DNA of 64,000 nucleotides from Candidatus Abawacabacteria bacterium (GTDB taxonomy: Bacteria > Patescibacteriota > Gracilibacteria > RBG-16-42-10). Below, piece after piece: positions 1 to 64,000 of this stretch. The position numbers were made by a program, and so were the translations under genes. The number at the start of each line of letters is the position of its first letter. Positions within the stretch are counted from its first letter, which is position 1. The stretch is taken from contig JACQZO010000007.1 of assembly GCA_016207805.1 (NCBI GenBank), forward strand, positions 1,964 to 65,963. The letters are read 5' to 3'. The notes beneath the pieces are model-generated. The model was not told the DNA's origin. It saw nothing but the letters and a program-made list of their open reading frames with translations, and made no database searches.

Positions 1-396
1 ACAAGCGATTTTATTTTGCAAGATTAACTTATCAAGATCTTCTAGGCTTAAGCCCTCAACTTTTACACCTTCTAAAGCATTTTCAATTAAGTGATCAGCG
101 CGTAATCGTGACTTACAGCTCTTACAGTCTACTTGAGCATCATTAAAGTTCGCCACATGTCCCGATGACTCCCATACTTTAGGATTCATTAATACTGCGG
201 CATCAATACCAACCATATCTTGGCGACTACGGACAAAGAATCGCCACCATTCTTGAGCAATATTATTTTTCAATTCTACGCCCAAGGGACCATAATCCCA
301 AGCATTAGCCAGACCGCCATAAATCTCTGAACCAGGGAAAACAAATCCTCTTTGTTTGCAAAGTGAAACGAGGGTATCCATAGTTAATTCTGCCAT
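1..396 (-). CDS. glyQS: glycine--tRNA ligase (alpha2 GlyQS type), N-terminal 132 codons; gene runs off the window start
   Basis: Not in the ORF track (edge-truncated). Reverse complement from ATG at 394-396 reads [55 protein letters not shown]...[30 protein letters not shown]. This is the conserved N-terminus of dimeric class II GlyRS. Confidence 0.85.
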
Positions 397-463
397 ACAA
401 AATCAGCGTAAATAGCGCAAGCACTCTAGCACAAGAAGTCAGAATTCTGAACTATGATCAAAC

Positions 464-492
464 AAAAAAAGCCTAGGTCTTTTCCCTAAGCT
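464..492 (-). terminator. putative rho-independent terminator after the DUF3467-like gene
   Basis: Minus strand: AGCUUAGG-gaaaaga-CCUAGGCU (8 bp, one G.U) followed directly by UUUUUUUG. It lies about 25 nt after the stop at 516. Confidence 0.4.
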
Positions 493-515
493 TTTCAATT
501 CAGCACTCAGCACTC

Positions 516-806
516 CTAATTCTTCTGCTCTTTCTTCTGATTTCTAAAATCTAAAAGTGCATTTTGAAATACACCTAAGAATTGCTCTGCAGTTACATGA
601 CTCAAATTAACACGGGCCATTACTTTGATAGTAGTGGGATTTACACCAGGCAAAATATAACCGAAATCAATTAAGATATCATTTTCTTTGACACTAACCG
701 ATGCAGCATTAGCATACACTCCAGCTTGCATCTCGTCCTTTACCTGTACATTAATTACATTTTGCTGTTGCTGCTGTTGTTGATTTTGAGCTTGATCATG
801 AGCCAT
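516..806 (-). CDS. DUF3467-like small protein with N-terminal poly-Gln tract
   Basis: 96-aa ORF. The core GVYANAASVSVKENDILIDFGYILPG...ARVNLSHVTAEQF resembles the DUF3467 pattern (G.Y.N....EF.LDF) from memory. The QNQQQQQQQN run is near the N-terminus. Confidence 0.5.
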   Translation of the reverse strand: MAHDQAQNQQQQQQQNVINVQVKDEMQAGVYANAASVSVKENDILIDFGYILPGVNPTTIKVMARVNLSHVTAEQFLGVFQNALLDFRNQKKEQKN

Positions 807-812
807 AGAATA

Positions 813-833
813 AAATTACTGATTACTAACTAT
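813..833. repeat. 7-nt periodic array (AAATTAC TGATTAC TAACTAT)
   Basis: Direct reading. It lies just upstream of the DUF3467-like start (806) on the minus strand. Confidence 0.7.
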
Positions 834-853
834 GAGTGTGTTATCCCACTGTT

Positions 854-881
854 CACTTCGCATTTCGAATTTCGCACTATT
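854..881. repeat. 7-nt periodic array (CACTTCG CATTTCG AATTTCG CACTATT)
   Basis: Direct reading. It overlaps the rplY stop codon (877-879). Confidence 0.7.
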
Positions 882-1551
882 CCTTCTTCTCTTCACCACC
901 TTCAGCAGGAGCTGCTTCACCACCTTCAACTGGAGCCGCGCCTTCAGCAGGCATTTCACCTTCAGCAGGAGCTGCTGGTGTCTCAATCACTTCTTCTTTT
1001 GGTAGAATCGCTTGAGCGATAACTGTTTCTGGATCTTCACTTACTTCTACATTTGCGGGGATAGTCAAATCGCTTACATGAATCATGTCATTGATTTCAG
1101 CTAACTTGCTAATATCTACTTGAATCTCATGAGGAAGATCGGCTGGGAGACAAGTGATTTCCAATTCGTCTTTATTGTGGACGATAATAGCAGACAAAGT
1201 GCGTACTGCAGCAGATTCGCCAACAAAATTCAAAGGTACAGTGGTAGTTAACTTTTCATTCATCTTTACCCGATAAAAATCTACATGGCGAGGAGCTTCG
1301 CTGGTAGGATCAAAAGTTACTTCGTAAATAATTGTTTTTACGGCCTTACCATCAACGGTTAAGTCTACGATGGTGTTGCTACCAGCCTCTTTAAACACTT
1401 TAGTAAACTCTTTTGCATTGAGTTCAATATGATCAGTAGGATTACCATGACCATACACTACACCTGGAATAATACCTTTTGCCCGAAGATCTTTGACCTT
1501 CTTGCCGATGACGTCACGCTTGTTAGCGGCTAATGAAATTGAATTACCCAT
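877..1551 (-). CDS. rplY: 50S ribosomal protein L25 / general stress protein Ctc form
   Basis: 224 aa. KRDVIGKKVKDLRAKGIIPGVVYGHG...IELNAKEF is the L25 N-domain, and the Ctc-type C-domain is present. The C-terminal tail is low-complexity: PAAPAEGEMPAEGAAPVEGGEAAPAEGGEEKKE. Confidence 0.85.
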   Translation of the reverse strand: MGNSISLAANKRDVIGKKVKDLRAKGIIPGVVYGHGNPTDHIELNAKEFTKVFKEAGSNTIVDLTVDGKAVKTIIYEVTFDPTSEAPRHVDFYRVKMNEKLTTTVPLNFVGESAAVRTLSAIIVHNKDELEITCLPADLPHEIQVDISKLAEINDMIHVSDLTIPANVEVSEDPETVIAQAILPKEEVIETPAAPAEGEMPAEGAAPVEGGEAAPAEGGEEKKE

Positions 1552-1603
1552 AAAATACTTTTAAACACTTAAAAAGCGCGGCTATAGTACTGCAAGTTTA
1601 GGG

Positions 1604-1635
1604 AAATTACAAATTACGAATTACGAATTACAAAT
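1604..1635. repeat. heptanucleotide tandem array, units AAATTAC/GAATTAC (4.5 copies)
   Basis: aaattac aaattac gaattac gaattac aaat. It lies in the spacer between the SDR stop (1651) and the rplY start (1551). Confidence 0.9.
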
Positions 1636-1650
1636 GATATGAGTAAGGAG

Positions 1651-2457
1651 TTAATGGAGAAGAAACTTATCCATGAGATAGTGCCATAGTTGCTCGGGGA
1701 TGAAGTGGCGTAGGCGTAATAGTCTTTTGGAGTCTTTGCCTACTGGGTAGCGTAATTTTTGCTTATTGTCTGTGGCCGCTTGGTAAATTACTTGAGCGAC
1801 AATGCTGGGATCAGCATCATTCCAGGACTCACTGTTTTTCATGAGCTGCTCATATAATATTTTGTATTCAGGTACTTTGTGAATATCGGTAGTGATCAGT
1901 GAGCGGCTGAAAAAATCTGTGCTAGTGGAGCCTGGTTCTACTAATTTAATTCTGATACCAAATTGCTTGATCTCGTATTGCAATGCTTCAGAGAAACCCT
2001 CTACCGCAAACTTGGAAGCAGTATATAAGCTATGAAAAGGTAATGCGATTTTGCCCAACATAGAAGAGATATTGATAATCGTGCCATTTTTTTGCCTACG
2101 CATGGCAGGCAATACTGCACGACACATATGCATAAGACCAAAAACATTGGTTTGAAATTGCTGTTCTATTTCACTGTTCGTTGCCGATTCGAAGGGACCA
2201 ATGAGGCCATAGCCAGCATTGTTTATGAGCACATCTACACGCTGATACTTATCGACTATTTCTGCTACTGTCTGTTCTATTTGAGTACTATTAGTAACAT
2301 CCAATTTCTTGATCTCCACATTCGATACCTGCTTCAATTCCTCTTCTTTCTCTGGAGAGCGCATGGTAGCAATTACTTGCCAACCTTTTGCTTGAAAAAG
2401 CTTAGCTGTGACTTTACCAATACCACTTGAGGAGCCGGTAATAAGAGCAATGGGCAT
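1651..2457 (-). CDS. short-chain dehydrogenase/reductase (SDR) family oxidoreductase
   Basis: TGSSSGIGK cofactor motif, NNAG, and the catalytic YTASKFAVEG (YxxxK). Start moved to the ATG at 2455-2457 (MPIALITG). Confidence 0.85.
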   Translation of the reverse strand: MPIALITGSSSGIGKVTAKLFQAKGWQVIATMRSPEKEEELKQVSNVEIKKLDVTNSTQIEQTVAEIVDKYQRVDVLINNAGYGLIGPFESATNSEIEQQFQTNVFGLMHMCRAVLPAMRRQKNGTIINISSMLGKIALPFHSLYTASKFAVEGFSEALQYEIKQFGIRIKLVEPGSTSTDFFSRSLITTDIHKVPEYKILYEQLMKNSESWNDADPSIVAQVIYQAATDNKQKLRYPVGKDSKRLLRLRHFIPEQLWHYLMDKFLLH

Positions 2458-2508
2458 GAGTAATGATAACTGCACTTAGATTATCAGCAGCTAAAATTTA
2501 TACAATGC

Positions 2509-3123
2509 TTAGGTTCTGAAAGTTAATTCCCATTGTTTTACAGTAGTTTGCTGTATAGCAACAGTTCGATCTGAGATTTGTCTTCTATCGATGCCAACAT
2601 GATATAAAATATCGAATACTTTTCCACTATCGCCTAGTGTTCCATCGGGAGAACCTCGATATGTAGTTTGTACTAGAGCATCTGCTGGGCCACAATTCAT
2701 ATTGGTAGTAATCTGAAACAATTGAGCATCGGTTGCTTCACGAATGACTTTGCTATGTAAGGCTATTCTCATGGTAGTAGTACCTCTGTCGGTTCGGGTT
2801 ATTTGCGTTAGTCCTAATGGGCACTGCTGAGTGAAATGAGTAACCAATGGTACTAATACGGGCAAAAATCCCTCATTTCCGGCCATCATCAAGCGAACCA
2901 TTTCCAGTGTTAGCGGTTGTTGACCTGTGCTATCAAATGGAGGAAGTTCTCGCAATTTACTTTTGATATCATCAACATGGCTCCCATGCAGATGAGTATC
3001 TAAACATCGTCTCACTGTACCTACAAGATGTTTTCCTGCCAGAGCCAGTTGTTTATTAGTAAGTACCTCTAAAAACACTTCATTTTGAGTTTCTATTGAG
3101 GGGACAGAGATAGGTGCTGACAT
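2509..3123 (-). CDS. hypothetical protein (204 aa), possible distant paralog of the next gene
   Basis: Long ORF with no recognisable motif. Same size, orientation and some local similarity (LEMVRLMMAGNEGF vs LRLSMEGNMAF) to 3144-3767. Confidence 0.55.
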   Translation of the reverse strand: MSAPISVPSIETQNEVFLEVLTNKQLALAGKHLVGTVRRCLDTHLHGSHVDDIKSKLRELPPFDSTGQQPLTLEMVRLMMAGNEGFLPVLVPLVTHFTQQCPLGLTQITRTDRGTTTMRIALHSKVIREATDAQLFQITTNMNCGPADALVQTTYRGSPDGTLGDSGKVFDILYHVGIDRRQISDRTVAIQQTTVKQWELTFRT

Positions 3124-3143
3124 GGATATTTTAATTAGGTGAT

Positions 3144-3767
3144 TTAATTACTTTTTAATTTCCATTCGGTAACTAGTACTGGTGGTGTGTACTCAGTCAC
3201 CTCTGCTTTGGGTACTAAATAGCAAACAGCGGCGCCACTTTCTCTGGGCCTCAAGCCAATTTCTGCCAATATAGCAAATAGTGCTAAACGAGCCTTTCTC
3301 ACGGATGTTTGTTCACCCTCAATTGTGGTATGTAGTACCGGTTCAATGTTACCTAGATCATCTTGTCTACATGCTGCTTGGGTATGCCTTGAACTACAAA
3401 CAGGAAAGGATCCTGAAACGAGGGCCCAACGGCTAGTCACTCTGTCTGTCGCTGCGAAATTAGGTGCACCAAGCACTACTTGGCGATCGATTGTTACTAA
3501 CCTGGGATCCTTAATATGAGGAGCCAGTGCCCCCGCTGCAATAACAAATGCCATATTCCCCTCCATACTTAGGCGCAACTCACGGACAATGCGCTCAGTC
3601 GCTTTTCTACTTCTAGGATTGCCTGGTCTTGCTAGTGTGTCCGCAACAATAGCTCCTATGTCAGCGCGTAGTTCAGGCTTCGCTCGCTCGATTATGGGCA
3701 ATAGTCCTGCGCCAACATGGGCAAGAAAGCTTTTATTATGCTGAGATTCGGCAGTCATTGGGGACAT
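3144..3767 (-). CDS. hypothetical protein (207 aa)
   Basis: Long ORF that looks visibly more GC/Arg/Ala-rich than its neighbours. No recognisable motif. Confidence 0.55.
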   Translation of the reverse strand: MSPMTAESQHNKSFLAHVGAGLLPIIERAKPELRADIGAIVADTLARPGNPRSRKATERIVRELRLSMEGNMAFVIAAGALAPHIKDPRLVTIDRQVVLGAPNFAATDRVTSRWALVSGSFPVCSSRHTQAACRQDDLGNIEPVLHTTIEGEQTSVRKARLALFAILAEIGLRPRESGAAVCYLVPKAEVTEYTPPVLVTEWKLKSN

Positions 3768-3906
3768 GGTTTTATTGTTAAGGCATCAAATTAATAGAAG
3801 TAAAGGAATTGTGCAAATAGATTGTTAGTACTTTATAAGAAAAAGGATGAGAAATTATTGCTAATTAAATGGTTGCCTGTAAAATGGGCAAGTCTGAAAA
3901 TTACGT

Positions 3907-4497
3907 ATGATCAAAGCAATTCTTTTTGATGCGGATGGGGTGATTATCAATAAACCTCGGTTGTTTAGCGAAGTATTGGCGGAAAGGCTTGGTTTGCCTT
4001 TGGCTACTGTGGTGCTTTTTTGGCAAGAAGCTTTCGGGCCCTGTTTAGTAGGTAAAGCTGATCTCAAGCAACAGTTATTACCTTATCTAGAGCAGTGGCA
4101 ATGGTCTGGTTCTGTGGAAGACTTATTGGCATTATGGTTTAAGAGTGAACATTATATTGATGAACGGGTGGTTGCTCAGATCAAGGATCTGAAAAGTCGG
4201 GGAATAGAATGTTTTTTGTCTACTAATCAAGAAAAGTATCGGACGGATTATATGGTTGAGCATATGAATTTTGGTCAACTATTTCCTCAGATATTTTCTT
4301 CAGCATATGTAGGGCACAAGAAACCTCATGCTGAGTACTTTTCAGCAGTATTAGAGCAGTTGCCACATGTAACTAAAGAAGAAATGGTGCTTTGGGACGA
4401 TGATCCAGAAAATATTGCCGGTGCTAAAAGCTTTGGTATTCAAGCAGAATTGTATACAAACTACGATGCTTTTCAGCACAAAGTAACCCGATATTAA
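3907..4497 (+). CDS. HAD-superfamily hydrolase
   Basis: N-terminal MIKAILFDADGVII (DxDG motif I), STNQ (motif II-like), C-terminal WDDD (motif IV). Confidence 0.75.
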   Translation: MIKAILFDADGVIINKPRLFSEVLAERLGLPLATVVLFWQEAFGPCLVGKADLKQQLLPYLEQWQWSGSVEDLLALWFKSEHYIDERVVAQIKDLKSRGIECFLSTNQEKYRTDYMVEHMNFGQLFPQIFSSAYVGHKKPHAEYFSAVLEQLPHVTKEEMVLWDDDPENIAGAKSFGIQAELYTNYDAFQHKVTRY

Positions 4498-5045
4498 TAG
4501 GTGTACTCGTGTAGCTGCTTACGTAATTTCCGATGCCCAGGAAAAGTATGCGCGACTAATTGCCAAAATTTATTTGAGTGATTCATCTCTTTTAGATGGC
4601 ATAACTCATGAACAACTACATACTCCGCCAATTCTCTTGGTAGAAAAATAATACGGTAATTAAAATTGAGATTTTTCTTAGTAGAACAGCTCCCCCATCG
4701 AGCTGCGGTATTCTTGATACTGATTTGATTATGCTGATACGGGTAAATAGACTGATACTGAGTGATAATATTCTTTACCAACAGTAAGGCTTGTTCTTTG
4801 TACTCTTGCCACCTTTCATGATCAGGCAGTAAAGTAATAGTTTTTTTGAACTTTTCTACAGTAGCCAAAATCCACTTGCTATGAGCATGAATAGCTTCTT
4901 CACCTTTGCTAAGAGATGCCCAACGGGGCATGGTCACAACTACTGCCAAATTGTGTTTGACTGTAATTCGTACTCTTTTGGCTCTTACGCTTTTTTTGAG
5001 TGTATAACTAATTTCTTGATTGTGCGTTTGTAACTTTCCTTCCAT
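4494..5045 (-). CDS. YgjP-like / M48-type metal-dependent hydrolase (DUF45)
   Basis: HELCHLKEMNHSNKFW is the HExxH...NHS..FW signature of the YgjP/DUF45 family. Confidence 0.75.
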   Translation of the reverse strand: MEGKLQTHNQEISYTLKKSVRAKRVRITVKHNLAVVVTMPRWASLSKGEEAIHAHSKWILATVEKFKKTITLLPDHERWQEYKEQALLLVKNIITQYQSIYPYQHNQISIKNTAARWGSCSTKKNLNFNYRIIFLPRELAEYVVVHELCHLKEMNHSNKFWQLVAHTFPGHRKLRKQLHEYTY

Positions 5046-5062
5046 ATTTAAATTACAGAATG

Positions 5063-6142
5063 CTATTCGAACCTTTGTATGTTCATTGGTAATCTCAATT
5101 CGGCTTTGATCATAAGGTGATCAGATCCCTCAATGCCAATAGTAGCAAAGTTGCTCACCGCGATGTTTTGAGAAACTAAAATATGGTCAATCTTGGTGCG
5201 AATAAAATATGGTCCCCAAGTGCTGAGTAGACCATATCCTCTAGCACTATCTTTCAGGAATGGGTTCATGGTCAGCAATTTTGTGAAGGTTGGTGACCAT
5301 GAAGAGAGATTGAAATCCCCCATTACTATTACTTTTTGCTCACGATAATTTTGCAAGAGTATATCTAATTTTTTGAGTAACATATTTCTCCTATTCAAAT
5401 AGAAGGGAGACATCGGGGCATCTGGATGGATCACAAGCAGTTTAACTTTTTCTGAGCCTGATAATTCTGCTGTTGCCTCAATCATGCCAGTGCTAGCGAT
5501 ACCATCGGTTTTGATATCACTTAAAGGGAAGCGACTAAAGACAGCTACTGAATCACCAGAATTAAATTGACAATGACAATCGTGGTAGTAGCTAAAAGGT
5601 AAATTAATTTGCTCTTTTAAGGCTTGATAACTACTTTCACTAATTTCTGCCATGCCCAGAATATCTAAACTATTGTTGGCAACTGCCTCGATGATCGGTA
5701 GGTGTTGGTAATTGTAATAAAATTTATTAAAAAAACCGATGCTCAGGTAATTGCTACTGTCTTTGTTTAGATCTCTTTCTTGCGCCAAGACAGTATTGTC
5801 TAAAGCGCTGGTGACCTGAATAGTGCTCAGAATTAAACTACTGAAGATGAACAATAAAACAACACCAATCCCGAGCCTTCGTATCGATCTGCTTTCTTGA
5901 GGTAACTGGCTAAAATAAAGAGTGGTGGCCATGAAGGTAACAATAAAGAGCATGGCCAAGAGCAGTGTTACCAAGGGGAGAAAACTGATGCCAATTTCTA
6001 ATAGCCAAATTCCTTCAAACATTCTAGCGCCCAAAAGCAAGAGTGCACAAAAAGTAGTAAATGTGAGCAGGAGATAGTAAAGGCGAGAAAACATGGACAT
6101 AGTACCTAGTTCGTAATGCACAGTGCGGAATTGGTTTAACAT
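5063..6142 (-). CDS. membrane-anchored endonuclease/exonuclease/phosphatase (EEP) family protein
   Basis: N-terminal hydrophobic helices, then the EEP motifs VMGDFNLSSWSP and GSDHLMIKAEL. Confidence 0.7.
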   Translation of the reverse strand: MLNQFRTVHYELGTMSMFSRLYYLLLTFTTFCALLLLGARMFEGIWLLEIGISFLPLVTLLLAMLFIVTFMATTLYFSQLPQESRSIRRLGIGVVLLFIFSSLILSTIQVTSALDNTVLAQERDLNKDSSNYLSIGFFNKFYYNYQHLPIIEAVANNSLDILGMAEISESSYQALKEQINLPFSYYHDCHCQFNSGDSVAVFSRFPLSDIKTDGIASTGMIEATAELSGSEKVKLLVIHPDAPMSPFYLNRRNMLLKKLDILLQNYREQKVIVMGDFNLSSWSPTFTKLLTMNPFLKDSARGYGLLSTWGPYFIRTKIDHILVSQNIAVSNFATIGIEGSDHLMIKAELRLPMNIQRFE

Positions 6143-6163
6143 TTTTTTTAGCCGCTTGGCAAA

Positions 6164-6967
6164 CTATAAGCGCACATTGATTAAGTTGCCGGATTCATAG
6201 CGTTTTAAACCGTGAGAGAATACTAGCTTAGCAAGCAGAGCAGTAAATAGCCAAAAAGCAGTTAGAATAGCAAGTATGCTCCAATCATTAGTTTGTAAAA
6301 ACTTCATTGGTAAAGAAATAATAAAAAAGGCTGGCACTATAGTCATCATAATCACTTTTAGTCCGCCATAAAACTGATTTTGCGGATAGAGACTAAAGCC
6401 GAAAACTAAATAAAGTAATTGTTGAGCCGCTTCTTCAAAATGCCCGAGATAAAAAGCAAGAGATTGAGTAATAATCAGAAAGTTCAAGACAATGCCGAAA
6501 CTGAGTAGATTAACTATCATAAACTTCGTGATGCCAAGCAATGATAAGTCTCCCCATAGGGCATAGACGACAATACCAAAAATAATATCACCTAGAGCGG
6601 ATATATCAGTTTTACTTAGAAGCAATTGCCATAAAACACTTTTGGGAAAAGTAAGATAATAGTCTAATTCTCCTTGGCTAATGGACTTGGAAAAATGCCA
6701 ATTACCACAGATGAAAAATATTGCGCCGAAACTGATATTGGCTGCGGCCAGCATGACCATATTATCTTGAAAGTCCCAGCCTCGGACTGAAGGGAATTGA
6801 CTGAAAAATAATCCCCAAAGAATGATAAAAAATACATCATTGATAATCATACTGACGATTTGCATGATAAAGGCACTGCGATAAGCCATGGCTGAAAGTA
6901 AGGCACTCTTGAGCATGTAAACACTGAGACGATAATAAAGTTGCAGTTTAGTAAGAAACTTTTTCAT
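6164..6967 (-). CDS. ABC-2-type transporter permease (type B of pair 2)
   Basis: Polytopic membrane ORF. The C-terminus HGLKRYESGNLINVRL is nearly identical to that of 7808-8608. Confidence 0.7.
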   Translation of the reverse strand: MKKFLTKLQLYYRLSVYMLKSALLSAMAYRSAFIMQIVSMIINDVFFIILWGLFFSQFPSVRGWDFQDNMVMLAAANISFGAIFFICGNWHFSKSISQGELDYYLTFPKSVLWQLLLSKTDISALGDIIFGIVVYALWGDLSLLGITKFMIVNLLSFGIVLNFLIITQSLAFYLGHFEEAAQQLLYLVFGFSLYPQNQFYGGLKVIMMTIVPAFFIISLPMKFLQTNDWSILAILTAFWLFTALLAKLVFSHGLKRYESGNLINVRL

Positions 6968-6969
6968 AT

Positions 6970-7821
6970 TTAGCCACCATTAACAGATAAACGGCGTAAA
7001 CTATAAGAAAACATGATGTAGCTAATAGTAATAAAAGTGATTATCCAAAAGATTTGTAAAGATAGGGAAAAAAAGAAATCATCCCAGCTAAAGTGGACAA
7101 TTTGCTTAGCTGCGCTGTAATAAATTTGGCTAAAAGGTGAAAGCAAGATAAGTTTTTGAAAAAAGTCGGGAAATAAGGCTACTGGCACAATAAGTCCGCT
7201 GAAAACCAAGCGAGCTTTGTGATAAATTGAGACCAAACCAGCCACAGTTTCTAGCCACAACGCAGATAAACCGATCATCAAGGCGATAGAAAAGTCTAGA
7301 ATATAACCTAGCAGCAAATTGATACTACCCAAGAGCATCCCCTGCCAAGTAATGGAAGTCATGCCTACCAGAATGAAAGTAACTAAGGAGCCAATAATGA
7401 GGTTGGATAGTAGCACTGGTAGCGTACGTCCCACTGTAGCCCATAGATGAAAAGAAATATAAGAGTAGGGCTTGCTCATAGAATACGCGATCGTACCATT
7501 TTGCACTTCTTCAGCAATTACTTGGCTTGGTGATGGTCGACTAGCACTATCAAAACTTTGAGCGAACATAAGACTCCAGACCACCATAGCTACAGTGAAG
7601 CCATTGATCACAGTGACTCCTGATTCAGCATAAGTTACTTCATATAGTTGGGCAAAAAGCCATACCCGCAAAACTACAGCCATGCTCCGGGCAAACATAT
7701 TAGGCCAATGAATTTTACTATTGCGGGCATTCACTTTACCGACGGCAAAGTACTTAGCAATTTTATTAGTTATGGTCGAGAGATGAGTAAGATCTGTAGT
7801 CATAGTACTAGATGCGGACAT
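6970..7821 (-). CDS. ABC-2-type transporter permease (type A of pair 2)
   Basis: Polytopic membrane ORF. It ends in LSVNGG like 8586-9434 (VSINGG) and shares IAYSMSKPYSY / IAYSISKPYSF. Confidence 0.7.
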   Translation of the reverse strand: MSASSTMTTDLTHLSTITNKIAKYFAVGKVNARNSKIHWPNMFARSMAVVLRVWLFAQLYEVTYAESGVTVINGFTVAMVVWSLMFAQSFDSASRPSPSQVIAEEVQNGTIAYSMSKPYSYISFHLWATVGRTLPVLLSNLIIGSLVTFILVGMTSITWQGMLLGSINLLLGYILDFSIALMIGLSALWLETVAGLVSIYHKARLVFSGLIVPVALFPDFFQKLILLSPFSQIYYSAAKQIVHFSWDDFFFSLSLQIFWIITFITISYIMFSYSLRRLSVNGG

Positions 7822-8608
7822 TAATCAAGTTTCCTGATTCATAACGTTTTAACCCATGATTAAAGAACTTAAGGGCGAATATAAAAGTACCGAACCAAAA
7901 TAAAAACAAAACTCCAACAGTGTGCCAATTCCATTGCTGCATGATTTGTGCTGGTAAGGTAATGAGAAAGTAAATAGGAAATACTGTCTGCATCAGTGTT
8001 TTGATGCTACCGGTAAATACTGATTGAGGCACAAAGGCAAAGCCCAATAAAATACCATAATATTGATGAACTACCTCTTCAAAGGCATGAAAATAAAAAG
8101 CAAAAGTATGCAATATTGTCATAATATTTAACAGTATTGCCGCAGTAAGTAGTGCCATCAATAAAAAGATGACAGTATCTGTAAGTGAAGGTCCTCTGAA
8201 AAAGAAGAAAATGAATAAACCAAAAAGCAGATCGCCGATGGCTGCGATATCGGTCCTCGTGCTCCACAAATGCCACAATACCGGCTTAGGAAATGATAAA
8301 TAATAATCCAATTCGCCCATCATAATAGTTTTGGCAATATGATGTACTCCTCCAGCAAAAATTAACATTATTCCTGCTTGGGTAGTGACTAAGGCAAATA
8401 AGGTGAGCATATCTGCAAAATGCCAGCCATTAATTTCCGGGAATCTGAGAAACATAATGTACCAAAGAGTACCGATGGCGACATCATTAAAAAACATACC
8501 AATAATTTTAGCCCAAAATGAAGTAGTATATTCCATTGCGGAAAGAATACTGAGCTTGGCCATGGTTATTGATAGCCGAAGATATTTAACCCCCATTAAT
8601 AGAAACAT
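7808..8608 (-). CDS. ABC-2-type transporter permease (type B of pair 1)
   Basis: Paralog of 6164-6967 (GELDYYL[ST]FPK, HGLKRYESGNLINVRI). Start set at the ATG at 8606-8608 by length comparison with the paralog; 8596 is also possible. Confidence 0.7.
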   Translation of the reverse strand: MFLLMGVKYLRLSITMAKLSILSAMEYTTSFWAKIIGMFFNDVAIGTLWYIMFLRFPEINGWHFADMLTLFALVTTQAGIMLIFAGGVHHIAKTIMMGELDYYLSFPKPVLWHLWSTRTDIAAIGDLLFGLFIFFFFRGPSLTDTVIFLLMALLTAAILLNIMTILHTFAFYFHAFEEVVHQYYGILLGFAFVPQSVFTGSIKTLMQTVFPIYFLITLPAQIMQQWNWHTVGVLFLFWFGTFIFALKFFNHGLKRYESGNLINVRI

Positions 8609-9434
8609 ATTTGATTGCTTTACGAAGAAAAAGATAGGTGCCGACACCTAAAAACAAAATCCAGAACAGTTGAATACTGGTGTAATGCCAAAAGATTACC
8701 CAGTCAAAATTCACTAGCAAGCGCGATGGGGCATAATAAATCTGAGTAAATGGTAAATATTCAACAATAGTTCTTAAACCTTCAGGGAAAAAAGCCACAG
8801 GCATAATCAGCCCACTAAAAATAAGTTGTGCTTTATTATAATTCCATAGTATTGGGGTGATATCTTCAAGCCAAAAAGCGAGAAGACCGATAAAGAGAAA
8901 AATAATAAACTCAATCAAATAACCCAGAATTACTGTCAAAGTAGCCAATAATAGCGTCGTTGCTGGTATTGAGATCATGCCCACCAAAAGCCAAGCAACA
9001 AAACAGCCAATGAAAATATTTACCACTAATAAGGGTAAAGTTTTTCCCACAAAAGAGGCTAAGTGAAACAGCAGAAAAGAATAGGGTTTACTAATAGAAT
9101 AGGCAATGACACCAGATTTAATTTCTTCTTCAATCACTTTAGCTACCGGTGGTCGAGCAGCTGCTTGAAATGACTGAGCAAAAATAACGCCCCATATTAC
9201 CATGGGTATAGTGAACCCGTTAATGATGTCAGTGTGAGAACTCTGGTATATGGCAAGATAGAGATAAGAGAGTACCCATACACGCATTATTACTAATCCC
9301 GTGCGACTAAATAAAGGGACAATATGCACTAGACTATTATTGATATTGGCTCGCACAAGAGCCCAGTATTTAGCTAATTTCTTTCTGAGAAATAATTTAG
9401 ACACTAAAGGTTTTGCGGTAGATGCGGCAATCAT
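8586..9434 (-). CDS. ABC-2-type transporter permease (type A of pair 1)
   Basis: Paralog of 6970-7821. Overlaps the ATPase stop by 4 nt. Confidence 0.7.
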   Translation of the reverse strand: MIAASTAKPLVSKLFLRKKLAKYWALVRANINNSLVHIVPLFSRTGLVIMRVWVLSYLYLAIYQSSHTDIINGFTIPMVIWGVIFAQSFQAAARPPVAKVIEEEIKSGVIAYSISKPYSFLLFHLASFVGKTLPLLVVNIFIGCFVAWLLVGMISIPATTLLLATLTVILGYLIEFIIFLFIGLLAFWLEDITPILWNYNKAQLIFSGLIMPVAFFPEGLRTIVEYLPFTQIYYAPSRLLVNFDWVIFWHYTSIQLFWILFLGVGTYLFLRKAIKYVSINGG

Positions 9435-10423
9435 AGTTGCTGTTCACGATAAATAGCAGCAATAATTTCTTCCATTGGTGGATCATAAATATTGATATCT
9501 TTGATCGAAAAGTTTTCTACTGCATAAGCTAATAACTTTTCTATCGAGCTAGTAGCGGTATCAAGCTCTACTCGCAAATTAAACTTACCTTGCTCCACCA
9601 CTTTTCCTCCTTGAAAATTAAAACTCTTGATACTCCCCTCTGTTACCAATTCGACTATTTTGGTCTTAATAAACTTCTTTTTTAACTCTTCGGTGGCATT
9701 GTCAAAGATTAATTTGCCATGATTAATAACAATAGTGCGACTGGCTAGCGCTTCAATATCACCAGCATCATGAGATGTGAGAAAGATAGTCACCTGCTCT
9801 TCTTTGTTGAGGTGCTTAATGACATCACGAATATGCTGTTTAGCAATTACATCTAGACCGATAGTGGGTTCATCTAAAAAAATAATCTTGGGGCGATGAA
9901 GCAATGATGCTACGATTTCGCAACGCATACGCTGACCGAGTGAGAGTTTGCGCACGGGTGTGCGTAATAAATTTTTAATTTCAAAAGCATCGACTAAAAA
10001 CTTGAAACGCTCCTGATAAGCTTTTTCATCAAGTTCATAGATCTTAGCAAAAAGATTATAAGTATCTTCTGGTGGCAAGTGATACCACAATTGCGGCTTT
10101 TGACCGAATACCAAACCAATATGAAAAGCTAATTGTTGGCGCTTTTTGGTTGGATCAAAGCCAAGTACATTGATTGCACCGCTACTAGGAAAAAGAATAC
10201 CACTGAGCATTTTTATAGTAGTAGATTTACCAGCACCATTGGGACCAATGAATGCAATTATTTCTCCTGCTTGGACAGTAAAAGAAATATTGTCCACGGC
10301 TTTAATTTCCTTATACTCAGGTTTGAAAAGAGATCGGAGCCCGGCAGCAAAACCCGCGCTTTTTTGTTTGAGCTTAAATACTTTGTTCAGGTTTTTTACC
10401 TGAATGATTTTGTTATCTGGCAT
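9431..10423 (-). CDS. ABC transporter ATP-binding protein
   Basis: Walker A GPNGAGKSTT, signature LSLGQRMR, Walker B IIFLDEPTIGLD, H-loop TSHD. Start moved to MPDNKIIQVKNL. Confidence 0.9.
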   Translation of the reverse strand: MPDNKIIQVKNLNKVFKLKQKSAGFAAGLRSLFKPEYKEIKAVDNISFTVQAGEIIAFIGPNGAGKSTTIKMLSGILFPSSGAINVLGFDPTKKRQQLAFHIGLVFGQKPQLWYHLPPEDTYNLFAKIYELDEKAYQERFKFLVDAFEIKNLLRTPVRKLSLGQRMRCEIVASLLHRPKIIFLDEPTIGLDVIAKQHIRDVIKHLNKEEQVTIFLTSHDAGDIEALASRTIVINHGKLIFDNATEELKKKFIKTKIVELVTEGSIKSFNFQGGKVVEQGKFNLRVELDTATSSIEKLLAYAVENFSIKDINIYDPPMEEIIAAIYREQQL

Positions 10424-10491
10424 AGCATAGAAAAACCAGTGGCAGCTTAGCATGAACTGGTTATCGAAGAAAATTCTTTTTATTTGTAGTT

Positions 10492-12237
10492 TTAATTGTA
10501 TTTCCCTGCTTGAATAGACCAGAGCTTTTGATAGAGACCATCTCTGCTTAAGAGTGATTGATGGGTTCCAGTATCTACTACTTGACCTTTATCAATTACT
10601 ACAATTCGATCCATTTGCATAATGGTAGATAGACGATGAGCAATTACTATAGTTGTTTTATTATGCATAAGATTTTTTAGAGCTGCCTGAATTAAACTCT
10701 CGGATTCAGAATCAAGACTAGAGGTGGCTTCATCAAGTACCAATATAGGAGCATTCTTCAAAATAGCTCGAGCGATAGCGACTCTTTGTCTTTCACCACC
10801 AGATAACTTTATTCCCCTTTCACCTACATAAGTATCATATCCTTTAGGCAGCTGAGTAATGAACTCATGACAATAAGCTTGCTTGGCTGCAGTTTGTACT
10901 TCAGCCAAAGATGCCGTTGTACCATAGCGAATATTCTCAAATAATGTGCGATGGAAAAGCACAGGATCCTGAGGGACAAAAGCGATGCTTTGCCAAAGAC
11001 TTTTTTGACTCACTTGTTTGATATCTTGGTGATCAATAGTAATACTTCCCTGTGGTACATCGTAAAATCGCAATAATAGTTTTACTAAAGTAGATTTGCC
11101 AGCTCCGGAAGGACCAACAATAGCTATTTTTTCTCCCGCAGTAATTGCCAAAGTAAAGTCCTTCAAAACTGGTCGCTCATGGTAACTAAAAGACAATTTA
11201 GTAAAATTGATAGTTCCTTGGGAGACAAGTAATTCCTTAGCTGCCACTACATCCTGGATTTCACCAGGAGTATTTAAGATATCCGTCATTTCCTTGCCGT
11301 CGGCCCAAGCTGTATAGAAAACTTTTACTACTTTGCCAATGTCCCAAAACTTGGTCATGAGGGAAAAGACATAGCTTTGGATTAAGACATAATCGCCCAA
11401 GCTTAGTTGATTGATACTCCAATAATAAAAAGCTGTGCCAAGGATTACTACTTCAACAGTTAAATTGATAGCATTTTGTAATACAAAGTTTTTTTCAGCG
11501 GTAAAGACTGTAGCTCTCATCAACAGACTCTTTTCATGGTTCAACTTTTGAAAAGCACGATTTTCTTGTTCACTAGCAGCAAACAACTTCACGTTCATCT
11601 GATTGCTCAAGATATCAGCCAGGAATCCCGTTACTTCTGAATCTTTTGCTGCTCGAGCATTTTCCAGCGCTCTTTTGACATAAAAGAAGATAATATTCAT
11701 AGCTAATACGAAACTGATACCGCCAAGAATTGCTGCCCCGATCCATAGCTTGTAGAAGCTAATAATAATCGTCATCGATAATAGTGCCAGCAGTAAAGGG
11801 GTGATGCGCCACAAAACAGTTTCTGCTGTATTGTAAAATCCGGCAGAAAAAGTCCGTACCTTTTTCACTAAACTGCCGGCAAAGTTATCTAAGAAGAAGC
11901 TCTGTGATTGGGTTAACAAATGTTGAAATGCAGTATTTTCCAAATCTTCCGCTACTCGAGGCAATGTGCTTGCCGTCAGAAACCCAGAACAACGCCAGGA
12001 TAGCCATGAGATTAGCAAGCAGAGAAAGGCAGTAACTAATTGCCAAACTAATGTTTGCCATTGGTAATTATCAAGTGGGAAACTGCTCGTGCTCATGTTG
12101 CCAACCACTCGAGAAAATTGCCAGAGAGTCACTGAACTCATAGTCTCTGCAAAAGCAATCATTGCCACTGTTGCTAAAGCGCGGGTGCGATAAGGTCGGA
12201 GATGAGCTAAATAGATTTGCCAGACATTCTTAGCCAT
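10492..12237 (-). CDS. ABC exporter, fused permease/ATPase (MsbA/multidrug type)
   Basis: Six-helix TMD followed by GPSGAGKST, LSGGERQR and LVLDEATSSLD. The ATG at 12235-12237 (MAKNVW) is preferred over the upstream TTG. Confidence 0.9.
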   Translation of the reverse strand: MAKNVWQIYLAHLRPYRTRALATVAMIAFAETMSSVTLWQFSRVVGNMSTSSFPLDNYQWQTLVWQLVTAFLCLLISWLSWRCSGFLTASTLPRVAEDLENTAFQHLLTQSQSFFLDNFAGSLVKKVRTFSAGFYNTAETVLWRITPLLLALLSMTIIISFYKLWIGAAILGGISFVLAMNIIFFYVKRALENARAAKDSEVTGFLADILSNQMNVKLFAASEQENRAFQKLNHEKSLLMRATVFTAEKNFVLQNAINLTVEVVILGTAFYYWSINQLSLGDYVLIQSYVFSLMTKFWDIGKVVKVFYTAWADGKEMTDILNTPGEIQDVVAAKELLVSQGTINFTKLSFSYHERPVLKDFTLAITAGEKIAIVGPSGAGKSTLVKLLLRFYDVPQGSITIDHQDIKQVSQKSLWQSIAFVPQDPVLFHRTLFENIRYGTTASLAEVQTAAKQAYCHEFITQLPKGYDTYVGERGIKLSGGERQRVAIARAILKNAPILVLDEATSSLDSESESLIQAALKNLMHNKTTIVIAHRLSTIMQMDRIVVIDKGQVVDTGTHQSLLSRDGLYQKLWSIQAGKYN

Positions 12238-12360
12238 AAAGCAAAATTTGGGCCACTCTAACAAATCTCTAGCTAAAAGCGAATAGCAAGCATAAAGTTA
12301 GCTAATGTATTCCAGAATCTAGATCCCCTATGCTAGGATCTCTACGATTTTTATTTATTT

Positions 12361-14208
12361 ATGAAGAAATTCTTCTTGGCCATAGTAGCCGTTCTCCTAG
12401 TTTTTAGTGCCTTCCCTCATGTCCGTGCTGCCGATTTTCCTGATGTGCCTTCTTCTCATCCCAATTATACAGCAGTTAATTTTTTGCGTGATCGTGGTGT
12501 AATCAACGGTTATGAGGATGGTACTTACAAACCTAATCGTTCAGTCACAAGAGCTGAGTTTTTGAAGATTATTCTTTTGTCATCAGGACATTCGGTGCAA
12601 GCTGGAGATCTAGACCGAGGAGCTTTTTCTGATGTACCTATGAGTGCTTGGTACTTTGGCTATATTAATCGGGGTTTAGCATTGGGAGTAATCAGTGGTT
12701 ACCCTGATGGCCTGTTCCGTCCTGATCAAACAGTGAATCGAGTAGAAGCACTGAAAATTATGCTGAGAGCCAATAATATTGTTGAGGCCAGTTTACCTAC
12801 TAGTGGTAGCAATTATGCTGATATTTCCGCAGGAGTTTGGTACGAACCATATGCCCGTTTTGCCATGGCAGCACATTTATTCGATGGCGCTCAATTACGT
12901 CCCAGCGAAATGATGAATCGAGGACAAGTGGCAGAAATGGTGCATCGTTTCTATCTATACCGACCAGATTTATTACCTAGCTCTCCAATTCCCTCACCAA
13001 CACCAACAACTACTATTACGCCAACACCATCAGCGACTACCTCTCCCTTGCCAACACCAATTGCACCAACTAGTTCTGCAACTCCGACACCAACAGTTAC
13101 CGCAAGTAGTAGCTTCCGCGTAAATTCTGCTTCTATGTTGGCACCATCGCCAGCTAACTATATGGGTCCTTGTCCCGCCTGGAGTCCGATAAGTTTTGTG
13201 GGTATAGTGAATACTAATGGTCTAGCTGGTAATATTGCTTATCGTTGGGAAAGAATTGGTGGAGGACATGTGACTAATTTTGAGGTATTGGGTATTCCCG
13301 CAGGCCAATCTTCAGTTTCTTTGCACTGGAATCCCAATTGGGATACATCTGTTCATACTGCCTATCGACTACATGTTTTAAATAATGCTGATGGCAGTAA
13401 TATGGCGGATTCAGGTTATGAAGGCTTTGCCATTGATTGTACTAGCAGTGGCGCTTCACCTTCTCCCACTCCGACTCCTACTCCAACCTCTAGTAGCACA
13501 ACACTGAATGTTACTGCCATAGGTTTAGGTTATTCTGGTACGGCATCATATTCTGCCACCTGTCCGAGTACATTAGCATTTAATTTTAAAGGTAGCGTTA
13601 CTACCAATGGCCAAGCAGGTACCATTCGCTATTATGTAGAGGATGAAACTGGTAATCGCAGTACGGAAGGCACTTATACTTTTAGTGCAGGTATTACTTC
13701 ATCCCCAATCTTGGGCAATAGATTAGAATATACTAATACTTCTACTGATTGGGTTCGTTATGTTCGTCGTTTTGTCATTACTCCTGATGGCCAGACACAT
13801 AATTCCGGTCCTATCCATATTGTATCCCAATGTGCATCTTCTCATGCCCCTGCTGCTCATCGTGTCGATAGAGCATTTTTTACTGCCAATCAACCAAGTT
13901 GGGGTACTAGGTGGGTTTGTGGTAGGGATAATACGTATAATTTAGCTGGTAGAGCATATTTGGTACAACCCGCGGCTGGTGGAGATGTGACATATCGTTG
14001 GATATTTAATACTGGTGTCAGCACCACACCAGCAACAGTCACGTACACTCCTGGCTCAACACCATATGTATTGTTACCGGTATATGATTGGGTTATTCCC
14101 CGAGATGCTCCAGAAGGTGCCTATACGGCTTGGTTGGAAATCACTGCCCCAAATGTCATTAGATCTGAGTCGGTAACTATTACTAAACCGCGTTGTTTTT
14201 CTCTCTAG
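12361..14208 (+). CDS. secreted SLH-domain protein with Pro/Thr linkers and three Cys-bounded repeat modules
   Basis: Signal peptide MKKFFLAIVAVLLVFSAFPHVRA. Three SLH repeats: FPDVPSSHPNY...GYEDGTYKPNRSVTRAEF, FSDVPMSAWY...GYPDGLFRPDQTVNRVEA, YADISAGVWY. PT-rich linkers. Repeat modules C271-C360, C401-C491 and C520-C612. Confidence 0.8.
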   Translation: MKKFFLAIVAVLLVFSAFPHVRAADFPDVPSSHPNYTAVNFLRDRGVINGYEDGTYKPNRSVTRAEFLKIILLSSGHSVQAGDLDRGAFSDVPMSAWYFGYINRGLALGVISGYPDGLFRPDQTVNRVEALKIMLRANNIVEASLPTSGSNYADISAGVWYEPYARFAMAAHLFDGAQLRPSEMMNRGQVAEMVHRFYLYRPDLLPSSPIPSPTPTTTITPTPSATTSPLPTPIAPTSSATPTPTVTASSSFRVNSASMLAPSPANYMGPCPAWSPISFVGIVNTNGLAGNIAYRWERIGGGHVTNFEVLGIPAGQSSVSLHWNPNWDTSVHTAYRLHVLNNADGSNMADSGYEGFAIDCTSSGASPSPTPTPTPTSSSTTLNVTAIGLGYSGTASYSATCPSTLAFNFKGSVTTNGQAGTIRYYVEDETGNRSTEGTYTFSAGITSSPILGNRLEYTNTSTDWVRYVRRFVITPDGQTHNSGPIHIVSQCASSHAPAAHRVDRAFFTANQPSWGTRWVCGRDNTYNLAGRAYLVQPAAGGDVTYRWIFNTGVSTTPATVTYTPGSTPYVLLPVYDWVIPRDAPEGAYTAWLEITAPNVIRSESVTITKPRCFSL

Positions 14209-14262
14209 GTCGGTTGGCTCTCAAGAAAAATTAGGTTATAGTAGGCGGTCTTGATTTTATTC

Positions 14263-14907
14263 ATGGATATTTTGGGACCGCCCAGAGGAATGGAGCAATT
14301 ATATGATGTTACTGAAAAAGAGTTAGCGAGAAGAAGGGCTTTTCGTCTATTACTGGAGTTCATACATCAAACCAATATGCAGGAGAGAGTATTGTTGTGG
14401 AATATTCTCAATGTCGGTTGTGGATATGGTGCAGATGTGAAGGATATGCAAGAAACCGCTACGGTTAAAAGTGAGCAGGTGGCTGTTTATTCTGTCGATT
14501 ACTGGAGAGCGATACAGGACTACAATGAACAATATCGTGCTGGCGCAAATAGAACTTTCATTTGTGCAGATGCTTCTCATCCAGATATTCTAGCACGTTA
14601 CCCTACTGTAATTAATCAGCTTATTATGAGACATCCGGAAGTTTGTCCGTGGGATCAAGAAATGTGGTTTAAGATGCTTTTATGGCCATGGCAAAGATTG
14701 GCTCTAGGAAAAGAGGTATTGGTTACTACCTACAATAAACCTGAGTTTAATAGAATGGTGAATGTTATAGATGGCTTACCAGATAGAAAAATTATTCAGG
14801 CGGAAGAAAATCCCCATCGAGATCCTACTCTAGAGCAATTTAGTCGCAAAGCAGAGGCTCTTAATTGTCCAGATTTTTATGTTATTCGCGTCCAAAAAGT
14901 TGCTTAG
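14263..14907 (+). CDS. hypothetical protein, possibly class I SAM-dependent methyltransferase-like
   Basis: LNVGCGYGADV resembles SAM-MTase motif I (GCGxG). No other motif is secure. Start at the ATG at 14263. Confidence 0.35.
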   Translation: MDILGPPRGMEQLYDVTEKELARRRAFRLLLEFIHQTNMQERVLLWNILNVGCGYGADVKDMQETATVKSEQVAVYSVDYWRAIQDYNEQYRAGANRTFICADASHPDILARYPTVINQLIMRHPEVCPWDQEMWFKMLLWPWQRLALGKEVLVTTYNKPEFNRMVNVIDGLPDRKIIQAEENPHRDPTLEQFSRKAEALNCPDFYVIRVQKVA

Positions 14908-14938
14908 CTCGTCACTACAAAAAACTTGTTTATTGCTA

Positions 14939-14966
14939 TTGCAATTACGTGCTGCTTCGTTATAAT
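14939..14966 (+). promoter_or_regulatory. sigma70-like promoter for the tRNA-Gly/tRNA-Pro unit
   Basis: TTGCAA (14939-14944), a 16-nt spacer, then a perfect TATAAT (14961-14966), 13 nt before the tRNA-Gly 5' end. Confidence 0.5.
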
Positions 14967-14979
14967 CGGCTTGCTATTT

Positions 14980-15053
14980 GCGGGTATAGTATAGCGGTAT
15001 TATGACTGCCTTCCAAGCAGTAGAGATGGGTTCAATTCCCATTACCCGCTCCA
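14980..15053 (+). tRNA. tRNA-Gly (anticodon UCC), CCA encoded
   Basis: Hand-folded cloverleaf. Acceptor GCGGGTA/TACCCGC, anticodon stem ACTGC/GCAGT with loop CTTCCAA, T-arm ATGGG-TTCAATT-CCCAT, discriminator T, then CCA. Confidence 0.9.
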
Positions 15054-15188
15054 CGAGGTCACTTGTGACCGAGTCTGGATCCTTGATCCTGTTTCCGGAA
15101 GATGTAGTCTACAAAAAGACTTTCTGACCTCAAGGAAATAGGAGCCAGGAAAGAGGAATAGTAGATCTCAACAAGAGTCTCACATTAT

Positions 15189-15265
15189 CGGGGTATGGCT
15201 CAGTTGGCTAGAGCGCCTGCTTTGGGAGCAGGAAGTCGCAGGTTCGAGTCCTGCTACCCCGACCA
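15189..15265 (+). tRNA. tRNA-Pro (anticodon UGG), CCA encoded
   Basis: Acceptor CGGGGTA/TACCCCG, D-arm GCTC-AGTTGGCTA-GAGC, anticodon stem CCTGC/GCAGG with loop TTTGGGA, T-arm GCAGG-TTCGAGT-CCTGC. Confidence 0.9.
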
Positions 15266-15463
15266 TACGAGCTCGCACCAATCCAGGCGAGCAAGTCTTA
15301 TTCCTCGTTCCTCATTCCTAGGAGCCCTTTTTATATGTGGTACTTTTCGCGAGCTCAAGGAGTGAGGAAGAAGGAACTAGGAATTGAGCGGCTTAGACCA
15401 ATATACAGCAGAGCTATTTACATATTCTCAAATCGTAGTACAGTAAATTTCTTAAGTTTTTCG

Positions 15464-16099
15464 ATGAAGACCGATATTGATGCTTTGTGGGATAGGGTTG
15501 CTGATGCTTTTTCTGTAGCTGAGCGTGATCAAGCAAGGGCAGCTCTATCTACTGTGGTGACGCAGGGATTGTTAGATGATTGTAAAGATGAATCCTTTTT
15601 TACCACTCTACCTCAGTGGTTACTGCAATTTGCTGGTATTCCTAGTGATTGGGCTGATATGCGAATTAGTTTAAGAACCAGAGTACAATTAGAGGTACTG
15701 TGGTTTCGTCGACAGATTGTGGCTGAAGTAGCAAGCATTGAGCAGGTAAATACGCCAGAAAGTTTAGCCATACTGAGAAGAGCTATGCCTGAAGTAGCTG
15801 CTCAGCTTGAAAAAGCCCCGCCTATTGCGACGATCCCTCATTGGATTCACAAGATAATGAACAACTTTGTTCGTTACTTTATGGTTGTAGATACCAGAAA
15901 AGCTTATTTAGAGTTATATGCTGATTCTCCTGAGACTGCTGCTGCTTATGCCCGCTTAAGAGAGCTTCATGCTATTGTTGATCAACTGTTGCATGGTAAG
16001 CAAGTAACTCAAGTTGATAATGAATCTATATTCTTAGCATTTCCGATATTTTGTGCATTATTAGATCGTGGCTATTCAATAACTGAATTAAGAAAGTAA
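15464..16099 (+). CDS. hypothetical protein
   Basis: ORF 15335-16099. Start trimmed to the ATG at 15464 (MKTDIDALW), because the upstream part lies in the tRNA trailer region. No recognisable motif. Confidence 0.5.
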   Translation: MKTDIDALWDRVADAFSVAERDQARAALSTVVTQGLLDDCKDESFFTTLPQWLLQFAGIPSDWADMRISLRTRVQLEVLWFRRQIVAEVASIEQVNTPESLAILRRAMPEVAAQLEKAPPIATIPHWIHKIMNNFVRYFMVVDTRKAYLELYADSPETAAAYARLRELHAIVDQLLHGKQVTQVDNESIFLAFPIFCALLDRGYSITELRK

Positions 16100-16127
16100 A
16101 TACTATTTATTACTCTAAGTAAAGAAT

Positions 16128-16826
16128 ATGAAAAAAACTGTGACGCATTCAGCCGGCAAATTATCACTAGCAGCGGGAGCCTTGGCCTTACTTACTTCTT
16201 GCCAATCACATGGAGAAGTACCTGCTAGAACCATTACCCGGCAGGTAATAGCCGCTACTTTACCTCCTGATGTTACTGATAATCATCCCCACGCACCAGC
16301 TATACGTTTTGTACTCGCTAATAATATTATGATTCCCGAAAGAGATGGGCTTTTTCATCCCGAAGTTGCCGTCACTAGAGGAGCGTTGTTACAAATCTTA
16401 ATGGATGCGGCTCATATTGAGCCTACTTCTCCAGTAACTAGAGATCCTTTCCCAGATGTATCAAGATTTCATCCTCAGGCTGGTTATGTTTTAAGAGCGC
16501 TGGAAATGGAAATTGTCCGTGGCTATCAAGATGGTCCTTTTCGAGGCCAATTCCGTATTGATCGTATAGTCAGTTTAATCGAGACACTAAAAGTGCTTTT
16601 ATTAACTCAGGGTATTGATATTAATAACTTACCCCGAGGTACAAGTTTTACTGATGTGCCTGCTGGAGAATGGTATGAAGGTGTTGGTTTATATGCTCAG
16701 CAGCATCACTTAGTAGATGCACATCCAGATGGCAGCATGGGCAGAGATGATCCTATGACACGAGCTGCAATAGCTGAAGTGATTTGGCGTTTTCTCCATC
16801 AGCGTCTGGCCCCGAGGCTTCGGTAA
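16128..16826 (+). CDS. lipoprotein with SLH-like repeats
   Basis: Lipobox LALLTSC. SLH-like segments FPDVSRFHPQAGYVLRALEMEIVRGYQDGPF and FTDVPAGEWYEGV...PMTRAAIAEVIWRF. Confidence 0.65.
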   Translation: MKKTVTHSAGKLSLAAGALALLTSCQSHGEVPARTITRQVIAATLPPDVTDNHPHAPAIRFVLANNIMIPERDGLFHPEVAVTRGALLQILMDAAHIEPTSPVTRDPFPDVSRFHPQAGYVLRALEMEIVRGYQDGPFRGQFRIDRIVSLIETLKVLLLTQGIDINNLPRGTSFTDVPAGEWYEGVGLYAQQHHLVDAHPDGSMGRDDPMTRAAIAEVIWRFLHQRLAPRLR

Positions 16827-16885
16827 ACGGTGCTTTGTTGACAATATGTATCCTGTTGTATAGTATCGCTTTCCTACTTTAATTT

Positions 16886-17341
16886 ATGTCTAAATTATCA
16901 GCAGCTTTACCTTTGCTCAGTGTATTAGGATGTGCTTCTATTACATCAGTGCCGGTAGCAAATCAACCAAATTTAGTAACAGCTGCACCTGTGGCTACTA
17001 GGAATGTGTGTGCTCAAGCACAAAGTAACATTTCAAGAATACGTGCGGCATGTGCTACTACCTTGGACCAGGTAGGGAGAGAGGAGTCTCAGCCTCGTAA
17101 TCATTGTTTAGGCACATTAGAATTTATTGCCAGTGTACAGGAAAGATTAGCTGCTATGCGTGCACAGTGTAGAGAAAGCATACGTCAAAACCCACAAGAT
17201 ACTTGCATGATAGGGGTTAGCCGTGCTGAACAAAGCATTCCTAGAATGCTTACTGTACTATCATCTAAATGTGCGACTTATCGTCAATGCCGTATTCGTT
17301 TAGCCGAAGCTTTAGCAACTCGAGATCAAGTCTGTCGCTAA
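16886..17341 (+). CDS. small Cys-rich putative lipoprotein
   Basis: Lipobox LSVLGC. Nine Cys in 151 aa. No recognisable domain. Confidence 0.5.
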   Translation: MSKLSAALPLLSVLGCASITSVPVANQPNLVTAAPVATRNVCAQAQSNISRIRAACATTLDQVGREESQPRNHCLGTLEFIASVQERLAAMRAQCRESIRQNPQDTCMIGVSRAEQSIPRMLTVLSSKCATYRQCRIRLAEALATRDQVCR

Positions 17342-17426
17342 AAAGTACCACTTCCCAAATCCTTGTCTCAGTCTTCGTGTTTGTCTTCGTCTTCATGATC
17401 TCGCTACTCCTCCCTCATTTCACCCA

Positions 17427-17463
17427 ACAAAAAAGGTCCTTGTAACACACACTGACAAGGACC
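17427..17463 (-). terminator. rho-independent terminator of hup (also placed to stop the convergent + strand genes)
   Basis: Minus strand: GGUCCUUGU-11 nt loop-ACAAGGACC (9 bp) followed by UUUUUUGUU. It begins about 27 nt after the hup stop. Confidence 0.65.
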
Positions 17464-17490
17464 TTCTTCGAAGTAACTGAGAAAACAATA

Positions 17491-17766
17491 CTAACGTACT
17501 GCTTCTTTGAGAGACTTACCAGCTTTGAAATGAGGTGTCTTCATAGCTGGGATCTTGATACGTTCAGTTGGATTACGTGGGTTTACACCTACGCGAGCAT
17601 TACGCTTGCTAACCATGAAAGTTCCGAAACCAGTGATGGTAACTTTACCTCCTTTAGCAAGAGTTTTGCTAACTGAATCCAACAGAGCCGCTACAGCTTG
17701 TGCAGCTGCAGTTTTGCTGAGCTTAGCTTGCGCTGCTACAGCATTGATGAGATCTGACTTTGACAT
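17491..17766 (-). CDS. hup: HU family DNA-binding protein
   Basis: MSKSDLINAVA...GFGTFMVSKRNARVGVNPRNPTERIKIPAMKTPHFKAGKSLKEAV is the canonical HU sequence. A strong SD, GGAGGTG, lies 7 nt upstream of the ATG. Confidence 0.92.
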   Translation of the reverse strand: MSKSDLINAVAAQAKLSKTAAAQAVAALLDSVSKTLAKGGKVTITGFGTFMVSKRNARVGVNPRNPTERIKIPAMKTPHFKAGKSLKEAVR

Positions 17767-17878
17767 TGTGATTCACCTCCTTTCAACATTGTAGCTTGAT
17801 TAGAATTTTATATGCTTTTTCAGCATACCGAAGCCATCTAAGCATACTCAGATATGAGTGTCAATAAGAGAAATGGCT

Positions 17879-18985
17879 TTAGAATTTGATTTTTTTGTGT
17901 CTCATGATGATGCTCTGCAAAAAGCCAAGGCCTATAAATGAGGTTATTAGGTGACTACCGCCATAACTGACAAAAGAAAGCGGCACTCCAGTAACGGGTA
18001 ATAAGCCCATATTCATGCCGATATTCTCTACCATATGAAAGAAAAACATGCCGAGAAAACCTGTGGCCATCAATTTACCAAAGGCGTCTTGAGCGATCAT
18101 GGCGACGCGAATAGTACGGAAAAGAAACAGCACAAAAAGTAGTATCAGTATCGTGGCTCCCAAAAAGCCCATTGATTCAGCAATATTAGCAAAAATGAAA
18201 TCAGATTCTTTGACCGGCAAATAATTTAATTGTGCTTGCCAGCCTCTACCGACACCTGCCCCCAAGGCTTTACCTGAACCAATGGCAATAATTGCTTGAT
18301 CTACCTGATAGCCAGCATCACGATGATTTAATGAGCGCAAAAGTAAATGATCAGGATATACTGCTAAGCGCTGAAATTGATAACTATCTTGGCCGACGAC
18401 TTTTAGCAAAGCGACAAAAGAAATAGCAGCAATTAGCGTGCCAAAAAGTAAAAAGTAAATAATCTGCTTCCAAGGTAAATTAAGTGCCAAAACAATAATT
18501 AGCCATATGGTAACAAAACTCAATGCGGTACCAAGATCAGGTTGCAATAATACTAAAAAAAGTACTGGGATAAGGAGTATTAAGGAGACCACGACATCTT
18601 TCAGAGTATGAAATGTCTTTTTGCTCCAAAACCGTGCCAAAGCTAAAATAAAAGGAATCTTTACTAACTCAGATGGTTGTAATTGAACAAAGCCCAAATC
18701 AAACCAACCTCGAGTACCATTGCGCACGACTCCAAACACTAATACCGACACTAATACTAATAAGCCTACTACATACAGTATATAAGCTGGCATCCTGAGC
18801 GTTCGGTATTCCGTTCGGCTAATATACAAGCTAAGTCCAATACTAGGCAGTAAAAATATCGTTTGCCTAAATGCTGTACTTGCTAAAAGATTTTGTTGGC
18901 TATCACCAGCTACTAAAACAACTAGCCCAAATAAACTGAGTACAACTGCACTGTAGAAAAGCCACCAGTCAAACTCGCGCCACAT
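17879..18985 (-). CDS. FtsW/RodA/SpoVE (SEDS) family peptidoglycan glycosyltransferase
   Basis: About 10 TM helices. SEDS motifs QPSELVKI, LQPDLGTA, SDFIFANIAESMGF, GVPLSFVSYGGS. Confidence 0.85.
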   Translation of the reverse strand: MWREFDWWLFYSAVVLSLFGLVVLVAGDSQQNLLASTAFRQTIFLLPSIGLSLYISRTEYRTLRMPAYILYVVGLLVLVSVLVFGVVRNGTRGWFDLGFVQLQPSELVKIPFILALARFWSKKTFHTLKDVVVSLILLIPVLFLVLLQPDLGTALSFVTIWLIIVLALNLPWKQIIYFLLFGTLIAAISFVALLKVVGQDSYQFQRLAVYPDHLLLRSLNHRDAGYQVDQAIIAIGSGKALGAGVGRGWQAQLNYLPVKESDFIFANIAESMGFLGATILILLFVLFLFRTIRVAMIAQDAFGKLMATGFLGMFFFHMVENIGMNMGLLPVTGVPLSFVSYGGSHLITSFIGLGFLQSIIMRHKKIKF

Positions 18986-18991
18986 TATGCT

Positions 18992-19357
18992 TTAAGCAGC
19001 TACATTTGTCTCCACCTCATCCTTCAAACGTGCAGCCCGGCCCACTAAACCACGCATATAATACAACTTAGCTCGGCGTACTTTGGAAGATTTTACTACC
19101 TCGATCTTCTCAATCTTATTGGAAATCAAAGGGAAAATACGTTCTACACCTACTCCAGAAGCAATTTTTCGTACAGTAATAGTGGTCTGAACAATTTTTT
19201 TATTATGCTTAGCGATGACCAAGCCTTCAAAAATCTGCACCCGTTCCTTTTTGCCCTCAACAATCTTTTGATAGACTTTAACTACATCACCAACATTAAT
19301 TGCTGGCATAGTTGGCGAAACAATATTTTTAGTAATGAAATCAAATACCTTGGACAT
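18992..19357 (-). CDS. rplS: 50S ribosomal protein L19
   Basis: [30 protein letters not shown]...[17 protein letters not shown]...[11 protein letters not shown]. Confidence 0.92.
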
Positions 19358-19359
19358 AG

Positions 19360-19391
19360 AAATTACGAATTACAAATTACGAATTACGAAT
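19360..19391. repeat. heptanucleotide array (AAATTAC GAATTAC AAATTAC GAATTAC GAAT)
   Basis: Direct reading. It abuts the rplS start codon (19355-19357) with only 2 nt between. Confidence 0.9.
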
Positions 19392-19442
19392 GGATAAGAG
19401 TTTATGCCATACGCAGGAGGGATTCTAACGACTTGCTCTTAA

Positions 19443-20021
19443 TTAATCAAGATTCTGCAAAATATCTTGTACTTTCGCTTCATCAGCTTGTTTTGCTTCT
19501 TGTTTTTGCGCAACTACTGACGGATCCTTTAGGGCTGCTTGCGATGCTTCATATTTCTTTTGCACTTCAGCCATTTTGGCATTGTGTTCTTTGTGGAGTT
19601 CAGCAAAGCGCACCTGTTCACTTTCAAATACCTGCAGCAACTGATCTATTTGTGCTTGAGTGATTTGACCAATTGCTATATCCAAGAAATAGATCTTCTC
19701 TGCATAGGTAAGCGAGTATGATCCTGCTACTAATTCCAATAAACGCTTAGTATCGTATTTCAGATTATTCGCAGCGATGGCATGATTTACTAAAGCTGCA
19801 TGTTTGGCTTTGGTTTCTTCATCAGAGAAAATAGACAAACACTCATCATCTCGAGGGTCTTGGCTTTTGCCTACTGGAAATAATGGAGCCATTGGATCTG
19901 GCACAGGCGGATTGCTACCGGTATTAGTAGTACCAGGAACATTGACGCCAAAATCATTTCCTTGCCCGGTAGAACCTGATTGATCTGATGGTGGCGGAAC
20001 AGGATTGTTAGTATCAAACAT
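19443..20021 (-). CDS. hypothetical protein with Pro/Gly/Thr-rich N-terminus and helical C-terminus
   Basis: ORF 19443-20075, start trimmed to the ATG at 20019-20021 (MFDTNN). It lies immediately downstream of the T4CP-like ATPase. Confidence 0.5.
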   Translation of the reverse strand: MFDTNNPVPPPSDQSGSTGQGNDFGVNVPGTTNTGSNPPVPDPMAPLFPVGKSQDPRDDECLSIFSDEETKAKHAALVNHAIAANNLKYDTKRLLELVAGSYSLTYAEKIYFLDIAIGQITQAQIDQLLQVFESEQVRFAELHKEHNAKMAEVQKKYEASQAALKDPSVVAQKQEAKQADEAKVQDILQNLD

Positions 20022-20064
20022 AAGTAAAGCAAAAAAGTCGTCACTATTTAAGCATAAAACAGCT

Positions 20065-22476
20065 TTATGCACCAATTCTTGCTAGAATTTCTTGATTTAC
20101 GAAGTCCTTGCGGACTCCATACTTTAGGCGTGAAAGCTCTTTAACGGCTTGTGCAATACGAGGATTACCCTTACCGCTAATTTCCCAAGGTTTGATAACA
20201 TTAAGGGTGAAGGGACGAGTTGGTTTGTTATTGACGCATAGCTTGAGAGCAGCCTTGAAGTCACCAATGTTCAGCAAGTCTTGTTCACTAAATACGGGGG
20301 CCATTTCTTTACCAATAACTTCAGCACTATCGACACCAATTTTGTAGGAGAGAATAGTACCCACATTACCAAAGACAGCATCACGAATTTTGGTGTCGTT
20401 TTTGTTACGAATCAGTTGGGGAATAAATTGATGGGCCATAATCAAACCTAAGCGATATTTACGTGCTTCAGAAAGAATAGTCTCGATACTATCGGTAACG
20501 AAGTTTTGGAATTCATCAATATAGAGAAAAAAATCTGTTTTTGGCCCGCTTACCCTTCTCATTGCCGCCACTTGCAGTTTGGCAACAATAATCATACCAA
20601 GAAGATTGGCATTAAAATCCCCCACCATTCCTTTACAAAGATTAACCAGGAGGATTTTTTTGTTATTCATCACATCAGAGAAATCAAAGGCAGATTTAGT
20701 CTGGCCGAGAATATTGCGCATCAAAGTGTTGGTGATAAAGGCACCAAATTTAGCGGCGAAGTAAGGAATCATTTCTTGCTTTTCTCGAGCACCAGTCATA
20801 GCCATTTGTTTTGTCCAGAAAGACTTTACAATGGGATTTTGCACCTTTGCTGATTTGAAAGATTGCCAAGTGTCATCGGTGAAAAGACGGACAATGTCCG
20901 TGATACAGCCACCTTCTGGGTCATCCATCAGGGTAAGACAACCATTGCGAAAATAATCTTGCAAACGGGGAGAGAATATTTCTTCCCCATAGAGCTTGAT
21001 CATGATATTGAGAGCTTCAGTGGAGATAAAATCTTTTTCTTCAGGAGTAGTAGCCTCCAAGATATTTAAGCCCATTGGCCGATCGGTGTCGCCTGGATTG
21101 AAATAAATCACGTCTTGCACCCGAGATTTAGGAATAAACGGCAAAATATCCTCAATAAGTTCACCGTGTGGGTCAATTACACATAATCCATTACCAAGCT
21201 GCAAATCTTGGCGAATCATGGTTTGTAATATGGTTGATTTACCAGTACCGGTTTGCCCAATGACGTAAAAATGACGGAAACGATCAGAGTGCTGAATGCG
21301 TACTTCCTTAATCTCACCACGGTAGACATTGTAGCCCAATAGCACACCATCTTTAGGTAGTTCAGCTGGTGCGGGAGCGATGCGGAATGACTGCCAAAAT
21401 AAAGCAGGGCTAGAATTGAAGCGCGTATTTGGTAAATGAAAAATACTAGCCACTTCCTCAGTATTAACTATTAATTGATTTCTTTTACCTGGTTGTAATT
21501 GGCGTAGTAAAAAATAACGTTCAATATCTTTCTTGGCCAAATACTTCTTACTTACTAGACGATTGAGATCAGGACTAGAAAACTGATTCAAAGCAGTCAA
21601 AATGTTTTTCATTTGCAGCTTGGCATTGATTTCTGTGGTGCTGGTAATCACAATGCGTAAACTAGCTGAGAAAGCGGTTTTATTTACTTTGCCTTCAATT
21701 AACTTTACTTTTTCTTCTTCGCGGGGAGTTAATCTCTTGGGCTCACTTTTGCTACTGCTAGTGCTGATACTGGTAAAGAAATGCCACAATGCTTTAAGTG
21801 GACTAAATACGGTAAAGTTTCCGGGCAATGGCTTGCCTTGAAATAAATCTTTAGCTACTTTCTTACCCTTTTTGGCGCGTCTTTTATTTGGCACACTAAC
21901 GGTGAGTTGTAGGCTAGCTAAATCACTTTCACCTAATTTGCTGAAAGCATTAATTACGGCATTCAATGGATCTGATTCCAATTGGCTATAAGTCCTCAGT
22001 GGTAAATAGTGAGGTTCTTTGAATACTAGTAAAGTACTCTCAGTTGCCATTCCCTTTTGGAAAAGTGGATACTCCGGCAAAGTGTCTATTGAAGCGTCAG
22101 GATAATAAGAAGTGATTTGTTTCTCTACTATGGTTTCTAAACCACGAGGCACTGCAATATAAAAGTACATGAGTTGTTTACTGGCTACCCACTCAAAAGA
22201 AAGTGTTTCCGGATATTGCCAGACTTGATACCATTTATGTTTGAGCAAACTACTAAGATTTACTAGTAACTGCTCCATAATACTGACACTTTCTTTGAAG
22301 TCCTTTTCTTTGTCCTTACTTCTTTCTTGTTCTTTGGCATCCTCTACTCGCGGTACAGTGACACGCAAAAATACTAACTTTAAAGCAAATTTGACGGCAT
22401 GATACTGGCGTAAAAAATGCAGCAAGACTGCAAGGAAGATGATCGCAAGTCCAGTACTAATGAAGAGATATGGCAT
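20065..22476 (-). CDS. membrane-anchored TraD/VirD4 (type IV coupling protein)-like P-loop NTPase
   Basis: N-terminal TM helix. Walker A GQTGTGKST, Walker B FFLYIDEFQNF, then ARKYRLGLIMAHQ. This arrangement is typical of T4CP/DUF87-type ATPases. Confidence 0.7.
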   Translation of the reverse strand: MPYLFISTGLAIIFLAVLLHFLRQYHAVKFALKLVFLRVTVPRVEDAKEQERSKDKEKDFKESVSIMEQLLVNLSSLLKHKWYQVWQYPETLSFEWVASKQLMYFYIAVPRGLETIVEKQITSYYPDASIDTLPEYPLFQKGMATESTLLVFKEPHYLPLRTYSQLESDPLNAVINAFSKLGESDLASLQLTVSVPNKRRAKKGKKVAKDLFQGKPLPGNFTVFSPLKALWHFFTSISTSSSKSEPKRLTPREEEKVKLIEGKVNKTAFSASLRIVITSTTEINAKLQMKNILTALNQFSSPDLNRLVSKKYLAKKDIERYFLLRQLQPGKRNQLIVNTEEVASIFHLPNTRFNSSPALFWQSFRIAPAPAELPKDGVLLGYNVYRGEIKEVRIQHSDRFRHFYVIGQTGTGKSTILQTMIRQDLQLGNGLCVIDPHGELIEDILPFIPKSRVQDVIYFNPGDTDRPMGLNILEATTPEEKDFISTEALNIMIKLYGEEIFSPRLQDYFRNGCLTLMDDPEGGCITDIVRLFTDDTWQSFKSAKVQNPIVKSFWTKQMAMTGAREKQEMIPYFAAKFGAFITNTLMRNILGQTKSAFDFSDVMNNKKILLVNLCKGMVGDFNANLLGMIIVAKLQVAAMRRVSGPKTDFFLYIDEFQNFVTDSIETILSEARKYRLGLIMAHQFIPQLIRNKNDTKIRDAVFGNVGTILSYKIGVDSAEVIGKEMAPVFSEQDLLNIGDFKAALKLCVNNKPTRPFTLNVIKPWEISGKGNPRIAQAVKELSRLKYGVRKDFVNQEILARIGA

Positions 22477-22529
22477 GAAACGAAAAATACGCTACATTTA
22501 TATTGTAAACTACCTTTATCTCCAAGTAC

Positions 22530-22865
22530 ATGAAGATGACACATCGTGATGAAGCTTTTGTCTGTCAAAATTGTCATAATCCAGTAGCCAAAAGAGGTGG
22601 CGGATACTGTCGTAACCATTGCCCCATATGTCTACATTCACTGCATGTAGATTTGCAAGTACCAGGTGATAGGCAAAGTACATGCCAAGGAATCATGGTC
22701 CCGGTAGATGTGATTTACAATACGCATAAAACAGTTTTCCAAATCATCCATCAATGCCAGACCTGTAAATATAAACATGCCGTAAGCATTGCCAAGGATG
22801 ATAATCAGGAACTTGTTCTGAAAGTTACTCGTGCCAGCGCGGAACGGAAGATGATGGACATCTAA
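22530..22865 (+). CDS. RNHCP domain-containing zinc-ribbon protein
   Basis: CQNCHNPV...GGGYCRNHCPICLHSLHVD contains the eponymous RNHCP motif. A second CxxC (CQTC) is present. Confidence 0.7.
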   Translation: MKMTHRDEAFVCQNCHNPVAKRGGGYCRNHCPICLHSLHVDLQVPGDRQSTCQGIMVPVDVIYNTHKTVFQIIHQCQTCKYKHAVSIAKDDNQELVLKVTRASAERKMMDI

Positions 22866-22866
22866 G

Positions 22867-22901
22867 TAGAGCTAAGAGCGAAGAGCTGAGAGCTAAGAGT
22901 G
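22867..22901. repeat. 7-nt periodic array (TAGAGCT AAGAGCG AAGAGCT GAGAGCT AAGAGTG)
   Basis: Direct reading. It fills the spacer between the convergent stops at 22865 and 22906. Confidence 0.85.
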
Positions 22902-22905
22902 CGGC

Positions 22906-24036
22906 TCAATATCTGTAGGTGGCTAGGATGGGCTCTTGGAAGTCTTCTTGGATATGTACTTGGCCATTATTTTTGATGGTTTCTATGGTGGCTAGATTGA
23001 TTAGCTCATGATCGTATGGCAATGGCTTTCGATGCAGATCTACTGACATGGTTTCAGGGTCAAACTTGCCCCATAGTTCACTTTCACCATTGATGAGCAT
23101 CTCGTGTATGCGGCCACTATGAGCAGCAACTAAAATAGCTTCAGGCGCTATCGATCCCTTACCATTGGCAATTAGACTGGCGTATTTGTTAGCAACAGTA
23201 TCGGCATTGATAGTGAACGTTTCAGCCAAGAGCTGATAGCCTTCTTGAGCTAATTCTTTGTCTGATTTGAGATCAGCATTGCCGATAATCGCTTTATCCA
23301 GATAATAGGGATAATGACTCAATTGGCGGTAGCGACTGAGATGCCGTTCGGTACCAGCTAAGATGACGAAGTTTTTATTGGAGAGAAATAACTTTTGGAT
23401 AGCTTTGTCAATCATGCGAAAGAAAAGGGTAATATCATTTTTACCTTCATCTTTTTGGCCGCCATGACCATGAACAAAACCAGCACGACCATAGTTGGCA
23501 TTACCATGAGTTTGTAAATGTTCTTCGAGAGCAACGTACTGAAACTCTTCTTCTAAGGAATGAGGGACATCTTTTAAAAAGATACTTTCTCCTTGACCAT
23601 GGGAACAATAAACTAAGTGGGCATTCGCAAGACTGAGAGCCAAAATATAAAAGTCCTTTTCATACAGGGTAGCTTTTAATAGGGGGATAATGTAAAAGGC
23701 ATTATCGACAGTTACTTTGTTTGTCACTTCATAGGGCAGAAAGTAATAAGAAAAATGATTGCTGGAGGCAAAAATAGCAACGCCTTTTTGTGCTTTTTGC
23801 CAGAATGAACCATTCGTGAGCAATGTTTTGGCTTTAGATAGAATACGATTACTAGCTTTGGGCTCCAACCCTCGTTCCGCTAATTGTCTCTCTGCTTCAT
23901 GCATTAAATTCTTCCATTGAATAATTTCTTTACTGCTACCTTGACCTGATGCACTGGCAGTGAAATAAAAAGAGACTCCTGGCTCCGGGGTGGCCTGAAT
24001 TAACTTTTGTAGAGCTGCCTGGGTAAGAATAGTCAT
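22906..24036 (-). CDS. hypothetical protein, possibly a bacterial archaeo-eukaryotic release-factor-like (baeRF) family member
   Basis: The N-terminal pattern L.KLI....EPGVSFYFTAS...KEIIQWKNLMHEAERQL and the later FYILALSLANAHLV match my recollection of baeRF family proteins. Not verified. Confidence 0.4.
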   Translation of the reverse strand: MTILTQAALQKLIQATPEPGVSFYFTASASGQGSSKEIIQWKNLMHEAERQLAERGLEPKASNRILSKAKTLLTNGSFWQKAQKGVAIFASSNHFSYYFLPYEVTNKVTVDNAFYIIPLLKATLYEKDFYILALSLANAHLVYCSHGQGESIFLKDVPHSLEEEFQYVALEEHLQTHGNANYGRAGFVHGHGGQKDEGKNDITLFFRMIDKAIQKLFLSNKNFVILAGTERHLSRYRQLSHYPYYLDKAIIGNADLKSDKELAQEGYQLLAETFTINADTVANKYASLIANGKGSIAPEAILVAAHSGRIHEMLINGESELWGKFDPETMSVDLHRKPLPYDHELINLATIETIKNNGQVHIQEDFQEPILATYRY

Positions 24037-24194
24037 AGAATTGAGAAGTTAAAGACTAATCCAACTTGATAACCAACCTTCAGTATACTGCGAATAAAAA
24101 TACTAAGAAAGCAATTATTGCTGGTGATCTATTTTTGTTGCCTTTTTGAGAAAACTTGTTCTCATTTAGGCATCCGTTACCACTGATTTTCTAG

Positions 24195-24515
24195 CTATGC
24201 TTGAGCAGTAATCTTTTTCTCTATTTGTTCCATTGTTTTCTGAAATTCTATTTCCAAATCAATATTTAGCTGCTTGGCTAAAACACAAATTGCCCATAAG
24301 CAATCAGAAAGTTCATGACCAAGCTTTTCTTCATAGTCTGGAATAGTGCGAAAGTTGTTTTTTGCCATGATCAGTTTAGTGAGATCCCCAACATCTCCTA
24401 CAAAGGCTTGTAAATACTCAGCCGCAGTCCAAGCAGGTCTACCGACTTGTTGATTCAATTGAATATACTGATTCATCACGGCGATTGCTCTATTTTGCAA
24501 TTGGCTGAATTCCAT
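24195..24515 (-). CDS. MazG-like nucleotide pyrophosphohydrolase family protein
   Basis: 106 aa all-helical protein. GDVGDL...ELSDCLWAICVLAKQLNIDLE is typical of small MazG/YpjD-type domains. Confidence 0.65.
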   Translation of the reverse strand: MEFSQLQNRAIAVMNQYIQLNQQVGRPAWTAAEYLQAFVGDVGDLTKLIMAKNNFRTIPDYEEKLGHELSDCLWAICVLAKQLNIDLEIEFQKTMEQIEKKITAQA

Positions 24516-24553
24516 AATAATAAATTAAAAATAATAGTGTGGTGCTCTGAACT

Positions 24554-25063
24554 TCATTGTGAATAGTTGAGATAATAATCTAATACGCCAAGCTGAAGGG
24601 TAAAAAACTTTTCGGGGGTATTGATCAACATTTCTCTTAAAGCATTTTTATTAATCCAACGAATATCTTTAACCTCATTTTCTTGAGGTACGGGTTCGCT
24701 ATCTTCTACTTCACAAAGGAAAACAAAGCCAATCCAAGGTTTACCACCTTTAATTTGTTGCTGACAACAAAATGGCATGAAAGCAAATGCAGCATCATCT
24801 TTGAAACTATATATTTTAGTTCTCATGTCAGGTTTTATTCTCGTTACTTTTAGACCAGTTTCTTCCAAGATCTCTCGTTTGAGAGCGCCGTAAATTTCCT
24901 GATATTGTTCAATTGCTCCAGCAGGTATTTCGAGAGTACCAGAATAAATCGGATCTTTTTCTGGCTTCCATCTTGTTTGAATAAGCACTTCTATCTCACC
25001 ATTACGCATGCGTTCGATAATTGCTGAGACTACCGGAATGTTTTTGTTGGTAATAATCTGCAT
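24554..25063 (-). CDS. NUDIX hydrolase
   Basis: NUDIX box GTLEIPAGAIEQYQEIYGALKREILEETGL (Gx5Ex7REUxEExGU). Confidence 0.85.
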   Translation of the reverse strand: MQIITNKNIPVVSAIIERMRNGEIEVLIQTRWKPEKDPIYSGTLEIPAGAIEQYQEIYGALKREILEETGLKVTRIKPDMRTKIYSFKDDAAFAFMPFCCQQQIKGGKPWIGFVFLCEVEDSEPVPQENEVKDIRWINKNALREMLINTPEKFFTLQLGVLDYYLNYSQ

Positions 25064-25197
25064 AAGAATTCTAAGTCAGTTATATTATTAACCTAACTTT
25101 TTTCGGTAGTAAAATTCTCAGATACCGGTTTTCACCTAGCCAAACTATGTGAGATACGCTACTCTCTGCCGCGATCTAATCTTGTTTGTTACTTCTT

Positions 25198-26658
25198 ATG
25201 GCCCAGGAAACTATTGTTAGCTTCGATACAGTATCGTTTGAATTTGAAAATGAGCATCAAATCTTAGTTGAGGCGAGCTTTTCTGTGCGTCGTGGTAGTA
25301 AGATCACCATTATGGGGCAAAATGGTGCGGGGAAAAGTACTATATTCAAGTTAATTTGTAGTAATTATCGACCAAATGAGGGGATGGTGAATATTGTCCC
25401 TGGTCTTACTATTGCGATTGCTCCTCAAGTCACTCCTCTTGAGGATCGTGATTTAACCGTGAAAGCTTTTTTTGAAAAATACTTACATGAGAAAGCTTAT
25501 GATATTGATAGAAGGATTGATGATGTTTTGGCGGTAGTGAACCTTCATGCTCCACATGATCGCATCATTAAATCTTTTTCTGGGGGCCAACAAGCTCGAT
25601 TACTCTTAGCTTCAGCATTGATCCAAGATCCTGATCTTCTGTTGTTGGATGAGCCTACTAATAATCTCGATCATGCTGGTATTGATCATCTTACTGACTT
25701 TATTATCAATTATCCTAAAACCTGCATTGTTATTTCTCATGATGCCGATTTTTTGAATGCGTTCACTGACGGAGTTTTGTACTTGGATGTATTTACCAAA
25801 CAAGTAGAACAATATGTCGGTAACTATTTTGATGTAGTACAGCAAATTGAAGTTCGTAAACAAAAAGAAAATAGTAAAAATGCCCAATTAGCTAAAGGCA
25901 TTCAAGAAAAACGCGACAAGGCTAATGTCTTTGCTCATAAAGGTGGCAAGATGCGTGCTGTAGCAAAACGTATGCGCAAAGTAGCTGATGAATTAGAAGA
26001 TGATATTGTCGAAGTTCGCAAAGAAGATAAAACTATTCGTAGCTTCATTATCCCCTGCCAAGAAGATTTGGCCGGCGAAATTGTTAAAATTAATGCCTTT
26101 ACCATTATTCAAGACCATAAGCCGATAGTAAAAAAGGCTTCTCTAGTAGTACGCAAAAATCAGCATTTACTACTGACTGGACCCAATGGGATTGGTAAAA
26201 GTACTTTGTTAGAAAACCTAGCAACAGGAAAGGCTAAAGATGCCATTATTGGTGCCAACGTGCGCGTAGGATATTATCGCCAAGACTTCTCTACCTTAAA
26301 CTTTGCTCATACTGTTCATCAGTCCTTAATGGAAGCGCTAGAATCATCCGCAGGAAAGCCAATTGAAGAGCATTTACGTTCTACCGCTGCTGGTTTTCTC
26401 ATTACCTCAGCGATTATCAATAGTAAAATAGGAACTTTGTCTGAAGGTCAAAAGGGGCTAGTATCTTTTGCTAGATTGGTTTTACAAAGACCTGGTTTGT
26501 TAATTTTAGATGAGCCTACCAATCATATTAATTTCCGCCATTTACCAGTGATTGCCCAGGCTTTAGATGAATATACCGGTGCGATGATTTTAGTTTCTCA
26601 TGTGCCCGACTTCGTCGCTCAGATACGTATTGATGATGAGCTAGATTTAACTAAATAA
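25198..26658 (+). CDS. ABC-F family ATPase (two ABC domains, no TMD)
   Basis: First domain: GQNGAGKST / FSGGQQARL / LLLDEPTNNLD. Charged linker. Second domain: GPNGIGKST / LSEGQKG / LILDEPTNHI. ATG at 25198. Confidence 0.85.
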   Translation: MAQETIVSFDTVSFEFENEHQILVEASFSVRRGSKITIMGQNGAGKSTIFKLICSNYRPNEGMVNIVPGLTIAIAPQVTPLEDRDLTVKAFFEKYLHEKAYDIDRRIDDVLAVVNLHAPHDRIIKSFSGGQQARLLLASALIQDPDLLLLDEPTNNLDHAGIDHLTDFIINYPKTCIVISHDADFLNAFTDGVLYLDVFTKQVEQYVGNYFDVVQQIEVRKQKENSKNAQLAKGIQEKRDKANVFAHKGGKMRAVAKRMRKVADELEDDIVEVRKEDKTIRSFIIPCQEDLAGEIVKINAFTIIQDHKPIVKKASLVVRKNQHLLLTGPNGIGKSTLLENLATGKAKDAIIGANVRVGYYRQDFSTLNFAHTVHQSLMEALESSAGKPIEEHLRSTAAGFLITSAIINSKIGTLSEGQKGLVSFARLVLQRPGLLILDEPTNHINFRHLPVIAQALDEYTGAMILVSHVPDFVAQIRIDDELDLTK

Positions 26659-26709
26659 GGGAAGCAGCTTCAGCAGGTGTTTCCTCTTAGATATTGAGTG
26701 CCAAATTGG

Positions 26710-27144
26710 CTATTCGCAGAGCTCTTTTAACTTTTCTAGTGCTTTGGGCCAAGCGGCCACCATATCCTTTTCAAAGTCTGCCGTCACTTGCATCTCAACT
26801 TTTACCTTAGTAACACCATTTTGTTCAGTAAAGGTATAATTTTCCAATGCTGGCGCCCAGGCTTTCACTGCTTCACTTTCGGTATCTTCTACACCATCCT
26901 GAATAAAACCAAGATGTCTGATGGAAATGAATTCATAAGGTTTACTTTCCGCAATTTCGGCAATCATGCCACTTTTCTCGGGACCGAGGAATTTTATTTT
27001 TGTTCCCTTATCCCAAGAGCCTTCATAGTAGGAGCCAGGCATAAAAGGCTCAGTCCAAACTTTGTATGAATCTGGTGCCAACATAGTATGCCAAACTTTT
27101 TCTTTGGGGGCATTGATAGTAACTGAAAATTCCAGAGTTTTCAT
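26710..27144 (-). CDS. SRPBCC (AHSA1/START-like) domain protein
   Basis: MKTLEFSVTINAPKEKVWHTMLAPDSYKVWT is the typical SRPBCC N-terminus. 144 aa. Confidence 0.65.
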   Translation of the reverse strand: MKTLEFSVTINAPKEKVWHTMLAPDSYKVWTEPFMPGSYYEGSWDKGTKIKFLGPEKSGMIAEIAESKPYEFISIRHLGFIQDGVEDTESEAVKAWAPALENYTFTEQNGVTKVKVEMQVTADFEKDMVAAWPKALEKLKELCE

Positions 27145-27235
27145 GGCAGAAACTTAATGATCAAATCATTAATAATGCTGGATACAGCTTTTGTCTAGAT
27201 TGAATTGCTGCTATTGATATGGCAGAAAAACACTA

Positions 27236-28282
27236 TTAGCGAAAACTATAAGTTCTGGCAAAATCAGCCGGGACATCACTGGTGAAAGCTATTGGCAATC
27301 CATGACTAGTAACTGCTGATACTGATAATCTGATATGTGGTAATTGCCTGTCGCGCATGATCGCTTCGGCCAATGTTGGCGGGATAACAAAAGTGTGGAT
27401 TTCTTGGGGAGCTAATTGTCTACATAATGAAGTACTACTACAGGCACCATAAGAACCTGACCCTGTAGTATTTGCACATATTTCATTTGATGAGCAACTG
27501 GTGCCAAAGTATAAACAATTGGGCTGGGCAGCATGAAGTGAGTTGTAAGCTCGCTGAGTATCCAGTGAAAAGTCGTCAGTATTAAAAGTAAGACATATAA
27601 TACGTGGATTAAGACCATTATGAATCGATACACCAATACGGGGTATTTCATGACGAGCAATGAAATCAGTATGAGGAGAAAACGAGGGGCGATAAATATG
27701 GTCTCTGCCAGGGATCAGTACCCAAGACATCCCTGAGACTGAATTCACCTCATTACTAACCGTATAGTGTATGGCGTGACGGCTATCAGTATCACTAATT
27801 AGTTTGTTGGTTTTACCAATATTAATAAACCCAGTCCAGCGTAATCTTTGGTCGCCATCCCGTGGTAAAGGTTCAACGATTCTTTCATTGGCCATTGAAC
27901 TCCATGCATCTTCGCCACTACTACCATCAGTTGTTATTATTTGGTTACGCCCAGGAGTACGATCACTAGTAAATATCAGCCTTTGCTCTTTCATCATACA
28001 ATTACCAGAAAAATATACGCGCAAAGGTACGTGAGTGCCTGGATAGGTATATACAAATGAGTTTGGTGGTACATGAGCTGATGCTCGAGGATTTCCTAAT
28101 TCCACAGCAGCTATTCGGCAATTAGTCCGATCTATATCAGGACTAGTATCCTCAGCGGCATCTGAGATTATTTCCGCATCATTTGTACTAGAGCTGGCCG
28201 AGCCAGAGCAACCTAACATAAAACTCGCTAGTAAGAGTTCACGGATAGAAAATGATGAAGAATGGTCTGGATTCTTTAGCAT
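27236..28282 (-). CDS. putative lipoprotein, unknown function
   Basis: Lipobox SFMLGC, acidic linker, Cys-rich C-terminal part. ATG at 28280-28282 preferred over the upstream TTG. Confidence 0.5.
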   Translation of the reverse strand: MLKNPDHSSSFSIRELLLASFMLGCSGSASSSTNDAEIISDAAEDTSPDIDRTNCRIAAVELGNPRASAHVPPNSFVYTYPGTHVPLRVYFSGNCMMKEQRLIFTSDRTPGRNQIITTDGSSGEDAWSSMANERIVEPLPRDGDQRLRWTGFINIGKTNKLISDTDSRHAIHYTVSNEVNSVSGMSWVLIPGRDHIYRPSFSPHTDFIARHEIPRIGVSIHNGLNPRIICLTFNTDDFSLDTQRAYNSLHAAQPNCLYFGTSCSSNEICANTTGSGSYGACSSTSLCRQLAPQEIHTFVIPPTLAEAIMRDRQLPHIRLSVSAVTSHGLPIAFTSDVPADFARTYSFR

Positions 28283-28321
28283 ATACTTAATGGAGCTTAC
28301 AAATGTAGAGAACAATATTTC

Positions 28322-28984
28322 TTAATCAGAATACTGGCGTACGCTGTTTTTGAAAGCAGCATATGCATCTCTATATTTGGCATAAGCGTCATTGTTCTTA
28401 TATTTAATACCGAACACATGATGTAAATCACTACCAGTGCCAATTTGCTCTTTGATAGATATTAGTGAACGATAATAGGAGCTATCTTTTGCTTTAATAG
28501 TGAGCCAACGAATTGTTTTGTCACCAAATTGCCCAGGATAGTCGTTCTCTTTCCTAGTTTCAGTTTTTTCACTCACTTGTTCTTCAGTATTACTAATATT
28601 TAAATAGTTTTCTGGATTGCCTCCCCAAAGAGGAGAAAAGACAAAGAACTCTACCGTGCTATCTGGTGAAGTAAAATATGCCTCATCAGTTTGAACAGAA
28701 GTTATTGCATTAGTTTTATTTGTCGGTGAAGTAGGCCTAGGGATGAAGTTGCTAGGATATTTGATATCAAACCATGATCCTCGATACAAAGTGACACCAG
28801 CTTGTGTTGGCATGGGACTTTGAGTAACTATATCGCTTTGCTTCTTTACTTCAGGAACTGTTTGCGTTTGAAGTTCCTCAACTGCTTGAGGTAATGGAGA
28901 TAAAGAGACTTTTGATTGCGGTTGGCAACCAGCAATCACTAATAGAGAAAAGCACATTGAGAGTGATACCAAAGCTTTTTTCAT
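28322..28984 (-). CDS. putative lipoprotein, unknown function
   Basis: MKKALVSLSMCFSLLVIAGC signal/lipobox. Confidence 0.55.
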   Translation of the reverse strand: MKKALVSLSMCFSLLVIAGCQPQSKVSLSPLPQAVEELQTQTVPEVKKQSDIVTQSPMPTQAGVTLYRGSWFDIKYPSNFIPRPTSPTNKTNAITSVQTDEAYFTSPDSTVEFFVFSPLWGGNPENYLNISNTEEQVSEKTETRKENDYPGQFGDKTIRWLTIKAKDSSYYRSLISIKEQIGTGSDLHHVFGIKYKNNDAYAKYRDAYAAFKNSVRQYSD

Positions 28985-29096
28985 AAAATGGCTCGAGATT
29001 ATTAAAAGTTGTTAGCATATCATAGCTTTAGCTTGATCGCCAAATAACTTTACGGAACGTTATTTAATGTTAAGCTCCAGACAATAATAAATTTTT

Positions 29097-29714
29097 ATGC
29101 AAGACTTCTCTGATCAAGCTATTCAATCCATGGTGCATTTTTTGTTTGAAATGGGTCTTTTGGCTCGTACGCCTCGTAGTGGTCTTTGGTATTTGGGCAC
29201 TGGCAAACAGAGCGTGGCTGAACATATCAATAGAGTTTCATATATAGGTTTGACCTTGGCAAAAATGGAGGGGGATGTGGATGTAGCTAAGGTAATGCAA
29301 ATGTGTCTTCTACATGATATATCTGAGGTGCGGACTGCAGATCTTAACTATACCCATCAAAAGTATGTGAAAGTAGATGAAGAAAAAGCATTGAAAGACT
29401 TAACAGACACCTTGCCTTTTGGTGACTATATCCAAGAAGTTTTACATGAATATCATGCTCGGGTAACTAAAGAATCAATACTAGCAAAGGATGCTGATAA
29501 TTTAGAATTATTATTAACTCTCAAAGAACAATTAGATTGGGGTAATAGTAGAGCTGGTGAGCGACATTGGCTTCATACCACGGCTGTTAGAGTGAAATCC
29601 GATTCGGCAAAAAAGTTAGCTGAAAAAATTATGGCTACTCATGCAGACAATTGGTATGTAAGTAAAATTAAAGAAGAGTGGTTTATCAACAGAACGAGTG
29701 ATGACCAAACATGA
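29097..29714 (+). CDS. HD domain phosphohydrolase (YfbR-like 5'-nucleotidase type)
   Basis: H..RVS...LLHDISEVRTADL (H...HD...D metal ligands) in a ~200-aa protein. Confidence 0.7.
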   Translation: MQDFSDQAIQSMVHFLFEMGLLARTPRSGLWYLGTGKQSVAEHINRVSYIGLTLAKMEGDVDVAKVMQMCLLHDISEVRTADLNYTHQKYVKVDEEKALKDLTDTLPFGDYIQEVLHEYHARVTKESILAKDADNLELLLTLKEQLDWGNSRAGERHWLHTTAVRVKSDSAKKLAEKIMATHADNWYVSKIKEEWFINRTSDDQT

Positions 29715-29779
29715 GAATAAGACTGAAGAAGATGAACTCTGAGGCGCAAACTAACGACAGAGAGTAGTGATTAAACACT

Positions 29780-30913
29780 TTAACTCACCCCTCGTCGTTT
29801 TTTTAACTTACGAGAAAATGCTTTGAAAGCCAAATTTTCTAGGAAGCACTCAAAAGCTTTTGTTGGTAAACCCTTGAATATATCTGGTTTATCAGGAACT
29901 CTTCCATGATCATGCACATGTCCTCTAAGTAATGAGTCCAAGTTTGGCTCATTGCCAATTAAACTGTAGTCAATACCACCTGGAATTATTTGAGGATTCA
30001 CTCCTGCAACTTGTTCTAAACGAATAGTTTCCATTACTAAATCATCACGTAATCTCTCCGGGGAATACCGCCAACTTACCCAATTGCTAATAGTATCGAA
30101 TGATACATCAGCAAATGCTGTGCTGGTTTCAATAGTATCTGAGCCAGGAACATGAATTGCCATAGCAGTAATAACTCTCACACATGTAGCTAAATATCTG
30201 CGACTATACATATAATCTAACAACCAACGTTTTCGATGACTTTGCTTTTTCCACCAATCTTCTCCATCTTGATTATGAAAAAGTTTTCGTTCAAGGCCAA
30301 AACCGGCACTTTTAGTAAGAACAGCATCAATAAATCGCATACTACTATATCCCTGCATCATTATACGAAATAGTTCTTCAATTTGATCTGCAGCTTTTTC
30401 CAGAGATCGAGGCTTATGAAAAACAACATGACTGATTGGTGCTAATAAATCTAAATCACTAATGCTCCCCATTTCAGTAAGGAGGCGAGCTATCTTTGTT
30501 TCTGCAAGATCTAAATCTCCTAAGCGTTTAAAAACTTCGTCATCCCGAGAATCTAGTACATCTGTATAACAACCATTAACTTTTGGTAAAACCGTAGTCG
30601 CTAAAGGTACAGTATCTAAGCCAACCACCATTCGAGTGGCCGCCTCTGGATGATTATCCAATACCCAACGAACTTTTTCTCTTGCAATCATAGTTACACT
30701 TCCCCAATTTTCAGCATCACATAGTCCTTCATCCATAATGTTATTCCAAGCAGCTCTTTCAATGTGATCTGGTACTGATACTGTTTCTACCTCTCGGTTT
30801 AAAATTATTGCCAATCTTTCTCTCCGAAAAGAAGCTCCTGATGCCAATAATGGACCACGTTTTGACCAGTCGGTAATAATATCTCTAGTATCAGGATGTA
30901 AATCAGCTAGCAT
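29780..30913 (-). CDS. hypothetical protein (377 aa)
   Basis: Long ORF with no recognisable motif. Divergent from the Cys-rich gene. Confidence 0.5.
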   Translation of the reverse strand: MLADLHPDTRDIITDWSKRGPLLASGASFRRERLAIILNREVETVSVPDHIERAAWNNIMDEGLCDAENWGSVTMIAREKVRWVLDNHPEAATRMVVGLDTVPLATTVLPKVNGCYTDVLDSRDDEVFKRLGDLDLAETKIARLLTEMGSISDLDLLAPISHVVFHKPRSLEKAADQIEELFRIMMQGYSSMRFIDAVLTKSAGFGLERKLFHNQDGEDWWKKQSHRKRWLLDYMYSRRYLATCVRVITAMAIHVPGSDTIETSTAFADVSFDTISNWVSWRYSPERLRDDLVMETIRLEQVAGVNPQIIPGGIDYSLIGNEPNLDSLLRGHVHDHGRVPDKPDIFKGLPTKAFECFLENLAFKAFSRKLKKRRGVS

Positions 30914-31114
30914 TTAATCTAAAAATAGAGAGGTATTTATACCATGGCTTCTTGGGCGTGTCCACGTTACTGTCTAGCTGAACCAGATGAGTTTAGTTCT
31001 TAAGCTAAACAACTCATGTAATTTTATTAGGTAACACTAACCATAAGTACTGCCTAATGATCTGTTTGGTTTCGCGCTTAATTAGTACTATTCTTTTCCT
31101 GTTAAAAGATTCCT

Positions 31115-32650
31115 ATGGAAACTGTTCGTATACGTGACAAAAAGACTTTTTCTATTTTGCCTGCTGAGCAGCAATATTGTGAGCAACGCCGGATTCCTTT
31201 AGCACAAGTCACTCCTTTAGAAGGTTTTAGGGAAATGTTCGCCTTTAGAAATGAAACAACTTTGTTCAATCGTATCTGTGATAAAAGTGGTCGAGATATC
31301 ATTAGTATTCACCGACCAAATACAGCCTTCCCAGTGTATGCTCAAGATATTTGGCTTAGTGAAGATAATGATCCCCTGCAATACGGCCGACCATATGACT
31401 TCACTAAACCTTTTTTCCAACAATTCTTTGAGCTTTCTAATACTGTCCCTCGTGAAGCTCAATTAACCCTCAATGCTGAGAATAGTCCCTATGTAAATAT
31501 TAATGTGAATGTAAAGGACTGTTATTTTACTTTCAACTGTCTCAATAGTCAGGAATGCATGTATGGCAATAAAGTCTATTCCAGTAGGGATTGTATAGAT
31601 AATATCTATATTTCTAACTGTGAGCTCTGCTATGAATGCATCAACTGTCATGGTTGCTATGATCTCAAGTGGGCACAACATAGCTTCAATTGCAGAAACT
31701 CCCTGTTTCTTTATGGCTGTCGTAATTGCTCGGATTGCTTTGGTTGTGTTGGCCTAGAACATAAACAATTTTGTCTGTGGAATCAGCAATATACACCTGA
31801 AGAATATAAAACCAGAATAGCAAAGCTTTTTACCGGCAAATGGTCAGAGCTGGTTACATTGCAGCAACAGTTTGTGGAGCTCATAGCATCTTCAGGCTAT
31901 GTATATAATTCAAATGTGAATAATGTAGATTGTACTGGTGAATATATTGATAATTGTAAAGATTGCACCAACAGTTTCATCACTAAAAATAGTGATCATG
32001 TTAGTGACTCATTTAACATGCAAAACTGCAAAGACTGTATGCGTAGTAGTTTTATCTTTGATGGTCAATTCATTTATCGAAGCTTTGCCATGAGTAAGGG
32101 ACCATACAATTGTCAGTTTTGTTATATGTCTCCAGGGCTTGCGGAAAGTCAGTATTGTGCGTATGTATTTCACTCGGAAAAAATGTTTGGGTGTATCGGT
32201 TTCCCTCGCAGATCTGCCTATTGTATTCTGAATAAACAGTATAGCAAAGAGGAATATGAAAATTTATTGCCCCGAATTATTACTCATATGAAAACAACAG
32301 GAGAATGGGGACAATGGTTTCCGCTCTGGATGAGCGACTTTCCTTATAATGATACACTAGCTCAAGAGTATTTTCCGCTTACTCCTGAACAGGCGCAGCT
32401 TATTACTGCTCGATGGAATACCAATAAACACTATCCAGTTACAGAAAAAGTCAACACAATTCCAGATGATATCCATTCAGTTACAGATAGGATACTGGAT
32501 GAAGTATTACAAGATCATACTAATAAACGGGCTTATAAACTACAAAGAAAAGAACTCGAGTTTTATAGAGAGCATACTATTCCAATACCTCGTGAATGTT
32601 TTGATAGTAGAAATCTGAGACGCTCTAAAGCATTGATTGCTTTTCAATGA
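31115..32650 (+). CDS. conserved Cys-rich protein of unknown function with internal duplication
   Basis: The N-terminal FRNETTLFNRICDKSGRDIISIHRPN..FPVY....W.SE.NDPLQYGRPYDF..PFF.QF and the C-terminal ELEFYREHTIPIPRECFDSR match a family I recall as uncharacterised. There are two CxxC-dense modules, each ending in C[LI].N[QK]QY[TS].EEY. Confidence 0.6.
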   Translation: METVRIRDKKTFSILPAEQQYCEQRRIPLAQVTPLEGFREMFAFRNETTLFNRICDKSGRDIISIHRPNTAFPVYAQDIWLSEDNDPLQYGRPYDFTKPFFQQFFELSNTVPREAQLTLNAENSPYVNINVNVKDCYFTFNCLNSQECMYGNKVYSSRDCIDNIYISNCELCYECINCHGCYDLKWAQHSFNCRNSLFLYGCRNCSDCFGCVGLEHKQFCLWNQQYTPEEYKTRIAKLFTGKWSELVTLQQQFVELIASSGYVYNSNVNNVDCTGEYIDNCKDCTNSFITKNSDHVSDSFNMQNCKDCMRSSFIFDGQFIYRSFAMSKGPYNCQFCYMSPGLAESQYCAYVFHSEKMFGCIGFPRRSAYCILNKQYSKEEYENLLPRIITHMKTTGEWGQWFPLWMSDFPYNDTLAQEYFPLTPEQAQLITARWNTNKHYPVTEKVNTIPDDIHSVTDRILDEVLQDHTNKRAYKLQRKELEFYREHTIPIPRECFDSRNLRRSKALIAFQ

Positions 32651-32967
32651 GGTGTCGATGCAACTTGAAGTTTGATACCTAGACCAATTAGCATTACCAT
32701 TTTGCTGAATAGCAAATTTTATTTGATTAATGCAGTGGTCAAATGAAAGTTATTTTTAGCAATCCTTTCACAATCTGCATTGCAATATACTAAGATGTCC
32801 TAGAGCTTTGCAAGGTATCGCAAGATATCCTGATGTACCTTTGATTGCGCCAAGAAATCTACTAGAAAAGGTCTTGAAGAGAATCGGTTAATTAGTAGTT
32901 GTGCTATTTGCTCAGTAATCCAGCATGCCACAATTGCAGTATGTCCCTGACGTAATGAAAGGGGAAC

Positions 32968-33213
32968 CTAATATTGCAATATCCTTTTCTTTAAAACAGC
33001 CTTCCCTGAACCAGTCTTAAAATAGCTCTCTAACTTATGTACCTGCACTTCAGTCGGCAAAACAATATAACCAACAAGTCCTAATGGTCGGTAATGTTTG
33101 GTGGATTGGACATTGCCATCAGTATGTTGCTGTAGTCTTCTTTTCAGATTGCCGGTTGAGCCAATATATAGAAAATCTGATTGCTGACTTTTGAGGAAGT
33201 AAACAAAAAACAT
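32968..33213 (-). CDS. GIY-YIG nuclease family protein (small stand-alone, YhbQ-like)
   Basis: FFVYFLKS...DFLYIGSTGNLKRRLQQH is the GIY...YIG...R motif. 81 aa. Confidence 0.8.
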   Translation of the reverse strand: MFFVYFLKSQQSDFLYIGSTGNLKRRLQQHTDGNVQSTKHYRPLGLVGYIVLPTEVQVHKLESYFKTGSGKAVLKKRILQY

Positions 33214-33352
33214 AGATAAAGATTAAGCTCTATCTAGTGTAGTGGAGGAAAAATGAAACTTTGGTTCACCTGCTTATTTGTTGAGAATATAAAAAGCTAG
33301 CTCAGTAGTGAGCTGTAAATGATCATTAGGCATTCTTGCATGCCGTGGCATT

Positions 33353-33486
33353 GCCTGCGCGCTAATCGCGACTTCGGCAGCCTAGCACTGCGCTGACTCA
33401 GCGGAGAGCAATGTCTTCAAACAAACAGACATGTAAAACTACCCTTCAGAGATGGCCCCGCCAGCCGAAGCTCTCCGAGCGCAGGC
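33353..33486 (-). ncRNA. GC-rich structured element, copy 1, starting directly after the CCA of tRNA-Val (class unknown)
   Basis: Roughly four-fifths identical by eye to 35148-35287, with 36 nt next to the tRNA showing 1 mismatch. Terminal inverted repeat GCCTGCGC/GCGCAGGC. Internal hairpins show compensatory differences between the copies. The strand is assumed from the tRNA orientation. Confidence 0.5.
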
Positions 33487-33562
33487 TGGTGGACAGTACA
33501 GGACTCGAACCTGTGACCCTCTCGGTGTAAACGAGATGCTCTACCAACTGAGCTAACTGTCC
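33487..33562 (-). tRNA. tRNA-Val (anticodon UAC), CCA encoded
   Basis: Reverse complement: GGACAGT TA GCTC AGTTGGTA GAGC A TCTCG TTTACAC CGAGA GGGTC ACAGG TTCGAGT CCTGT ACTGTCC A CCA. Confidence 0.9.
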
Positions 33563-33598
33563 TTGAAATATCTAAAATTACACTTTAAACACGGGTGC

Positions 33599-33627
33599 AC
33601 TATAACGATGTTTAAATTAGCTGACAA
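33599..33627 (-). promoter_or_regulatory. sigma70-like promoter upstream of tRNA-Val
   Basis: Minus strand: TTGTCA (33622-33627), a 17-nt spacer, then TATAGT (33599-33604), 36 nt before the tRNA 5' end. Confidence 0.4.
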
Positions 33628-33700
33628 GTATTTTTAAATCCAGGTTTATTCACATGATAAATAAGGCTTTGCGAAAACAAAAGCTTGGGTTTAAAGCTTT

Positions 33701-34342
33701 TTACATTGCCTCAACAAATTGTCGCTTGAGCTTTCTTTGTTTGAGCTTGACTGCCAGAGCTGGAATGCCAAAAAAAGCGCTACTTCCTATCACCAAACTA
33801 GCGGGAACAAAATTTCCCACCATCATGATAGTTAGAAATGCCATTTCACAGTAAAAAAGTGGGTGATGAAGATAAAACGCCATCCAGTCATTACCTTGCT
33901 TTTTTACATACTGTGCTAACTGACGACGAGAATGTTTAAGAAAGAAGCCACGCATGCTGATATCAAATGGCCACAGAAGTGGTACTCCGCCTACCCACAC
34001 CATATCCATGATAATATGACTAAATACACCAATACTTACTAGCACTACAACCTGATATAGTAATACACTACCGGTGAGTAGTGAAATCAATAGTAAAGGT
34101 ATGAGTATGGCCAAATAGAACAGTGGAGCGTGCATGAATGTCTGTCTATGATTGACTGCATCTGCAGTGAATATGGTATTTTTACGCTTTTTGAAAAGCA
34201 TGTAATACAGCAAATCAAAATCAGGCAAAGCTCCGGCAACAAATCCTAGAGCAAAAAGCCATTTATTATTGCTTACATTCCAACGGTTGAGGAAATAGGC
34301 TGTGGTGGCTGCTGTTGTTACTACATGCGTAGGAAACATCAT
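33701..34342 (-). CDS. YdjM-like membrane-bound metal-dependent hydrolase
   Basis: MMFPTH..., GALPDFDLL, HRQTFMHAPLF, FSHIIMD. These His/Asp motifs embedded in TM helices are typical of the YdjM (DUF457) family. Confidence 0.6.
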   Translation of the reverse strand: MMFPTHVVTTAATTAYFLNRWNVSNNKWLFALGFVAGALPDFDLLYYMLFKKRKNTIFTADAVNHRQTFMHAPLFYLAILIPLLLISLLTGSVLLYQVVVLVSIGVFSHIIMDMVWVGGVPLLWPFDISMRGFFLKHSRRQLAQYVKKQGNDWMAFYLHHPLFYCEMAFLTIMMVGNFVPASLVIGSSAFFGIPALAVKLKQRKLKRQFVEAM

Positions 34343-34404
34343 AACAATTTTGCTAACAAAAACGATCAAAGCCAGGCTATCATAACTAAACTATTGTGCC
34401 CAGT

Positions 34405-35067
34405 TTACAAGGCATCTTTTTTGTCACCTAATATTTCTTGTAAACTAAAAATATCCTTTCCTACCCACTCGACAGAAATACATTCCAAAAGGAACTCTTC
34501 TCCTGCTGAACCTGGATTGTAAAGTGGATCACCACACAAAGGATTCCCAATAGCAGCCAAATGTACACGTATTTGATGACGCGCACCCTGAGTAATAGCT
34601 ATTTCTAGTAGCGTATTTCCCCCAATTAATTTAACTACTCGATAATCCGTAATAGAGTCTCGCCATTGTCCCCTCTTTTTCTGTCCCGCATCTTTATAAA
34701 CAATCATTCGTGACTTCTTGGTGGGATGATGCGCAATTGGCCAATCGATGTAACCAGCAGCTCTTTCCATATGTCCCAACACTTTGGCAAGGTACTTCTT
34801 CTTAATTTTTCCCTCATCTGCTGCTTTGATGAATGATTTGAACGCTTGATCATTGCAAGCAAACAAAACCAAGCCTGAAGTAATAGTATCAAGTCTATAC
34901 AATAAACCTCCTTCACCCACCTTAAATCCATTCACTTGAGATAATTCAGGAAATTGAACAAGTACCTGTTCTACCAATGAATCCGGCTTTTCTCCTGGCG
35001 TGGTTGGTACATTAGCAGGTTTATATACCATTAAATAGTCGCCTTTCTTTTTGTATTGTAATACCAC
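34405..35067 (-). CDS. RluA family pseudouridine synthase (no S4 domain)
   Basis: YLMVYKPANV, the catalytic-loop LYRLDTITSGLVLFA (HRLD..TSG variant), KKYLAKV, and GARHQIRVHLA. GTG start. Confidence 0.8.
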   Translation of the reverse strand: MVLQYKKKGDYLMVYKPANVPTTPGEKPDSLVEQVLVQFPELSQVNGFKVGEGGLLYRLDTITSGLVLFACNDQAFKSFIKAADEGKIKKKYLAKVLGHMERAAGYIDWPIAHHPTKKSRMIVYKDAGQKKRGQWRDSITDYRVVKLIGGNTLLEIAITQGARHQIRVHLAAIGNPLCGDPLYNPGSAGEEFLLECISVEWVGKDIFSLQEILGDKKDAL

Positions 35068-35147
35068 TAGAAAATTTTAAGTATTCCAAGAATAAGGAAG
35101 ATTCATGGGAAATACAAACAATAAAATATTCTTAGGCAACATGGCTA

Positions 35148-35287
35148 CCTGCGCGTCGCATGAACGACGACTTCGGTCGCCTAGCACTGCGCTGGCTCAG
35201 CGGAGTGCATTATCTGCGAACAAGCAGACATGGCAAACTAAGCCTATCAGTGATGGCCGCGCCAGCCGAAGCTCTCCGAGCGCAGGC
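35148..35287 (-). ncRNA. GC-rich structured element, copy 2, starting directly after the CCA of tRNA-Leu (class unknown)
   Basis: Homologous to 33353-33486 (see that entry). The track ORF 35105-35413 (+) is an artefact of this GC-rich block. Confidence 0.5.
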
Positions 35288-35373
35288 TGGTGCTGTGGAG
35301 AGGACTTGAACCTCCACCCCCTTGCGAGGACCAGCCCCTCAAGCTGGCGTGTCTGCCATTCCACCACCACAGC
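35288..35373 (-). tRNA. tRNA-Leu (anticodon GAG), long variable arm, CCA encoded
   Basis: Reverse complement: GCTGTGG...CCAGC TTGAGGG GCTGG TCCTCGCAAGGGGGT GGAGG TTCAAGT CCTCT CCACAGC A CCA. Confidence 0.88.
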
Positions 35374-35378
35374 ATGTC

Positions 35379-35412
35379 AATTACTAATTCCCAATTACGA
35401 ATTACTAATTTG
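35379..35412. repeat. degenerate heptanucleotide array (CAATTAC TAATTCC CAATTAC GAATTAC TAATTTG)
   Basis: Direct reading. It lies between the rplU stop and the tRNA-Leu 5' end. Confidence 0.8.
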
Positions 35413-35424
35413 AGGGGAGGGATA

Positions 35425-35718
35425 TTACCAGGCTAGAATCTCTACTGCTGTGTATTGTTGTCGATGACCCTTTTTTCTCATATATCTCTTGCGACGTAAC
35501 TTTTTGAAGACTAGTACCTTATCTCCTTTGCCATGCTCCAAAATCTTACCTTTGACTTCCGCCTTGGGAGCTAAATCCAACTTTTCACCATCTACGATAG
35601 TAATGGCGTTACCAAAAGAAACAATATCACCAACTTCACCTGCGAGTTTTTCGATCTCGATTACTTCGCCGGGCATTACTTGTTCTTGTCTACCAGAGAC
35701 ATGGATAACTGCGTACAT
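35425..35718 (-). CDS. rplU: 50S ribosomal protein L21
   Basis: MYAVIHVSGRQEQV.PGEVIEIEKL....GD...F......V.....L....V.GKILEHGKGDKVLVFKKLRRKRYMRKKGHRQQYT. Start trimmed to MYAVI. Confidence 0.9.
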   Translation of the reverse strand: MYAVIHVSGRQEQVMPGEVIEIEKLAGEVGDIVSFGNAITIVDGEKLDLAPKAEVKGKILEHGKGDKVLVFKKLRRKRYMRKKGHRQQYTAVEILAW

Positions 35719-35821
35719 AAGAAACCTTAAATAGCGCGCACAAAGTAGCACAATAAATAACAATTAGCAATTAGTGATTATTGCTGAAAAGAGACGGCCC
35801 ACAGCCCTTAAACTGTAACTA

Positions 35822-36859
35822 CTAATTAATAAGCAAGTTATAAGCAATCTTAGCAATTTCAGAGCGGCGAACAGATTGATTGGGGTAGAAGTTATTATTC
35901 TGACCAGAAACTATACCTTCATTGGCAGCGTAGTCAGTATATGCACGTTGCATTGGGGCTGCTACATCAGAAAATGATTGTGCTGAGCTCGCATTGAACA
36001 TGCTGATTTCATTTTGCTTTTGAAAAGCATTTAATAAAATCTGTAAACATTCAAAACGAGTAGCAGGTCGATCTGGATAGAAATAAGTACCTGACTCAAT
36101 AATGCTCACCATTTCCGCTATTTCTATATAACGAAACATAGCATGACTAGGAGGGACATCCTCAAATGTGAGTACAGGAATTTCTAGTGTTGGGCAATCT
36201 GGAAAGCAGGAGGAAATGGTATCACGATGCAAACCCTTAGCTAAAGCGGCATTTACTGCGATCTTCACTACTTCAGCTCTAGTAATAGAATTTTCTGGGC
36301 CAAAATTGCCATTACCATAGCCACGGACAATCCTTCTAGTATAGAGATCCATGATATAGCTATAGGCCCAATAACTTGCTGGAACATCCTTAAATGTGGT
36401 GGTTGGAGTGTTAATTACTATTGTTTTTCTCAACTCTTGATGAATGGGGCTAGCGACATTTACTTGAATGCTATAAGGCCCTTCACCAACTTGAAGATAT
36501 GGAGGAGCAACACATTGAGCGCCAGGAGGACAGTTGGTATAAAACTTTTGATTCCAAGTATCTACTACTTTTGTTTCAAAAGGAGCCAAAGTGATACTGC
36601 GAAAGTCCATAGTACAAAGAGCTAGCGGATCTAACAAAGAAAGCTCATTATTGTTACGATCAAACACTCTAAAGAAACGATGGCATTGCCCCATTTCATC
36701 GATAGTAATGTTACCGCTAGTATCATTAGTAACTTTAATTTGGATTGTTTCCCCTGCAGAATAAGTATTCTGCAGGTTAAGATGGGCTACTGAAGGTGGT
36801 AGAGATACTGGCGCTGTAGTTACCAATGTAGCTGTGAGTAGCGAAATGAAGGTGATCAT
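35822..36859 (-). CDS. secreted SLH-domain protein
   Basis: Signal-like MITFISLLTATLVTTAPVS. Three C-terminal SLH repeats: FKDVPASYWAYSYI...GYGNGNFGPENSITRAEV, FEDVPPSHAMFRYI, FSDVAAPMQRAY...NFYPNQSVRRSEIAKI. Confidence 0.75.
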   Translation of the reverse strand: MITFISLLTATLVTTAPVSLPPSVAHLNLQNTYSAGETIQIKVTNDTSGNITIDEMGQCHRFFRVFDRNNNELSLLDPLALCTMDFRSITLAPFETKVVDTWNQKFYTNCPPGAQCVAPPYLQVGEGPYSIQVNVASPIHQELRKTIVINTPTTTFKDVPASYWAYSYIMDLYTRRIVRGYGNGNFGPENSITRAEVVKIAVNAALAKGLHRDTISSCFPDCPTLEIPVLTFEDVPPSHAMFRYIEIAEMVSIIESGTYFYPDRPATRFECLQILLNAFQKQNEISMFNASSAQSFSDVAAPMQRAYTDYAANEGIVSGQNNNFYPNQSVRRSEIAKIAYNLLIN

Positions 36860-36969
36860 AGAGATTATGTTTCTGTTAGTGAGTACGCAAGCTTGAGAGA
36901 GTGTGTTACCCGGAAAACCCCTTTTGCATTTCGCCTTATCGAAGGGGAAGTTTAATGTGTTTATTAAGC

Positions 36970-37383
36970 TTATTCTCGAGACCAAGTGTTCCTTCCCTTA
37001 CTTAAGAGAAGGTGACGAGGATGGGTTTGCAATACCCAAGTCACTATAGCATGCTCCACTTGCTCTACCTGATCCAACACATCATTATTTGTAAACCGTA
37101 GCACGGTAATGCCAAACTTTTCATTTAGCACTTTGGACCGCCATTGATCATAGATAAGTTGATTCTTATGGTAGCCGCCATCGACTTCAATCACTAAGCG
37201 CAATTTAGAACAATAGAAATCAGCGATAAAGTTGGCTAATGGCTTTTGGCGTAAGAACTTAAAACCTAATAGCTGCCTTCTGCGCAAGAGTTGCCAAAGC
37301 TTGTGTTCGGCAGTAGTCAAAGGCTTTCTATTCTTACGAGCAAATGTTTTTAGTTTTTTATTGTAAGCAAAGAAATAAGGCAT
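36970..37383 (-). CDS. DUF559 (Vsr/restriction-endonuclease-like) domain protein
   Basis: LT.AE.KLWQLLRRRQLLGFKFLRQKPL.NFIADFYC..L.LVIEVDG..H...VLRF.NNDV is the classical DUF559 pattern. Confidence 0.8.
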   Translation of the reverse strand: MPYFFAYNKKLKTFARKNRKPLTTAEHKLWQLLRRRQLLGFKFLRQKPLANFIADFYCSKLRLVIEVDGGYHKNQLIYDQWRSKVLNEKFGITVLRFTNNDVLDQVEQVEHAIVTWVLQTHPRHLLLSKGRNTWSRE

Positions 37384-37428
37384 AGTAAAAAAACTATACC
37401 TAGTAGTGTAATCTTATCGTTATGAAAA

Positions 37429-39201
37429 TTAATTCTTGCGCAGCACTGCTAAAAATGCTTCTTGCGGAATGGTCACCTGTCCGACCATTTTCATTCGTTT
37501 CTTTCCCTTCTTTTGCTTTTCTAAAAGTTTTCTTTTGCGGGTGACATCACCACCATACAGATAGCCGGTGACATCTTTGCGAAAAGCTGAAATGGTTTCT
37601 CGGGCGATGATCTTGCCACCAACTGCTGCCTGCAGAGCAATGGCAAATTGTGCTTTGGGGATAATATCTTTTAATCGTTCCAAAAGCTCACTACCTCTTT
37701 TATGAGCTTCACCACGAACGACAATACTGGAGAAGGCATCTACTCGTTCACCCGCCACCAGAATATCCATCTTCACCAAATCCTCCTCTTGGTAACCTGT
37801 TAGGGTATAGTTCATAGATGCATAGCCAGAGGTAATAGATTTCAAATCATCATAAAAATCACTAACAATAGATGCCAATGGGGCGGCAAAAGTAATATGG
37901 ACCCGAGTGGGATCTAAATATTGCATATTATTCATACCACCACGGCTGTCTTGAACTAATTTCATTACATCGCCAACATATTCCTTGGGTGTTACTACCT
38001 CGAGATTGACAATTGGTTCCTCAAGCTTGGTGATAGTAGCGGGATCAGGGAAATCAGCAGGATTATCAATCATGAGAGTTTCAGTTCCACTCGTGATGCG
38101 ATAAGAAACGCTTGGTGAAGTAATAATTAAATTCATATTGTACTCACGTTCTAGCCGCTCTTGGACAATATCCATATGAAGCAGACCTAAAAATCCGCAA
38201 CGAAAACCGAGGCCAAGTGCTTGAGATTTTTCTGGTTCATAAACCAGCGCAGAATCATTGAGGCTGAGTTTGCCCAAGGCATCCCGCAGCAAATGATAGT
38301 CATCACCTTCTACACAATAGAGCCCAGCAAATACCATTGGTTGTACTTTTTTGTATCCTGGTAAAGCGGGAATTTCCGGAGCACTCAATACTGTATCACC
38401 CACTCGAGTTTCTCCCACTTCTTTTACTCCAGTGACAATGTAGCCAATTTCACCATTTTGTAATGATGCTGCTTCTTCATACTTTGGTCTAAAGTAACCC
38501 ACTTCAGTAACAATGGTCTTTACCTTGGTATGGGCCATATAAATGGTATCCCCTCTTTTCACTTCGCCACCAAATAAACGTACATACGTTACTACTCCTT
38601 TGTAAGTATCATACATGGAGTCAAAAATAAGTGCTTGTAGTCCTTTGGTCTCGCTTAAGGTGGGTGCGGGAATACGTTCTATAATAGCATCTAATACTTG
38701 TTCAACATTTTGGCCTGTCTTACCAGAAACAAATATCATTTCTTCTCGCTTCAAACCAAGTACTTGCTCTATTTCTTGAGCAACTTTTTCTGGCTCAGCA
38801 TGCGGTAAGTCTATCTTATTAATTACCGGAATGAGCTTTAAATTATGTTCCATCGCTAAATAAACATTAGCTAATGTTTGTGCCTCAATTCCCTGACTGG
38901 CATCAACTACTAGTATCGCTCCTTCGCAAGCAGCTAAGCTTCGAGAAACTTCATAAGCAAAATCCACATGACCTGGTGTGTCGATTAAGTTTAATAAATG
39001 CTCTTTCCATTCCATTCTAACCGGTTGTAGCTTGATAGTGATACCACGCTCTTGCTCAATATCCATAGTATCAAGCATTTGCGTATGCTTCATTTCCCGC
39101 TTAGCTAGCGTGCCAGTAATTTCAATGAAGCGATCAGCCAAGGTGGACTTGCCATGATCGATATGAGCAATAATGCAAAAGTTTCTAATCTTCGCCAACA
39201 T
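37429..39201 (-). CDS. lepA: translation elongation factor 4 (LepA)
   Basis: IRNFCIIAHIDHGKSTLADR, DTPGHVDF, NKIDL, and a LepA-specific C-terminal domain ending in KRKLLEKQKKGKKRMK. Confidence 0.95.
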   Translation of the reverse strand: MLAKIRNFCIIAHIDHGKSTLADRFIEITGTLAKREMKHTQMLDTMDIEQERGITIKLQPVRMEWKEHLLNLIDTPGHVDFAYEVSRSLAACEGAILVVDASQGIEAQTLANVYLAMEHNLKLIPVINKIDLPHAEPEKVAQEIEQVLGLKREEMIFVSGKTGQNVEQVLDAIIERIPAPTLSETKGLQALIFDSMYDTYKGVVTYVRLFGGEVKRGDTIYMAHTKVKTIVTEVGYFRPKYEEAASLQNGEIGYIVTGVKEVGETRVGDTVLSAPEIPALPGYKKVQPMVFAGLYCVEGDDYHLLRDALGKLSLNDSALVYEPEKSQALGLGFRCGFLGLLHMDIVQERLEREYNMNLIITSPSVSYRITSGTETLMIDNPADFPDPATITKLEEPIVNLEVVTPKEYVGDVMKLVQDSRGGMNNMQYLDPTRVHITFAAPLASIVSDFYDDLKSITSGYASMNYTLTGYQEEDLVKMDILVAGERVDAFSSIVVRGEAHKRGSELLERLKDIIPKAQFAIALQAAVGGKIIARETISAFRKDVTGYLYGGDVTRKRKLLEKQKKGKKRMKMVGQVTIPQEAFLAVLRKN

Positions 39202-39203
39202 GT

Positions 39204-39912
<709 letters not shown>

Positions 39913-39929
<17 letters not shown>

Positions 39930-40245
39930 AATGTGCCAATGAATAGATCGAATAGTCTGTCGCTAATGAAATGGTAACCAAGTCAGCGGAAAATGTTTCT
40001 TCCCACAATTGATACTGTTCTAAGTAATCACCAATAGCTGCTTTGAAATCACGCTGCTTGCGATCGGAAAAATGCTGTATCGGATCAAATGGCGCCTGTG
40101 CAGCCTTAACCTCAATAAATACCAGCTGCTGCTTAGCATCTCTTATCACTAAATCCAATTCATGATGCTTATATCTCCAATTACAATGTTCAACCATATA
40201 GCCACAAGCCTGCAAATAATGTCCAGCATATTCCTCAGCAATCAT
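39913..40245 (-). CDS. YraN family (UPF0102) endonuclease-like protein
   Basis: MIAEEYAGHYLQACGYMVEHCNWRYKHHELDLVIRD...LVFIEVK matches the YraN pattern (AE..A..YL...G......N.R....E.DL...FVEVK). The first 31 codons of the track ORF are rejected because they translate a heptamer array. Confidence 0.75.
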
Positions 40246-40306
40246 TCCTAATTCTCGTTTCCTTCCCGCATCCCCAATTCGTATGGATTCGGCAGGCTCA
40301 CCACAT

Positions 40307-40333
40307 GATTCGTAATTCGTAATTTGTAATTCT
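40307..40333. repeat. heptanucleotide array in inverted orientation (GATTCGT AATTCGT AATTTGT AATTCTC)
   Basis: Direct reading. It has the same unit family as 1604-1635 but is the reverse complement relative to the minus-strand genes. Confidence 0.85.
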
Positions 40334-40334
40334 C

Positions 40335-42725
40335 TCATAGCCCCCGTATCACGCCTTGATACTTTTGTACCAAGTGATCAAATATCATTTTTTGGACAAT
40401 ATGCATATCTTGATCAGTCAGTGTTTTATCTCCAGCTTGTAGGGTGACCTTGAATGCCAAAGCCTTTTTTTGTTCGCCTAAACTGGTATCAGTAAATACA
40501 TCAAAAAGCTCTACTTTTTCAATCAGAGTGTTTAGCTTGCTAATGCTAGCTAAAACTATACCAGCTTCTATTGCTTGATCCACCACGACAGAGACGTCAA
40601 ATAGTTTACTGGGAAACTTTGGAATAGGTTTAAATGTTTTTGCTTTTTGACCAGCATATTCAAGCAATACCTCAAAATCTATTTCGGCAAAAGCAACTTT
40701 GCTAGTGATCTTATACTTACTACGAATACGAGCTGATAACTCATAAATATAGCCGAGTACCTTATCGGCAACAAGAATTTCTAATGCGCGACCTTTTTGT
40801 AAAGCTAATTCTGTCGGCTTTGGTTGATAAGACTTAGTTCTAAAAGGAATTGCTAAATGATTGAGTAATGCTTCTATAGAAGTCTTAACCTGATAAAATG
40901 GCTGAACATTATTTTCTTCACTATAAAGAACAGCGATTCTGCTTCTTTCATTGGGTAAATCATTTTCACTGGTAGGAAGATACACTTTACCTACTTCAAA
41001 AGTAGCAACTCTGCTAAATAAAGCACTATTTTTTACTAAGCCATCTAACATGCCCGGCAAAAGAGTAGTCCTGAGATGAGTATGTTCTTCAGAAAGAGAA
41101 TTCTTGAGCACTATATGATCATGAGCAAATTCAAATTTTTGTAATTCTTTCGGGCCGTAGAATGAATAATGATATACTTCAGAAAGATGGCAAGAATGTG
41201 CTAGGAATAATTTAATCTGCTTTTCTAATTCTTGCCATGGTTGCTTAGGTGGCAAAGTAAGTTGTACTTGTGGCAGTTTAGGTTCAATCTTTTCATAACC
41301 GTAAAAACGCGCAATTTCCTCAATAATATCGGCTTCACTGCTAATATCTTTCGTAGCACGAAAACTTGGTACTGTTAGTGCCAATTTCTCGCCTTTAGCT
41401 ATCACAGCAAAATCTAAGGCTTTTAATGTCTTAGTAATAAATGCTTTGGTCACTGGAGCTCCTATGCGATTAGCAATATGAGTACTATCTACGGTGAATT
41501 TTAATGGCTTTGGTGGGGTAGGAAAATGATCAGCTACTTTTGATTGAATAGTAATTTCTGCACACTGCTTAAGTAGTAAAAAGAAGCGCTTGGCCGCTAA
41601 TTCTGCGAGATGAGGATCAAGAGATTTTTCATAACGTTGTACTGCATCTGTACGTAAAGATAACTTTTGGGCAGTGACGCGTATTGAGGTAGGATCAAAA
41701 TTAGCTGCCTCAAGAATAATTTCTTTAGTATTTTCACTAATAGCTGAGTCGATTCCTCCCATTACACCAGCAATAGCTAGGATCTTTTTCTCATCAACAA
41801 TTACTAACATGCCAGCAGATAATTCTCTATCGATCCCATCTAATGTTACTATTTTTTCACCCTGTTTAGCGGGACGAATAGTAATATTACCTTGTACTTT
41901 CTCGGCATCAAATACATGCAGCGGCTGTCCTAGCTCATGCATGATATAATTCGTTAAATCGACCAGGATGCCATGAGAATTATGACCAATCCGAGCTAAA
42001 TAATTAGCAAGATACGTTTCATCTTTGATCGCATCCAGGGAAAAATGACAGGCAATATAACGAGGACATAATCGATCATCTTCTACCCGAACAGTAAGTT
42101 CTTGTTTACCAAAACTACCTTGGTATATAGGTAATACTTGCAGCTTTTTGTCCCAAATTACTGCACATTCTCTGGCTAATCCATAATGTCCCCATAAATC
42201 AGGTCTATGAGTAAGCGACTTATTATCAATTTCAATAATAGTATCATCTTTCCCTAGAGCTTCGGCCAAAGGAGTTCCTGGTCGGCAAGCAAGTTGAGAC
42301 ATATCCTCTACTCCATCCACAGTACTAGGAACACCTACTTCATCACCTCCACAGATCATACCAATACTTTTCACTCCCCTTAGCTCAGCTTCTTTAAGTT
42401 CAATTAAATCCCCTTCGCCATGCCAACGGACTTTACTGCCTGGCAAGGCAACAATCACTTTCATTCCCTCTTTAATATTGGGAGCGCCACAAACAATTTG
42501 TACTATCTGATCACCGATATCAGTTTGAGTAACACGCAATTTTTCAGCATTGGGATGCGGGCTAATAGATTTTATTTGACCGATCACCATATGAGCAAAT
42601 TGCTCTGCTGCACTTTCTATGCCATCAATCTCGGCCGTGCGGATATTAAACAGACGAGAAAATTCTTGATTGGAAATATCAGCTAAATCGACAAATTGCT
42701 CTAGCCAATAGCGGGAGATTTTCAT
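40335..42725 (-). CDS. pheT: phenylalanine--tRNA ligase beta subunit
   Basis: 796 aa. N-terminal tRNA-binding domain (ISPHPNAEKLRVTQTDIG), B3/4 and B5 domains, C-terminal FDX-ACB domain. Overlaps the pheS stop by 4 nt. Confidence 0.95.
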   Translation of the reverse strand: MKISRYWLEQFVDLADISNQEFSRLFNIRTAEIDGIESAAEQFAHMVIGQIKSISPHPNAEKLRVTQTDIGDQIVQIVCGAPNIKEGMKVIVALPGSKVRWHGEGDLIELKEAELRGVKSIGMICGGDEVGVPSTVDGVEDMSQLACRPGTPLAEALGKDDTIIEIDNKSLTHRPDLWGHYGLARECAVIWDKKLQVLPIYQGSFGKQELTVRVEDDRLCPRYIACHFSLDAIKDETYLANYLARIGHNSHGILVDLTNYIMHELGQPLHVFDAEKVQGNITIRPAKQGEKIVTLDGIDRELSAGMLVIVDEKKILAIAGVMGGIDSAISENTKEIILEAANFDPTSIRVTAQKLSLRTDAVQRYEKSLDPHLAELAAKRFFLLLKQCAEITIQSKVADHFPTPPKPLKFTVDSTHIANRIGAPVTKAFITKTLKALDFAVIAKGEKLALTVPSFRATKDISSEADIIEEIARFYGYEKIEPKLPQVQLTLPPKQPWQELEKQIKLFLAHSCHLSEVYHYSFYGPKELQKFEFAHDHIVLKNSLSEEHTHLRTTLLPGMLDGLVKNSALFSRVATFEVGKVYLPTSENDLPNERSRIAVLYSEENNVQPFYQVKTSIEALLNHLAIPFRTKSYQPKPTELALQKGRALEILVADKVLGYIYELSARIRSKYKITSKVAFAEIDFEVLLEYAGQKAKTFKPIPKFPSKLFDVSVVVDQAIEAGIVLASISKLNTLIEKVELFDVFTDTSLGEQKKALAFKVTLQAGDKTLTDQDMHIVQKMIFDHLVQKYQGVIRGL

Positions 42726-43753
42726 AAAGAGAATTGAGATAAGAAACGTAAGTCACCACTTTGCATCAGACGAATATCATCAATCTTGTACTTCATCATT
42801 ACCAAACGGCTAAGGCCCATACCAAATGCCCAACCATTATATTTAGTAGAGTCAATTTTGCCATATTCTAAAACCTTGGGGTGAATCATGCCGCAGGGAA
42901 TAAGTTCCACCCACCCGGAATGTTTACATACACTACAGCCCTTGCCCCCACAAATAGCACACTCAGCATCTAGTTCAAAGCCTGGCTCCACAAATGGGAA
43001 ATACCCAGGTCGCAGACGAACATTAATTTCTCGACCAAACATTTCTCTTAGCAGCAATTTCATTACTGCTAGCAAATTACCAATGGTGAGATTTTCATCA
43101 ATCATCATGCCTTCAAGTTGATAAAAAGTATGCTCATGAGAAGCGTCCAGTGCTTCATTACGGAAGACTCTGCCAGGCACAATGATACGTAATGGCGCAC
43201 CATACTGTTCCATAGCGCGCACTTGCACAGAAGAGGTGTGCGTGCGCATTACTTTGTGCTCACCACTCAAAAAGAAAGTGTCTTGCATGTCTCGTGCCGG
43301 ATGAGTCGCTGGGATATTAAGTGCTTCAAAGTTATAATACTCAAATTCTGCCTCCGGACCACGCAAAACAGCAAAACCTAAACTGCGAAAGATATCAATA
43401 AGTTCATATTGAACTTGAGTAAGGGGATGAAGTGAACCACCGAGTGACTTACTAGGCAATGTCACATCAATAGCTTCCTTGCTTTCTTGCGCTACCAATT
43501 CCTGAATTTTTATTTGTTCTTCCTTATCTTGAAATAAAGTATATGCTTGATTGCGTAAGCTTTGGAGCTGAGAGCCAAATTGTTTTTTTTCTTCTGGAGA
43601 AGAGTTTTGTAACCATTGTTTAAACTGAGCATCTAATAAACCATCTTTCCCAATATATTTGCGTTTGATTTCAGTTAACTCAGAAAAGTTTTGCACTTTA
43701 TTAATCAATTCTGCCAACTCATTTACTTGTTGCTGAATAACATCAATATTCAT
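42722..43753 (-). CDS. pheS: phenylalanine--tRNA ligase alpha subunit
   Basis: HPARDMQDTFF, the class II motifs FRNEALDASHEHTFYQLEG and GWAFGMGLSRL. Confidence 0.95.
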   Translation of the reverse strand: MNIDVIQQQVNELAELINKVQNFSELTEIKRKYIGKDGLLDAQFKQWLQNSSPEEKKQFGSQLQSLRNQAYTLFQDKEEQIKIQELVAQESKEAIDVTLPSKSLGGSLHPLTQVQYELIDIFRSLGFAVLRGPEAEFEYYNFEALNIPATHPARDMQDTFFLSGEHKVMRTHTSSVQVRAMEQYGAPLRIIVPGRVFRNEALDASHEHTFYQLEGMMIDENLTIGNLLAVMKLLLREMFGREINVRLRPGYFPFVEPGFELDAECAICGGKGCSVCKHSGWVELIPCGMIHPKVLEYGKIDSTKYNGWAFGMGLSRLVMMKYKIDDIRLMQSGDLRFLSQFSL

Positions 43754-43755
43754 AC

Positions 43756-44157
43756 TTATGGCGATAAAGGTTTACGATGAAAAGCAAGCTCAATTAAAAC
43801 CATAACGAGAATAATAATCAAGCCATCCCACCAGAAAAATACTTGTAGGGCTTTGAGTAAAAGTAGTAGACAGAGACCGGTACTTAATAGCACACCTTGT
43901 CGAAGGGCTACTACTAAGAATGCATAGAAGATTTCATTACCAGAAAAGAATCTATGCAGGAAAAATATCACCATGGCAAAAGTAGCACTTAGGGCAATAA
44001 AAAGAGCAACGAAAAAAGCGAATACGCCACCCCATTCGATTCCTGTGGTGCATACCTGATCAATCAATAGTTCGCAAGGGGTGAGGCGACTAATTACTAA
44101 CCATAAGGTACTCCAACCGAGAATGGCAGAAAAAAGTAATACCCAGAGATTAAGCAT
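43756..44157 (-). CDS. small integral membrane protein, unknown function
   Basis: 133 aa with four hydrophobic helices. Tightly packed between udg and pheS. Confidence 0.5.
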   Translation of the reverse strand: MLNLWVLLFSAILGWSTLWLVISRLTPCELLIDQVCTTGIEWGGVFAFFVALFIALSATFAMVIFFLHRFFSGNEIFYAFLVVALRQGVLLSTGLCLLLLLKALQVFFWWDGLIIILVMVLIELAFHRKPLSP

Positions 44158-44728
44158 TAGTGTTTTTTAATTGTTCCAAGAGCGCAGGGATTTTCTGAAA
44201 ATCTGCCAACAATACCGATTGTAAACCACCATTATAGAGAGCTGCTGCCGGATGATAGAGTGCTAAATATACTTGTAGACCATTTTCTCCCTGAGTACGC
44301 ATGGCCTTGCCATGAACTTCAGATATTTTTTTACCAGGCAAAAAAAGTTCCAATGAATGCCGTCCTAAAGTAACTATTAATAATGGTTTTATCAACCGAA
44401 TTTGATTTTTTAAGTAATTGTTACAACAGGTAGTAATCTCATCGGGTAATGGATCGCGATTTTCGGGTGGGCGACACTTTACTACGTTGGTAATAAAGAC
44501 ATCTTCTCTTTTCCAGCCAATTGAATCTAAACATTTATCAAGAAATTTACCTGCAGCACCGACAAAGGGCAGACCCTTTTCATCCTCATTCTTCCCTGGA
44601 CCTTCACCAACAAACAGCACTGGAGACTCAGGATTGCCATACCCTGGCACAGCATTAGTTCTGGTATCGCCCAAGCGACAAAGATGACATTTTTTAATTT
44701 GCTCTGCTAAAAAATTGAGGGCCTCCAT
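44150..44728 (-). CDS. uracil-DNA glycosylase, family 4
   Basis: C.LC...R...V.G.G......FVGEGPGKNEDEKGLPFVGAAGKFL, and HPAAALYN. Confidence 0.85.
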   Translation of the reverse strand: MEALNFLAEQIKKCHLCRLGDTRTNAVPGYGNPESPVLFVGEGPGKNEDEKGLPFVGAAGKFLDKCLDSIGWKREDVFITNVVKCRPPENRDPLPDEITTCCNNYLKNQIRLIKPLLIVTLGRHSLELFLPGKKISEVHGKAMRTQGENGLQVYLALYHPAAALYNGGLQSVLLADFQKIPALLEQLKNTNA

Positions 44729-44826
44729 GATGAAGAATGAAGAATGGAGAATGAAGGATGGAGAATGGGAGCGTCATTCTTCACTCTCCACTCTTCATTC
44801 TCCATTCTCAGTGTCCTCCGGACACT
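44727..44826. repeat. inverted pair of 7-nt periodic arrays (AGAATGR units) forming a long hairpin, plus a 7-bp palindrome
   Basis: The left arm AGAATGGAGAATGAAG (within 44731-44771) is exactly complementary to CTTCATTCTCCATTCT (44794-44809). The inner parts pair imperfectly. AGTGTCC-TCC-GGACACT at 44810-44826 overlaps the upstream gene's stop. Confidence 0.85.
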
Positions 44827-46240
44827 AGCATTTATGCCCTTCATTGTCTAAATAGACACTGCCCTTAACCGCTTGTGTACTACTATTTTCCACTGTACTC
44901 CAGAGTATTGTGGAAGGTAAACGCAGAGCATTCAACTCTTCTACCGGCGAGGACGTCATGAAGCAATCCTGGGTAACACTAGTTAAACGTAATGGCGAGG
45001 CAATACTAATATCAAGTCCATCTAATTGATCAGCAATATATACTTTGAGCAATGGTTTGCTAGTATCACGACTCTTGATAGTTAGGACATCTGTCTCATG
45101 TTCTTTTTTCCATTCAGTAAGCAAAGTAGTATTTTTCACATATTCAGCCCCTCTAGTACCATCAGGCAAAACAAAATTAACAGTTTTGGGAAAAAGGATA
45201 GCAGCATACTGAGCAATATTCTGAGTAAAGTGTTCTTTCCAATCAGATCTTTCCTCCGGAGAAATGGTCAGTGTGAGTCGAGATTGCTCCAAAGTTCCTC
45301 CCCAATGGAAAATATATGGATAGTCACCAATACTTTTTGCTATTTCTCCCCATGCTTTACCAGTGGGAGCATTACCCCACAAGGTCTCGACTGTTTGCCA
45401 TAAACCAAAGTTCTGACTTTCACCTTCAAGCATCTTTAGCTTGCTCGCTAGACCTTCACCAGCAAATGCAGCCCAGTCACCGCCAGCTAAAATGGCTTTC
45501 CGATAATCTCTTTTGCTGCTAATAGGATGATGAAATTGATCAGTAAAAAATAGTTGATATTCAGCATGGAATGGTTTGGTTGGGTACAGTGTTAGTACTA
45601 AGTAGCGTACCGTACCTTGCAAATAAGCTGGTAATAAATCAAATTTATACTTTTCACCAATTCCTTGGCCCCACCAATTAAGACATTCAAGTGAGCAAAA
45701 AGATATGCCCCAACGTCGACTCCAGGAGGATACACCCGCTTCTTTGAGCCAAGGCATTTCTTGTACAGTATTAAGCTTGGCGACAGTAACAGTAGGATGT
45801 GGGGAAATCACAGCGATAGTATCGAACCATTTGAGTTGATAGGAAGTGTCTGATACTACCACCTGCTCTGATCCACCACTTAAATCTTGCCAAGTATTTA
45901 GTAGAGCCTCTTTATCTGGTCTATAGAGATAGAGCTCAGCCACAATTTTATCAGTCTTTTTTCTTAGCACCAAAGCATTTGTCTCACCCCAGAAAGGACA
46001 ATTTAGTAATGCGCAGTCCAACTTGCTTTTCAACGCCTTTAGGCTTGACGGTAGCGGGAAGCTGGTATCAGCTTGGCCCTCCCATTCAAAATAGCCGACA
46101 ATATCTTGATTGCTAATCTTATTAGCTAATACTAATGGTCGATAAAGATGATATAAAAATGCTGCAATACTAAGACACAACACAATAGCCACTAATATTG
46201 CTAGTATCCATCCTAACTGTTTATTCCACAGTTTAGCCAT
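44825..46240 (-). CDS. membrane-anchored hypothetical protein
   Basis: N-terminal TM helix LGWILAILVAIVLCLSIAAFLY, then about 440 aa without a recognisable motif. Confidence 0.5.
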   Translation of the reverse strand: MAKLWNKQLGWILAILVAIVLCLSIAAFLYHLYRPLVLANKISNQDIVGYFEWEGQADTSFPLPSSLKALKSKLDCALLNCPFWGETNALVLRKKTDKIVAELYLYRPDKEALLNTWQDLSGGSEQVVVSDTSYQLKWFDTIAVISPHPTVTVAKLNTVQEMPWLKEAGVSSWSRRWGISFCSLECLNWWGQGIGEKYKFDLLPAYLQGTVRYLVLTLYPTKPFHAEYQLFFTDQFHHPISSKRDYRKAILAGGDWAAFAGEGLASKLKMLEGESQNFGLWQTVETLWGNAPTGKAWGEIAKSIGDYPYIFHWGGTLEQSRLTLTISPEERSDWKEHFTQNIAQYAAILFPKTVNFVLPDGTRGAEYVKNTTLLTEWKKEHETDVLTIKSRDTSKPLLKVYIADQLDGLDISIASPLRLTSVTQDCFMTSSPVEELNALRLPSTILWSTVENSSTQAVKGSVYLDNEGHKC

Positions 46241-48389
46241 TAGTACCAAAGCGTTTCAAATATTCTTTGTGAGAAAGGCTGACACGATTCTTTACTGGAT
46301 CAACATCTAACACAACAACTTTGAGCATATCTCCAACCTTGCATACCTCACTAATAGTATTGATACGACGATCAGCTAGTTCAGAAATGTGTACCATACC
46401 ATCTCTTCCTGGGACTTTTTCTACTAAAACCCCCACCTCTTTTCCTGACATTCTATCTTGAATAATCTTTGTTACTTTTCCTTCAAACACATCACCGATT
46501 TCAAATTTGAAAGTAAGACGCTTAATCCATTCTACTGCCTTAGCCATATTTTCTTCATTATTAGAAGAAACCAGCACTGTACCATCATCCTCAATGTCAA
46601 TTTCAACACCAGTAGAATCAATAATTTCATTGATAATTTTGCCTCCGCTACCAATCACATCCCGAATCTGATCAGGATGAATCTTTAAAGTAATCACCCG
46701 TGGTGCAAAGCGAGACATTTCTGGTCGTACGGTAGGTAATACCTCAAGCATTTTGCCTAAGATAAAAAGTCTACCCACTTTAGCTTGAGCAATAGCATCA
46801 CGCATAATATCAATAGTAATACCTTTTACTTTGATATCCATTTGCAAAGCAGTAATACCCGTAGCGCTACCAGCTACCTTAAAATCCATATCACCACCAA
46901 AATCTTCCAGATCACGAATATCAGTAAGTACCTTGTAAGTACCATCTGGCTCGGTCATCAGTCCCATCGCGACACCAGCTATGGGAGCGGCGATAGGCAC
47001 TCCTGCATCCATAAGAGATAAGGTGCTACCACAAACTGCTGCCATTGAAGTAGAACCATTACTACCCAATATCTCAGTTACTACGCGAATAGCATAAGGG
47101 AAATCAGCAAGTGCCGGAAGCACTGGAACTAAAGCCTTTTCCGCTAAATAACCATGACCAATTTCTCGTCTACCAGGCCCACGTGAAGGTCTCACATCGC
47201 CAACAGAATAAGAAGGGAAATTATAATGATGCATGTAATGCTTCGTATAGTCCATATCCATATCATCTATCATTTGTCCGTTTCCTTTGGAGCCAATAGT
47301 AGCAATGGTCAATCCCTGAGTTTCACCTCGGTTGAACAACGCTGATCCATGAGTGCGAGGCAAAAGAGAAACTCGAGCTGAAATAGGCCGAATATCAGTT
47401 AATCCTCTACCATCAGGGCGCTTGTTGTTTACCAGAATATTTTTGCGCAAATGTTTTTTGAGCACTCCTTCCACCACCTCGCTAATAAACTTGGCACTAA
47501 ATGTATCGTCAAGCGCTAAAACTTGATCCGTTATTTTTTTCTTGAGTACACGTGCAGCTGCATCAATTTCTTTGCTTAATGGATGAGCAAAAATAGCATT
47601 AGCATCTTCATCAGATACCATTTCTTTGACAACATCATAGAGTTTTTTCTGGCACTTTTCACCCAACTGTTCTTCAGGGATTCTCAGGGTGTAAGTGATT
47701 GGTGTAACATTGCACTGGGCAAGCAATTCATTTTGTAAGGCAACAGTTTTTTTGAGTTCACTATGAGCGAAATCTAATGCCTTTACCATGGTTTCTTCAT
47801 CGACCTGTTTAGCACCAGCTTCCACCATCATAATGGCGTCAGCGGTACCGGCTACTACCAAATCCAAGCTACTTGCTTCAATCTGTTCATAAGTAGGATT
47901 AGTAATAAAATTGCCATCGATAAGACCGATTCGCACACCGCCAACTGGACCACTGAATGGTAAACCAGCCAATGACATAGCACATGAAGCACCAATCAAA
48001 GCAATAATAGCGGGATCATTTTCGCCATCAGCAGAAAGTACGGTACAAATTACTTGAGTGTCATTAACAAATCCCTTAGGGAAAAGTGGCCTTATCGGTC
48101 TATCAATAAGACGAGCAGCCAAAACTGCTGCATCCGATGGTCTACCCTCACGCTTCATGAATCTACTACCTTTGATTTTCCCCGCAGCATAAAAACGTTC
48201 TTCGTAATCAACTAGCAAAGGAAAGAAATCAATATCCGGCTTCGCTTCTGGCATTACAGTAGCTGCAGCAAGGATTACTACATCGCCATAGCGAACAAGC
48301 ACCGAACCATTAGCTAGTTTTGCCATTTCCCCTGTTTCCAGTTGAAGAGTGCGACCAGCAAATTCAGTAGATACGATACGTGAAGACAT
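46233..48389 (-). CDS. pnp: polyribonucleotide nucleotidyltransferase (PNPase)
   Basis: Two RNase PH domains, KH (IRDVIGSGGKIINEI) and S1 (GDVFEGKVTKI). Classical rpsO-pnp synteny. Confidence 0.95.
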   Translation of the reverse strand: MSSRIVSTEFAGRTLQLETGEMAKLANGSVLVRYGDVVILAAATVMPEAKPDIDFFPLLVDYEERFYAAGKIKGSRFMKREGRPSDAAVLAARLIDRPIRPLFPKGFVNDTQVICTVLSADGENDPAIIALIGASCAMSLAGLPFSGPVGGVRIGLIDGNFITNPTYEQIEASSLDLVVAGTADAIMMVEAGAKQVDEETMVKALDFAHSELKKTVALQNELLAQCNVTPITYTLRIPEEQLGEKCQKKLYDVVKEMVSDEDANAIFAHPLSKEIDAAARVLKKKITDQVLALDDTFSAKFISEVVEGVLKKHLRKNILVNNKRPDGRGLTDIRPISARVSLLPRTHGSALFNRGETQGLTIATIGSKGNGQMIDDMDMDYTKHYMHHYNFPSYSVGDVRPSRGPGRREIGHGYLAEKALVPVLPALADFPYAIRVVTEILGSNGSTSMAAVCGSTLSLMDAGVPIAAPIAGVAMGLMTEPDGTYKVLTDIRDLEDFGGDMDFKVAGSATGITALQMDIKVKGITIDIMRDAIAQAKVGRLFILGKMLEVLPTVRPEMSRFAPRVITLKIHPDQIRDVIGSGGKIINEIIDSTGVEIDIEDDGTVLVSSNNEENMAKAVEWIKRLTFKFEIGDVFEGKVTKIIQDRMSGKEVGVLVEKVPGRDGMVHISELADRRINTISEVCKVGDMLKVVVLDVDPVKNRVSLSHKEYLKRFGTNG

Positions 48390-48398
48390 GTGAAATAA

Positions 48399-48662
48399 TT
48401 ATTTACGAAGCCCAACTTCTTGAGTGAAAGCCTCATAGCCAGTGGGATCGATAGTTTTAAAATAAGCCATGAGTTTGCGACGCTTACCTACCAACATTAG
48501 CAGGCCACGGCGTGAGTGATTGTCTTTTTTGTGCTTTTCCAAATGCTTCGTCAAGTCATCGATACGTTGGCTAACCAAGGCAATTTGCACCTTGATTGAT
48601 CCCGTATCTTTGGCATGCGCAGCAAACTTAGAAATCACTGTTTTCTTTTTTGCTCGGTCCAT
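48399..48662 (-). CDS. rpsO: 30S ribosomal protein S15
   Basis: DTGS..VQIALVSQRI..LT.HL..HKKD.HSRRGLL.LVGKRRKL..Y. Confidence 0.95.
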   Translation of the reverse strand: MDRAKKKTVISKFAAHAKDTGSIKVQIALVSQRIDDLTKHLEKHKKDNHSRRGLLMLVGKRRKLMAYFKTIDPTGYEAFTQEVGLRK

Positions 48663-48724
48663 AGATAAATAAATGAAAATTAAGAGCAGGCAGAGGGTAA
48701 CATAGGAGAGATAGAAGGTAAAGA

Positions 48725-48759
48725 AAATTACGGATTACGAATTACAAATTACGAATTGA
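48725..48759. repeat. heptanucleotide array (AAATTAC GGATTAC GAATTAC AAATTAC GAATTGA)
   Basis: Direct reading. It lies in the spacer between the end of the three-gene operon (48831) and the rpsO start (48662). Confidence 0.9.
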
Positions 48760-48830
48760 AAAACACAGGGAAAAAAAGTCAGGTTGAAAATGTCCTGGTT
48801 TTCAATCTAGAATCTAGGAATCCAAATTTC

Positions 48831-51008
48831 TTATCTAGCTCTTCGCACTCTTGGCACAATATGGAAATGTTGTGGTGGCCCATGATAACGAACAAAGAGC
48901 ATGCCTTGGCGAGCAAGTCGCACACTGGCCTGAATCAGGGCTTGAAAATAGCTTTCTGAATCAATACTGCTAATCGCACGTTGATAGCTACCATTTCGCA
49001 TACGACGCATCACTACATATTGTCTTCTGCTCATATCGATAGCAGCTCCAGTCAAATGTGCACTGCGCGGGCTATGACCACGCAATCGATTATTGGCAGC
49101 TCTACTTCTTACTGTACTATTGATCATTGGTATGACGAAAAGCTCTGGGTTCATGCCACCAGTTCTCAAGATAGCATTAAGTTCTTCAGTCAGTTTTTCG
49201 ACAACCGGCACATGATCAGCACGAATCACCCGACGCCATTGCTCAGTGATATTGGCTGGATCGAAAGCAAGTAAAGGACGTCGATGTGGATCAGCGGCTA
49301 CAAAAGTATGATCATGCACCATTCCCTGTACCGTAGACTCTAATACTGCATCATTAGCCACACCACCAGCTAATCTTCTCGCCAGAGCATCATTCCTCAT
49401 GAGCCAGGCATGGACCCGAATATTTCCCTGACTGACATTCCTAGTAGCAAAATTCCAAGCATCACGATTAAAAGGAACTCTAGCGCCCAAGGCCGGCGCA
49501 TTTTCTACTCTCACAAATCGCTGAGTTTTTATATCTTCTAATCGAGCATGTGCCCAACGATTAAATGCCTCACCTAGCATTTCACCATTGTGTGAAGTTT
49601 CGGTAGGAGACACAGAAGGACTAGCTCCAACATCACTTGGTTCCGTATCATTATCACCTTCAAATAAAGCATCCCAAGTATATATCAGTAGAGGGTATGG
49701 GACTGATGCTCGACCAAAAAAGCCATCAGTACGATTGAGAAAGTATTGTGTACTGGCTCTGATATAGCCCTGATTCAAAATAGCTTCTCGATCTTCGCCC
49801 CTAAGCAAATCTTGCATATCACTATCAGCAAGTCGGCGATCGAGCATATTGGAAATTCGTGTCGGTCCACTATGATAAGCTCCAATGAGAGCAGGAACAA
49901 GAAATGCTTCGGGATAGCGCCACACTGGGTGATTCGGTTCAGCCCATTTGCTTCTAAAATGGCGGAAAATATTATCAAACTCTAATGCTGCTACGCGAGC
50001 TGATTGCCAAGGTGTTTGAGCAACCGAAGCAAAACTGACTCGCATAGGTCGACCGTTGCTACCACGAAACGCTCGGTTCCAAGCAGAATTGCGACGAGCA
50101 TCGGCATAGGAAGACCTTTGTGTTTGCATTATACCCACAGCACCTGTTCTACTGATAGTAATATTGGCTCCGAAAGATGTTTCTTGAGCGGGAATACCAT
50201 TAGTTACTAAACGGGCAAACTGGCTAGCAAGATCTGGTGATCTAGCTTCCAAAAATCTATATAATTCTGTTTCGTGAAACGCAATCATAAAGTTTCGGCG
50301 CAGATGTTCTCTCATCGAAAGGCGAGATCCTGGTCTAATTGGTCTTTCTGCATAATTAGAAACAGCAGCGAAAGTACTATCAGTGTCTATAGGGAAACCA
50401 AATGGCAATTCTCGCGCAGTATCAATAGTTGTACAAGTATGGTGATTGAGACGCTCTCTAGCCGAGTCCCACCAATCTTGATTTCGCTGTCTTCCCGCTC
50501 TAGCTATCACTCCTGGCAAAATAGCTGTTCCACAAAGCTGCCACCCTGTCGGTAAAGGATTGATAAAAGTGACGATAGCATTGTCACTCCTCGGCCTGGC
50601 GCGTAAGGCAGTAGCTAAAGATCTAACCGATTGTCCCATGCCTTCAGTAGGAGAAAAGTCCCCCAAATCAACACCTTCATCTGTGTCAGTTATCACTGGT
50701 CCTGATTCATGAACATCTTCATCTTCACTACCTGCATCGTCTTCAACACCAGCATCACTTTCACAACCACCATCTTCATTGCAGTCATGCTCTTCTTCAT
50801 TGCTATTGGTAGCAGCATCACCGGCACTTGCTACTGGAGGAGCAGGATTATGATGATTGTTATTGTCTGAAGATCTAGAACTACAGGCTAAAAATGGTAG
50901 TAAGCCAGCAAATAGCAAAGCTAAGCGAGTTCGCTTCGTTGGCGAAATAAACTTTCTAACTTCAACTGATCTAGTAGATTCTGTATGTCTTGGTAGGCGA
51001 TGTGACAT
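48831..51008 (-). CDS. lipoprotein with lytic-transglycosylase (SLT)-like and M15-like zinc peptidase motifs (putative bifunctional peptidoglycan hydrolase)
   Basis: Lipobox LPFLAC (Cys42) and an acidic linker. SLT triad: AQETSF (E276), GIMQ (50124-50135), AYHSG (aa 377-381). C-terminal ...NNRLRGHSPRSAHLTGAAIDMS... (49035-49064) plus HFH resembles the SxHxxGxAxD...H of M15/YcbK-type peptidases. Confidence 0.6.
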   Translation of the reverse strand: MSHRLPRHTESTRSVEVRKFISPTKRTRLALLFAGLLPFLACSSRSSDNNNHHNPAPPVASAGDAATNSNEEEHDCNEDGGCESDAGVEDDAGSEDEDVHESGPVITDTDEGVDLGDFSPTEGMGQSVRSLATALRARPRSDNAIVTFINPLPTGWQLCGTAILPGVIARAGRQRNQDWWDSARERLNHHTCTTIDTARELPFGFPIDTDSTFAAVSNYAERPIRPGSRLSMREHLRRNFMIAFHETELYRFLEARSPDLASQFARLVTNGIPAQETSFGANITISRTGAVGIMQTQRSSYADARRNSAWNRAFRGSNGRPMRVSFASVAQTPWQSARVAALEFDNIFRHFRSKWAEPNHPVWRYPEAFLVPALIGAYHSGPTRISNMLDRRLADSDMQDLLRGEDREAILNQGYIRASTQYFLNRTDGFFGRASVPYPLLIYTWDALFEGDNDTEPSDVGASPSVSPTETSHNGEMLGEAFNRWAHARLEDIKTQRFVRVENAPALGARVPFNRDAWNFATRNVSQGNIRVHAWLMRNDALARRLAGGVANDAVLESTVQGMVHDHTFVAADPHRRPLLAFDPANITEQWRRVIRADHVPVVEKLTEELNAILRTGGMNPELFVIPMINSTVRSRAANNRLRGHSPRSAHLTGAAIDMSRRQYVVMRRMRNGSYQRAISSIDSESYFQALIQASVRLARQGMLFVRYHGPPQHFHIVPRVRRAR

Positions 51009-51010
51009 AA

Positions 51011-54000
51011 TTAGCCAAGGTTCATTTTTCTTATATAAGCTTCCATCTGTTGATCAAAGTTTTCCATCGTAGCCCTGAATAATTCATTAAAAGATGGCGC
51101 TACCGTAGTATTATCATCACCAAATATATCTGCTAGCACACGAAACTGTGATTGATTTCCTAACATAATCGCAGATACCATATGATCCTCCATACCCCAA
51201 GGACTTCTGGCGTCAGTAAGCATTCTTCTTATTCGAGGACCATTGCCACTACTATCACCACCATCACCCATAAAGTAAAAGGCAGAAGCATATTCTGGAT
51301 ATTGTTCTTTTTGGGCATTGAGATCCTCTGCCACCTGACCAATTGCTGGGAGCATTTCAGTTCCTCCGTTAGTGTAAACATGTTGCATGAGACGAGCTTT
51401 GATAGTTGACTGAGCCCCATTACCGAAATCATAGCGTTCTCGTGAATCATAGTCCTGCTCAAACCCTTTAATTCTTCTCATATAGTCAGCAAACACATCA
51501 ATAGAAAAGCGCACATAACCATATTCTTTCTTAATACGTGATAAAAGTTCACAGAGAGCAATTAGCACCTTTAACACTGCCTTGAGTTTACTAGGTTCTA
51601 TTATACGATATTGTTCATCATGAACCGGTCCATCCATAGAATCACTCACATCCACTAAAAATGCAGCTAAGAACATTGGCTCAGTAGAGCTAGTCCATTC
51701 ACGGGGGCGAAATACCTTACCAGTTTGTATCGCAATTGGACGGCCCATGGCTTTTTTATCCAATTTTCCTCTACGAGCCCCAGCATAATCTGCAATTCGA
51801 GCATCAACTCTTTTTGGCAGGCGCTCCACAAAGTACTCATACCATTGATCCACCACGTCAGCGACCTCTTCTTTGATTAATTCATATTGGTCATGAAGTA
51901 CCGCATCACGTTCAATTTCCAGTGCCAATCGATCTAACGCTTGAGGATTGTCCTTTTTTAGTTCCGCTTCCATTCTCTTTTTCTCTGCTTCATCAATAAA
52001 TCCATCCTCTTCGAGCTTGTCTAACTTTTCTTGCAATTCTTGTTTCTTTTGCTCTTCGACAGCGTCAATAATTTCTTCAATTTCCTTTTTCATATCATCA
52101 AGTAGCTCTTCCTTGTCAAGATTTTCACGTAACTTTTCCAAATCCTTAAAAGACTTATCAGTCCCATCTTCAGAAACTTTTTGCTTCATCTTTTGTTTGG
52201 CTTCCTCCATTTGATCCAATTTCTTTTTAGCATTATCAAGCTCTTTCTGGGCATCATCGACATCTCTATCATCAACCTTTTGAGCTTCTTCCCTGGCTCT
52301 TTGCTCGGCTCTGTCTTTAAGTTGCTCGACAATATCTTCCATACTTTCTGGCTTTTCACCAGGTTGATCACTTTTCTCTCCCTCACCATCTCCTGAGTCC
52401 TGACCTGGTTCCCCAGGTGTCTGATCGCCACTTTCATCCCCAGGATCTCCTGATTCATCACCCGAATCAGCACTGCCACTTTTATCACCTTCCATACCCC
52501 CATCATCAGCTTTTTCACCGCCGTCATTTTTCTCTTTCTGCTTGCCTTGCTGTTTATCTTTTTTGTCCTTTTTCTTCTTCTCAGCAGGATCAGGTGGAGG
52601 TGTGGGATCTATACGTACCCAACGATTACCATTCCAGATTACGACCCAGGCGTGACCAGTAGTATTATCGATACTGGCCTTACCTTTTTTAGAAGAATCT
52701 ATATGGTCTCCTACTACTAAACGAGCAGGCACACCAAGATTGCGTAATAAAGCAATGGCTAAATGGGCAGTAGAATAACATTCCAGATGTTTCGCTGCAT
52801 CCAGGTTCTGAACATAATTACTAGCATTTGAAGTAGAGCGAATCTGATGCTGCACTCTTTGGGCCGCTTGGAGATCACCACCACCTGGATACACATGATT
52901 GCTGCGTAAATACTTCTGTACTTTTAAAGCAATAGCTTCAGCACCAGCTCCACTACCACGCACTGAAGCAAGTAAAGCTTCAGTAGCAGCGGAAAGGGCT
53001 CCGGTATAGAGAGACTCTGTATCTTGAGCTATTGGTGGGCTTTCAAAGGGATTATCTTCTTTAACAAACTCTACTGATATTTCAACTGGAGATGATGACT
53101 GGGCATAAAAACAGCCATTCTGATCACGCAGCAGATCCACTTTCACACCACCGCTTACTGTCAGCTTGCTAGCATCCAATTCATAACCATCAGGAATAGG
53201 AATAGCGGTAATGCCAGTGGTCACATAACCGGTGATAGCAAAGCGATGATCTCCAGGCACACTTCTCGTGTAAGGACCTAATACTTTTTTCTTACTCCAG
53301 GTCAAAGTATTCTTATCAAAATAACTTTTGTGGCCTCGGCAATAATAGCCCAATAAAGGCTTTTGACTAGTACCACGAGCTTCAATGACAAAAAATGGCC
53401 TGCTTTTCATCGTATCATTACCTTCATCGGGGCCTCCACCTGAAGGTGATGGTGGTGGAGTATGATATTCATCAGCATCCTCAGGAGGAATAGCAGGGTC
53501 TCCTTCACCGCCCGGAGGTGGCATTGGCACACCGCCAGGTTGATCAGGATTAATGACCTGAGTTTTTTCGGGATCATCAATAGGATTGGGCTCATCAGGC
53601 TTATCTTTCACTATCTCAACAATACAATCACGCAGCCTTTCAAATGCTTTTCTATCTCGTGTTTGAGAGAACTTCTCGTAATGCGGGAAGAGGTAATCAA
53701 AAAGATCTTTTTCTCCCGTATCAAGCAAGCTCTGTAAACGTACATACTCAGGATCAGAAACAACTCCTTGGGTATTTAGCCATTTCAATTGTAAAAGATC
53801 CAAAACTTTACCAAAGCCGCTATTTGTCTTTAACCCAGCCACCAACTTTTGTCCTTGTAATGACATCGCTTGCTGGAGCTGATCACGCCCAGTAGCACCT
53901 AGATTCTCCATGCCTTCATGCACCACAGCACAAAACGTCAAATCATCGTACACAGTGTTCAAAGTGGGAACATCTACTTCTTTATCAAAGAATGCGGCAT

Positions 54001-54349
54001 AAAAGTGCGCTCGGCGACTATAATCATCATTGGTAGCTCGCGTAGAAGACATGCGAACTCTGGCAATGATAGGATCAACACCATAGGCTTTTACATCATC
54101 TGCTTTATAGATTAGCGCCTTGGGACGCAAAGCATCTTGCACACTTTTATCACTTGGTTCAGTTTTACCCTCCAAGAGCTTTTGTGCTACTGCTGCTGCC
54201 GGTGTGGTGCCATACCAATGTCCCCAATCTTTTCCTGGCAATACCCGAATTTCTGATGCATGACTAATAGCTTCTGCTTCATGAATGCGTTCACGCAAAT
54301 GGGCATCTACTTTAGGTCTATGACTAGGAGCAGCTGATGGTTTTTTCAT
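51011..54349 (-). CDS. large cytoplasmic protein: transglutaminase-like core + acidic/Lys-rich coiled-coil linker + C-terminal vWA (MIDAS) domain
   Basis: TGase Cys-His-Asp: ECYSTAHLAIALLRNLGVPARLV (Cys524, 52778-52780), GHAWVV (His566), RIDPT (Asp581). Linker is aa ~586-800. vWA: FLVDVSDSMDG (51638-51652), NGGTEM, MGDGGD. No signal peptide. Confidence 0.7.
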   Translation of the reverse strand: MKKPSAAPSHRPKVDAHLRERIHEAEAISHASEIRVLPGKDWGHWYGTTPAAAVAQKLLEGKTEPSDKSVQDALRPKALIYKADDVKAYGVDPIIARVRMSSTRATNDDYSRRAHFYAAFFDKEVDVPTLNTVYDDLTFCAVVHEGMENLGATGRDQLQQAMSLQGQKLVAGLKTNSGFGKVLDLLQLKWLNTQGVVSDPEYVRLQSLLDTGEKDLFDYLFPHYEKFSQTRDRKAFERLRDCIVEIVKDKPDEPNPIDDPEKTQVINPDQPGGVPMPPPGGEGDPAIPPEDADEYHTPPPSPSGGGPDEGNDTMKSRPFFVIEARGTSQKPLLGYYCRGHKSYFDKNTLTWSKKKVLGPYTRSVPGDHRFAITGYVTTGITAIPIPDGYELDASKLTVSGGVKVDLLRDQNGCFYAQSSSPVEISVEFVKEDNPFESPPIAQDTESLYTGALSAATEALLASVRGSGAGAEAIALKVQKYLRSNHVYPGGGDLQAAQRVQHQIRSTSNASNYVQNLDAAKHLECYSTAHLAIALLRNLGVPARLVVGDHIDSSKKGKASIDNTTGHAWVVIWNGNRWVRIDPTPPPDPAEKKKKDKKDKQQGKQKEKNDGGEKADDGGMEGDKSGSADSGDESGDPGDESGDQTPGEPGQDSGDGEGEKSDQPGEKPESMEDIVEQLKDRAEQRAREEAQKVDDRDVDDAQKELDNAKKKLDQMEEAKQKMKQKVSEDGTDKSFKDLEKLRENLDKEELLDDMKKEIEEIIDAVEEQKKQELQEKLDKLEEDGFIDEAEKKRMEAELKKDNPQALDRLALEIERDAVLHDQYELIKEEVADVVDQWYEYFVERLPKRVDARIADYAGARRGKLDKKAMGRPIAIQTGKVFRPREWTSSTEPMFLAAFLVDVSDSMDGPVHDEQYRIIEPSKLKAVLKVLIALCELLSRIKKEYGYVRFSIDVFADYMRRIKGFEQDYDSRERYDFGNGAQSTIKARLMQHVYTNGGTEMLPAIGQVAEDLNAQKEQYPEYASAFYFMGDGGDSSGNGPRIRRMLTDARSPWGMEDHMVSAIMLGNQSQFRVLADIFGDDNTTVAPSFNELFRATMENFDQQMEAYIRKMNLG

Positions 54350-54361
54350 TGGCTAGTCTTA

Positions 54362-57300
54362 TTATGGCTTACGAACTGATGTCCAAGAATTCATACCAGC
54401 CTTTATCTTTTGCACATCATCCTCATCATCAAAATGAGCCAAAAATACTTCTTCCAATAATTGTTTTGCCAATTTATCAGCATTCAGGTAGTTGAGTGCA
54501 TTTTTGTCAGTCTTTTGTTTGTCAGGTACTTGCCCAAGCAAATAGGCACAGCGCCGCATTTCACGGCCAGTTACTGGTAAATTAACGGGAAGGCCTTTAC
54601 TACCAGGTTTTCCTTTCCCTAAACTTTTCACAAATTCTTTACGCAACTTGTCGGTAAATTGAGTTAAAGCCAAAATCACTTCCAAATCAAACTGCTGTAC
54701 AGGAGTAAGTGGAGTTAAGGTCTGCTGGGGTGTCGCCTTATTTACATATTTATGCCAATGAGCCACAAATTTGTTACGCTTAGGATCAGACTCAATAGAC
54801 ATATCTTTCAAGGAAGGGACAGATCTAGCTACACGCCAAGCCTCCGAAACAGTATAGTCACCTGCAGCATTTTGTAATGGCGGATAAGCTACTTTAATTT
54901 CAGTCATACGACTCTGAGTAGCCATTTGGATATCAAAAGTACCTGGGTAACCGATATTGGCTGATCCCGTAAATACTACTCCTGCTGCAGCTTTGATCAC
55001 TTTTCCACCTGCTGCATTTGAAGTCATAGAGCGCTTATGATCAAAAAGAGCATGCATAAAAAGCTGACCATGCTCAGGCATACCATTGAATTCATTAAGA
55101 TTGATTATCGCACCAGGTGTTTGCATACCCTGGACAATAATTGAAGGTACCCTAATTGTCTGACTAGCTCCTCCTTCTACTTGGAGCTGAATATCTTCAC
55201 AAAGAGCAAATTCATCTGTCCACTTAGTACAGTTGAAAGAAAATAATGGGCGGCCGGTTAAATGAGCAAAAATTTCTATGAGAACATCTTTACCAGTACC
55301 GGCATGTCCTTTAAGTAAAGTAAAGTCATGTCCCAATGCTAATTGCATTTTGAAAAAACGTGCCATTTGAGCCAAATATTCTTCGGCTGTTTCATCCAAT
55401 ACCCAGCCGTCTTGCCATTTGGGCACTCTATTTTCAGCTATTTCTGCATTTCCGATACTAGCAGGGGCGCTGCTTTTTTCTAAGCGCTCTAATTGGCGAA
55501 GTTGAATCACATGATGCTCAGCACAATATTTGCCATAGGCCTCCACAGCAGCTGTACAGCTCGCACGCCATTGATCATAGGCAGCAATCTCTGCTGCATC
55601 CGTAATTGCCGGTCGAAGCACACTACCATCTTCGGCGGTAATTGCATTCTTAGTAACGGAAAGACTTTTAGCAACTCCCCAGCGCTTCTTACCAACAGCA
55701 TATTTGGTGTGAATTTCATCTCTTAGCCTTTTTGCTTCAGCCTTCACAGCGTCCCAATTACCAGCATCTCTCTTGAATGCAGCAAATTCTTTTACTGTCA
55801 TATAAGTAGCAGGTACTTCTTGACCACGATATTGACTGATACCAGCATACTGTTCTACTTCAGATGACATACTCCATAAGGGTATTCTCCTCTTACTAGC
55901 TCCGACAGTCATTTCAAGTTCAGGCTCACCCTTGAAGTCCTGAGCTGACTTTCCATTTCCTCGTGAGCTCTCATCCATTTTGAATACCAAATCAAATTGC
56001 GGTCTCACTTGAGTTACTTTGGCTACTACAGGAACTTGATAATAAGGAAATGAATCGTTGCCCAGACGCACCTCACGAGCACCATTAGTGCCAGTTTGCA
56101 ACTTTGCCGTTCTTTCAATTTCACCAGCGAGTTGAGCCACTTGCGCCTGTAAATGAGCCTCAAGTTCATCTGCGCCGTGAATATCATGGCCACGAACAGC
56201 AGCAATGGTTAAGGTCAATGCATGTCCCTCCGGTCCTTGCATAAATACTTCCAAGGCAGCTCTGTCACTAAATTGTCGACGTTTAGCCTGAGCAATTAAG
56301 TCATCAATATCTACTCGAACCATACTGCGAGCCTGATGTTTCTTTTCTTCTGCCAATCGCATAGCTTCTGCCTTTTTGGCATCCATAGCAAATTGGCAAT
56401 CTCTTACTGCATTGTTTACTATCAATAAAGCATTAGCTATTGCTCCTCGTGCTTGAGCTGCACCAGAAGGACAAGCAGTTTCCAATTGGCGCAACCGAGC
56501 TCTCACGGCTGGCAACTTCAACTTTTTCCATGTGTCTAAATCACTTTCATTAATCATAGCATCCACTTCTTTGCGCACCTCATTAGCAATGGCATCAAGA
56601 TCAGGTTGTATTCTAGCGGCAGTATTATTGTACAATCCTACCAATTCACCTTCTACAGTAGCATAAGCATCGCTTACTTCTTGTGCTAAAACTGTATCAA
56701 CCTGGGATCTAAACTGCGCCAGTGCTTCTAATTCGTTCTTTAAAGCTAAGGCATTCACTAGGGTAAAGTTGCCAATTGCAGCGCGGGTCGTGACAACAGC
56801 AGCGGCCATTCTAGCTCGAGCAAACAGTAGTGTTTTTTGGTGAAGAGCAGCTTCAACATCGCTTGCTATATAGTCTGTTTCGAGAGCAGTTGATCCTGAC
56901 GCTACTATATCTTTTTTGGCTATTTGTAAAGCTGCAGTAAGTTCTTCGGCTCTTTCTAAAGTTGTGGCCGCCTGGACTTCAGGAATAAAGCGCGCTGTCA
57001 ACGCATCTTTACTAGGTTTTAATCGCACTTGTACCGCTTGAGACAATTGTGGAGCCCGTGGTGCTGCTACTGCGAGACCTGCAGCAGGCTGTGCACTGGT
57101 AGCTGCTGCCGGTATTGCTAATTGAGCGACTGCTCGTTTTACTTTTAACTCGGCAGATAGAGTGGCAAAATCTGGCTCCGCTGTCACCAAGTAGCCAGCC
57201 TTGTCGACAGCACGTAATTTGCCATTTTGATCTAAATGCACATGAGACAAACTTGGTATCACAGCAGCTTGTTCGCCGGTAGCGATCTCGATCACGATCA

Positions 57301-58426
57301 CATTATCACCGGCATTAAGAATAAAAAAAGTGCCGCTAGGATCCACTTGTAAATTTGAAACTGTGGCAAAATTGTTTTTCAGTGGATATTCAGTTTTCTG
57401 ATAAGTAGTCAAATCAACACCAATTACACTTCCAGGCCTGCTTGAAGTACAGTAAAAAAATCTTTTTTTGTCTCTCGATAGGCAAAAGTTGTTGCCAACG
57501 TTGGGCATATTGTCTGAAAACTTGGTCGTAAAATTTCCAGATGTCACATCTCTGATTGAAATCATGGGTGTTTCTACCAGCACACAATGATTATCATCAA
57601 TAGGTTTAAGCTCAGGTAGCGTCGCAAACTTCTGGACAACTTTTTCTGCATCTGGTAAGGCGGGATTAGCCAAAGCCCATGGTGCAAACTTACCCCAGTC
57701 GCGAGGTGGTAATGGAGCCCCATTAGCAGTCATTTGAAAGGCTATGCCAGCTTTATTGACACCACGCACTATCAGATATTGTTCTCCGTTAAAAGGCACT
57801 ACAGATGCATAGCCATCAACAATTTGCATTCCCAAGTTTTTGATGGCATCACGTTGAACTTTGTCTACATTCAGCCGTGTTTGCTTCGCTACCAGTTCTT
57901 CTATTTGGGCAACAAAAGCCGGTGGTAGATTATTTGCTTTATTAGCAAAACCAATTGCCAGCATGGTTGCAAATGAAAGTGATCGCCCACCGCGACTGAA
58001 TACCTGACCATATTTATCAGCGACTTGCCAATCAGTCATGGGACGATCAGTCTCCAGTAATTGACCAACTGAACTTTGAGATGAGCGTAACGCGTCAAAA
58101 TTTTGCACGGCTTCCTCTATCCGTATTTGACAAAGTGCCATCCGATCTTTGCTACCATCAGGAACACGTCCATTGCCATCAAAAAGACGCATACCGCTTC
58201 CCACTTGACCATAGGGAGTGACCACCTTTTCGACTACTGCCGAGTAATCCCCCACCATGGTTATTTCCCGAATATTTCCGACATTCGTTGCCACAGGTTC
58301 AGCTGATCGCAAGACATTACTCAATTTCAAGCCATCGGAAGCTGGGGCTACTACTGTAGGAGGGGTAACACTTGGTGCGCGAGGTGCATTTGGTTTTTCA
58401 AACCCCTGATCGCTGAAAACACCCAT
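54362..58426 (-). CDS. giant protein with C-terminal MoxR/AAA_5-like AAA+ module (non-canonical Walker motifs) and ~1000 aa of unassigned N-terminal sequence
   Basis: LLKGHAGTGKDVLIEIFAHLTGRPLFSFNC (Walker A at 55286-55309), GAIINLNEFNGMP (Walker B position, 55091-55108), VVFTGSANIGYPG...QSRMTEIKVAYP. This layout is typical of AAA_5. No signal peptide or TM helix. Confidence 0.65.
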   Translation of the reverse strand: MGVFSDQGFEKPNAPRAPSVTPPTVVAPASDGLKLSNVLRSAEPVATNVGNIREITMVGDYSAVVEKVVTPYGQVGSGMRLFDGNGRVPDGSKDRMALCQIRIEEAVQNFDALRSSQSSVGQLLETDRPMTDWQVADKYGQVFSRGGRSLSFATMLAIGFANKANNLPPAFVAQIEELVAKQTRLNVDKVQRDAIKNLGMQIVDGYASVVPFNGEQYLIVRGVNKAGIAFQMTANGAPLPPRDWGKFAPWALANPALPDAEKVVQKFATLPELKPIDDNHCVLVETPMISIRDVTSGNFTTKFSDNMPNVGNNFCLSRDKKRFFYCTSSRPGSVIGVDLTTYQKTEYPLKNNFATVSNLQVDPSGTFFILNAGDNVIVIEIATGEQAAVIPSLSHVHLDQNGKLRAVDKAGYLVTAEPDFATLSAELKVKRAVAQLAIPAAATSAQPAAGLAVAAPRAPQLSQAVQVRLKPSKDALTARFIPEVQAATTLERAEELTAALQIAKKDIVASGSTALETDYIASDVEAALHQKTLLFARARMAAAVVTTRAAIGNFTLVNALALKNELEALAQFRSQVDTVLAQEVSDAYATVEGELVGLYNNTAARIQPDLDAIANEVRKEVDAMINESDLDTWKKLKLPAVRARLRQLETACPSGAAQARGAIANALLIVNNAVRDCQFAMDAKKAEAMRLAEEKKHQARSMVRVDIDDLIAQAKRRQFSDRAALEVFMQGPEGHALTLTIAAVRGHDIHGADELEAHLQAQVAQLAGEIERTAKLQTGTNGAREVRLGNDSFPYYQVPVVAKVTQVRPQFDLVFKMDESSRGNGKSAQDFKGEPELEMTVGASKRRIPLWSMSSEVEQYAGISQYRGQEVPATYMTVKEFAAFKRDAGNWDAVKAEAKRLRDEIHTKYAVGKKRWGVAKSLSVTKNAITAEDGSVLRPAITDAAEIAAYDQWRASCTAAVEAYGKYCAEHHVIQLRQLERLEKSSAPASIGNAEIAENRVPKWQDGWVLDETAEEYLAQMARFFKMQLALGHDFTLLKGHAGTGKDVLIEIFAHLTGRPLFSFNCTKWTDEFALCEDIQLQVEGGASQTIRVPSIIVQGMQTPGAIINLNEFNGMPEHGQLFMHALFDHKRSMTSNAAGGKVIKAAAGVVFTGSANIGYPGTFDIQMATQSRMTEIKVAYPPLQNAAGDYTVSEAWRVARSVPSLKDMSIESDPKRNKFVAHWHKYVNKATPQQTLTPLTPVQQFDLEVILALTQFTDKLRKEFVKSLGKGKPGSKGLPVNLPVTGREMRRCAYLLGQVPDKQKTDKNALNYLNADKLAKQLLEEVFLAHFDDEDDVQKIKAGMNSWTSVRKP

Positions 58427-58450
58427 AAACTTGTTTTAAAGAATCTTATT

Positions 58451-58479
58451 ATTATGACAGGATTATCAACAAATGACAA
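58451..58479 (-). promoter_or_regulatory. candidate sigma70-like promoter of the three-gene operon
   Basis: Minus strand: TTGTCA (58474-58479), a 17-nt spacer, then CATAAT (58451-58456), about 25 nt upstream of the ATG at 58426. The same TTGTCA-17-TAxxxT layout occurs upstream of tRNA-Val. Confidence 0.3.
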
Positions 58480-58584
58480 TAGATTAAAGCATCTAAATAC
58501 AAAACATACTTTTAGTGGAGGACCAATCTAGGTCATTTCCCCAAAAATCTCAACCATGCCAAGTAATATCATCCATAGTTATCA

Positions 58585-59292
58585 CTATTTGCTATTCATC
58601 ATGCTATAGTCAGCTATAAAGGCTAAACAATTATTAACTACATGAAAAACAATTCCAGGTAATAAAGAATTTGTCCTAAATCGCACCCAAGCCAACATAA
58701 AACCTAAAAATAATAAGGGAATAATACTGCCAATCTGAAAGTGTAATAAGCCAAAAAATATTGCATTGGCCAGAAAAGAAATATAGGGATACCGCTCTAC
58801 TGGAAGACATATCATACCCCAACCACGAAAAATATATTCTTCTACTGTGGGGGCAATGAATATCGCAATAATTAAAGCGGCAATCACCCCTACCCCTTGG
58901 CCCAGAGGTTCAAGCAAAGATGGCTGTTCACTCAAGCCTGGAATGGAATCTATGCCCCAGTATTGTGCTACTGAAAACAATAAGCCAACAAAAGTAAAGT
59001 AGCAAAGAAATATCAACAACACATTCCCCACTAGCTGAAAGTAGCCAGTGTTATGAAAAGAAATACGTTTTCTTTCATTGGGGAAGCGGCGAAAGAACCA
59101 AAAGTAAACAGTGAAAAGAAATATACTTGTTTGTAAACTATACCCCCAAACGAATGCTAACCAGGGAGTCTCGATATGCCAAAATACAGAGCGCACCAAA
59201 TCTATCACATTTACTAAAAGTACCACGCTAAATAGCATGAACAAAAATGACAGCCAATTTTTACCAAACAATATTTCTTTCAGTTTCTGCAT
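58585..59292 (-). CDS. CPBP family intramembrane glutamic endopeptidase (CAAX protease-like)
   Basis: EEYIFRG, FGLLH and HVVNN motifs embedded in TM helices. Confidence 0.8.
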   Translation of the reverse strand: MQKLKEILFGKNWLSFLFMLFSVVLLVNVIDLVRSVFWHIETPWLAFVWGYSLQTSIFLFTVYFWFFRRFPNERKRISFHNTGYFQLVGNVLLIFLCYFTFVGLLFSVAQYWGIDSIPGLSEQPSLLEPLGQGVGVIAALIIAIFIAPTVEEYIFRGWGMICLPVERYPYISFLANAIFFGLLHFQIGSIIPLLFLGFMLAWVRFRTNSLLPGIVFHVVNNCLAFIADYSMMNSK

Positions 59293-59668
59293 GGTAACTA
59301 AGGGTAATATCTAAATGTGGTTGCAATAATAACTCGGGCACTCGCTCTGGCCATTCAATACATATATAGGCTACCTGATCAAGATCTGGTGCCGGAAAAA
59401 TATCATCAATATTGCCTACAAAACGGTATAAATCTAAATGATACAACTTTCTCTGATCTTTAGCGTCATATTCCCGAATATAAGTAAAGGTAGGACTAAC
59501 AATAGGGCGTGTCACACCCAGGTATTTACCTAAGCGCTGAGTAAAAGTTGTTTTTCCGGCACCTAGCTCGCCATGCAGAAAAATAAGTTTACTGGCTGGT
59601 ACCGCTGCGAGAATTTGGGGAATGTATAAATCAAATTCACTAGGGTGTGAAATCAATATCTGATGCAT
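59261..59668 (-). CDS. tsaE: tRNA t6A biosynthesis ATPase TsaE
   Basis: LHGELGAGKTTFTQ, SPTFTYIREY, YHLDLYR, IEWPE. Confidence 0.8.
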   Translation of the reverse strand: MHQILISHPSEFDLYIPQILAAVPASKLIFLHGELGAGKTTFTQRLGKYLGVTRPIVSPTFTYIREYDAKDQRKLYHLDLYRFVGNIDDIFPAPDLDQVAYICIEWPERVPELLLQPHLDITLSYHAETERNIVW

Positions 59669-59722
59669 AATTGCCGCTAAAGCAGGAACAGTATAATATT
59701 CATCTGAATCTCAAGCAAAAGG

Positions 59723-60865
59723 ATGTCAGACTCTGCCAAAAATAGTCAAAAAGTTTATCTGCAAGTAACTAGCCTCAAAAAGGAACCAAGCATTGCTAGC
59801 AAAGGTACAACAGCCTTGCATTCAGTTTGGCAAAGTGCCAAAGAAAAAAGTATTAAACTAAGTACTAAAATAAAAAGTCAGCTATTTAGACGAAAACATT
59901 TTTCCGCCATTGGTCCTCAGGCTGAAACTGAAACACATAAAACTAGTTTCACATCAGCTTCATTAAAAACTTTGCGTGAGTTGCGACGGAACTTTCTGCG
60001 TAGTGTTGCCACAGTTTTTATCATGGCCTTAGTATTAACTACTATTGGTACGGCAATTATAGTGAGCTTCATCACCGAAGAAGCGATTCGCATCGTTAAT
60101 GCTAAATTGGATGTCAGTATCGAGGTGCAAGAAAATGTACCATTAGAAAAAGTCCAGACTTTAATTAAAGAGATTGAGATTCTCCCTGCGATCAGAAGCG
60201 TGACATATATAAGCAAGAATGACGCTTTAGAAATATTCCGCAAAGATCATCCCGATCTCACTGAGTTTTTACAAACTTACAATATCAATAATCCCTTACC
60301 AGCACTGATCCGCATCAATGTGAAAGATCCCAAAGATTACCAGGAGGTATTAAATTTTCTTGATCGGAGAGAAAATAGTACTATTATCAATCTTACTAAG
60401 GCCAGAGACAATTTCAGCGAAAGGAGTCGCATTGAACAATTAATCGGTATTACTGATACCGTAAAGTACTTTCTTTATTTTTTTATTACGCTATTTATTG
60501 TGATCGGGGTATTAATTATTGTGGCTACAGTACAATTGAGCTTACAACAGAGAAAACGAGAACTCTCTATCATGCAAGTGGTAGGAGCCAGCTTTCGCCG
60601 AATACTCTCACCCTTTATTTGGGAAAGTGTTTTGTTAAGCATTTTCAGTACATTATTAGCTTCTGCTGTCTTAGTAGCCATAGCAGTAAAGCTGACGCCA
60701 TTGACCATGCAGTACTTTGATAGTCCGACGGTAAATATCGTTCGTTTTCTAGAAATTAATGCTTTACCAATAACAACTATACTACTGGGTGCAGCCCTAG
60801 GTATTTCCCTAATTGTCACTCTACTGACAGCTTGGCGTTATCTCCGAAGCCAAAGGCTCTTTTAG
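59723..60865 (+). CDS. ftsX: FtsX-like permease with ~90-aa N-terminal extension
   Basis: TM1, a periplasmic FtsX-ECD-like region (VTYISKNDALEIF...), then three TM helices with RELSIMQVVGAS. No ftsE lies adjacent. Confidence 0.65.
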   Translation: MSDSAKNSQKVYLQVTSLKKEPSIASKGTTALHSVWQSAKEKSIKLSTKIKSQLFRRKHFSAIGPQAETETHKTSFTSASLKTLRELRRNFLRSVATVFIMALVLTTIGTAIIVSFITEEAIRIVNAKLDVSIEVQENVPLEKVQTLIKEIEILPAIRSVTYISKNDALEIFRKDHPDLTEFLQTYNINNPLPALIRINVKDPKDYQEVLNFLDRRENSTIINLTKARDNFSERSRIEQLIGITDTVKYFLYFFITLFIVIGVLIIVATVQLSLQQRKRELSIMQVVGASFRRILSPFIWESVLLSIFSTLLASAVLVAIAVKLTPLTMQYFDSPTVNIVRFLEINALPITTILLGAALGISLIVTLLTAWRYLRSQRLF

Positions 60866-61604
60866 TATTGTGATAAACCTGCTCGGCCAAAAGTTCTGGT
60901 TCTATATTCCTTAGCTGTGCTAACTTTTGTAAGGTCGCTGGTAAAAAAGCAGGCTCACATCTTTTACCACGCATTGGCTCGGGTGCAAGAAAAGGAGCAT
61001 CAGTTTCAATGAGCAGAGCGTCGGCAGGAATCTTTTGGGCTATTATTTGCAGCTCAGTAGCTTTAGCGAAAGTGACAATACCACTTAAAGAGATAAAGCC
61101 TCCGAGAGCGATGATCCACTCAATATCTCTTTCTGTACCGGTAAAACAGTGCATAATAAATCGCAAACCAGTATATTCCGCAATTATTCTTTGCGCAGCT
61201 AAAAATGCATCTCTAACGTGAAAAACTACCGGCAAATTGTACTTCATAGCTAATTCAATCTGGGCCCGCATCACTTGCTCCTGGAGCTCTGGAGAATGAG
61301 GATTGCGAAAATAATCTAAACCAGTTTCGCCTATAGCTACTATTGAATGCTCATGCAACATAGTTTCTAACCAACCAGCAACAATTTCATTCCATTCCGA
61401 TACATGATGTGGATGAATACCGAGAGTGATAGAACAATGATTAAGTTGCGCAACTTGCTTGATCAATACTTGATTGGTGGCATGATCATTGCCTACCACT
61501 ATGATATGTTCAACTCCAGCGGCTAATGCTCGATCAATAACTGCTGATCGGTCTCCATCGAATTCGGCTAAATGAATATGGCAATGACTATCAATGAGCC
61601 TCAT
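60816..61604 (-). CDS. tatD: TatD family metal-dependent hydrolase
   Basis: MRLIDSHCHI, IGETGLDY, HVRDA, HCF.G, ETDAPFL. Confidence 0.9.
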   Translation of the reverse strand: MRLIDSHCHIHLAEFDGDRSAVIDRALAAGVEHIIVVGNDHATNQVLIKQVAQLNHCSITLGIHPHHVSEWNEIVAGWLETMLHEHSIVAIGETGLDYFRNPHSPELQEQVMRAQIELAMKYNLPVVFHVRDAFLAAQRIIAEYTGLRFIMHCFTGTERDIEWIIALGGFISLSGIVTFAKATELQIIAQKIPADALLIETDAPFLAPEPMRGKRCEPAFLPATLQKLAQLRNIEPELLAEQVYHNTKRAFGFGDNAKLSVE

Positions 61605-62341
61605 ACTAAGAAGCGATCAAAAATATTGCTATAAGCACGCAAATGTAAGACATTACTAATATAGTACTTCTTTTCATCCATAGGCTGTACCAAAATTTCA
61701 AATTCATAACGTCCTCGTTCTAGCAAAGTAAGTTCTAGCCGAACTTTATTCCCTTGAACCGTATAATGAAAAGAAAAGGGCTTCTCATACTTTTCTTGTA
61801 AGGCCATTTGGCTAAACGTCTCTAAAGTTGACGGCCAAAAGATTAAAGGACGATTGCACTTGTAATACTTTTTGCGAGTATTCAAGCGAAGAAATCTTCT
61901 GGCAAAGTTTTGGGTAAAATAAAATGTTTCATCTTTGGCCTTGATCACTCCTACACCAACACAATTAAAACTAGCAGTAAGAATATTCGCTCGGTGACCA
62001 GGACTTTTCATCAAAGCTTTCTCTGCTTCTTCGGTAACATCATCAAAACCCCGCATCTTGGCGAGATTCTCACCAAAAGCAACATCGGTAATTCCCGCTC
62101 CCCGAATTCGATCACCCGGATCGCGATTTTGGGGATCCACATGGGCAAAAAAGTCCTGTTCGGCCATTTGATTGGAATGAGCCCGGGCTACCAGTCTCAA
62201 GTCATTCTGCATTGCCAAAGACTTCAAGCCATGGAATTTACGGTCATCGTTAAGCAGTTTCCACATTAGCCATTCTTTGTTTTCTAAACTTTCCGGACGA
62301 AATAGATGATGAAACCAATAAAGCAGATGATCTTTAAGCAT
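61601..62341 (-). CDS. CAP (SCP/PR-1, YkwD-like) domain protein
   Basis: LN.DR...GL..L.....L...A..HS..M......F.H....GENLA...SPGHRANIL...FN.VGVGV. Confidence 0.7.
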   Translation of the reverse strand: MLKDHLLYWFHHLFRPESLENKEWLMWKLLNDDRKFHGLKSLAMQNDLRLVARAHSNQMAEQDFFAHVDPQNRDPGDRIRGAGITDVAFGENLAKMRGFDDVTEEAEKALMKSPGHRANILTASFNCVGVGVIKAKDETFYFTQNFARRFLRLNTRKKYYKCNRPLIFWPSTLETFSQMALQEKYEKPFSFHYTVQGNKVRLELTLLERGRYEFEILVQPMDEKKYYISNVLHLRAYSNIFDRFLV

Positions 62342-62342
62342 A

Positions 62343-63404
62343 TTAAGCTGAAAGATTAGCCTGCTCTTGAGCCAAACTTAGTGCTTCAATAATATCATCA
62401 ATCGCGCCATCCATTTTTTGTACTATCCCAGACCAACTTTGCTGAATACGATGATCAGTGATTCTATCTTGAGGGAAATTGTATGTCCGAATTTTTTCAC
62501 TACGATCTCCAGTGCCGATCTGAGATCTTCGCATTGATGTTCTTTCATTATTTAATCGCTCGATTTCTTGCGCCAACAAACGAGAACGCAATACCTTCAT
62601 CGCCTTGGCACGATTTTTCTGTTGAGACTTTTCATCCTGACAAGTAACTACCGTACCAGTAGCTAAATGAGTAATACGCACAGCTGAGTCAGTGGTATTA
62701 ACACTTTGCCCCCCATGACCCCCAGCCCGAAAAACATCGACGCGAATATCTTCAGCTTTGATATTGATATCCGCTTCCTCTGCTTCAGGCAACACAGAAA
62801 TAGTAGCTGTCGACGTATGAATACGACCAGCTCCTTCTGTTGCCGGAATGCGCTGGACACGATGGACACCACTCTCATTACGCAATTTACCAAAGGCACC
62901 TTGTCCCTTAATCATAATAATCACTTCTTTGACAGCGCCAAGCTCGCCATAACTAGCATGCATCAATTCTGCTTTCCAGCCTTGTTTTTCAGCATAGCGG
63001 GTATACATACGTAGCAAGTCAGCACCAAACAAACCAGCCTCATCGCCACCTGTACCAGCTCGTACTTCTAGGATGACACTTTTCTCATCATTGGGATCCT
63101 TGGGCACCAAGAGCAGCTTAAGTTTATCTTCTAACTCGGTAATTTGATTACCAAGTGTCACCAACTCTTCTTTAGCCATTGTTTGCAGAGAAGCATCACT
63201 ATCACTATTTAGTAATGCTTCTGTATCGTTTTTTTCTTTTAAAAGGCTTTCCAACTCATTAGCAACTTCAATAATCGCACTTAATTCAGAATGACGCTTG
63301 GCGACACTCTCATGTTTTTTGCGATCTTTGAAGAGCGAGGGATCAGCAAGCTGCTTTTCAAGATCTGCAAACTCCTGACGTAGAGCTGCAACCTTATCAA
63401 GCAT
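62343..63404 (-). CDS. prfA: peptide chain release factor 1
   Basis: The PAT tripeptide (VQRIPATEG) identifies RF1. GGQ motif ([20 protein letters not shown]). Confidence 0.95.
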
Positions 63405-63413
63405 ACTTGGAAT

Positions 63414-63752
63414 TTATTTTTTCTTAGCTACTTTTTTTGCTTTTGCTGGTTTTGCTTCTGCTGCCACCAACTCTGCAGTATTTTCGGTATTACTAAGCAG
63501 TTCTTCTTCTGCATCTGCAGGTTTCTTCTGTTTGTCAGCACGGGCTTTTTCGGCAGCCTGCAACTTTTGCTTAAATCGATCTACACGACCAGCTGTGTCC
63601 AAGATCTTAGTTTTACCAGTATAAAAAGGATGACAAGCAGAACAGATTTCTGTATCGAGTTTCTCTTTTGTTGAACTCACATCATAAGTGGCTCCACATA
63701 CACATGTGGCTGTAACTTTCATAAAGTATTCTGGATGGATTGCTGTTTTCAT
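63414..63752 (-). CDS. rpmE: 50S ribosomal protein L31 (Zn-ribbon type A) with Lys/Ala-rich C-terminal extension
   Basis: MKTAIHPEY...CVCG...CSACHPFYTGK.K..DTAGRVDRF, then a tail of about 45 aa: KARADKQKKPADAEEE...AKPAKAKKVAKKK. Confidence 0.9.
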   Translation of the reverse strand: MKTAIHPEYFMKVTATCVCGATYDVSSTKEKLDTEICSACHPFYTGKTKILDTAGRVDRFKQKLQAAEKARADKQKKPADAEEELLSNTENTAELVAAEAKPAKAKKVAKKK

Positions 63753-63819
63753 AAACAAAATAAAGAGACGCGAGTAGTGTAAAGAGTGCTTTTTGTTTTG
63801 TCAAAAGAAAGAGTCTTGA

Positions 63820-64000
63820 TCATTTCTTTCTCAGTGTATTAATAAGCATAGCGCGAGTCTTCTCTAACCATCCAGTCGGCCCTTCCCCATATAATTCTTT
63901 CTTGATACCAAGCAAAAGTTCCACTGACAAAAACACCTCTTTGTCTACCAGCTTCGTAACGCTACCTGCCTTAATATAAATAACTTTATCAAGCACAAAA
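63820..64000 (-). CDS. C-terminal 60 codons of an unidentified protein (gene starts beyond the window end)
   Basis: Open frame on the minus strand from the window edge: ...FVLDKVIYIKAGSVTKLVDKEVFLSVELLLGIKKELYGEGPTGWLEKTRAMLINTLRKK, ending at TGA (63820-63822). Not in the ORF track and no recognisable motif. Confidence 0.4.
   Translation of the reverse strand, partial: FVLDKVIYIKAGSVTKLVDKEVFLSVELLLGIKKELYGEGPTGWLEKTRAMLINTLRKK

What the first reader, a model, noticed from the sequence alone, without database searches (positions are those of the whole stretch)
33353..33486. GC-rich ~135-nt structured element fused to the 3' CCA of tRNA-Val, followed by a GIY-YIG nuclease gene (copy 1 of 2)
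Directly after the encoded CCA of tRNA-Val (minus strand) the sequence reads GCCUGCGCUCGGAGAGCUUCGGCUGGCGGGGCCAUC...GCUCUCCGCUGAGUCAGCGCAGUGCUAGGCUGCCGAAGUCGCGAUUAGCGCGCAGGC. It is strikingly GC-rich in an AT-rich genome.

Structural features:
- Terminal inverted repeats GCCUGCGC/GCGCAGGC.
- A long imperfect helix (CUGCGCUCGGAGAGC pairing with GCUCUCCG[CUGAGUCA]GCGCAG).
- Internal hairpins.

A second copy follows tRNA-Leu 1.8 kb away (35148-35287). The 36 nt adjacent to the tRNA differ at 1 position between the copies. Two internal hairpins differ in sequence but keep their pairing. On the plus strand these are CGCG-cuaau-CGCG versus CGUCG-caugaa-CGACG, and AUGUCU-...-AGACAU versus UCUGC-gaacaa-GCAGA. 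That is what a structured RNA would show, rather than a coding or purely repetitive element.

Similarity begins exactly at the tRNA 3' end, so tRNA 3' processing would release the element with a defined 5' end. I cannot assign it to a known RNA class: I see no SRP, 6S, tmRNA, RNase P or hammerhead hallmarks. Downstream of this copy, on the same strand, lies an 81-aa GIY-YIG nuclease.
Basis: partly seen in the sequence, partly recalled or inferred. Interest (0 to 1): 0.75.

Follow-up and report, generated by a model that had tools for sequence, protein, structure and literature searches.

The report
Structured repeat fused to tRNA ends
A GC-rich, non-coding element of about 140-175 bases starts on the very next base after the CCA end of many different tRNA genes in a few related Peribacteria-like (candidate phyla radiation) genomes; it matches no known RNA family and is probably made as a tRNA tail, but its function and its way of spreading are unknown.

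Summary
Both window copies (33344-33486 after tRNA-Val; 35140-35287 after tRNA-Leu) belong to a small repeat family, called F1 here. I found 11 junctions in three genomes, behind tRNAs with 9 different anticodons. In every case F1 starts on the base after CCA and points the same way as the tRNA.

Sister genomes carry the same tRNA-Leu and tRNA-Val genes without F1. Blocks of F1 are 97-100% identical between genomes whose coding DNA is only about 70% identical. A central segment varies in sequence but keeps its length. A 3' stem-loop shows compensatory changes.

There is no Rfam match, no coding frame and no tRNA-like or HDV-like fold. No linked gene was found; the GIY-YIG gene sits next to this copy only.

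Best reading (about 0.4): a lineage-specific structured RNA module, transcribed as the tRNA trailer and released when the CCA end is cut, that has spread among tRNA genes.

Rivals:
- a new cis-acting cleavage or processing element;
- a plain DNA repeat;
- part of a terminator module.

Transcription, cleavage and the mode of spread were not shown. Only 8 full copies exist, so structural support is modest.

The parts
33599..33627 (-). Promoter-like site TTGTCA-17-TATAGT, about 37 nt upstream of tRNA-Val
   Evidence: Consensus scan, 10 of 12 matches. This is a prediction only.
33487..33562 (-). tRNA-Val(tac) with encoded CCA
   Evidence: ARAGORN; Rfam tRNA model, 73.7 bits.
33344..33486 (-). F1 element copy 1 (143 nt). 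It starts on the base after CCA and ends at GCCACG.
   Evidence: The nhmmer family profile scores it at E 7e-37.
33453..33486 (-). Conserved 5' module GCCTGCGCTCGGAGAGCTTCGGCTGGCGGGGCCA. It contains the hairpin GCUGGC-GGG-GCCAKC. It can also form the alternative hairpin CCAGCC..GCUC-GGA-GAGC..GGCUGG, which includes the tRNA CCA.
   Evidence: Nt 5-34 are identical, or differ at one position, in all 8 aligned full copies; nt 1-4 (GCCT) are present only in the six tRNA-adjacent ones.
33410..33452 (-). Central AU-rich segment. Its sequence varies but its length is constant; in this copy it holds the hairpin AUGUCU/AGACAU.
   Evidence: Segment length is 46-48 nt in the 8 full copies at 54-75% identity. 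Hairpin.
33375..33409 (-). Conserved middle block GCTCTCCGCTGAGTCAGCGCAGTGCTAGGCTGCCG
   Evidence: CGCTGAG..AGCGCAGTGCTAGGC is invariant in 8 copies.
33344..33382 (-). 3' domain. Stem P4 (GGCUGCC / GGCA..GCC) encloses the internal loop GAA/GCA and the variable hairpin P5 (CGCG-AUUAG-CGCG here).
   Evidence: The same fold is predicted in 8 of 8 copies. 94% of cells are paired, 3 pairs change on both sides, and covariation exceeds 500 of 500 shuffles.
33290..33314 (-). Intrinsic-terminator-like hairpin AGCTCA-CTAC-TGAGCT followed by a T run. It closes the predicted tRNA-Val + F1 transcription unit and lies upstream of the GIY-YIG gene.
35288..35373 (-). tRNA-Leu(gag) with encoded CCA, directly downstream of the ribosomal protein L21 gene
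35140..35287 (-). F1 element copy 2 (148 nt), about 110 nt upstream of the RluA-type pseudouridine synthase gene start (35031)
   Evidence: nhmmer E 8e-36.
35254..35287 (-). Conserved 5' module of copy 2. It differs from copy 1 at one position.
35140..35181 (-). 3' domain of copy 2. P4 is GGCGACC / GGUAGCC, with an A-U pair where other copies have G-C. P5 is CGUCGU-UCAU-GCGACG.

Best explanation
F1 is a lineage-specific, non-coding, modular RNA element of 140-175 nt.

Proposed way of working:
- It is transcribed from the tRNA promoter as the 3' trailer of the tRNA.
- It is freed with a defined 5' end by the endonucleolytic cut that makes the tRNA CCA end.
- It has spread to many tRNA genes in one sub-clade of Peribacteria-like bacteria. 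It always lies between the CCA and the older trailer/terminator module.
- Its conserved core (the 5' module, the middle block and the base of the 3' domain) is kept by selection. Peripheral hairpins vary, lengthen or are inserted.

Shown here: the exact junction, the co-orientation, empty sites in sister genomes, conservation well above that of neighbouring coding DNA, lack of coding capacity, and partial structural support.

Inferred: co-transcription, release by tRNA 3' processing, and the mode of spread.

Two routes of spread fit the data, and I cannot choose between them:
- Recombination between tRNA loci. The shared downstream trailer module gives homology on one side. On the other side only the ACCA microhomology is shared, and selection removes every junction that damages the tRNA.
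- An RNA-end or tRNA-structure-directed insertion activity encoded elsewhere in the genome.
For: Position and context:
- 11 of 11 copies with the intact 5' end GCCT abut CCA and point the same way as the tRNA. The tRNAs are Val-tac, Leu-gag (three genomes), Leu-tag, Ala-tgc, Gln-ctg, Gln-ttg, Pro-cgg, Pro-ggg and a truncated tRNA read as Ile-gat.
- The junction leaves no room for a promoter or terminator. The Val unit is bracketed by a promoter-like site and a terminator.
- Orthologous tRNA-Leu(gag) and tRNA-Val(tac) loci in four sister genomes (L022, L024, L029, L034) have no F1 after CCA.
- In L008 and L009, F1 lies between the CCA and a trailer module. That module follows CCA directly at tRNA-Arg in the same genome and at tRNA-Leu in L022.

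Conservation:
- The window and the MAG share only 68-71% DNA identity in the flanking YdjM and RluA genes. The F1 blocks are 97-100% identical.
- The central segment keeps its length while its sequence drifts.

Structure:
- Extra hairpins are inserted at fixed peripheral points.
- The 3' domain shows compensatory pairs.
- The sense strand folds 5-20 kcal/mol better than the antisense strand in 8 of 8 copies.

Signs of recent turnover:
- Near-identical copies (96% in the variable segment) sit at different tRNAs of one genome.
- There are tandem and truncated copies, and contigs break inside F1.
Against: - There are no expression data. Transcription, processing and stability are all inferred.
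- Helices P1-P3 never covary. P2 has three uncompensated mismatches.
- Folding z-scores are unremarkable for several copies.
- Only 8 full copies from 2 genomes exist, so the shuffle-based covariation test is weak, and related copies can beat shuffles without any structure.
- No enzyme that could place the element was found. Only loci of 8 kb or less per hit and one 64-kb window could be inspected.
- A highly structured GC-rich trailer directly after CCA would block 3' exonucleases. The host therefore needs an endonuclease that cuts exactly there, and this was not shown.
Confidence: 0.4

Rival explanations
1. F1 is a cis-acting processing element. Either it is a new self-cleaving ribozyme that cuts at its own 5' edge, or it is a structure that directs a host endonuclease. 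In both cases it produces the tRNA CCA end. The job would be the same as that proposed for the HDV-like theta ribozymes found behind phage tRNAs.
For: - Conservation starts exactly at +1 after CCA and is strongest in the first 34 nt. That is the pattern expected of ribozymes that cleave at their 5' end.
- The conserved core with variable and expandable peripheral stems looks like a functional RNA.
- A predicted 5' hairpin, CCAGCC...GGCUGG, includes the CCA.
- The two substitutions in the L027 copy fall in the loop of its inner stem GCUC-NNN-GAGC.
- A structured trailer directly after CCA requires endonucleolytic release.
- Precedent: theta ribozymes were proposed to process tRNA 3' trailers (PMC10879173).
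Against: - No match to any ribozyme family in Rfam at E<=10.
- The HDV-like topology is excluded.
- Sister genomes and several tRNAs in the same genomes do without F1, so it is not needed for tRNA maturation in general.
- The second, non-tRNA-adjacent copies lack the first 4 nt.
- Nothing here tests catalysis.
Confidence: 0.2
2. F1 is a plain DNA-level repeat of the MITE, REP or PATE type. It is moved by a transposase or recombinase encoded elsewhere that recognises tRNA genes. It has no RNA function, and its conserved blocks are protein-binding sites.
For: - 8-bp terminal inverted repeats are present.
- There are subterminal hairpins about 21 nt from the left end and 11-14 nt from the right end.
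- Presence/absence differs between genomes.
- Copies are multiple, some nearly identical, some tandem or truncated, and assemblies break in them.
Against: - No target-site duplication. The nearest repeat of CCA lies 3-4 nt beyond the right inverted repeat.
- No autonomous partner was found among the exact matches to the 5' end in one representative genome for each of 185,579 species.
- The right-hand hairpin varies in sequence with compensation. That is odd for a protein-binding site.
- A 3-5 nt target cannot explain 11 of 11 tRNA ends.
- The strict single orientation and the sense-strand folding bias fit RNA better.
Confidence: 0.2
3. F1 is only an elaborated part of the tRNA trailer and terminator. 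It would act as a stabilising or insulating structure, homogenised among loci by gene conversion, with no separate identity.
For: - tRNAs of this clade carry another shared trailer module: a hairpin, a pyrimidine-rich arm, a terminator-like hairpin with a T run, and a purine-rich arm. F1 sits next to this module and recombines with it.
- F1 copies cluster by genome rather than by locus. That points to concerted evolution.
Against: - F1 itself has no hairpin followed by a T run. The terminators lie further downstream.
- Sequence conservation far above that of coding DNA is not expected of a mere terminator.
- Gene conversion alone does not explain exact junctions at CCA behind unrelated tRNAs.
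Confidence: 0.12
4. F1 is an assembly artefact or a remnant of an integrase attachment site.
For: Many MAG copies lie at contig ends, and one copy contains a run of N.
Against: - The same element occurs in three independent assemblies, including inside long contigs.
- Similarity begins after CCA, not inside the tRNA, and no duplicated tRNA 3' segment is present.
Confidence: 0.02

Closest known systems
Theta ribozymes (minimal HDV-like ribozymes behind phage tRNAs; PMC10879173)
   Same: A structured RNA directly downstream of tRNA genes and in the same orientation. It is proposed to take part in tRNA 3' trailer removal.
   Different: F1 lacks the HDV-like nested pseudoknot topology and matches no HDV-like model. 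It is two to three times longer. It follows an encoded CCA, whereas only 4.5% of theta-associated tRNAs encode CCA. It is chromosomal in a candidate-phyla-radiation bacterium, not in a gut phage.
Non-coding RNAs expressed behind a tRNA or tRNA-like unit and released by tRNA processing enzymes: plant dicistronic tRNA-snoRNA genes, MHV68 tRNA-miRNA units, MALAT1-mascRNA (from my own knowledge)
   Same: A passenger RNA is fused to a tRNA-type unit, uses its promoter, and is cut free at the tRNA boundary.
   Different: Those examples are eukaryotic or viral, and the passengers belong to known RNA classes. F1 is bacterial, multi-copy behind many different tRNAs, and of unknown class. Its processing was not shown.
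E. coli tyrT 178-bp trailer repeats / rtT RNA (from my own knowledge; Rfam RF00391)
   Same: Repeated sequence in a bacterial tRNA operon trailer, transcribed with the tRNA and processed to a small RNA.
   Different: The tyrT repeats occur at one locus and include a copy of the tRNA 3' end. F1 occurs at many unrelated tRNAs and starts after CCA. There was no Rfam match.
Bacterial MITE, REP or PATE repeats (Correia, RPE, Nezha, REP/BIME and IS200/IS605-derived elements; from my own knowledge)
   Same: Small, non-coding, GC-rich, palindromic, multi-copy elements that differ in presence between relatives, some of them co-transcribed with neighbouring genes.
   Different: None is known to me to sit exclusively and exactly at the 3' end of tRNA genes in one orientation. 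F1 shows no target-site duplication and no autonomous relative.
Neurospora Mauriceville/Varkud retroplasmid variants with tRNA-CCA joined to the plasmid transcript 5' end (from my own knowledge)
   Same: An exact junction between a mature-type tRNA CCA end and the 5' end of another RNA. There it is explained by reverse-transcriptase template switching.
   Different: That system is mitochondrial and encodes its own reverse transcriptase, and the CCA there is not genomically encoded. No reverse transcriptase was seen here. CCA is encoded at all tRNAs of this clade, so the test used there cannot be applied.

Membership tests
HDV-like / theta ribozymes | Lies directly 3' of the tRNA, with cleavage at its own first nucleotide | tested here: inconclusive
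   The position requirement is met. Cleavage cannot be tested with these tools.
HDV-like / theta ribozymes | Nested double pseudoknot: nt 1-7 (P1) pair with a strand a few tens of nt downstream, followed by P4, a catalytic C in J4/2 and the P2 3' strand | tested here: not met
   The only consistent partner of nt 1-7 lies 14-16 nt before the end of conservation. No conserved sequence follows it that could form P4 or P2.
HDV-like / theta ribozymes | Match to the Rfam covariance models of the family | tested here: not met
   No hit at gathering scores or at E<=10.
Other known self-cleaving ribozymes (hammerhead, twister, twister-sister, pistol, hatchet, hairpin, glmS) | Match to the family covariance model | tested here: not met
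   cmscan of 33000-35600 at E<=10 listed only the two tRNAs and noise hits.
MITE (non-autonomous DNA transposon) | Terminal inverted repeats | tested here: met
   GCCTGCGC ... GCGCAGGC, 8 bp, in the tRNA-adjacent copies. The conserved sequence continues about 9 nt beyond the right repeat.
MITE (non-autonomous DNA transposon) | Target-site duplication flanking the repeats | tested here: not met
   The left flank is ACCA. The right inverted repeat is followed by AUG/UAG and then CCA, so there is no direct duplication abutting both ends.
MITE (non-autonomous DNA transposon) | Autonomous element with the same ends that encodes a transposase | tested here: inconclusive
   None of the 10 loci of the MAG that hold the 5' 20-mer, nor the window, has such an ORF. 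Whole genomes could not be read.
MITE (non-autonomous DNA transposon) | Filled and empty sites among relatives | tested here: met
   tRNA-Leu(gag) and tRNA-Val(tac) are empty in L022, L024, L029 and L034. They are filled in the window, L019 and L027.
IS200/IS605-derived PATE or REP element | Conserved subterminal hairpins at both ends bound by a Y1 transposase, insertion 3' of a 4-5 nt target, and a TnpA or RAYT gene in the genome | tested here: inconclusive
   The hairpin spacing resembles this family. However, the right hairpin varies in sequence, and a 4-5 nt target cannot give 11 of 11 tRNA ends. The presence of TnpA or RAYT cannot be tested without the full genomes.
tRNA or tRNA-like RNase P substrate (mascRNA type) | Cloverleaf, or acceptor plus T-arm mimic with a 3' NCCA | tested here: not met
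   No tRNA-clan hit on the element at E<=10. ARAGORN at 70% thresholds gives inconsistent calls that differ from copy to copy.
Integrase attachment site / genomic island border at a tRNA | Similarity starts inside the tRNA, and a copy of the tRNA 3' segment is repeated at the far end | tested here: not met
   Similarity among copies behind different tRNAs begins after ACCA. No tRNA 3' segment is repeated.
Intrinsic terminator | GC-rich hairpin directly followed by a T run | tested here: not met
   The scan finds the terminator 30 nt beyond the element, not in it.
Protein-coding sequence | A reading frame kept open across copies | tested here: not met
   Each of the six frames has stops in at least one of three copies. 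A protein search with the longest antisense frame found nothing.

The most novel reading that the evidence does not exclude
F1 is a new class of catalytic or end-directed RNA element tied to the mature tRNA 3' end. One version is a self-cleaving (and possibly self-ligating) ribozyme that cuts exactly after CCA. The other is a retro-type or RNA-end-templated mobile element that joins its 5' end to tRNA CCA ends and is then copied back into tRNA genes. Either would explain the base-exact junction behind unrelated tRNAs without any DNA target sequence.
Probability: 0.15. Interest if true: 0.85.

Novelty: new variant of a known kind. Interest (0 to 1): 0.6.

Why it matters
If F1 is an RNA made as a tRNA tail, it would be a bacterial case of a passenger RNA that uses tRNA promoters and tRNA end processing for its own expression, and that has colonised a large share of the tRNA genes in a reduced genome.

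It also raises a concrete question about tRNA 3' maturation in candidate-phyla-radiation bacteria. A GC-rich structure that begins on the base after CCA should stop 3' exonucleases. So either a nuclease cuts exactly after CCA or the element does the cutting itself.

The base-exact junctions behind at least 9 different tRNA species ask for a targeting mechanism that no described bacterial repeat has.

On the practical side, the element breaks short-read assemblies of these genomes at tRNA genes.

The caveat is reach. The family was found in only three or four thinly sampled genomes, so its wider importance is open.

Tried and rejected
**Searches that found no further family members**
- Rfam at gathering scores and at E<=10: only the tRNAs.
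- Metagenome scan with the internal block: one chance hit in a eukaryote-like coding region.
- Viral scans with three patterns: nothing, or one chance hit in a phage gene.
- Phage and plasmid BLAST: no match.
- The 20-mer hits in Myxococcaceae and other GC-rich genomes are chance matches of 20-25 nt only.
- Protein-space search with the antisense ORF, to catch mis-called genes over other copies: nothing.
- RluA homologues, used to recover the 3' half of the L027 copy for a direct test of helix P2: the matching contig was not found.
- The two edge-protein look-ups added no new tRNA.

**Readings considered and rejected**
- Coding sequence: no frame stays open.
- tRNA-like or tmRNA-like fold: inconsistent low-threshold calls.
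- HDV-like fold: the partner of nt 1-7 is in the wrong place.
- Link to GIY-YIG: no homologue near any other copy. A small GIY-YIG gene in L034 sits in a different context.
- Transposase, integrase or reverse transcriptase near copies or in the window: none among the ORFs inspected.
- BLAST of the other tRNA trailers of the window (behind Gly and Pro) against all loci: no significant similarity. The 'family 2' module therefore rests on inspection by eye only.

Full report
**1. What is in the window**

tRNA-Val(tac) lies at 33487-33562 and tRNA-Leu(gag) at 35288-35373, both on the minus strand and both with an encoded CCA. The sequence that follows each CCA is GC-rich: 0.59 and 0.61 against 0.40 for the window. 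The two stretches are 86% identical over 120 nt, E about 1e-35, and nothing else in the window resembles them. The first 36 nt differ at one position. Comparison with further copies shows that conservation runs to a GCCAYG motif. The copies are therefore 33344-33486 (143 nt) and 35140-35287 (148 nt). I call the family F1.

**2. The organism**

The window carries ordinary housekeeping genes: L21, LepA, PheST, an RluA-type pseudouridine synthase, YdjM, FtsW, ABC transporters and S-layer-homology proteins. The closest public genomes are labelled Candidatus Peribacteria. More distant RluA relatives are labelled Abawacabacteria and Peregrinibacteria. The lineage is thinly sampled. L21 has two relatives at about 80% identity and four at about 70%; after that, identity drops below 56%.

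**3. The family**

I scanned one genome for each of 185,579 species for a 20-mer from the 5' end. It hit 10 loci of a single Peribacteria MAG (CAZEGN01), plus chance 20-25 nt matches in GC-rich genomes.

- Wherever enough upstream DNA is present in the MAG, F1 starts on the base after the CCA of a tRNA, in the same orientation. The tRNAs are Gln-ctg, Gln-ttg, Pro-cgg, Pro-ggg, Leu-tag and Ala-tgc.
- At L019, L005, L008 and L017 the contig ends inside the tRNA. What remains is the T arm, acceptor strand and CCA of tRNA-Leu(gag), of a tRNA I read as Ile(gat), and of the two tRNA-Gln. L003/L017 and L015/L008 are probably the two sides of the same two tRNA-Gln loci.
- A third organism (L027, a Logan assembly) has F1 after tRNA-Leu(gag). 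That contig ends 25 nt into the element.

In all there are 11 junctions in three genomes, behind 9 anticodons, and all are exact. Many contigs end inside F1, as expected of a repeat that breaks short-read assemblies.

The metagenome scan, three viral scans, and the phage and plasmid BLAST searches gave only chance hits or nothing.

**4. Empty sites**

Syntenic loci in four sister genomes carry the same tRNA-Leu(gag) and/or tRNA-Val(tac): L022, L024, L029 and L034, with L21 about 70% identical where known. After CCA they have unrelated short sequences. The family profile finds nothing in them. F1 was therefore gained in the sub-clade that holds the window, the MAG and L027.

**5. Position relative to the older trailer**

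Several tRNAs of this clade are followed by another module, which I recognised by eye. It consists of a short hairpin, a pyrimidine-rich arm (CTTATCC...), a terminator-like hairpin with a T run, and a purine-rich arm (GCTCRAGGA..GGATAAGG). It occurs:
- behind tRNA-Gly and tRNA-Pro in the window;
- behind tRNA-Arg in the MAG;
- behind tRNA-Leu in L022;
- upstream of RluA in L030.

BLAST does not link these stretches, so this second family is only a lead.

In L008 and L009, F1 sits between the CCA and this module. In L017 and L020 a truncated F1 is joined to the purine-rich arm at a shared GTGCTC. There are also second copies that do not touch a tRNA. They lie 56-70 nt after the first copy and begin at GCGCTCGG, so they lack GCCT. 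Further truncated copies occur as well.

**6. Conservation**

L019 of the MAG is syntenic with the window (RluA, YdjM). The coding DNA is only 68-71% identical. In contrast, nt 5-34 of F1, the block CGCTGAG..AGCGCAGTGCTAGGC and the 3' end are invariant or differ at single positions across all 8 full copies.

The central segment is 46-48 nt long in the 8 full copies, but only 54-75% identical in sequence. Copies group by genome rather than by locus. L019a (behind Leu-gag) and L005b (behind Ile) are 96% identical in the variable segment, and the two window copies are each other's closest relatives. This pattern means either selection on the conserved blocks combined with exchange or spread inside each genome, or recent transfer between genomes.

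**7. Not coding, not a known RNA**

- No frame stays open across copies.
- A protein search with the antisense frame found nothing.
- Rfam gives no hit at E<=10.
- ARAGORN at relaxed thresholds gives inconsistent calls.
- The HDV-like fold is excluded because the only partner of nt 1-7 lies at the 3' end of the element.

**8. Structure**

RNAalifold proposes:
- P1: nt 1-9 with AGCGCAGUGC;
- P2: CGGAGAGC with GCUCUCCG;
- hairpin P3: GCUGGC-GGG-GCCAGC;
- 3' domain: P4 (GGCUGCC with GGYAUGCC).

None of P1-P3 covaries, and P2 has three uncompensated mismatches.

The 3' domain folds the same way in 8 of 8 copies. P4 closes a GAA/GCA internal loop and a hairpin P5 whose sequence differs between copies (CGCG/CGCG, GUGU/ACAC, CGUCGU/GCGACG, and a 9-bp version in L008). 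Three copies carry an extra hairpin inserted in the loop. On an alignment with that insertion removed:
- 94% of cells pair;
- three pairs change on both sides;
- the covariation score beats 500 of 500 shuffles;
- slid controls pair at 22-46%.

With 8 related sequences this is supportive, not proof.

The sense strand folds 5-20 kcal/mol better than the antisense strand in all 8 copies. A second hairpin insertion occurs in the P3 loop of L020 and of a truncated copy in L011.

An alternative 5' hairpin, CCAGCC-UGC-GCUC-GGA-GAGC-UUC-GGCUGG, would include the tRNA CCA. The two substitutions of the L027 copy fall in its GGA loop. Under the P2 model they would need compensation, which I could not check. 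The fold of the 5' half is therefore unresolved.

**9. Transcription context**

At the Val copy a promoter-like site (33627-33599) precedes the tRNA. The only terminator-like site lies at 33314-33290, 30 nt beyond F1 and before the GIY-YIG gene. There is no space for signals between the tRNA and F1. Co-transcription is thus the natural reading, but it remains an inference.

**10. The GIY-YIG gene**

The 81-aa protein is a GIY-YIG domain. It is separated from F1 by the terminator and has no homologue near any other copy. Another small GIY-YIG gene occurs in L034 in a different place. The association is coincidental.

**11. How it most likely works**

I favour, at about 0.4, a structured RNA module that rides behind tRNA genes. 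It is transcribed from the tRNA promoter, cut free when the CCA end is made, and kept by selection on a conserved core.

The exact junction can arise in two ways:
- An activity that recognises the tRNA or its mature 3' end could place the element there.
- Recombination between tRNA loci could do it. The shared downstream module supplies homology on one side. The only sequence shared on the other side is ACCA, and every junction inside the acceptor stem is lethal for the tRNA.

I cannot choose between these two.

A cis-acting cleavage element, whether a new ribozyme or a nuclease guide, is the most interesting rival (0.2). It has a precedent in the theta ribozymes proposed to trim phage tRNA trailers (PMC10879173). 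However, F1 fails the HDV-like membership tests. A plain DNA repeat (0.2) and an elaborated terminator module (0.12) remain possible.

**12. Verdict**

F1 is a real, reproducible and unannotated repeat family with an unusual and strict relation to tRNA 3' ends. Its class and function are not settled. It is narrow in distribution and rests on few sequences. Interest is 0.6. I file it as a new variant of known kinds (bacterial interspersed repeats and tRNA-linked passenger RNAs) rather than as a member of any described family.

Noticed in passing
window 15054-15400 (+); also L009 800-690 (-), L008 205-290, L009 3745-3670 (-), L022 10394-10510, L030 1-45: There is a second kind of tRNA trailer. 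After CCA and 2-3 nt come a short hairpin, a pyrimidine-rich arm (CTTATCCTC...), a terminator-like hairpin with a T run, and a purine-rich arm (GTGCTCGAAGGA..GGATAAGGAT). It follows tRNA-Gly and tRNA-Pro in the window, tRNA-Arg in the MAG and tRNA-Leu in a sister genome, and it lies downstream of F1 copies. I recognised it by eye; BLAST does not link the copies. The two complementary segment pairs occur in crossing order, so the fold may be a pseudoknot or two alternative structures.
   Followed up: partly
L017 29-115; L020 4121-3990 (-): These are chimeric trailers. The F1 5' part is joined to the purine-rich arm of the second trailer type at a shared GTGCTC. This looks like a deletion through microhomology.
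   Followed up: partly
L020 4093-4050 (-); L011 2585-2630; L005 2686-2650 (-): A hairpin of about 30 nt, ACGTACATCGAAGCTTCAGCGTAGATGTAGG, is inserted in the loop of the F1 hairpin P3. It recurs in three loci and may be a small mobile or duplicated module of its own.
   Followed up: no
L019 5195-5028 (-), L009 3890-3850 (-), L011 2460-2495: An optional hairpin, CAGTGTCCTCCGAAGGCTTTGCGCAGGAGG, is inserted in the internal loop of the F1 3' domain in three copies. L008 carries a related GGCTTTGCC loop inside an extended P5.
   Followed up: partly
window 32968-33213 (-); L034 296-550: Small stand-alone GIY-YIG genes (81 and 84 aa) sit in different intergenic places near tRNA loci in two genomes and are absent from the syntenic sites of relatives. 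They may themselves be mobile.
   Followed up: partly
window 35822-37383 (-): An S-layer-homology protein gene and a DUF559 (Vsr-like endonuclease fold) gene lie between lepA and the L21 gene. In the sister genomes L022 and L024, lepA is directly followed by L21. In L027, an S-layer-homology gene likewise precedes the L21 gene.
   Followed up: no
window 31115-32650 (+); L008 418-2055: A cysteine-rich protein of 511-545 aa has no Pfam match. Its homologue in the MAG lies directly downstream of the tRNA-Gln + F1 locus.
   Followed up: no
window 20065-24036 (-): There is a VirD4/TraD-like coupling-protein homologue (803 aa). Nearby is a protein of the bacterial archaeo-eukaryotic release factor (baeRF) families (376 aa).
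   Followed up: no
window 35105-35413 (+): A 102-aa ORF runs antisense through F1 copy 2 and tRNA-Leu. It is an artefact of the GC-rich sequence. It was not called as a gene in the protein collection.
   Followed up: yes
L003, L004, L005, L008, L015, L017, L019, L027, L032, L033 (contig ends): Short-read contigs of three organisms end inside F1 or the neighbouring tRNA, and L005 has a run of N inside a copy. tRNA loci of these genomes are therefore under-assembled in public MAGs.
   Followed up: partly

What the first reader, a model, noticed from the sequence alone, without database searches (positions are those of the whole stretch)
35148..35287. Second copy of the tRNA-trailing GC-rich element, after tRNA-Leu(GAG)
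The architecture matches 33353-33486. On the minus strand the tRNA is followed by CCA and then GCCUGCGCUCGGAGAGCUUCGGCUGGCGCGGCCAUC..., ending in ...CGACGCGCAGG. Weaker similarity continues about 20 nt further (to ~35128), into a small hairpin followed by a U-rich stretch (AAGAAUAUUUUAUUGUUUG) that could terminate the tRNA-element transcript. The downstream gene here is an RluA pseudouridine synthase rather than a nuclease, so association with the GIY-YIG gene is not obligatory. Two different tRNAs carrying the same trailer argues for either a mobile tRNA-3'-end-targeting element or a deliberately co-transcribed and processed small RNA family. The ORF-track entry 35105-35413 (+) is explained away by this element.
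Basis: partly seen in the sequence, partly recalled or inferred. Interest (0 to 1): 0.7.

Follow-up and report, generated by a model that had tools for sequence, protein, structure and literature searches.

The report
Structured RNA fused to tRNA ends
A conserved, roughly 150-base folded RNA of unknown function sits directly after the CCA end of several tRNA genes in a few candidate-phyla bacteria. Its first hairpin base-pairs with the tRNA's own CCA tail, and it matches no catalogued RNA family.

Summary
tRNA-Leu(GAG) (35288-35373, minus) is followed directly after CCA by a GC-rich element.

It is not a chance repeat or a neutral spacer. I found 10 copies in four Peregrinibacteria-lineage genomes, after tRNA-Leu, tRNA-Val and tRNA-Ile, some in tandem. 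Between genomes the element is 79-85% identical, while flanking genes are 62-69% identical at DNA level.

No Rfam family matches. No transposase or reverse transcriptase lies nearby.

Compensatory changes support three features:
- a 5' hairpin whose outer stem includes the tRNA's CCA (CCAGCC/GGCUGG, CCAUCC/GGAUGG, CAAGCC/GGCUUG, CCAACC/GGUUGG);
- a competing long-range helix P1;
- a 3' domain (P4/P5).

Orthologous tRNAs in related genomes lack the element. At tRNA-Val it is followed by a small GIY-YIG nuclease gene in all four genomes.

Best reading: a new structured RNA transcribed as the tRNA trailer, clamped to CCA in the precursor and probably refolding once separated. Function and processing are inferred, not shown.

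The parts
35288..35373 (-). tRNA-Leu(GAG), genomically encoded CCA at 35290-35288
   Evidence: ARAGORN; Rfam tRNA 51.6 bits
35140..35287 (-). Leu copy of the tRNA-trailing element (conserved core; the finding)
   Evidence: Sequence; covariance model hits 133-140 bits; 82% identical to the Val copy
35262..35290 (-). M1 'CCA-clamp' hairpin: outer stem CCAGCC (35290-35285, first three bases are the tRNA's CCA) with GGCUGG (35267-35262); inner hairpin GCUC-GGA-GAGC (35281-35271)
   Evidence: Coordinates. All five distinct variants are 100% paired, with three compensated cells. Helices of 6 bp or more starting at C74 occur only in this trailer type, the 41-nt mini form and the 242-nt Abawacabacteria insert
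35271..35285 (-). 5' strand of long-range helix P1 (CUGCGCUCGGAGAGC); overlaps M1, so P1a and the M1 inner hairpin exclude each other
   Evidence: RNAalifold consensus; pair counts
35187..35208 (-). 3' strand of P1 (GCACUCCG ... AGCGCAG) with conserved 7-nt bulge CUGAGCC (35200-35194)
   Evidence: GGA/UCC becomes UGC/GCA in the P_Val copy
35252..35266 (-). P2 hairpin (GCUGGC-GCG-GCCAUC); shares GGCUGG with M1, so the two exclude each other
   Evidence: one compensated pair, in Y_Val; the second pair is often mismatched
35209..35251 (-). Central variable region with a local hairpin (UGUCUGC/GCAGAUA) and a U-rich stretch
   Evidence: Alignments; MFE fold
35143..35181 (-). 3' domain: P4 (GGCGACC / GGUAGCC) enclosing GAAGU, variable hairpin P5 (CGUCG/CGACG) and CGCA
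   Evidence: P4 pair 118:179 is A-U in 4 copies and G-C in 4. P5 has five different stem sequences across the copies
35110..35139 (-). 3' extension: weak similarity to the Val copy (UGCCUAAG) and a U-rich run; not a scan-detectable terminator
34405..35067 (-). RluA-family pseudouridine synthase gene, same strand, about 72 nt downstream of the Leu copy
   Evidence: Pfam PF00849 in homologues; NCBIfam rluA_subfam
33487..33562 (-). tRNA-Val(TAC)
33344..33486 (-).
33599..33627 (-). Promoter-like site TTGTCA-17-TATAGT upstream of tRNA-Val; the same hexamers precede tRNA-Val in the Peribacteria MAG
33289..33314 (-). Intrinsic-terminator-like hairpin plus T-run after the Val copy (window-specific insertion relative to the other genomes)
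32968..33213 (-). 81-aa GIY-YIG nuclease gene downstream of the Val copy; linkage conserved in four genomes
   Evidence: Pfam PF01541; loci L044, L045, L047

Best explanation
The element is a member of a previously uncatalogued family of structured RNAs, about 140-180 nt long. It is transcribed as the 3' trailer of tRNA genes in a small clade of Peregrinibacteria-lineage (CPR) bacteria.

Shown:
- It starts at the first base after the encoded CCA of tRNA-Leu(GAG), tRNA-Val(TAC) and tRNA-Ile(GAU).
- It is under stronger sequence constraint than the neighbouring protein genes.
- Its helices keep pairing through compensatory changes.
- Its first 26 nt fold back on the tRNA's CCA: the outer stem is CCA+GCC with GGCUGG, and the inner hairpin is GCUC-NNN-GAGC.
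- The same 5' bases are complementary to distal segments (P1, P2), which also co-vary.

Inferred:
- In the primary transcript the CCA-clamp hairpin forms first and holds the tRNA 3' end in a duplex. This would define or delay 3'-end and RNase P processing.
- Once the tRNA is cut off (or in tandem copies that lack the CCA strand), the 5' strand pairs instead with the distal strand (P1/P2). This gives a compact two-domain RNA (P1/P2 plus P4/P5).
- That RNA persists either as a stable small RNA or as the structured 5' end of the downstream mRNA (GIY-YIG, RluA).
- Its invariant unpaired blocks (UUCG, CUGAGYC, UGCUA, GAAGU) are the likely contact surface for an unknown partner.

Copies spread among tRNA trailers and amplify in tandem by recombination, not by a dedicated transposase.
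For: Junction and copies. The junction is exact at the 5 intact-tRNA junctions, involving three tRNA species. There are 10 copies in four genomes.

Constraint. Identity between genomes is 79-85% for the element, against 62% for RluA DNA, 69% for YdjM DNA and 54% for the spacer. Blocks of 24-27 nt are identical.

Covariation:
- M1 outer stem is CCAGCC/GGCUGG, CCAUCC/GGAUGG, CAAGCC/GGCUUG or CCAACC/GGUUGG. It is 100% paired, and 4 of 500 shuffles reach the observed score.
- In P1b, GGA/UCC becomes UGC/GCA.
- P4 is A-U in 4 copies and G-C in 4.
- P5 has five different stems.
- An optional extra hairpin is CCUCC/GGAGG in one copy and CCUCU/AGAGG in another.

Other support:
- CCA-containing helices of 6 bp or more occur only in this trailer type and two related forms: 7 of 13 surveyed tRNAs.
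- The Val unit has a promoter-like site, shared with the Peribacteria MAG, and a terminator.
- Tandem copies that lack the CCA strand favour P1/P2 by 9-14 kcal/mol. tRNA-linked copies fold as M1 equally well or better in 5 of 6 cases.
- There is no Rfam match at E<10 for four copies.
- No transposase, RT or integrase lies nearby.
Against: - There are no expression or processing data, so the RNA product, its ends and any refolding are inferred.
- Covariation rests on 8-10 sequences from 4-5 metagenome-derived genomes, with a handful of independent events. P2 has one compensated pair and a frequent mismatch.
- Much of P1 and the M1 inner stem never vary, so they are uninformative.
- The M1 outer stem and P1b could coexist as a pseudoknot, so a switch is not required.
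- Predicted energies of the alternative folds differ by less than the error of the method after 'cleavage'. In both window copies the plain MFE is a third fold.
- The family is very narrow: one hit genome among 185,579 species representatives and none in JGI metagenomes, with the exact patterns used.
- Presence or absence at orthologous tRNAs shows it is dispensable.
Confidence: 0.55

Rival explanations
1. It is a cis-acting 5' leader or stabiliser of the downstream mRNA. The tRNA supplies the promoter, and cleavage after CCA leaves an mRNA whose 5' end is locked in helix P1. That would protect it from 5'-end-dependent RNases or regulate translation of GIY-YIG or RluA.
For: - At all seven loci a same-strand gene starts 72-145 nt downstream.
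- In three of four Val loci no terminator separates the element from GIY-YIG.
- P1 begins 2 nt from the presumed cleavage site.
Against: - The downstream genes are unrelated: GIY-YIG, RluA and a secreted protein.
- The window Val copy is followed by a canonical terminator.
- Near-invariant 24-27-nt blocks exceed what a stabilising hairpin needs.
- Tandem copies are hard to explain.
Confidence: 0.15
2. It is a selfish mobile DNA repeat (MITE/REP-like, or an element that targets tRNA 3' ends). It is passively transcribed and its RNA fold is incidental.
For: - Orthologous tRNA-Leu and tRNA-Val sites are empty in related genomes.
- tRNA-adjacent copies have an 8-bp terminal inverted repeat, GCCTGCGC/GCGCAGGC.
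- The junction is identical at three different tRNAs.
- Assemblies break at the element.
- In L044 and L048 the element is preceded only by the last 9-11 nt of a tRNA.
Against: - No transposase, integrase or RT in the window neighbourhood or in the other loci.
- No target-site duplication beyond CCA.
- Tandem copies lack the left repeat.
- The inverted-repeat pairing does not co-vary (col 7:179 is U.U in P_Val), while the competing helix P4 does.
- Variation is confined to hairpins that keep pairing, and the hairpin nearest the right end varies within one genome.
- Only 2-5 copies were seen per genome.
Confidence: 0.12
3. It is a new self-cleaving ribozyme that releases the tRNA 3' end. This would be a functional analogue of the HDV-like theta ribozymes found after phage tRNAs.
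For: - It abuts the tRNA 3' end exactly.
- It has highly conserved unpaired nucleotides in junctions, and pseudoknot-capable pairings.
- Theta ribozymes set a precedent for ribozymes directly downstream of tRNAs (PMC10879173).
Against: - No hit to any Rfam ribozyme family at E<10.
- The HDV-like fold fails. The candidate L3 loop is variable and lacks the CC needed for P1.1, no GG follows P1, and there is no P2 (sequence reading).
- The CCA|G junction lies in the middle of a regular 6-bp helix, an unfavourable geometry for in-line attack.
- Theta ribozymes mostly follow tRNAs without encoded CCA, and here CCA is encoded.
- Tandem copies have no tRNA to release.
Confidence: 0.08
4. It is the RNA partner of the adjacent 81-aa GIY-YIG nuclease: an antitoxin-like inhibitor, as in type III toxin-antitoxin loci, or a guide or specificity RNA. 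Extra copies at other tRNAs would serve as a reservoir.
For: - tRNA-Val, the element and GIY-YIG stay linked in four genomes although the outer flanks differ.
- Related genomes without the element at tRNA-Val also lack the GIY-YIG gene there.
- The layout promoter, RNA, (terminator), nuclease resembles type III TA loci.
- The protein is only a catalytic domain with no nucleic-acid-binding domain.
Against: - Leu and Ile copies have no GIY-YIG gene.
- Close GIY-YIG homologues (about 60% identity) are widespread in Bacteroidota and other phyla. I did not examine their loci, and the exact-pattern genome scan found the element in no other species.
- No convincing match to known defence or toxin families.
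- GIY-YIG enzymes are DNA nucleases by established knowledge.
Confidence: 0.06
5. It is a neutral remnant of a duplicated tRNA-operon spacer or terminator with no selected structure.
For: - A 41-nt 'mini' version in Abawacabacteria looks like a plain trailer hairpin followed by a U-run.
Against: - The element is more conserved than coding DNA between genomes whose spacers are unalignable.
- Compensatory changes occur in four helices.
Confidence: 0.03

Closest known systems
sRNAs co-transcribed with stable-RNA operons and released by processing (E. coli 3'ETS-leuZ tRNA-trailer sponge, from my own knowledge; rrA/rrB/rrF sRNAs at the ends of rRNA operons, PMC8144298; plant tRNA-snoRNA dicistrons, from my own knowledge)
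   Same: The RNA lies downstream of a stable RNA gene, uses its promoter, and is presumably released by the tRNA or rRNA processing machinery.
   Different: Those trailers are short, species-specific and poorly structured. This element is 140-180 nt and multi-helix, is shared by three tRNA species and four genomes, pairs with the tRNA's CCA, and occurs in tandem.
HDV-like theta ribozymes downstream of phage tRNAs (PMC10879173)
   Same: A structured RNA directly abutting the tRNA 3' end and implicated in trailer removal.
   Different: Theta ribozymes are about 50-60 nt, have the nested double pseudoknot, and mostly follow tRNAs without encoded CCA. This element is 3 times longer, fails the HDV-like fold, follows encoded CCA, and is cellular (CPR), not phage.
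T-box antiterminator bulge and RNase P L15 loop (UGG pairing with the tRNA NCCA end; established knowledge)
   Same: A 5'-UGG-3' segment base-pairs with C74-C75-A76 of a tRNA, and it takes part in mutually exclusive helices.
   Different: Here the pairing is in cis, within the tRNA's own precursor, and extends 3 bp into the trailer. There is no specifier loop, no T-box sequence and no terminator/antiterminator pair.
Dispersed structured intergenic repeats (ERIC/IRU, REP/BIME, Correia, RUP; from my own knowledge)
   Same: About 100-150-bp GC-rich imperfect palindromes, transcribed, variably present at orthologous intergenic sites, and strongly conserved between species.
   Different: Those insert in many kinds of intergenic sites and reach tens to hundreds of copies. 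This one starts precisely at tRNA CCA ends, has few copies, and co-varies as a multi-helix RNA rather than as one long palindrome.
Type III toxin-antitoxin loci (ToxIN; from my own knowledge)
   Same: An RNA element, sometimes in tandem, lies upstream of a small nuclease gene and is sometimes separated from it by a terminator.
   Different: ToxI repeats are 36 nt and are cut by the ToxN endoribonuclease. Here the protein is a GIY-YIG domain, the RNA is 150 nt and fused to a tRNA, and most copies have no nuclease gene.

Membership tests
Any Rfam 15 family | Covariance-model score at or above the family's gathering threshold | tested here: not met
   Only tRNA hits at gathering threshold in the window. 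At E<10 there are only chance-level hits for the window copies and for the diverged copies in L045, L047 and L048.
HDV-like / theta ribozyme | P1 starting at +1 and pairing just 3' of a short P3 hairpin whose loop L3 supplies CC for P1.1 with a GG after P1 | tested here: not met
   GCCUGCG could pair with CGCAGGY just after hairpin P5. However, the P5 loop is AUUAG, AUAG, UAAU, UUCAUG or UUU, so it is variable and has no CC. AUGCC or AGCC, not GG, follows. The pair +1:179 does not co-vary (U.U in P_Val).
HDV-like / theta ribozyme | P2 closing the nested double pseudoknot, and a catalytic C in J4/2 | tested here: not met
   No conserved 3' segment complementary to the region after P1. Conservation ends at GCCAYG.
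HDV-like / theta ribozyme | Self-cleavage activity | not testable with these tools
   Needs in vitro transcription and a cleavage assay.
MITE / small non-autonomous DNA transposon | Terminal inverted repeats present in all copies | tested here: not met
   An 8-bp inverted repeat occurs only in tRNA-adjacent copies. The tandem copies P_Leu2 and P_Ile2 lack the left arm.
MITE / small non-autonomous DNA transposon | Target-site duplication flanking the insert | tested here: inconclusive
   Only CCA recurs at both ends (tRNA CCA and ...GCCA). The 3' CCA is part of conserved helix P4.
MITE / small non-autonomous DNA transposon | Cognate transposase in the genome, and many dispersed copies | tested here: inconclusive
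   None found in 64 kb of window or about 180 kb of related loci, which hold 2-5 copies per genome. Whole genomes were not available.
T-box riboswitch | Conserved T-box sequence with a UGGN bulge in an antiterminator that competes with a terminator, plus a specifier loop, upstream of an aminoacyl-tRNA-related gene | tested here: not met
   No Rfam T-box hit. UGG pairs with CCA in cis. No terminator alternative was detected at the Leu copy.
Intrinsic terminator of the tRNA gene | GC-rich hairpin immediately followed by a U-run | tested here: not met
   The scan finds none inside or right after the Leu copy. The only one lies about 30 nt after the Val copy. The 41-nt mini form in L036 does end in CCAUUUU.
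Type III toxin-antitoxin | Tandem short RNA repeats upstream of a ToxN/AbiQ-type endoribonuclease gene | tested here: not met
   A single 150-nt copy lies upstream of GIY-YIG. The protein matches only the GIY-YIG Pfam family, with no convincing PADLOC hit.
tRNA-cotranscribed trailer RNA (functional class, not a sequence family) | Same strand as, and contiguous with, a tRNA gene, inside one promoter-terminator unit | tested here: met
   For the Val copy the order is promoter-like 33627-33599, tRNA, element, terminator 33314-33289. The same promoter hexamers occur in L045.
tRNA-cotranscribed trailer RNA (functional class, not a sequence family) | Detected as a discrete processed RNA | not testable with these tools
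   No transcriptome data are accessible.

The most novel reading that the evidence does not exclude
The element is a processing-coupled RNA device. Its first hairpin clamps the tRNA's own CCA end in the precursor and so gates RNase P, 3'-end maturation or aminoacylation. Release of the tRNA flips the RNA into a second, co-varying fold that is the active form of a new RNA. That RNA could be the specificity or inhibitory partner of the tightly linked domain-only GIY-YIG nuclease. Together they could form a module that colonises tRNA 3' ends.
Probability: 0.15. Interest if true: 0.85.

Novelty: new variant of a known kind. Interest (0 to 1): 0.62.

Why it matters
Candidate-phyla bacteria have tiny genomes and reduced RNase repertoires, and almost nothing is known about their non-coding RNAs or how they mature tRNAs.

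This is a conserved, multi-helix RNA that begins at the first base after CCA. It base-pairs with that CCA and carries a second, mutually exclusive set of co-varying pairings. That makes it a concrete, testable case of a tRNA precursor whose 3' end is held by its own trailer.

Depending on the outcome it could reveal one of three things:
- a new way of ordering tRNA processing;
- a new stable RNA with a protein partner;
- a new ribozyme.

The tight linkage to a minimal GIY-YIG nuclease at tRNA-Val adds a candidate protein partner.

If it proves to be only a lineage-specific structured trailer, it is still a clean new RNA family for Rfam. It is also a practical warning for annotators: it breaks assemblies and spawns a spurious 102-aa ORF.

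Tried and rejected
- **Rfam.** I searched at gathering threshold and at E<10 on four copies and found nothing but tRNAs.
- **Exact-pattern scans.**
  - Two viral scans gave only chance hits.
  - The JGI metagenome scan with two anchors gave 5 chance hits.
  - The GTDB species-representative scan gave one true genome.
- **BLAST.** The element has no match in the phage collection and only one chance-level match in the plasmid collection.
- **Spurious-ORF trick.** I searched the antisense translation of the element against 5.8 billion proteins to find other copies. No candidates came back.
- **Window protein look-up.** A contig look-up of the window's own RluA protein to get Pfam context returned nothing on record.
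- **TRF.** It did not report the tandem arrays in L017 or L031. Copies are too few or too diverged, and one is N-masked. The arrays were read directly instead.
- **Terminal stem.** GCCUGCGC/GCGCAGGC is the closing helix of both single-sequence MFE folds. I rejected it because the competing helix P4 co-varies and this stem does not.
- **Local hairpin.** CGCUG-AGY-CAGCG is not maintained in P_Val and X_Val, where the same changes are compensated in P1b instead.
- **HDV-like fold.** Rejected on loop variability and the missing P1.1 and P2.
- **5S rRNA, SRP RNA, RNase P and tmRNA.** Considered because of size and GC content. There were no model hits, and the multiple copies argue against them.
- **Small ORF.** A 16-codon ORF is shared by both window copies. 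It is not conserved in the other genomes (no AUG, frame broken by an indel), so I rejected it as coding.
- **GIY-YIG searches.** Phages, plasmids and PDB gave no match; NCBIfam and PADLOC gave only weak, below-cutoff hits.
- **The 242-nt Abawacabacteria insert.** Neither covariance model detects it, so I do not count it as a family member.
Full report
**1. The observation**

On the minus strand, ARAGORN and Rfam place tRNA-Leu(GAG) at 35288-35373, with CCA at 35290-35288, and tRNA-Val(TAC) at 33487-33562. Each is followed from the very next base by GCCUGCGCUCGGAGAGCUUCGGCUGGCG....

The two trailers share 31 identical bases across the junction and are 82-83% identical overall. Two conserved blocks occur exactly twice in the 64-kb window, against zero expected in shuffles. 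The region is a GC island of 55-68% in a 40% GC window.

At the 3' end the conserved core continues to 35140 (...GGUAGCCAUG). Weak similarity specific to the two window copies runs to about 35125.

The + strand ORF 35105-35413 runs antisense through the tRNA, and its element part has no protein homologue.

**2. Where else the element occurs**

Rfam has no family for it, at gathering threshold or at E<10.

An exact-pattern scan of 185,579 species-representative genomes found it in one other genome, a Candidatus Peribacteria MAG, CAZEGN01 (lineage). Viral and JGI-metagenome scans gave only chance hits. Phage and plasmid BLAST gave no real match.

Following protein synteny gave more copies:

| Genome | Locus | Copies and context |
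|---|---|---|
| Peribacteria MAG ('P') | tRNA-Leu(GAG), RluA locus | two tandem copies |
| Peribacteria MAG ('P') | tRNA-Ile(GAU) | two copies plus a truncated third, period about 195 nt |
| Peribacteria MAG ('P') | tRNA-Val(TAC) | one copy followed by a GIY-YIG gene |
| 'X' (GCA_020049755) | tRNA-Val | one copy followed by GIY-YIG |
| 'Y' (Logan ERR8482633) | tRNA-Val 3' end | one copy followed by GIY-YIG |

With the two window copies this makes 10 copies in four genomes. Two covariance models built from them find no further copy in 169-181 kb of window plus related loci. Short-read assemblies tend to break at the element, as expected for a repeat.

**3. Presence and absence**

The gene order LepA, L21, tRNA-Leu, RluA, YdjM, (tRNA-Val) is conserved in relatives whose RluA is 51-57% identical to the window's.

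In three of them (L024, L029, L035) tRNA-Leu is followed by a different, simpler trailer: CGA, a small hairpin, then a long pyrimidine-rich/purine-rich hairpin. tRNA-Val in L024, L026 and L029 also lacks the element. The same simple trailer follows tRNA-Gly and tRNA-Pro in the window.

An Abawacabacteria MAG carries a 41-nt 'mini' form at tRNA-Leu (CCA|ACCUGCGCUCUGCGAGCUUCGGUUGGCAGGCCAUUUU). Sister strains encoding the identical RluA protein have an unrelated-looking 242-nt insert at exactly the same spot.

So the position just after CCA is evolutionarily plastic, and the element is gained or lost.

**4. A selected RNA, not a neutral spacer**

Between the window organism and the Peribacteria MAG, identities are:

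| Sequence | Identity |
|---|---|
| Element | 79-85% |
| RluA DNA | 62% |
| YdjM DNA | 69% |
| Spacer between element and RluA | 54% (unalignable) |

Blocks of 24-27 nt are invariant in all copies. Differences cluster in a central region and in hairpins.

**5. Structure**

I aligned eight full copies (A4) and counted pairs for structures I specified.

- **(a) 3' domain.**
  - Helix P4 (GGCUGCC with GGCAUGCC) has one pair that is A-U in four copies and G-C in four.
  - P4 encloses GAAGU, a hairpin P5 and CA. P5 has five different stem sequences: CGCG/CGCG, CGUCG/CGACG, GUGU/ACAC, CCCC/GGGG and a 12-bp form.
  - Two copies from different genomes carry an extra hairpin, with CCUCC/GGAGG in one and CCUCU/AGAGG in the other.
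- **(b) 5' module M1.**
  - The tRNA's CCA plus the next three bases pair with GGCUGG 21-26 nt downstream. They enclose a small hairpin GCUC-NNN-GAGC.
  - The outer stem is CCAGCC/GGCUGG in most copies, CCAUCC/GGAUGG in P_Val, CAAGCC/GGCUUG in Y_Val and CCAACC/GGUUGG in the mini form.
  - All five distinct variants are fully paired, and 4 of 500 shuffles reach the observed covariation.
- **(c) Long-range helix P1.**
  - CUGCGCUCGGAGAGC pairs with GCUCUCCG-[CUGAGYC]-AGCGCAG.
  - The triloop of the M1 hairpin (GGA) faces UCC in P1. In P_Val it is UGC facing GCA, so two pairs are compensated, with a tandem G.A next to them. X_Val has UAC/GCA.
- **(d) Hairpin P2.**
  - GCUGGC-GGG-GCCAGC has one compensated pair (GCUUGC/GCAAUC in Y_Val) and a frequently mismatched second pair.

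The M1 inner stem excludes P1, and the M1 outer stem excludes P2. The M1 outer stem plus the P1b part could coexist as an H-type pseudoknot, which is my topological inference. So the RNA either switches between two folds or forms a pseudoknot around the tRNA-trailer junction.

Constrained folding places the alternatives within about 10 kcal/mol of each other. In 5 of the 6 tRNA-linked copies M1 is as good as P1/P2 or better. The two tandem copies that lack the CCA strand favour P1/P2 by 9-14 kcal/mol. After removal of the tRNA in silico the difference is within the method's error.

The closing stem GCCUGCGC/GCGCAGG predicted for single sequences is not supported. Its terminal pair is U.U in P_Val, whereas the same 3' base co-varies perfectly within P4.

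In a survey of the 13 tRNAs with an encoded CCA end in my loci, contiguous helices of 6 bp or more starting at C74 occur only in this trailer, the mini form and the 242-nt insert (7 of 13). The partner lies at +28 to +31 in every case.

**6. Transcription context**

The Val copy lies between a promoter-like site (TTGTCA-17-TATAGT, 33627-33599) and a canonical terminator (33314-33289). The same promoter hexamers precede tRNA-Val in the Peribacteria MAG. The terminator is a window-specific insertion. In the other three genomes about 90-110 U-rich nt lead directly into the GIY-YIG start codon.

RluA starts 72 nt downstream on the same strand. At all seven loci a same-strand gene follows within 72-145 nt.

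**7. The GIY-YIG link**

The 81-aa protein is a bare GIY-YIG catalytic domain. Its four closest homologues (100, 88, 77 and 67% identity) all lie directly downstream of a tRNA-Val element copy. In the Peribacteria MAG the trio sits in a different genomic neighbourhood from the window's. Relatives without the element at tRNA-Val also have no GIY-YIG gene there.

The Leu and Ile copies have no such gene. More distant homologues at about 60% identity are widespread in other phyla.

The protein has no match in the phage or plasmid collections or in the PDB. NCBIfam and PADLOC gave only weak, below-cutoff hits.

**8. What it most likely is**

A new family of structured RNAs made as tRNA 3' trailers.

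- *Shown:* the exact CCA junction, strong sequence constraint, co-varying helices, the CCA-containing hairpin, and one clean promoter-to-terminator unit.
- *Inferred:* the clamp forms co-transcriptionally and holds CCA in a duplex, which would interfere with RNase P's CCA contact and with exonucleases. The tRNA is cut off at or near CCA. The remainder then adopts the P1/P2 plus P4/P5 fold, as a stable RNA or as the 5' end of the downstream mRNA. Copies spread between tRNA trailers and amplify in tandem by recombination.

I give this 0.55 overall. The 'selected, tRNA-cotranscribed structured RNA' part alone I would put near 0.75.

**9. Rivals**

| Rival | Confidence | Main points |
|---|---|---|
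| cis-acting leader or stabiliser of the downstream mRNA | 0.15 | Supported by the constant same-strand gene. Weakened by unrelated genes, the window terminator and over-conserved sequence. |
| Selfish DNA repeat targeting tRNA ends | 0.12 | Supported by empty sites and the identical junction. Weakened by absence of a transposase or target-site duplication, tandem copies lacking one end, and hairpin-confined variation. |
| New self-cleaving ribozyme | 0.08 | Precedent in theta ribozymes (PMC10879173). The HDV-like fold fails, and the junction lies inside a regular helix. |
| RNA partner of the GIY-YIG nuclease | 0.06 | Supported by linkage at tRNA-Val. Weakened by the Leu and Ile copies having no such gene. 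|
| Neutral spacer | 0.03 | Contradicted by conservation and covariation. |

**10. Comparison with known systems, and novelty**

It works like known trailer-derived RNAs of stable-RNA operons, such as 3'ETS-leuZ and the rrA/rrB/rrF sRNAs (PMC8144298). Positionally it resembles theta ribozymes. Its UGG:CCA pairing recalls the T-box antiterminator and the RNase P L15 loop, but in cis. It is a member of none of these; the membership table gives the tests.

I rate it a new variant of a known kind: a tRNA-cotranscribed structured RNA with an unprecedented CCA clamp and competing co-varying folds.

**11. Caveats**

- All genomes are metagenome-derived.
- Two contexts, L044 and L048, show only the last 9-11 nt of a tRNA upstream of the element. 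These may reflect island insertion or misassembly.
- Covariation rests on few independent events.
- There is no expression evidence.
- The family is narrow.

Noticed in passing
window 15054-15140 (after tRNA-Gly) and 15266-15400 (after tRNA-Pro), + strand; also L024:9069-9230, L029:9049-9240, L035:30-180: A second, commoner trailer architecture follows other tRNAs in this clade. It runs CCA, then CGA, a small GC hairpin, GAGUC or AAGUC, and a roughly 80-100-nt hairpin with a pyrimidine-rich arm (CUUAUCC/UUCCUC-like) and a purine-rich arm (GGAUAAG/GAGGAA-like). It replaces the GC-rich element at orthologous tRNA-Leu sites. Its function is unknown.
   Followed up: partly
L027:1107-1348 versus L036:1655-1695 (Abawacabacteria RBG_16_42_10 population): This is a strain-level polymorphism exactly after the CCA of tRNA-Leu. 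Strains encoding the identical RluA protein carry either a 41-nt mini form or a 242-nt structured insert. The first 9 paired bases of that insert also include the tRNA CCA (CCAAAAACC/GGUUUUUGG), and it ends in a terminator. The covariance models do not detect the insert.
   Followed up: partly
window 35181-35231 (-) and 33382-33432 (-): Both window copies contain an in-register 16-codon ORF from AUG to the conserved UAG: MSACSQIMHSAEPAQC and MSVCLKTLLSAESAQC. The copies in the other genomes lack the AUG, and an indel changes the frame, so it is probably not coding.
   Followed up: yes
L048:1-101 and L044:1-36: In two assemblies the same element plus GIY-YIG gene is preceded not by a whole tRNA but only by its last 9-11 nt (...GCGCCCACCA...ACUGUCCACCA). 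No tRNA is detectable in the upstream sequence available (about 100 nt in L048, only about 25 nt in L044). This could be the far side of an island integrated in the tRNA, a transposed copy that carried the tRNA end, or a misassembly at the repeat.
   Followed up: partly
L017:2687-2668 (-): The tandem array after tRNA-Ile ends in a truncated third unit, GCGCUCAGAGAGCUUCAGCG. This keeps the small hairpin GCUC-AGA-GAGC and nothing else. The first unit is interrupted by a masked N-run.
   Followed up: no
L001:1-4, L032:1, L039/L040/L042:1, L046, L049: Short-read (Logan) contigs repeatedly begin or end at the tRNA-element junction or inside the element. The element therefore fragments assemblies and will be under-represented in contig collections.
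   Followed up: partly
window 22906-24036 (-): A 376-aa protein matches bacterial archaeo-eukaryotic release-factor-like families (baeRF family 7/3, E about 1e-30). It is unrelated to the finding.
   Followed up: no
window 36970-37383 (-) and 35822-36985 (-): A DUF559 endonuclease-like gene overlaps the start of an SLH-domain surface protein gene by 16 nt. Both are inserted between LepA and L21 relative to related genomes.
   Followed up: no

Follow-up and report, generated by a model that had tools for sequence, protein, structure and literature searches.

A conserved AAA+ and transglutaminase-vWA gene pair of Patescibacteria and its cell-wall hydrolase neighbour

Two adjacent large genes, here called g1 and g2, constitute a conserved two-gene module, as yet uncharacterised, which as far as seen appears to be restricted to Patescibacteria (Candidate Phyla Radiation, CPR). 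They lie in a window of 64,000 nucleotides from Candidatus Abawacabacteria bacterium, the whole stretch of DNA analysed here. On balance, we favour a reading in which the two proteins form a self-contained cytoplasmic ATP-driven remodelling and processing machine, a variant of the MoxR-vWA-TGL system, with the third gene of the locus, g3, standing outside it.

The locus and the linkage of g1 and g2

All three genes, and the features placed within them or just upstream of g1, lie on the minus strand. The upstream member of the pair, g1 (54362..58426), encodes a soluble giant AAA+ protein of 1354 aa, and the downstream member, g2 (51011..54349), a soluble transglutaminase-vWA protein of 1112 aa; g3 (48831..51008) follows with 725 aa. 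The intergenic gaps are 12 nt between g1 and g2 and 2 nt between g2 and g3. A 158-nt spacer separates g1 from an Rce1-like gene, and one of 168 nt separates g3 from rpsO (48399..48662), an ORF of 87 aa for ribosomal protein S15, after which pnp is located. The ORF sizes, gaps and spacers given in the earlier note were thus all verified. A consensus scan of the spacer upstream of g1 returned a promoter-like site, TTGTCA-17-(TG)CATAAT (58451..58479), with 10 of 12 consensus matches and an extended -10 TG, which is a consensus match only. No terminator-like site was found between g2 and g3, and co-transcription of all three genes in this one genome is possible. The 2-nt junction, previously read as evidence of coupling, does not serve as such, since gaps of 2 nt or less make up 36% of same-strand gaps in the window (median 18.5 nt).

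Full-length homologues of g2 numbered 106, all from Patescibacteria where named. We analysed 50 loci with a g2 homologue from many Patescibacteria lineages. In 47 of them, a g1 homologue of 1260-1356 aa lies directly upstream and in the same orientation, mostly with a gap of 3-30 nt; the other 3 are contig ends. Moreover, pairwise identity among g1 sequences rises with that among the corresponding g2 sequences (r = 0.94, 630 pairs), so that strict linkage is accompanied by co-evolution. No third partner recurs: clustering the 153 proteins encoded nearby gave 144 clusters. The neighbours are housekeeping genes that differ at every locus, with no defence or mobile-element genes adjoining; they are often translation or cell-division genes, such as S21-FtsA-FtsZ (locus L006), S1 and GyrA (L007), and rpsO-pnp and TsaE in the window. 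A scan with two near-invariant peptide patterns detected the pair at 44 loci among 185,579 species genomes, a patchy distribution for a module of about 7.4 kb, which is large for small genomes. Searches of viral contigs found no copies. The databases attach no specific name to g1 or g2, as the earlier note had anticipated in not recognising a named system; no PADLOC model matches g1, g2 or g3, and nothing on the pair was found in the literature, with limited coverage.

Domain architecture of g1 and g2

From N- to C-terminus, g1 consists of a variable N-terminus, a WD40-like beta-propeller, a helical stalk, a small beta-domain and one AAA+ module. The AlphaFold2 model of the N-terminal part is of moderate confidence (pLDDT 69.5). 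The propeller (aa 207-416; 57179..57808) has pLDDT of about 60-88 (model md2ad1bb49688), and its Foldseek matches are 7-bladed propellers (G-beta, ATG16L1 WD40; E about 1e-6), while Pfam and PDB sequence searches of the region gave no match. The long alpha-helical stalk (aa 463-774; 56105..57040) is modelled as helices with pLDDT of about 80-90, and its sequence matches are weak and apolipoprotein/spectrin-like. The small conserved beta domain (aa 775-850; 55877..56104; strands at pLDDT 82-89) spans the ETGQQM...FP.WEAKVKEK...GPGV motif region and shows 41% mean pairwise identity, above the rest of the N-terminal part. Neither g1 nor g2 contains a TM segment or signal peptide, and no 19-residue hydropathy window exceeds 1.5 across either family.

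The C-terminus of g1 carries the AAA_5-type ATPase module proposed earlier, CbbQ/NorQ-like and with its lid (aa 1001-1354; 54365..55426). Pfam verified it with an AAA_5 match above cut-off at aa 1037-1174 (E 8e-10), and AAA_5 was found in 27 of 27 g1 homologues (best E 1.7e-17). The profile search against PDB returned CbbQ 5c3c (E 8e-13), CbbQ 6l1q and NorQ 9qh4, within a range of E 8e-13 to 2e-10. Conservation within g1 is highest in this module, with 64% mean pairwise identity, whereas the much faster evolving N-terminal two thirds show 15-30%. In the Walker A motif, G-H-A-G-T-G-K-D (aa 1040-1047; 55286..55309), which aligns with NorQ GPTGCGKT, Asp replaces Ser/Thr, and G1040, G1043, G1045, K1046 and D1047 do not vary among 27 homologues. 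In the Walker B motif, I-I-N-L-N-E-F (aa 1107-1113; 55088..55108), Asn-Glu replaces Asp-Glu, and N1111 and E1112 are invariant in the family alignment. The same alignment shows N1157, R1173 and R1288 (54551..54964) to be invariant; by position relative to NorQ/CbbQ, they are the putative sensor-1, Arg finger and sensor-2, respectively.

The AlphaFold model of g2 (mb522f9c546be) has a mean pLDDT of 83. Its N-terminal alpha/beta and helical domain (aa 18-248; 53606..54298; pLDDT about 85-95) has 53% mean pairwise identity and gave no match in Pfam and PDB searches. Next, within a predicted disordered linker, lies a nearly invariant acidic/proline motif, PEDxDEYHTPPP (aa 279-300; 53450..53515), with a mean pairwise identity of 80% and flanking pLDDT of 34-76. 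Among 93 sequences, D284, D291, D293, E294, Y295 and T297 of this motif are invariant and P298 is conserved in at least 90%. A beta-sandwich and a TgpA-like transglutaminase core occupy aa 319-600 (52550..53395). Pfam matched Transglut_core at aa 494-582 (E 5e-13), the best Foldseek match was 6g49, the periplasmic domain of TgpA (E 3.9e-9, 300 columns), followed by vWA/MIDAS domains, and the profile search against PDB also reached 6g49 (E 2.8e-4). Residues H566 and D581 of the triad are invariant and C524 is conserved in at least 90% of the 93 sequences. An acidic disordered linker and a long helical stalk follow (aa 601-845; 51815..52549), with pLDDT below 50 at aa 622-666 and helices at about 88-95 over aa 670-843. 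The C-terminal vWA domain (aa 846-1112; 51014..51814) gave a sub-threshold VWA_2 match in Pfam (18 bits), and its fold is clear from the AlphaFold model and Foldseek, which matched vWA/I-domains, the Rea1/MDN1 MIDAS and BatB (E 4e-5 to 1e-3). The MIDAS is complete, D900-x-S902-x-S904...T997...D1029 being invariant in 93 homologues. The combination of a Cys-His-Asp transglutaminase core and a MIDAS-bearing vWA domain, noticed earlier in the sequence, was thereby borne out. The protein is uniformly well conserved, catalytic domain included (52-69% mean pairwise identity).

The cell-wall hydrolase neighbour

The N-terminus of g3 (aa 1-43; 50880..51008) has a positive n-region and a hydrophobic segment, with the hydropathy maximum at aa 29-47, and a Cys42 in a lipobox-like LPFLAC. 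Of the lipobox reported earlier, the Cys behind a hydrophobic segment stands, and many homologues share it with g3; canonical lipobox patterns, however, are not matched exactly. An SLT-like (GH23) domain (aa 260-400; 49809..50231) contains the conserved motifs E276 (AQETSFG), GAVGIMQ (289-295) and AYHSGP (377-382), with the family pattern E-S / GAxGxxQ / AYNxG. In the LAS/M15-like zinc peptidase domain (aa 585-725; 48834..49256), R634, S649-x-H651-x6-D658 and H714-x-H716 are invariant in 19 sequences. Both sets of motifs noticed before are therefore present, with domain support at the family level: in g3 itself SLT (18.9 bits) and Peptidase_M15_3 (19.7 bits) are below the Pfam threshold, while among the 19 family members SLT was found in 13 (best E 2.6e-17), DUF5715 in 8 (best E 4.5e-11) and Peptidase_M15_3 in 7 (best E 2.2e-7). 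On this evidence, g3 is a rare and credible exported bifunctional peptidoglycan hydrolase, probably a lipoprotein, combining a lytic transglycosylase with a LAS/M15-type peptidase.

The earlier note had coupled the cytoplasmic ATPase and vWA/TGase protein to this hydrolase in a three-gene system, where they would control it or deliver it as an effector. The start of g3 only 2 nt past the g2 stop, with no terminator-like site between, and the credible export of g3 are in keeping with such a system. However, no g3 homologue is located within +/-10 kb at any of the 50 pair loci, where no other third gene recurs either. Among 1.84 billion representative proteins only 19 relatives of g3 were found, a tiny family next to the more than 100 homologues of g2, and the closest g3 homologues (64%, 63% and 42% identity) sit in three other, unrelated gene contexts without g1 or g2. 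Furthermore, neither g1 nor g2 carries an export signal that could couple it to an extracytoplasmic enzyme. The comparative data thus largely refute the three-component model already, and we regard it as very improbable. Because g3 is unlinked, 2-nt gaps are commonplace and composition is native, a delivered effector has no comparative support. As judged from sequence comparison, g3 is presumably inherited independently, has a separate role, and lies between the pair and rpsO-pnp here by chance.

At silent sites the trio is native in composition. It was said to be richer in Arg, Ala and Gly, with GC-richer codons, than the flanking genes, a hint of separate ancestry. Its GC is indeed 0.43-0.45 against 0.401 +/- 0.027 for other genes (z 1.0-1.8), but a high Arg content is limited to g3 (11.2%, z 2.95), which is also lysine-poor, and a high Ala content to g1 (z 2.15). 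The GC excess lies in codon positions 1 and 2, and GC3 is not raised (0.285-0.312 versus 0.330 +/- 0.05). Synonymous codon usage is native, and the GC of the pair tracks that of its flanks (r 0.90, 34 loci). Separate ancestry is not supported because silent-site composition is native.

Possible roles of the pair

CbbQ and NorQ work with the vWA partners CbbO and NorD. The description of a MoxR-class AAA+/vWA couple with a transglutaminase-like domain, greatly expanded and fused, can be upheld for g1 and g2. For the MoxR-vWA-YebA/TGL operon, a role in recruiting, unwinding and cleaving substrates has been predicted (PMC3495828). The tgpA gene shares a transcript with a MoxR gene and a DUF58 gene; its product is essential in P. 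aeruginosa and acts as a transglutaminase in vitro (PMC3507681). Compared with the widespread MoxR-vWA(DUF58)-TGL (YebA/TgpA) operon, to which it is related, the pair is soluble, fused and much enlarged; its ATPase belongs to the AAA_5 CbbQ/NorQ type rather than to MoxR proper, and its TGL domain resides in soluble g2 instead of a membrane protein. For the cytoplasmic machine that we favour, we propose the following mechanism. g1 would assemble into a ring through its single AAA+ module, and g2 would dock on this ring via its vWA/MIDAS and stalk, by analogy with MoxR-class couples. A target may be captured by the N-terminal part of g1 with its propeller, the g2 MIDAS, the g2 N-domain, or a combination. 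ATP-driven motion through the two long helical stalks would then remodel the target, and the TgpA-like domain would cleave or transamidate it.

The ATPase competence of g1 is not certain, because every family member has the Walker A Asp and the Walker B Asn. These substitutions would suit a catalytically dead pseudo-ATPase whose AAA+ fold is a nucleotide-independent scaffold for g2. We consider this highly unlikely: both are invariant and reciprocal, which looks like a conserved alternative solution to metal coordination, not decay, and the Walker A Lys, Walker B Glu, sensor-1, Arg finger and sensor-2 are invariant in what is the best conserved part of g1. An assembly or activation chaperone like CbbQ-CbbO, NorQ-NorD or midasin, whose vWA/MIDAS holds on to an acidic residue in a large cytoplasmic complex while the AAA+ ring remodels that complex, seems doubtful to us. 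CbbQ and NorQ are the closest solved relatives of the g1 ATPase, and the g2 vWA resembles the Rea1/MDN1 MIDAS among other vWA domains; however, generic vWA domains match at least as well, and g1 has one AAA+ module versus six in midasin. In such a chaperone the TGL part would mainly bind peptides or cross-link as a transglutaminase rather than act as a protease, and TgpA, its closest structural relative, is transglutaminase-active in vitro (PMC3507681). The conserved triad argues for catalysis, without telling protease from transamidase. The adjoining translation and cell-division genes would fit a chaperone, but the neighbourhoods are not conserved, and no guilt by association can therefore be drawn from them.

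The patchy distribution suits an accessory function, for instance in defence, no less than housekeeping. The pair could be a compact conflict system of the anti-phage or abortive-infection type, a binary form of the MoxR-vWA 'ternary' systems, in which the g1 N-terminus and propeller sense an invader, the threshold is set by AAA+/vWA, and the TGL thiol peptidase acts as the effector once activated. The size of the module and the divergence of the N-terminal two thirds of g1 relative to its AAA+ module are consistent with this. Beta-propellers and, rarely, TGL peptidases are used in published MoxR-vWA conflict systems (PMC7159879), and a MoxR/vWA/propeller/transglutaminase cluster in Actinomycetota has recently been tied to threat sensing (PMC13622651). 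We nevertheless judge it unlikely, though still appreciable. None of the three proteins matches a PADLOC model, the pair has no third conserved component and no variable effector modules, its neighbours are locus-specific housekeeping genes rather than defence or mobile elements, and viral contigs hold no copies. In addition, g2 is conserved and not diversifying, catalytic domain included. Finally, g2 sequences group broadly by lineage in their tree, which, together with pair GC that tracks the host, points to long residence rather than mobility.

Linkage and distribution of the gene pair

Three large ORFs lie co-directionally on the minus strand of the window: g1, encoding a giant AAA+ protein (54362..58426, 1354 aa), g2, encoding a transglutaminase-vWA protein (51011..54349, 1112 aa), and g3, encoding a predicted peptidoglycan hydrolase (48831..51008, 725 aa). 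The gaps of 12 nt between g1 and g2 and of 2 nt between g2 and g3, described in an earlier note made from the sequence alone, were confirmed. Upstream of g1, a 158-nt spacer is followed by an Rce1-like gene. The 168-nt spacer downstream of g3 ends where the 87-aa rpsO ORF begins (48399..48662), and the rpsO (S15)-pnp (PNPase) pair (46233-48662, minus strand) lies directly 3' of g3. An Rfam scan of the window returned tRNAs only, with no match in the locus. Same-strand gaps in the window have a median of 18.5 nt and 36% of them are 2 nt or shorter; because such gaps are common here, the 2-nt g2-g3 junction carries little weight as a sign of coupling. In a compact genome, tight gene spacing is not evidence of functional coupling.

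For a linkage test, 50 loci around g2 homologues were fetched. A g1 homologue was located directly upstream of the g2 homologue on the same strand in 47 of them, and the other three end at contig ends. The g1-g2 gaps are mostly 3-30 nt, and the two proteins co-evolve, with a correlation of r = 0.94 between their pairwise identities (630 pairs). No g3 homologue was found within +/-10 kb in any of the 50 loci. When the two nearest genes on each side were clustered, 153 neighbouring proteins fell into 144 clusters, and no recurrent third gene was observed. The nearest g3 relatives (64%, 63%, and 42% identity) occur in three mutually unrelated contexts, all lacking g1 and g2. The three-gene system proposed in the earlier note is therefore not borne out, and the conserved unit is the pair.

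More than 100 full-length g2 homologues were retrieved at 33-41% identity. Where named, all belong to Patescibacteria (Candidate Phyla Radiation), including Magasanik-, Kerfeld-, Uhr-, Taylor-, Komeili-, Pacei-, Levy-, Davies-, Roizman-, and Peregrinibacteria/Peribacteria. It is this all-Patescibacteria membership that supports the guess of a small-genome symbiont in the earlier note. A word-indexed homologue search with g1 returned the query itself only, and the g1 homologues analyzed here were taken from the DNA upstream of g2 homologues. The pair is patchy: searching 185,579 species genomes with two near-invariant peptide patterns yielded 44 loci. In the g2 tree, Microgenomates, Parcubacteria-type, and Peregrinibacteria-type sequences are broadly grouped by type, and the window copy is the most divergent. 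Eleven fetched loci (L009, L011, L017, L018, L021, L030, L040, L042, L048, L049, and L052) come from MAGs titled Gammaproteobacteria, Methyloversatilis, Pseudomonadales, or Sulfotelmatobacter, and four others (L016, L024, L027, and L050) carry a Saccharibacteria title. The Gammaproteobacteria, Methyloversatilis, and Sulfotelmatobacter titles and some of the Saccharibacteria ones were not trusted: the g2 sequences of the loci listed nest among Parcubacteria-type sequences, and L042 has a GC content of 0.39. The labels are probably placeholders or binning errors.

The composition of the three genes had been taken in the earlier note as a hint of separate ancestry. Their GC content (0.43-0.45) is indeed 1-1.8 SD above that of the other window genes, but the excess falls in codon positions 1 and 2. 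GC3 is native (0.285-0.312 versus 0.330 +/- 0.05 for other genes), and synonymous codon usage is within the range of the other large genes (chi2/df 1.17-1.38 versus 0.91-1.66). Across 34 loci with host GC from 0.32 to 0.61, the GC content of the pair tracks that of its flanks (r = 0.90, difference -0.002 +/- 0.029). The region's tetranucleotide correlation is lower (0.90-0.91 versus 0.96-0.98), but this carries little weight because it is confounded by amino-acid composition and its reference excludes the region itself. As GC3, synonymous codons, and the comparison of pair and flanks give no foreign signal, horizontal transfer of the three genes was rejected. Composition and the g2 tree fit long residence with loss, which the patchiness of the pair keeps short of proof. 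Of the large window genes, the one for a VirD4/TraG/TrwB-like coupling ATPase of 803 aa (20065-22476, minus strand) departs furthest in synonymous codon usage (chi2/df 1.66); this ATPase may be part of a conjugation- or competence-type apparatus or of a mobile segment.

Domain architecture of g1 and g2

The AAA_5-type ATPase module noted earlier at the C-terminus of g1 was confirmed by Pfam (aa 1037-1174, E 8.4e-10, 39 bits against a cut-off of 22). AAA_5 was detected in 27 of 27 g1 homologues, with one stretch per protein, and is the sole ATPase family at threshold. Sequence matches are restricted to the last ~350 residues of g1. In a profile search against the PDB, the closest solved relatives of this module are CbbQ (5c3c, E 8e-13, and 6l1q) and NorQ (9qh4, E 1e-11). 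The earlier note did not recognise the exact architecture as a named system, and databases give the g1 homologues no more specific name than "AAA family ATPase", "MoxR-like ATPase", or "hypothetical". A search of the phage families in PHROGs yielded nothing beyond a CobS-like AAA match and a single family of unknown function.

The nucleotide site of g1 is unusual. Its Walker A (G-H-A-G-T-G-K-D) and Walker B (IINLNE) motifs, in the region of aa 1040-1113 (55088-55309, minus strand), depart from the canonical GxxGxGK[ST] and hhhhDE, with GKD in place of GK[ST] and NE in place of DE. The two substituting residues, D1047 and N1111, never vary among 27 homologues whose identity is only 25-88%, and the same is true of K1046 of Walker A and E1112 of Walker B. 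Residues N1157, R1173, and R1288 are likewise invariant in the alignment and, judging from their positions, would correspond to sensor-1, the Arg finger, and sensor-2, respectively. Rather than decay, this pattern suggests a conserved and reciprocal exchange of charge at the presumed Mg2+ site. The invariant GKD/NE pair offers a natural experiment in Mg2+ coordination by a P-loop ATPase.

The N-terminal 1010 residues of g1 were modelled by AlphaFold2 from a 24-sequence alignment with moderate confidence (mean pLDDT 69.5). Residues 91-206 are poorly conserved and of low model confidence. They are followed by a predicted β-propeller (aa 207-416), for which Foldseek returned 7-bladed WD40 propellers at E about 1e-6, a helical stalk (aa 463-774), a compact β-domain (aa 776-849), and further helices up to aa 993. 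Mean pairwise identity is 15-30% in the N-terminal parts and reaches 64% in the AAA+ core.

The AlphaFold2 model of g2, built from 93 sequences, has a mean pLDDT of 83. It comprises a conserved N-terminal domain (aa 18-248), a disordered proline-rich linker (aa 250-315), a β-sandwich (aa 320-430), a transglutaminase core (aa 454-600), a disordered acidic linker (aa 601-668), long helices (aa 670-843), and a vWA domain (aa 846-1112, pLDDT about 82-94). This architecture is constant in the 93 sequences. The earlier identification of a Cys-His-Asp transglutaminase core and a MIDAS-bearing vWA domain in g2 is supported by Pfam, Foldseek, and residue conservation. Pfam Transglut_core scores above its cut-off (aa 494-582, E 5e-13); VWA_2 is sub-threshold in the window protein at 18 bits and is passed by some homologues. 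The Rossmann-like vWA fold gave more than 40 Foldseek vWA matches at E < 1e-3. Across the 93 homologues, the MIDAS is complete and invariant (D900-x-S902-x-S904, T997, and D1029), and in the transglutaminase-like (TGL) triad H566 and D581 do not vary and C524 is retained in at least 90% of sequences. In Foldseek, g2 is best matched, through its β-sandwich and TGL core, by the entire TgpA periplasmic domain from P. aeruginosa (6g49, E 3.9e-9, 300 columns), which was also the sole PDB match in the g2 profile search. The next matches are vWA/MIDAS domains, including Rea1/MDN1 (E 6e-5 to 8e-4) and BatB. Single-sequence queries of the PDB with g2 or g3 gave nothing useful.

The acidic/proline motif PEDxDEYHTPPP (aa 279-300; 53450-53515, minus strand) is nearly invariant and lies in the linker predicted to be disordered. 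Its mean pairwise identity of 80% exceeds that of every folded g2 domain, and it probably serves in docking, for instance as a ligand of the MIDAS or the propeller. Neither g1 nor g2 nor any homologue contains a hydrophobic stretch that could form a membrane helix or signal peptide. Over 19-residue windows, the Kyte-Doolittle mean of g2 peaks at 1.36, and none of the 93 homologues exceeds 1.45.

Relation to known systems and possible function of the pair

MoxR-class AAA+ ATPases pair with vWA/MIDAS co-factors, as in CbbQ-CbbO, NorQ-NorD, RavA-ViaA, and midasin (PMC7159879). Three-gene operons of the MoxR-vWA-YebA/TGL type are very common among prokaryotes, and a role as a membrane-proximal degradation system has been predicted for them: the vWA protein would recruit, MoxR unwind, and TGL cleave (PMC3495828). 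In Pseudomonas, tgpA is essential, is co-transcribed with MoxR and DUF58 genes, and its product has transglutaminase activity in vitro (PMC3507681). The pair shares linked MoxR-class ATPase, vWA, and TGL Cys-His-Asp modules with this type of operon (P. aeruginosa PA2875-PA2874-tgpA), so the earlier description of a greatly expanded, fused relative holds for g1 and g2. It differs in that two genes stand in for three, the vWA and TGL domains being joined in a single protein of 1100 aa, and in that it has no transmembrane segments, where the YebA/TgpA proteins are multi-pass membrane proteins. The ATPase expected in such an operon is MoxR-proper (AAA_3) of about 320 aa, whereas g1 is of the AAA_5 CbbQ/NorQ type, spans 1354 aa, and carries a 1000-aa N-terminal extension (propeller and stalk) and GKD/NE Walker motifs. 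As far as seen, the pair is also restricted to Patescibacteria.

CbbQ-CbbO and NorQ-NorD, which act in Rubisco activation and nitric-oxide reductase maturation, contain the nearest solved relatives of the g1 AAA+ module. In these systems, the vWA/MIDAS domain is C-terminal in a partner encoded beside the ATPase. However, CbbQ and NorQ are stand-alone AAA+ proteins of about 270 aa with canonical GKT/DE, unlike g1, and their vWA partners lack the TGL domain present in g2. Neither of their clients, Rubisco and cNOR, is encoded close to the pair in any of the loci examined. Midasin/Rea1, a eukaryotic ribosome-assembly remodeller, likewise belongs to the AAA_5 family and has a long helical/acidic linker to a MIDAS-bearing vWA domain, which grips the client. 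It carries six tandem AAA modules and the MIDAS in one polypeptide without TGL, whereas g1 has one module and the MIDAS resides on the separate g2; the g2 match to Rea1/MDN1 MIDAS structures is no better than that to generic vWA domains. The MoxR-vWA ternary conflict systems (VMAP, iSTAND, FtsH, and β-propeller types; Kaur et al. 2020) share the ATPase and vWA core with the pair. β-Propellers occur in one class of them, and TGL thiol peptidases are occasionally effector domains (Kaur et al. 2020, PMC7159879). In contrast to these systems, the pair has no third conserved component or variable effector repertoire, bears the propeller on the ATPase rather than on the vWA protein, and occurs in small-genome Patescibacteria rather than in multicellular or large-genome bacteria. 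The pair thus fails some defining features of each named relative, yet it clearly uses the same parts. Our search of the literature on Patescibacteria/CPR and transglutaminase, whose limited coverage does not make for a firm negative, returned no description of it.

Because the pair has the same three modules as the YebA/TGL operon but is soluble, fused, of the CbbQ/NorQ type, and equipped with a propeller and stalk, we lean towards a cytoplasmic, ATP-driven machine that remodels a target and cleaves or transamidates it. Building on the domain content, conserved residues, linkage, and localisation established here, we infer the following course. The g1 protein would form an AAA+ ring, on which g2 would dock via its vWA domain and the stalk. 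Target binding might involve the propeller, the MIDAS site, or the N-domain of g2, singly or in combination. ATP-driven remodelling would follow, after which the TGL Cys-His-Asp centre would cleave or transamidate the target.

A conflict or defence system is a less probable reading, which we hold to be unlikely but worth weighing. The patchy distribution of the pair, the fast evolution of the g1 N-terminal part, and the published MoxR-vWA systems with propellers or TGL peptidases speak for it. On the other hand, the pair comes without a third component and without variable effectors, matches no defence-system model in PADLOC, sits among housekeeping genes, and has a GC content that tracks the host, and no relatives were found on viral contigs. 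Delivery of an exported cell-wall-degrading effector by g1 and g2, as the earlier note proposed, was attractive but unsupported; the comparative data contradict this three-component model, and we now regard it as highly improbable. That g1 is a dead ATPase is equally hard to credit, since its catalytic residues are invariant. A chaperone or assembly factor with a non-proteolytic TGL domain is compatible with the same data, and we consider it rather improbable.

More speculatively, the pair could be an undescribed, Patescibacteria-specific sensor-switch-effector machine, either a MoxR-vWA conflict system of a new, binary class or a bacterial midasin-like remodeller. A propeller-bearing AAA+ ring with the charge-swapped nucleotide site (GKD/NE) might then drive the fused MIDAS/TGL partner, although this is a tentative suggestion. 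In the first case, a specific target might be destroyed or cross-linked on demand; in the second, a large cytoplasmic assembly might be remodelled.

The genomes of Patescibacteria are very small, and the majority of proteins specific to these lineages have yet to be characterised. A two-gene module of 7.4 kb kept intact from Microgenomates to Parcubacteria and Peregrinibacteria in such small genomes must matter where it is present. In the pair, the widespread but unexplained MoxR-vWA-transglutaminase operon takes a soluble, fused form, and the biochemistry of the whole class could be easier to approach through it because no membrane protein is involved. This Patescibacteria module is clean and testable, has apparently not been described before, and possesses an unusual nucleotide site.

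The predicted peptidoglycan hydrolase g3 and Lys-depleted proteins

From its N-terminus, g3 consists of a charged n-region, a hydrophobic segment, Cys42, an acidic low-complexity linker, an SLT-like domain, and a C-terminal LAS/M15-like domain. An indexed search found only two close relatives, and HMMER, run exhaustively on 1.84 billion representative proteins, no more than 19. Among the 19, Pfam detected SLT in 13 (best E 2.6e-17), DUF5715 in 8, and Peptidase_M15_3 in 7. The SLT and M15-like motifs reported in the earlier note are conserved. Those of SLT (E276, GAVGIMQ, and AYHSGP in g3 itself) are conserved in the family, and S649-x-H651-x6-D658...H714-x-H716 together with R634 is invariant in the 19 sequences. 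The lipobox it described is only near-canonical (...LLPFLAC42S), with Phe at -3 and Leu at -2 against [LVI][ASTVI][GAS]C, and the Cys recurs in homologues. Both Pfam scores of the window protein are below their cut-offs (SLT, 18.9 versus 21.3 bits; Peptidase_M15_3, 19.7 versus 23.2 bits). The g3 protein resembles bifunctional lytic transglycosylase/LAS-type peptidases in its SLT (GH23) motifs ES, GxxQ, and AYNxG in the LAS/M15 zinc motif H-x6-D...H-x-H with preceding SxH and Arg, and in an export signal with a Cys at the N-terminus. It differs from bifunctional wall hydrolases in these sub-threshold scores, in a family of only 19 relatives, and in the extreme Lys poverty of its closest members. 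Two long ORFs without a Pfam match were encountered in the fetched loci, one of 2219 aa directly downstream of a g3 homologue (L053, 3718-10377, plus strand) and one of 1433 aa directly downstream of a g2 homologue (L008, 10826-15127, plus strand).

The g3 protein contains 0.7% Lys and 11.2% Arg. Its four closest relatives are likewise extremely Lys-poor (0.7-1.1%), whereas distant relatives have 6-10% Lys. The Lys content of g1 and g2 is ordinary, which fits an extracytoplasmic g3 and cytoplasmic g1 and g2. We consider g3 likely to be an exported SLT and LAS/M15-like zinc peptidase, predicted to remodel the cell's own or a host wall independently of the pair.

Lys depletion (0.7-1.7% Lys, often with high Arg) was seen in the window proteins encoded at 12361-14208 (plus), 16128-16826 (plus), 16886-17341 (plus), 27236-28315 (minus), and 48831-51008 (minus), the last being g3. 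Two of this set are SLH (S-layer homology) surface proteins. In cytoplasmic housekeeping proteins, Lys makes up about 6% of residues, and the depletion looks like a bias across the genome against Lys in surface-exposed proteins. A CAP (cysteine-rich secretory protein/SCP) domain protein is encoded at 61601-62341 (minus strand), between the TatD and RF1 genes.
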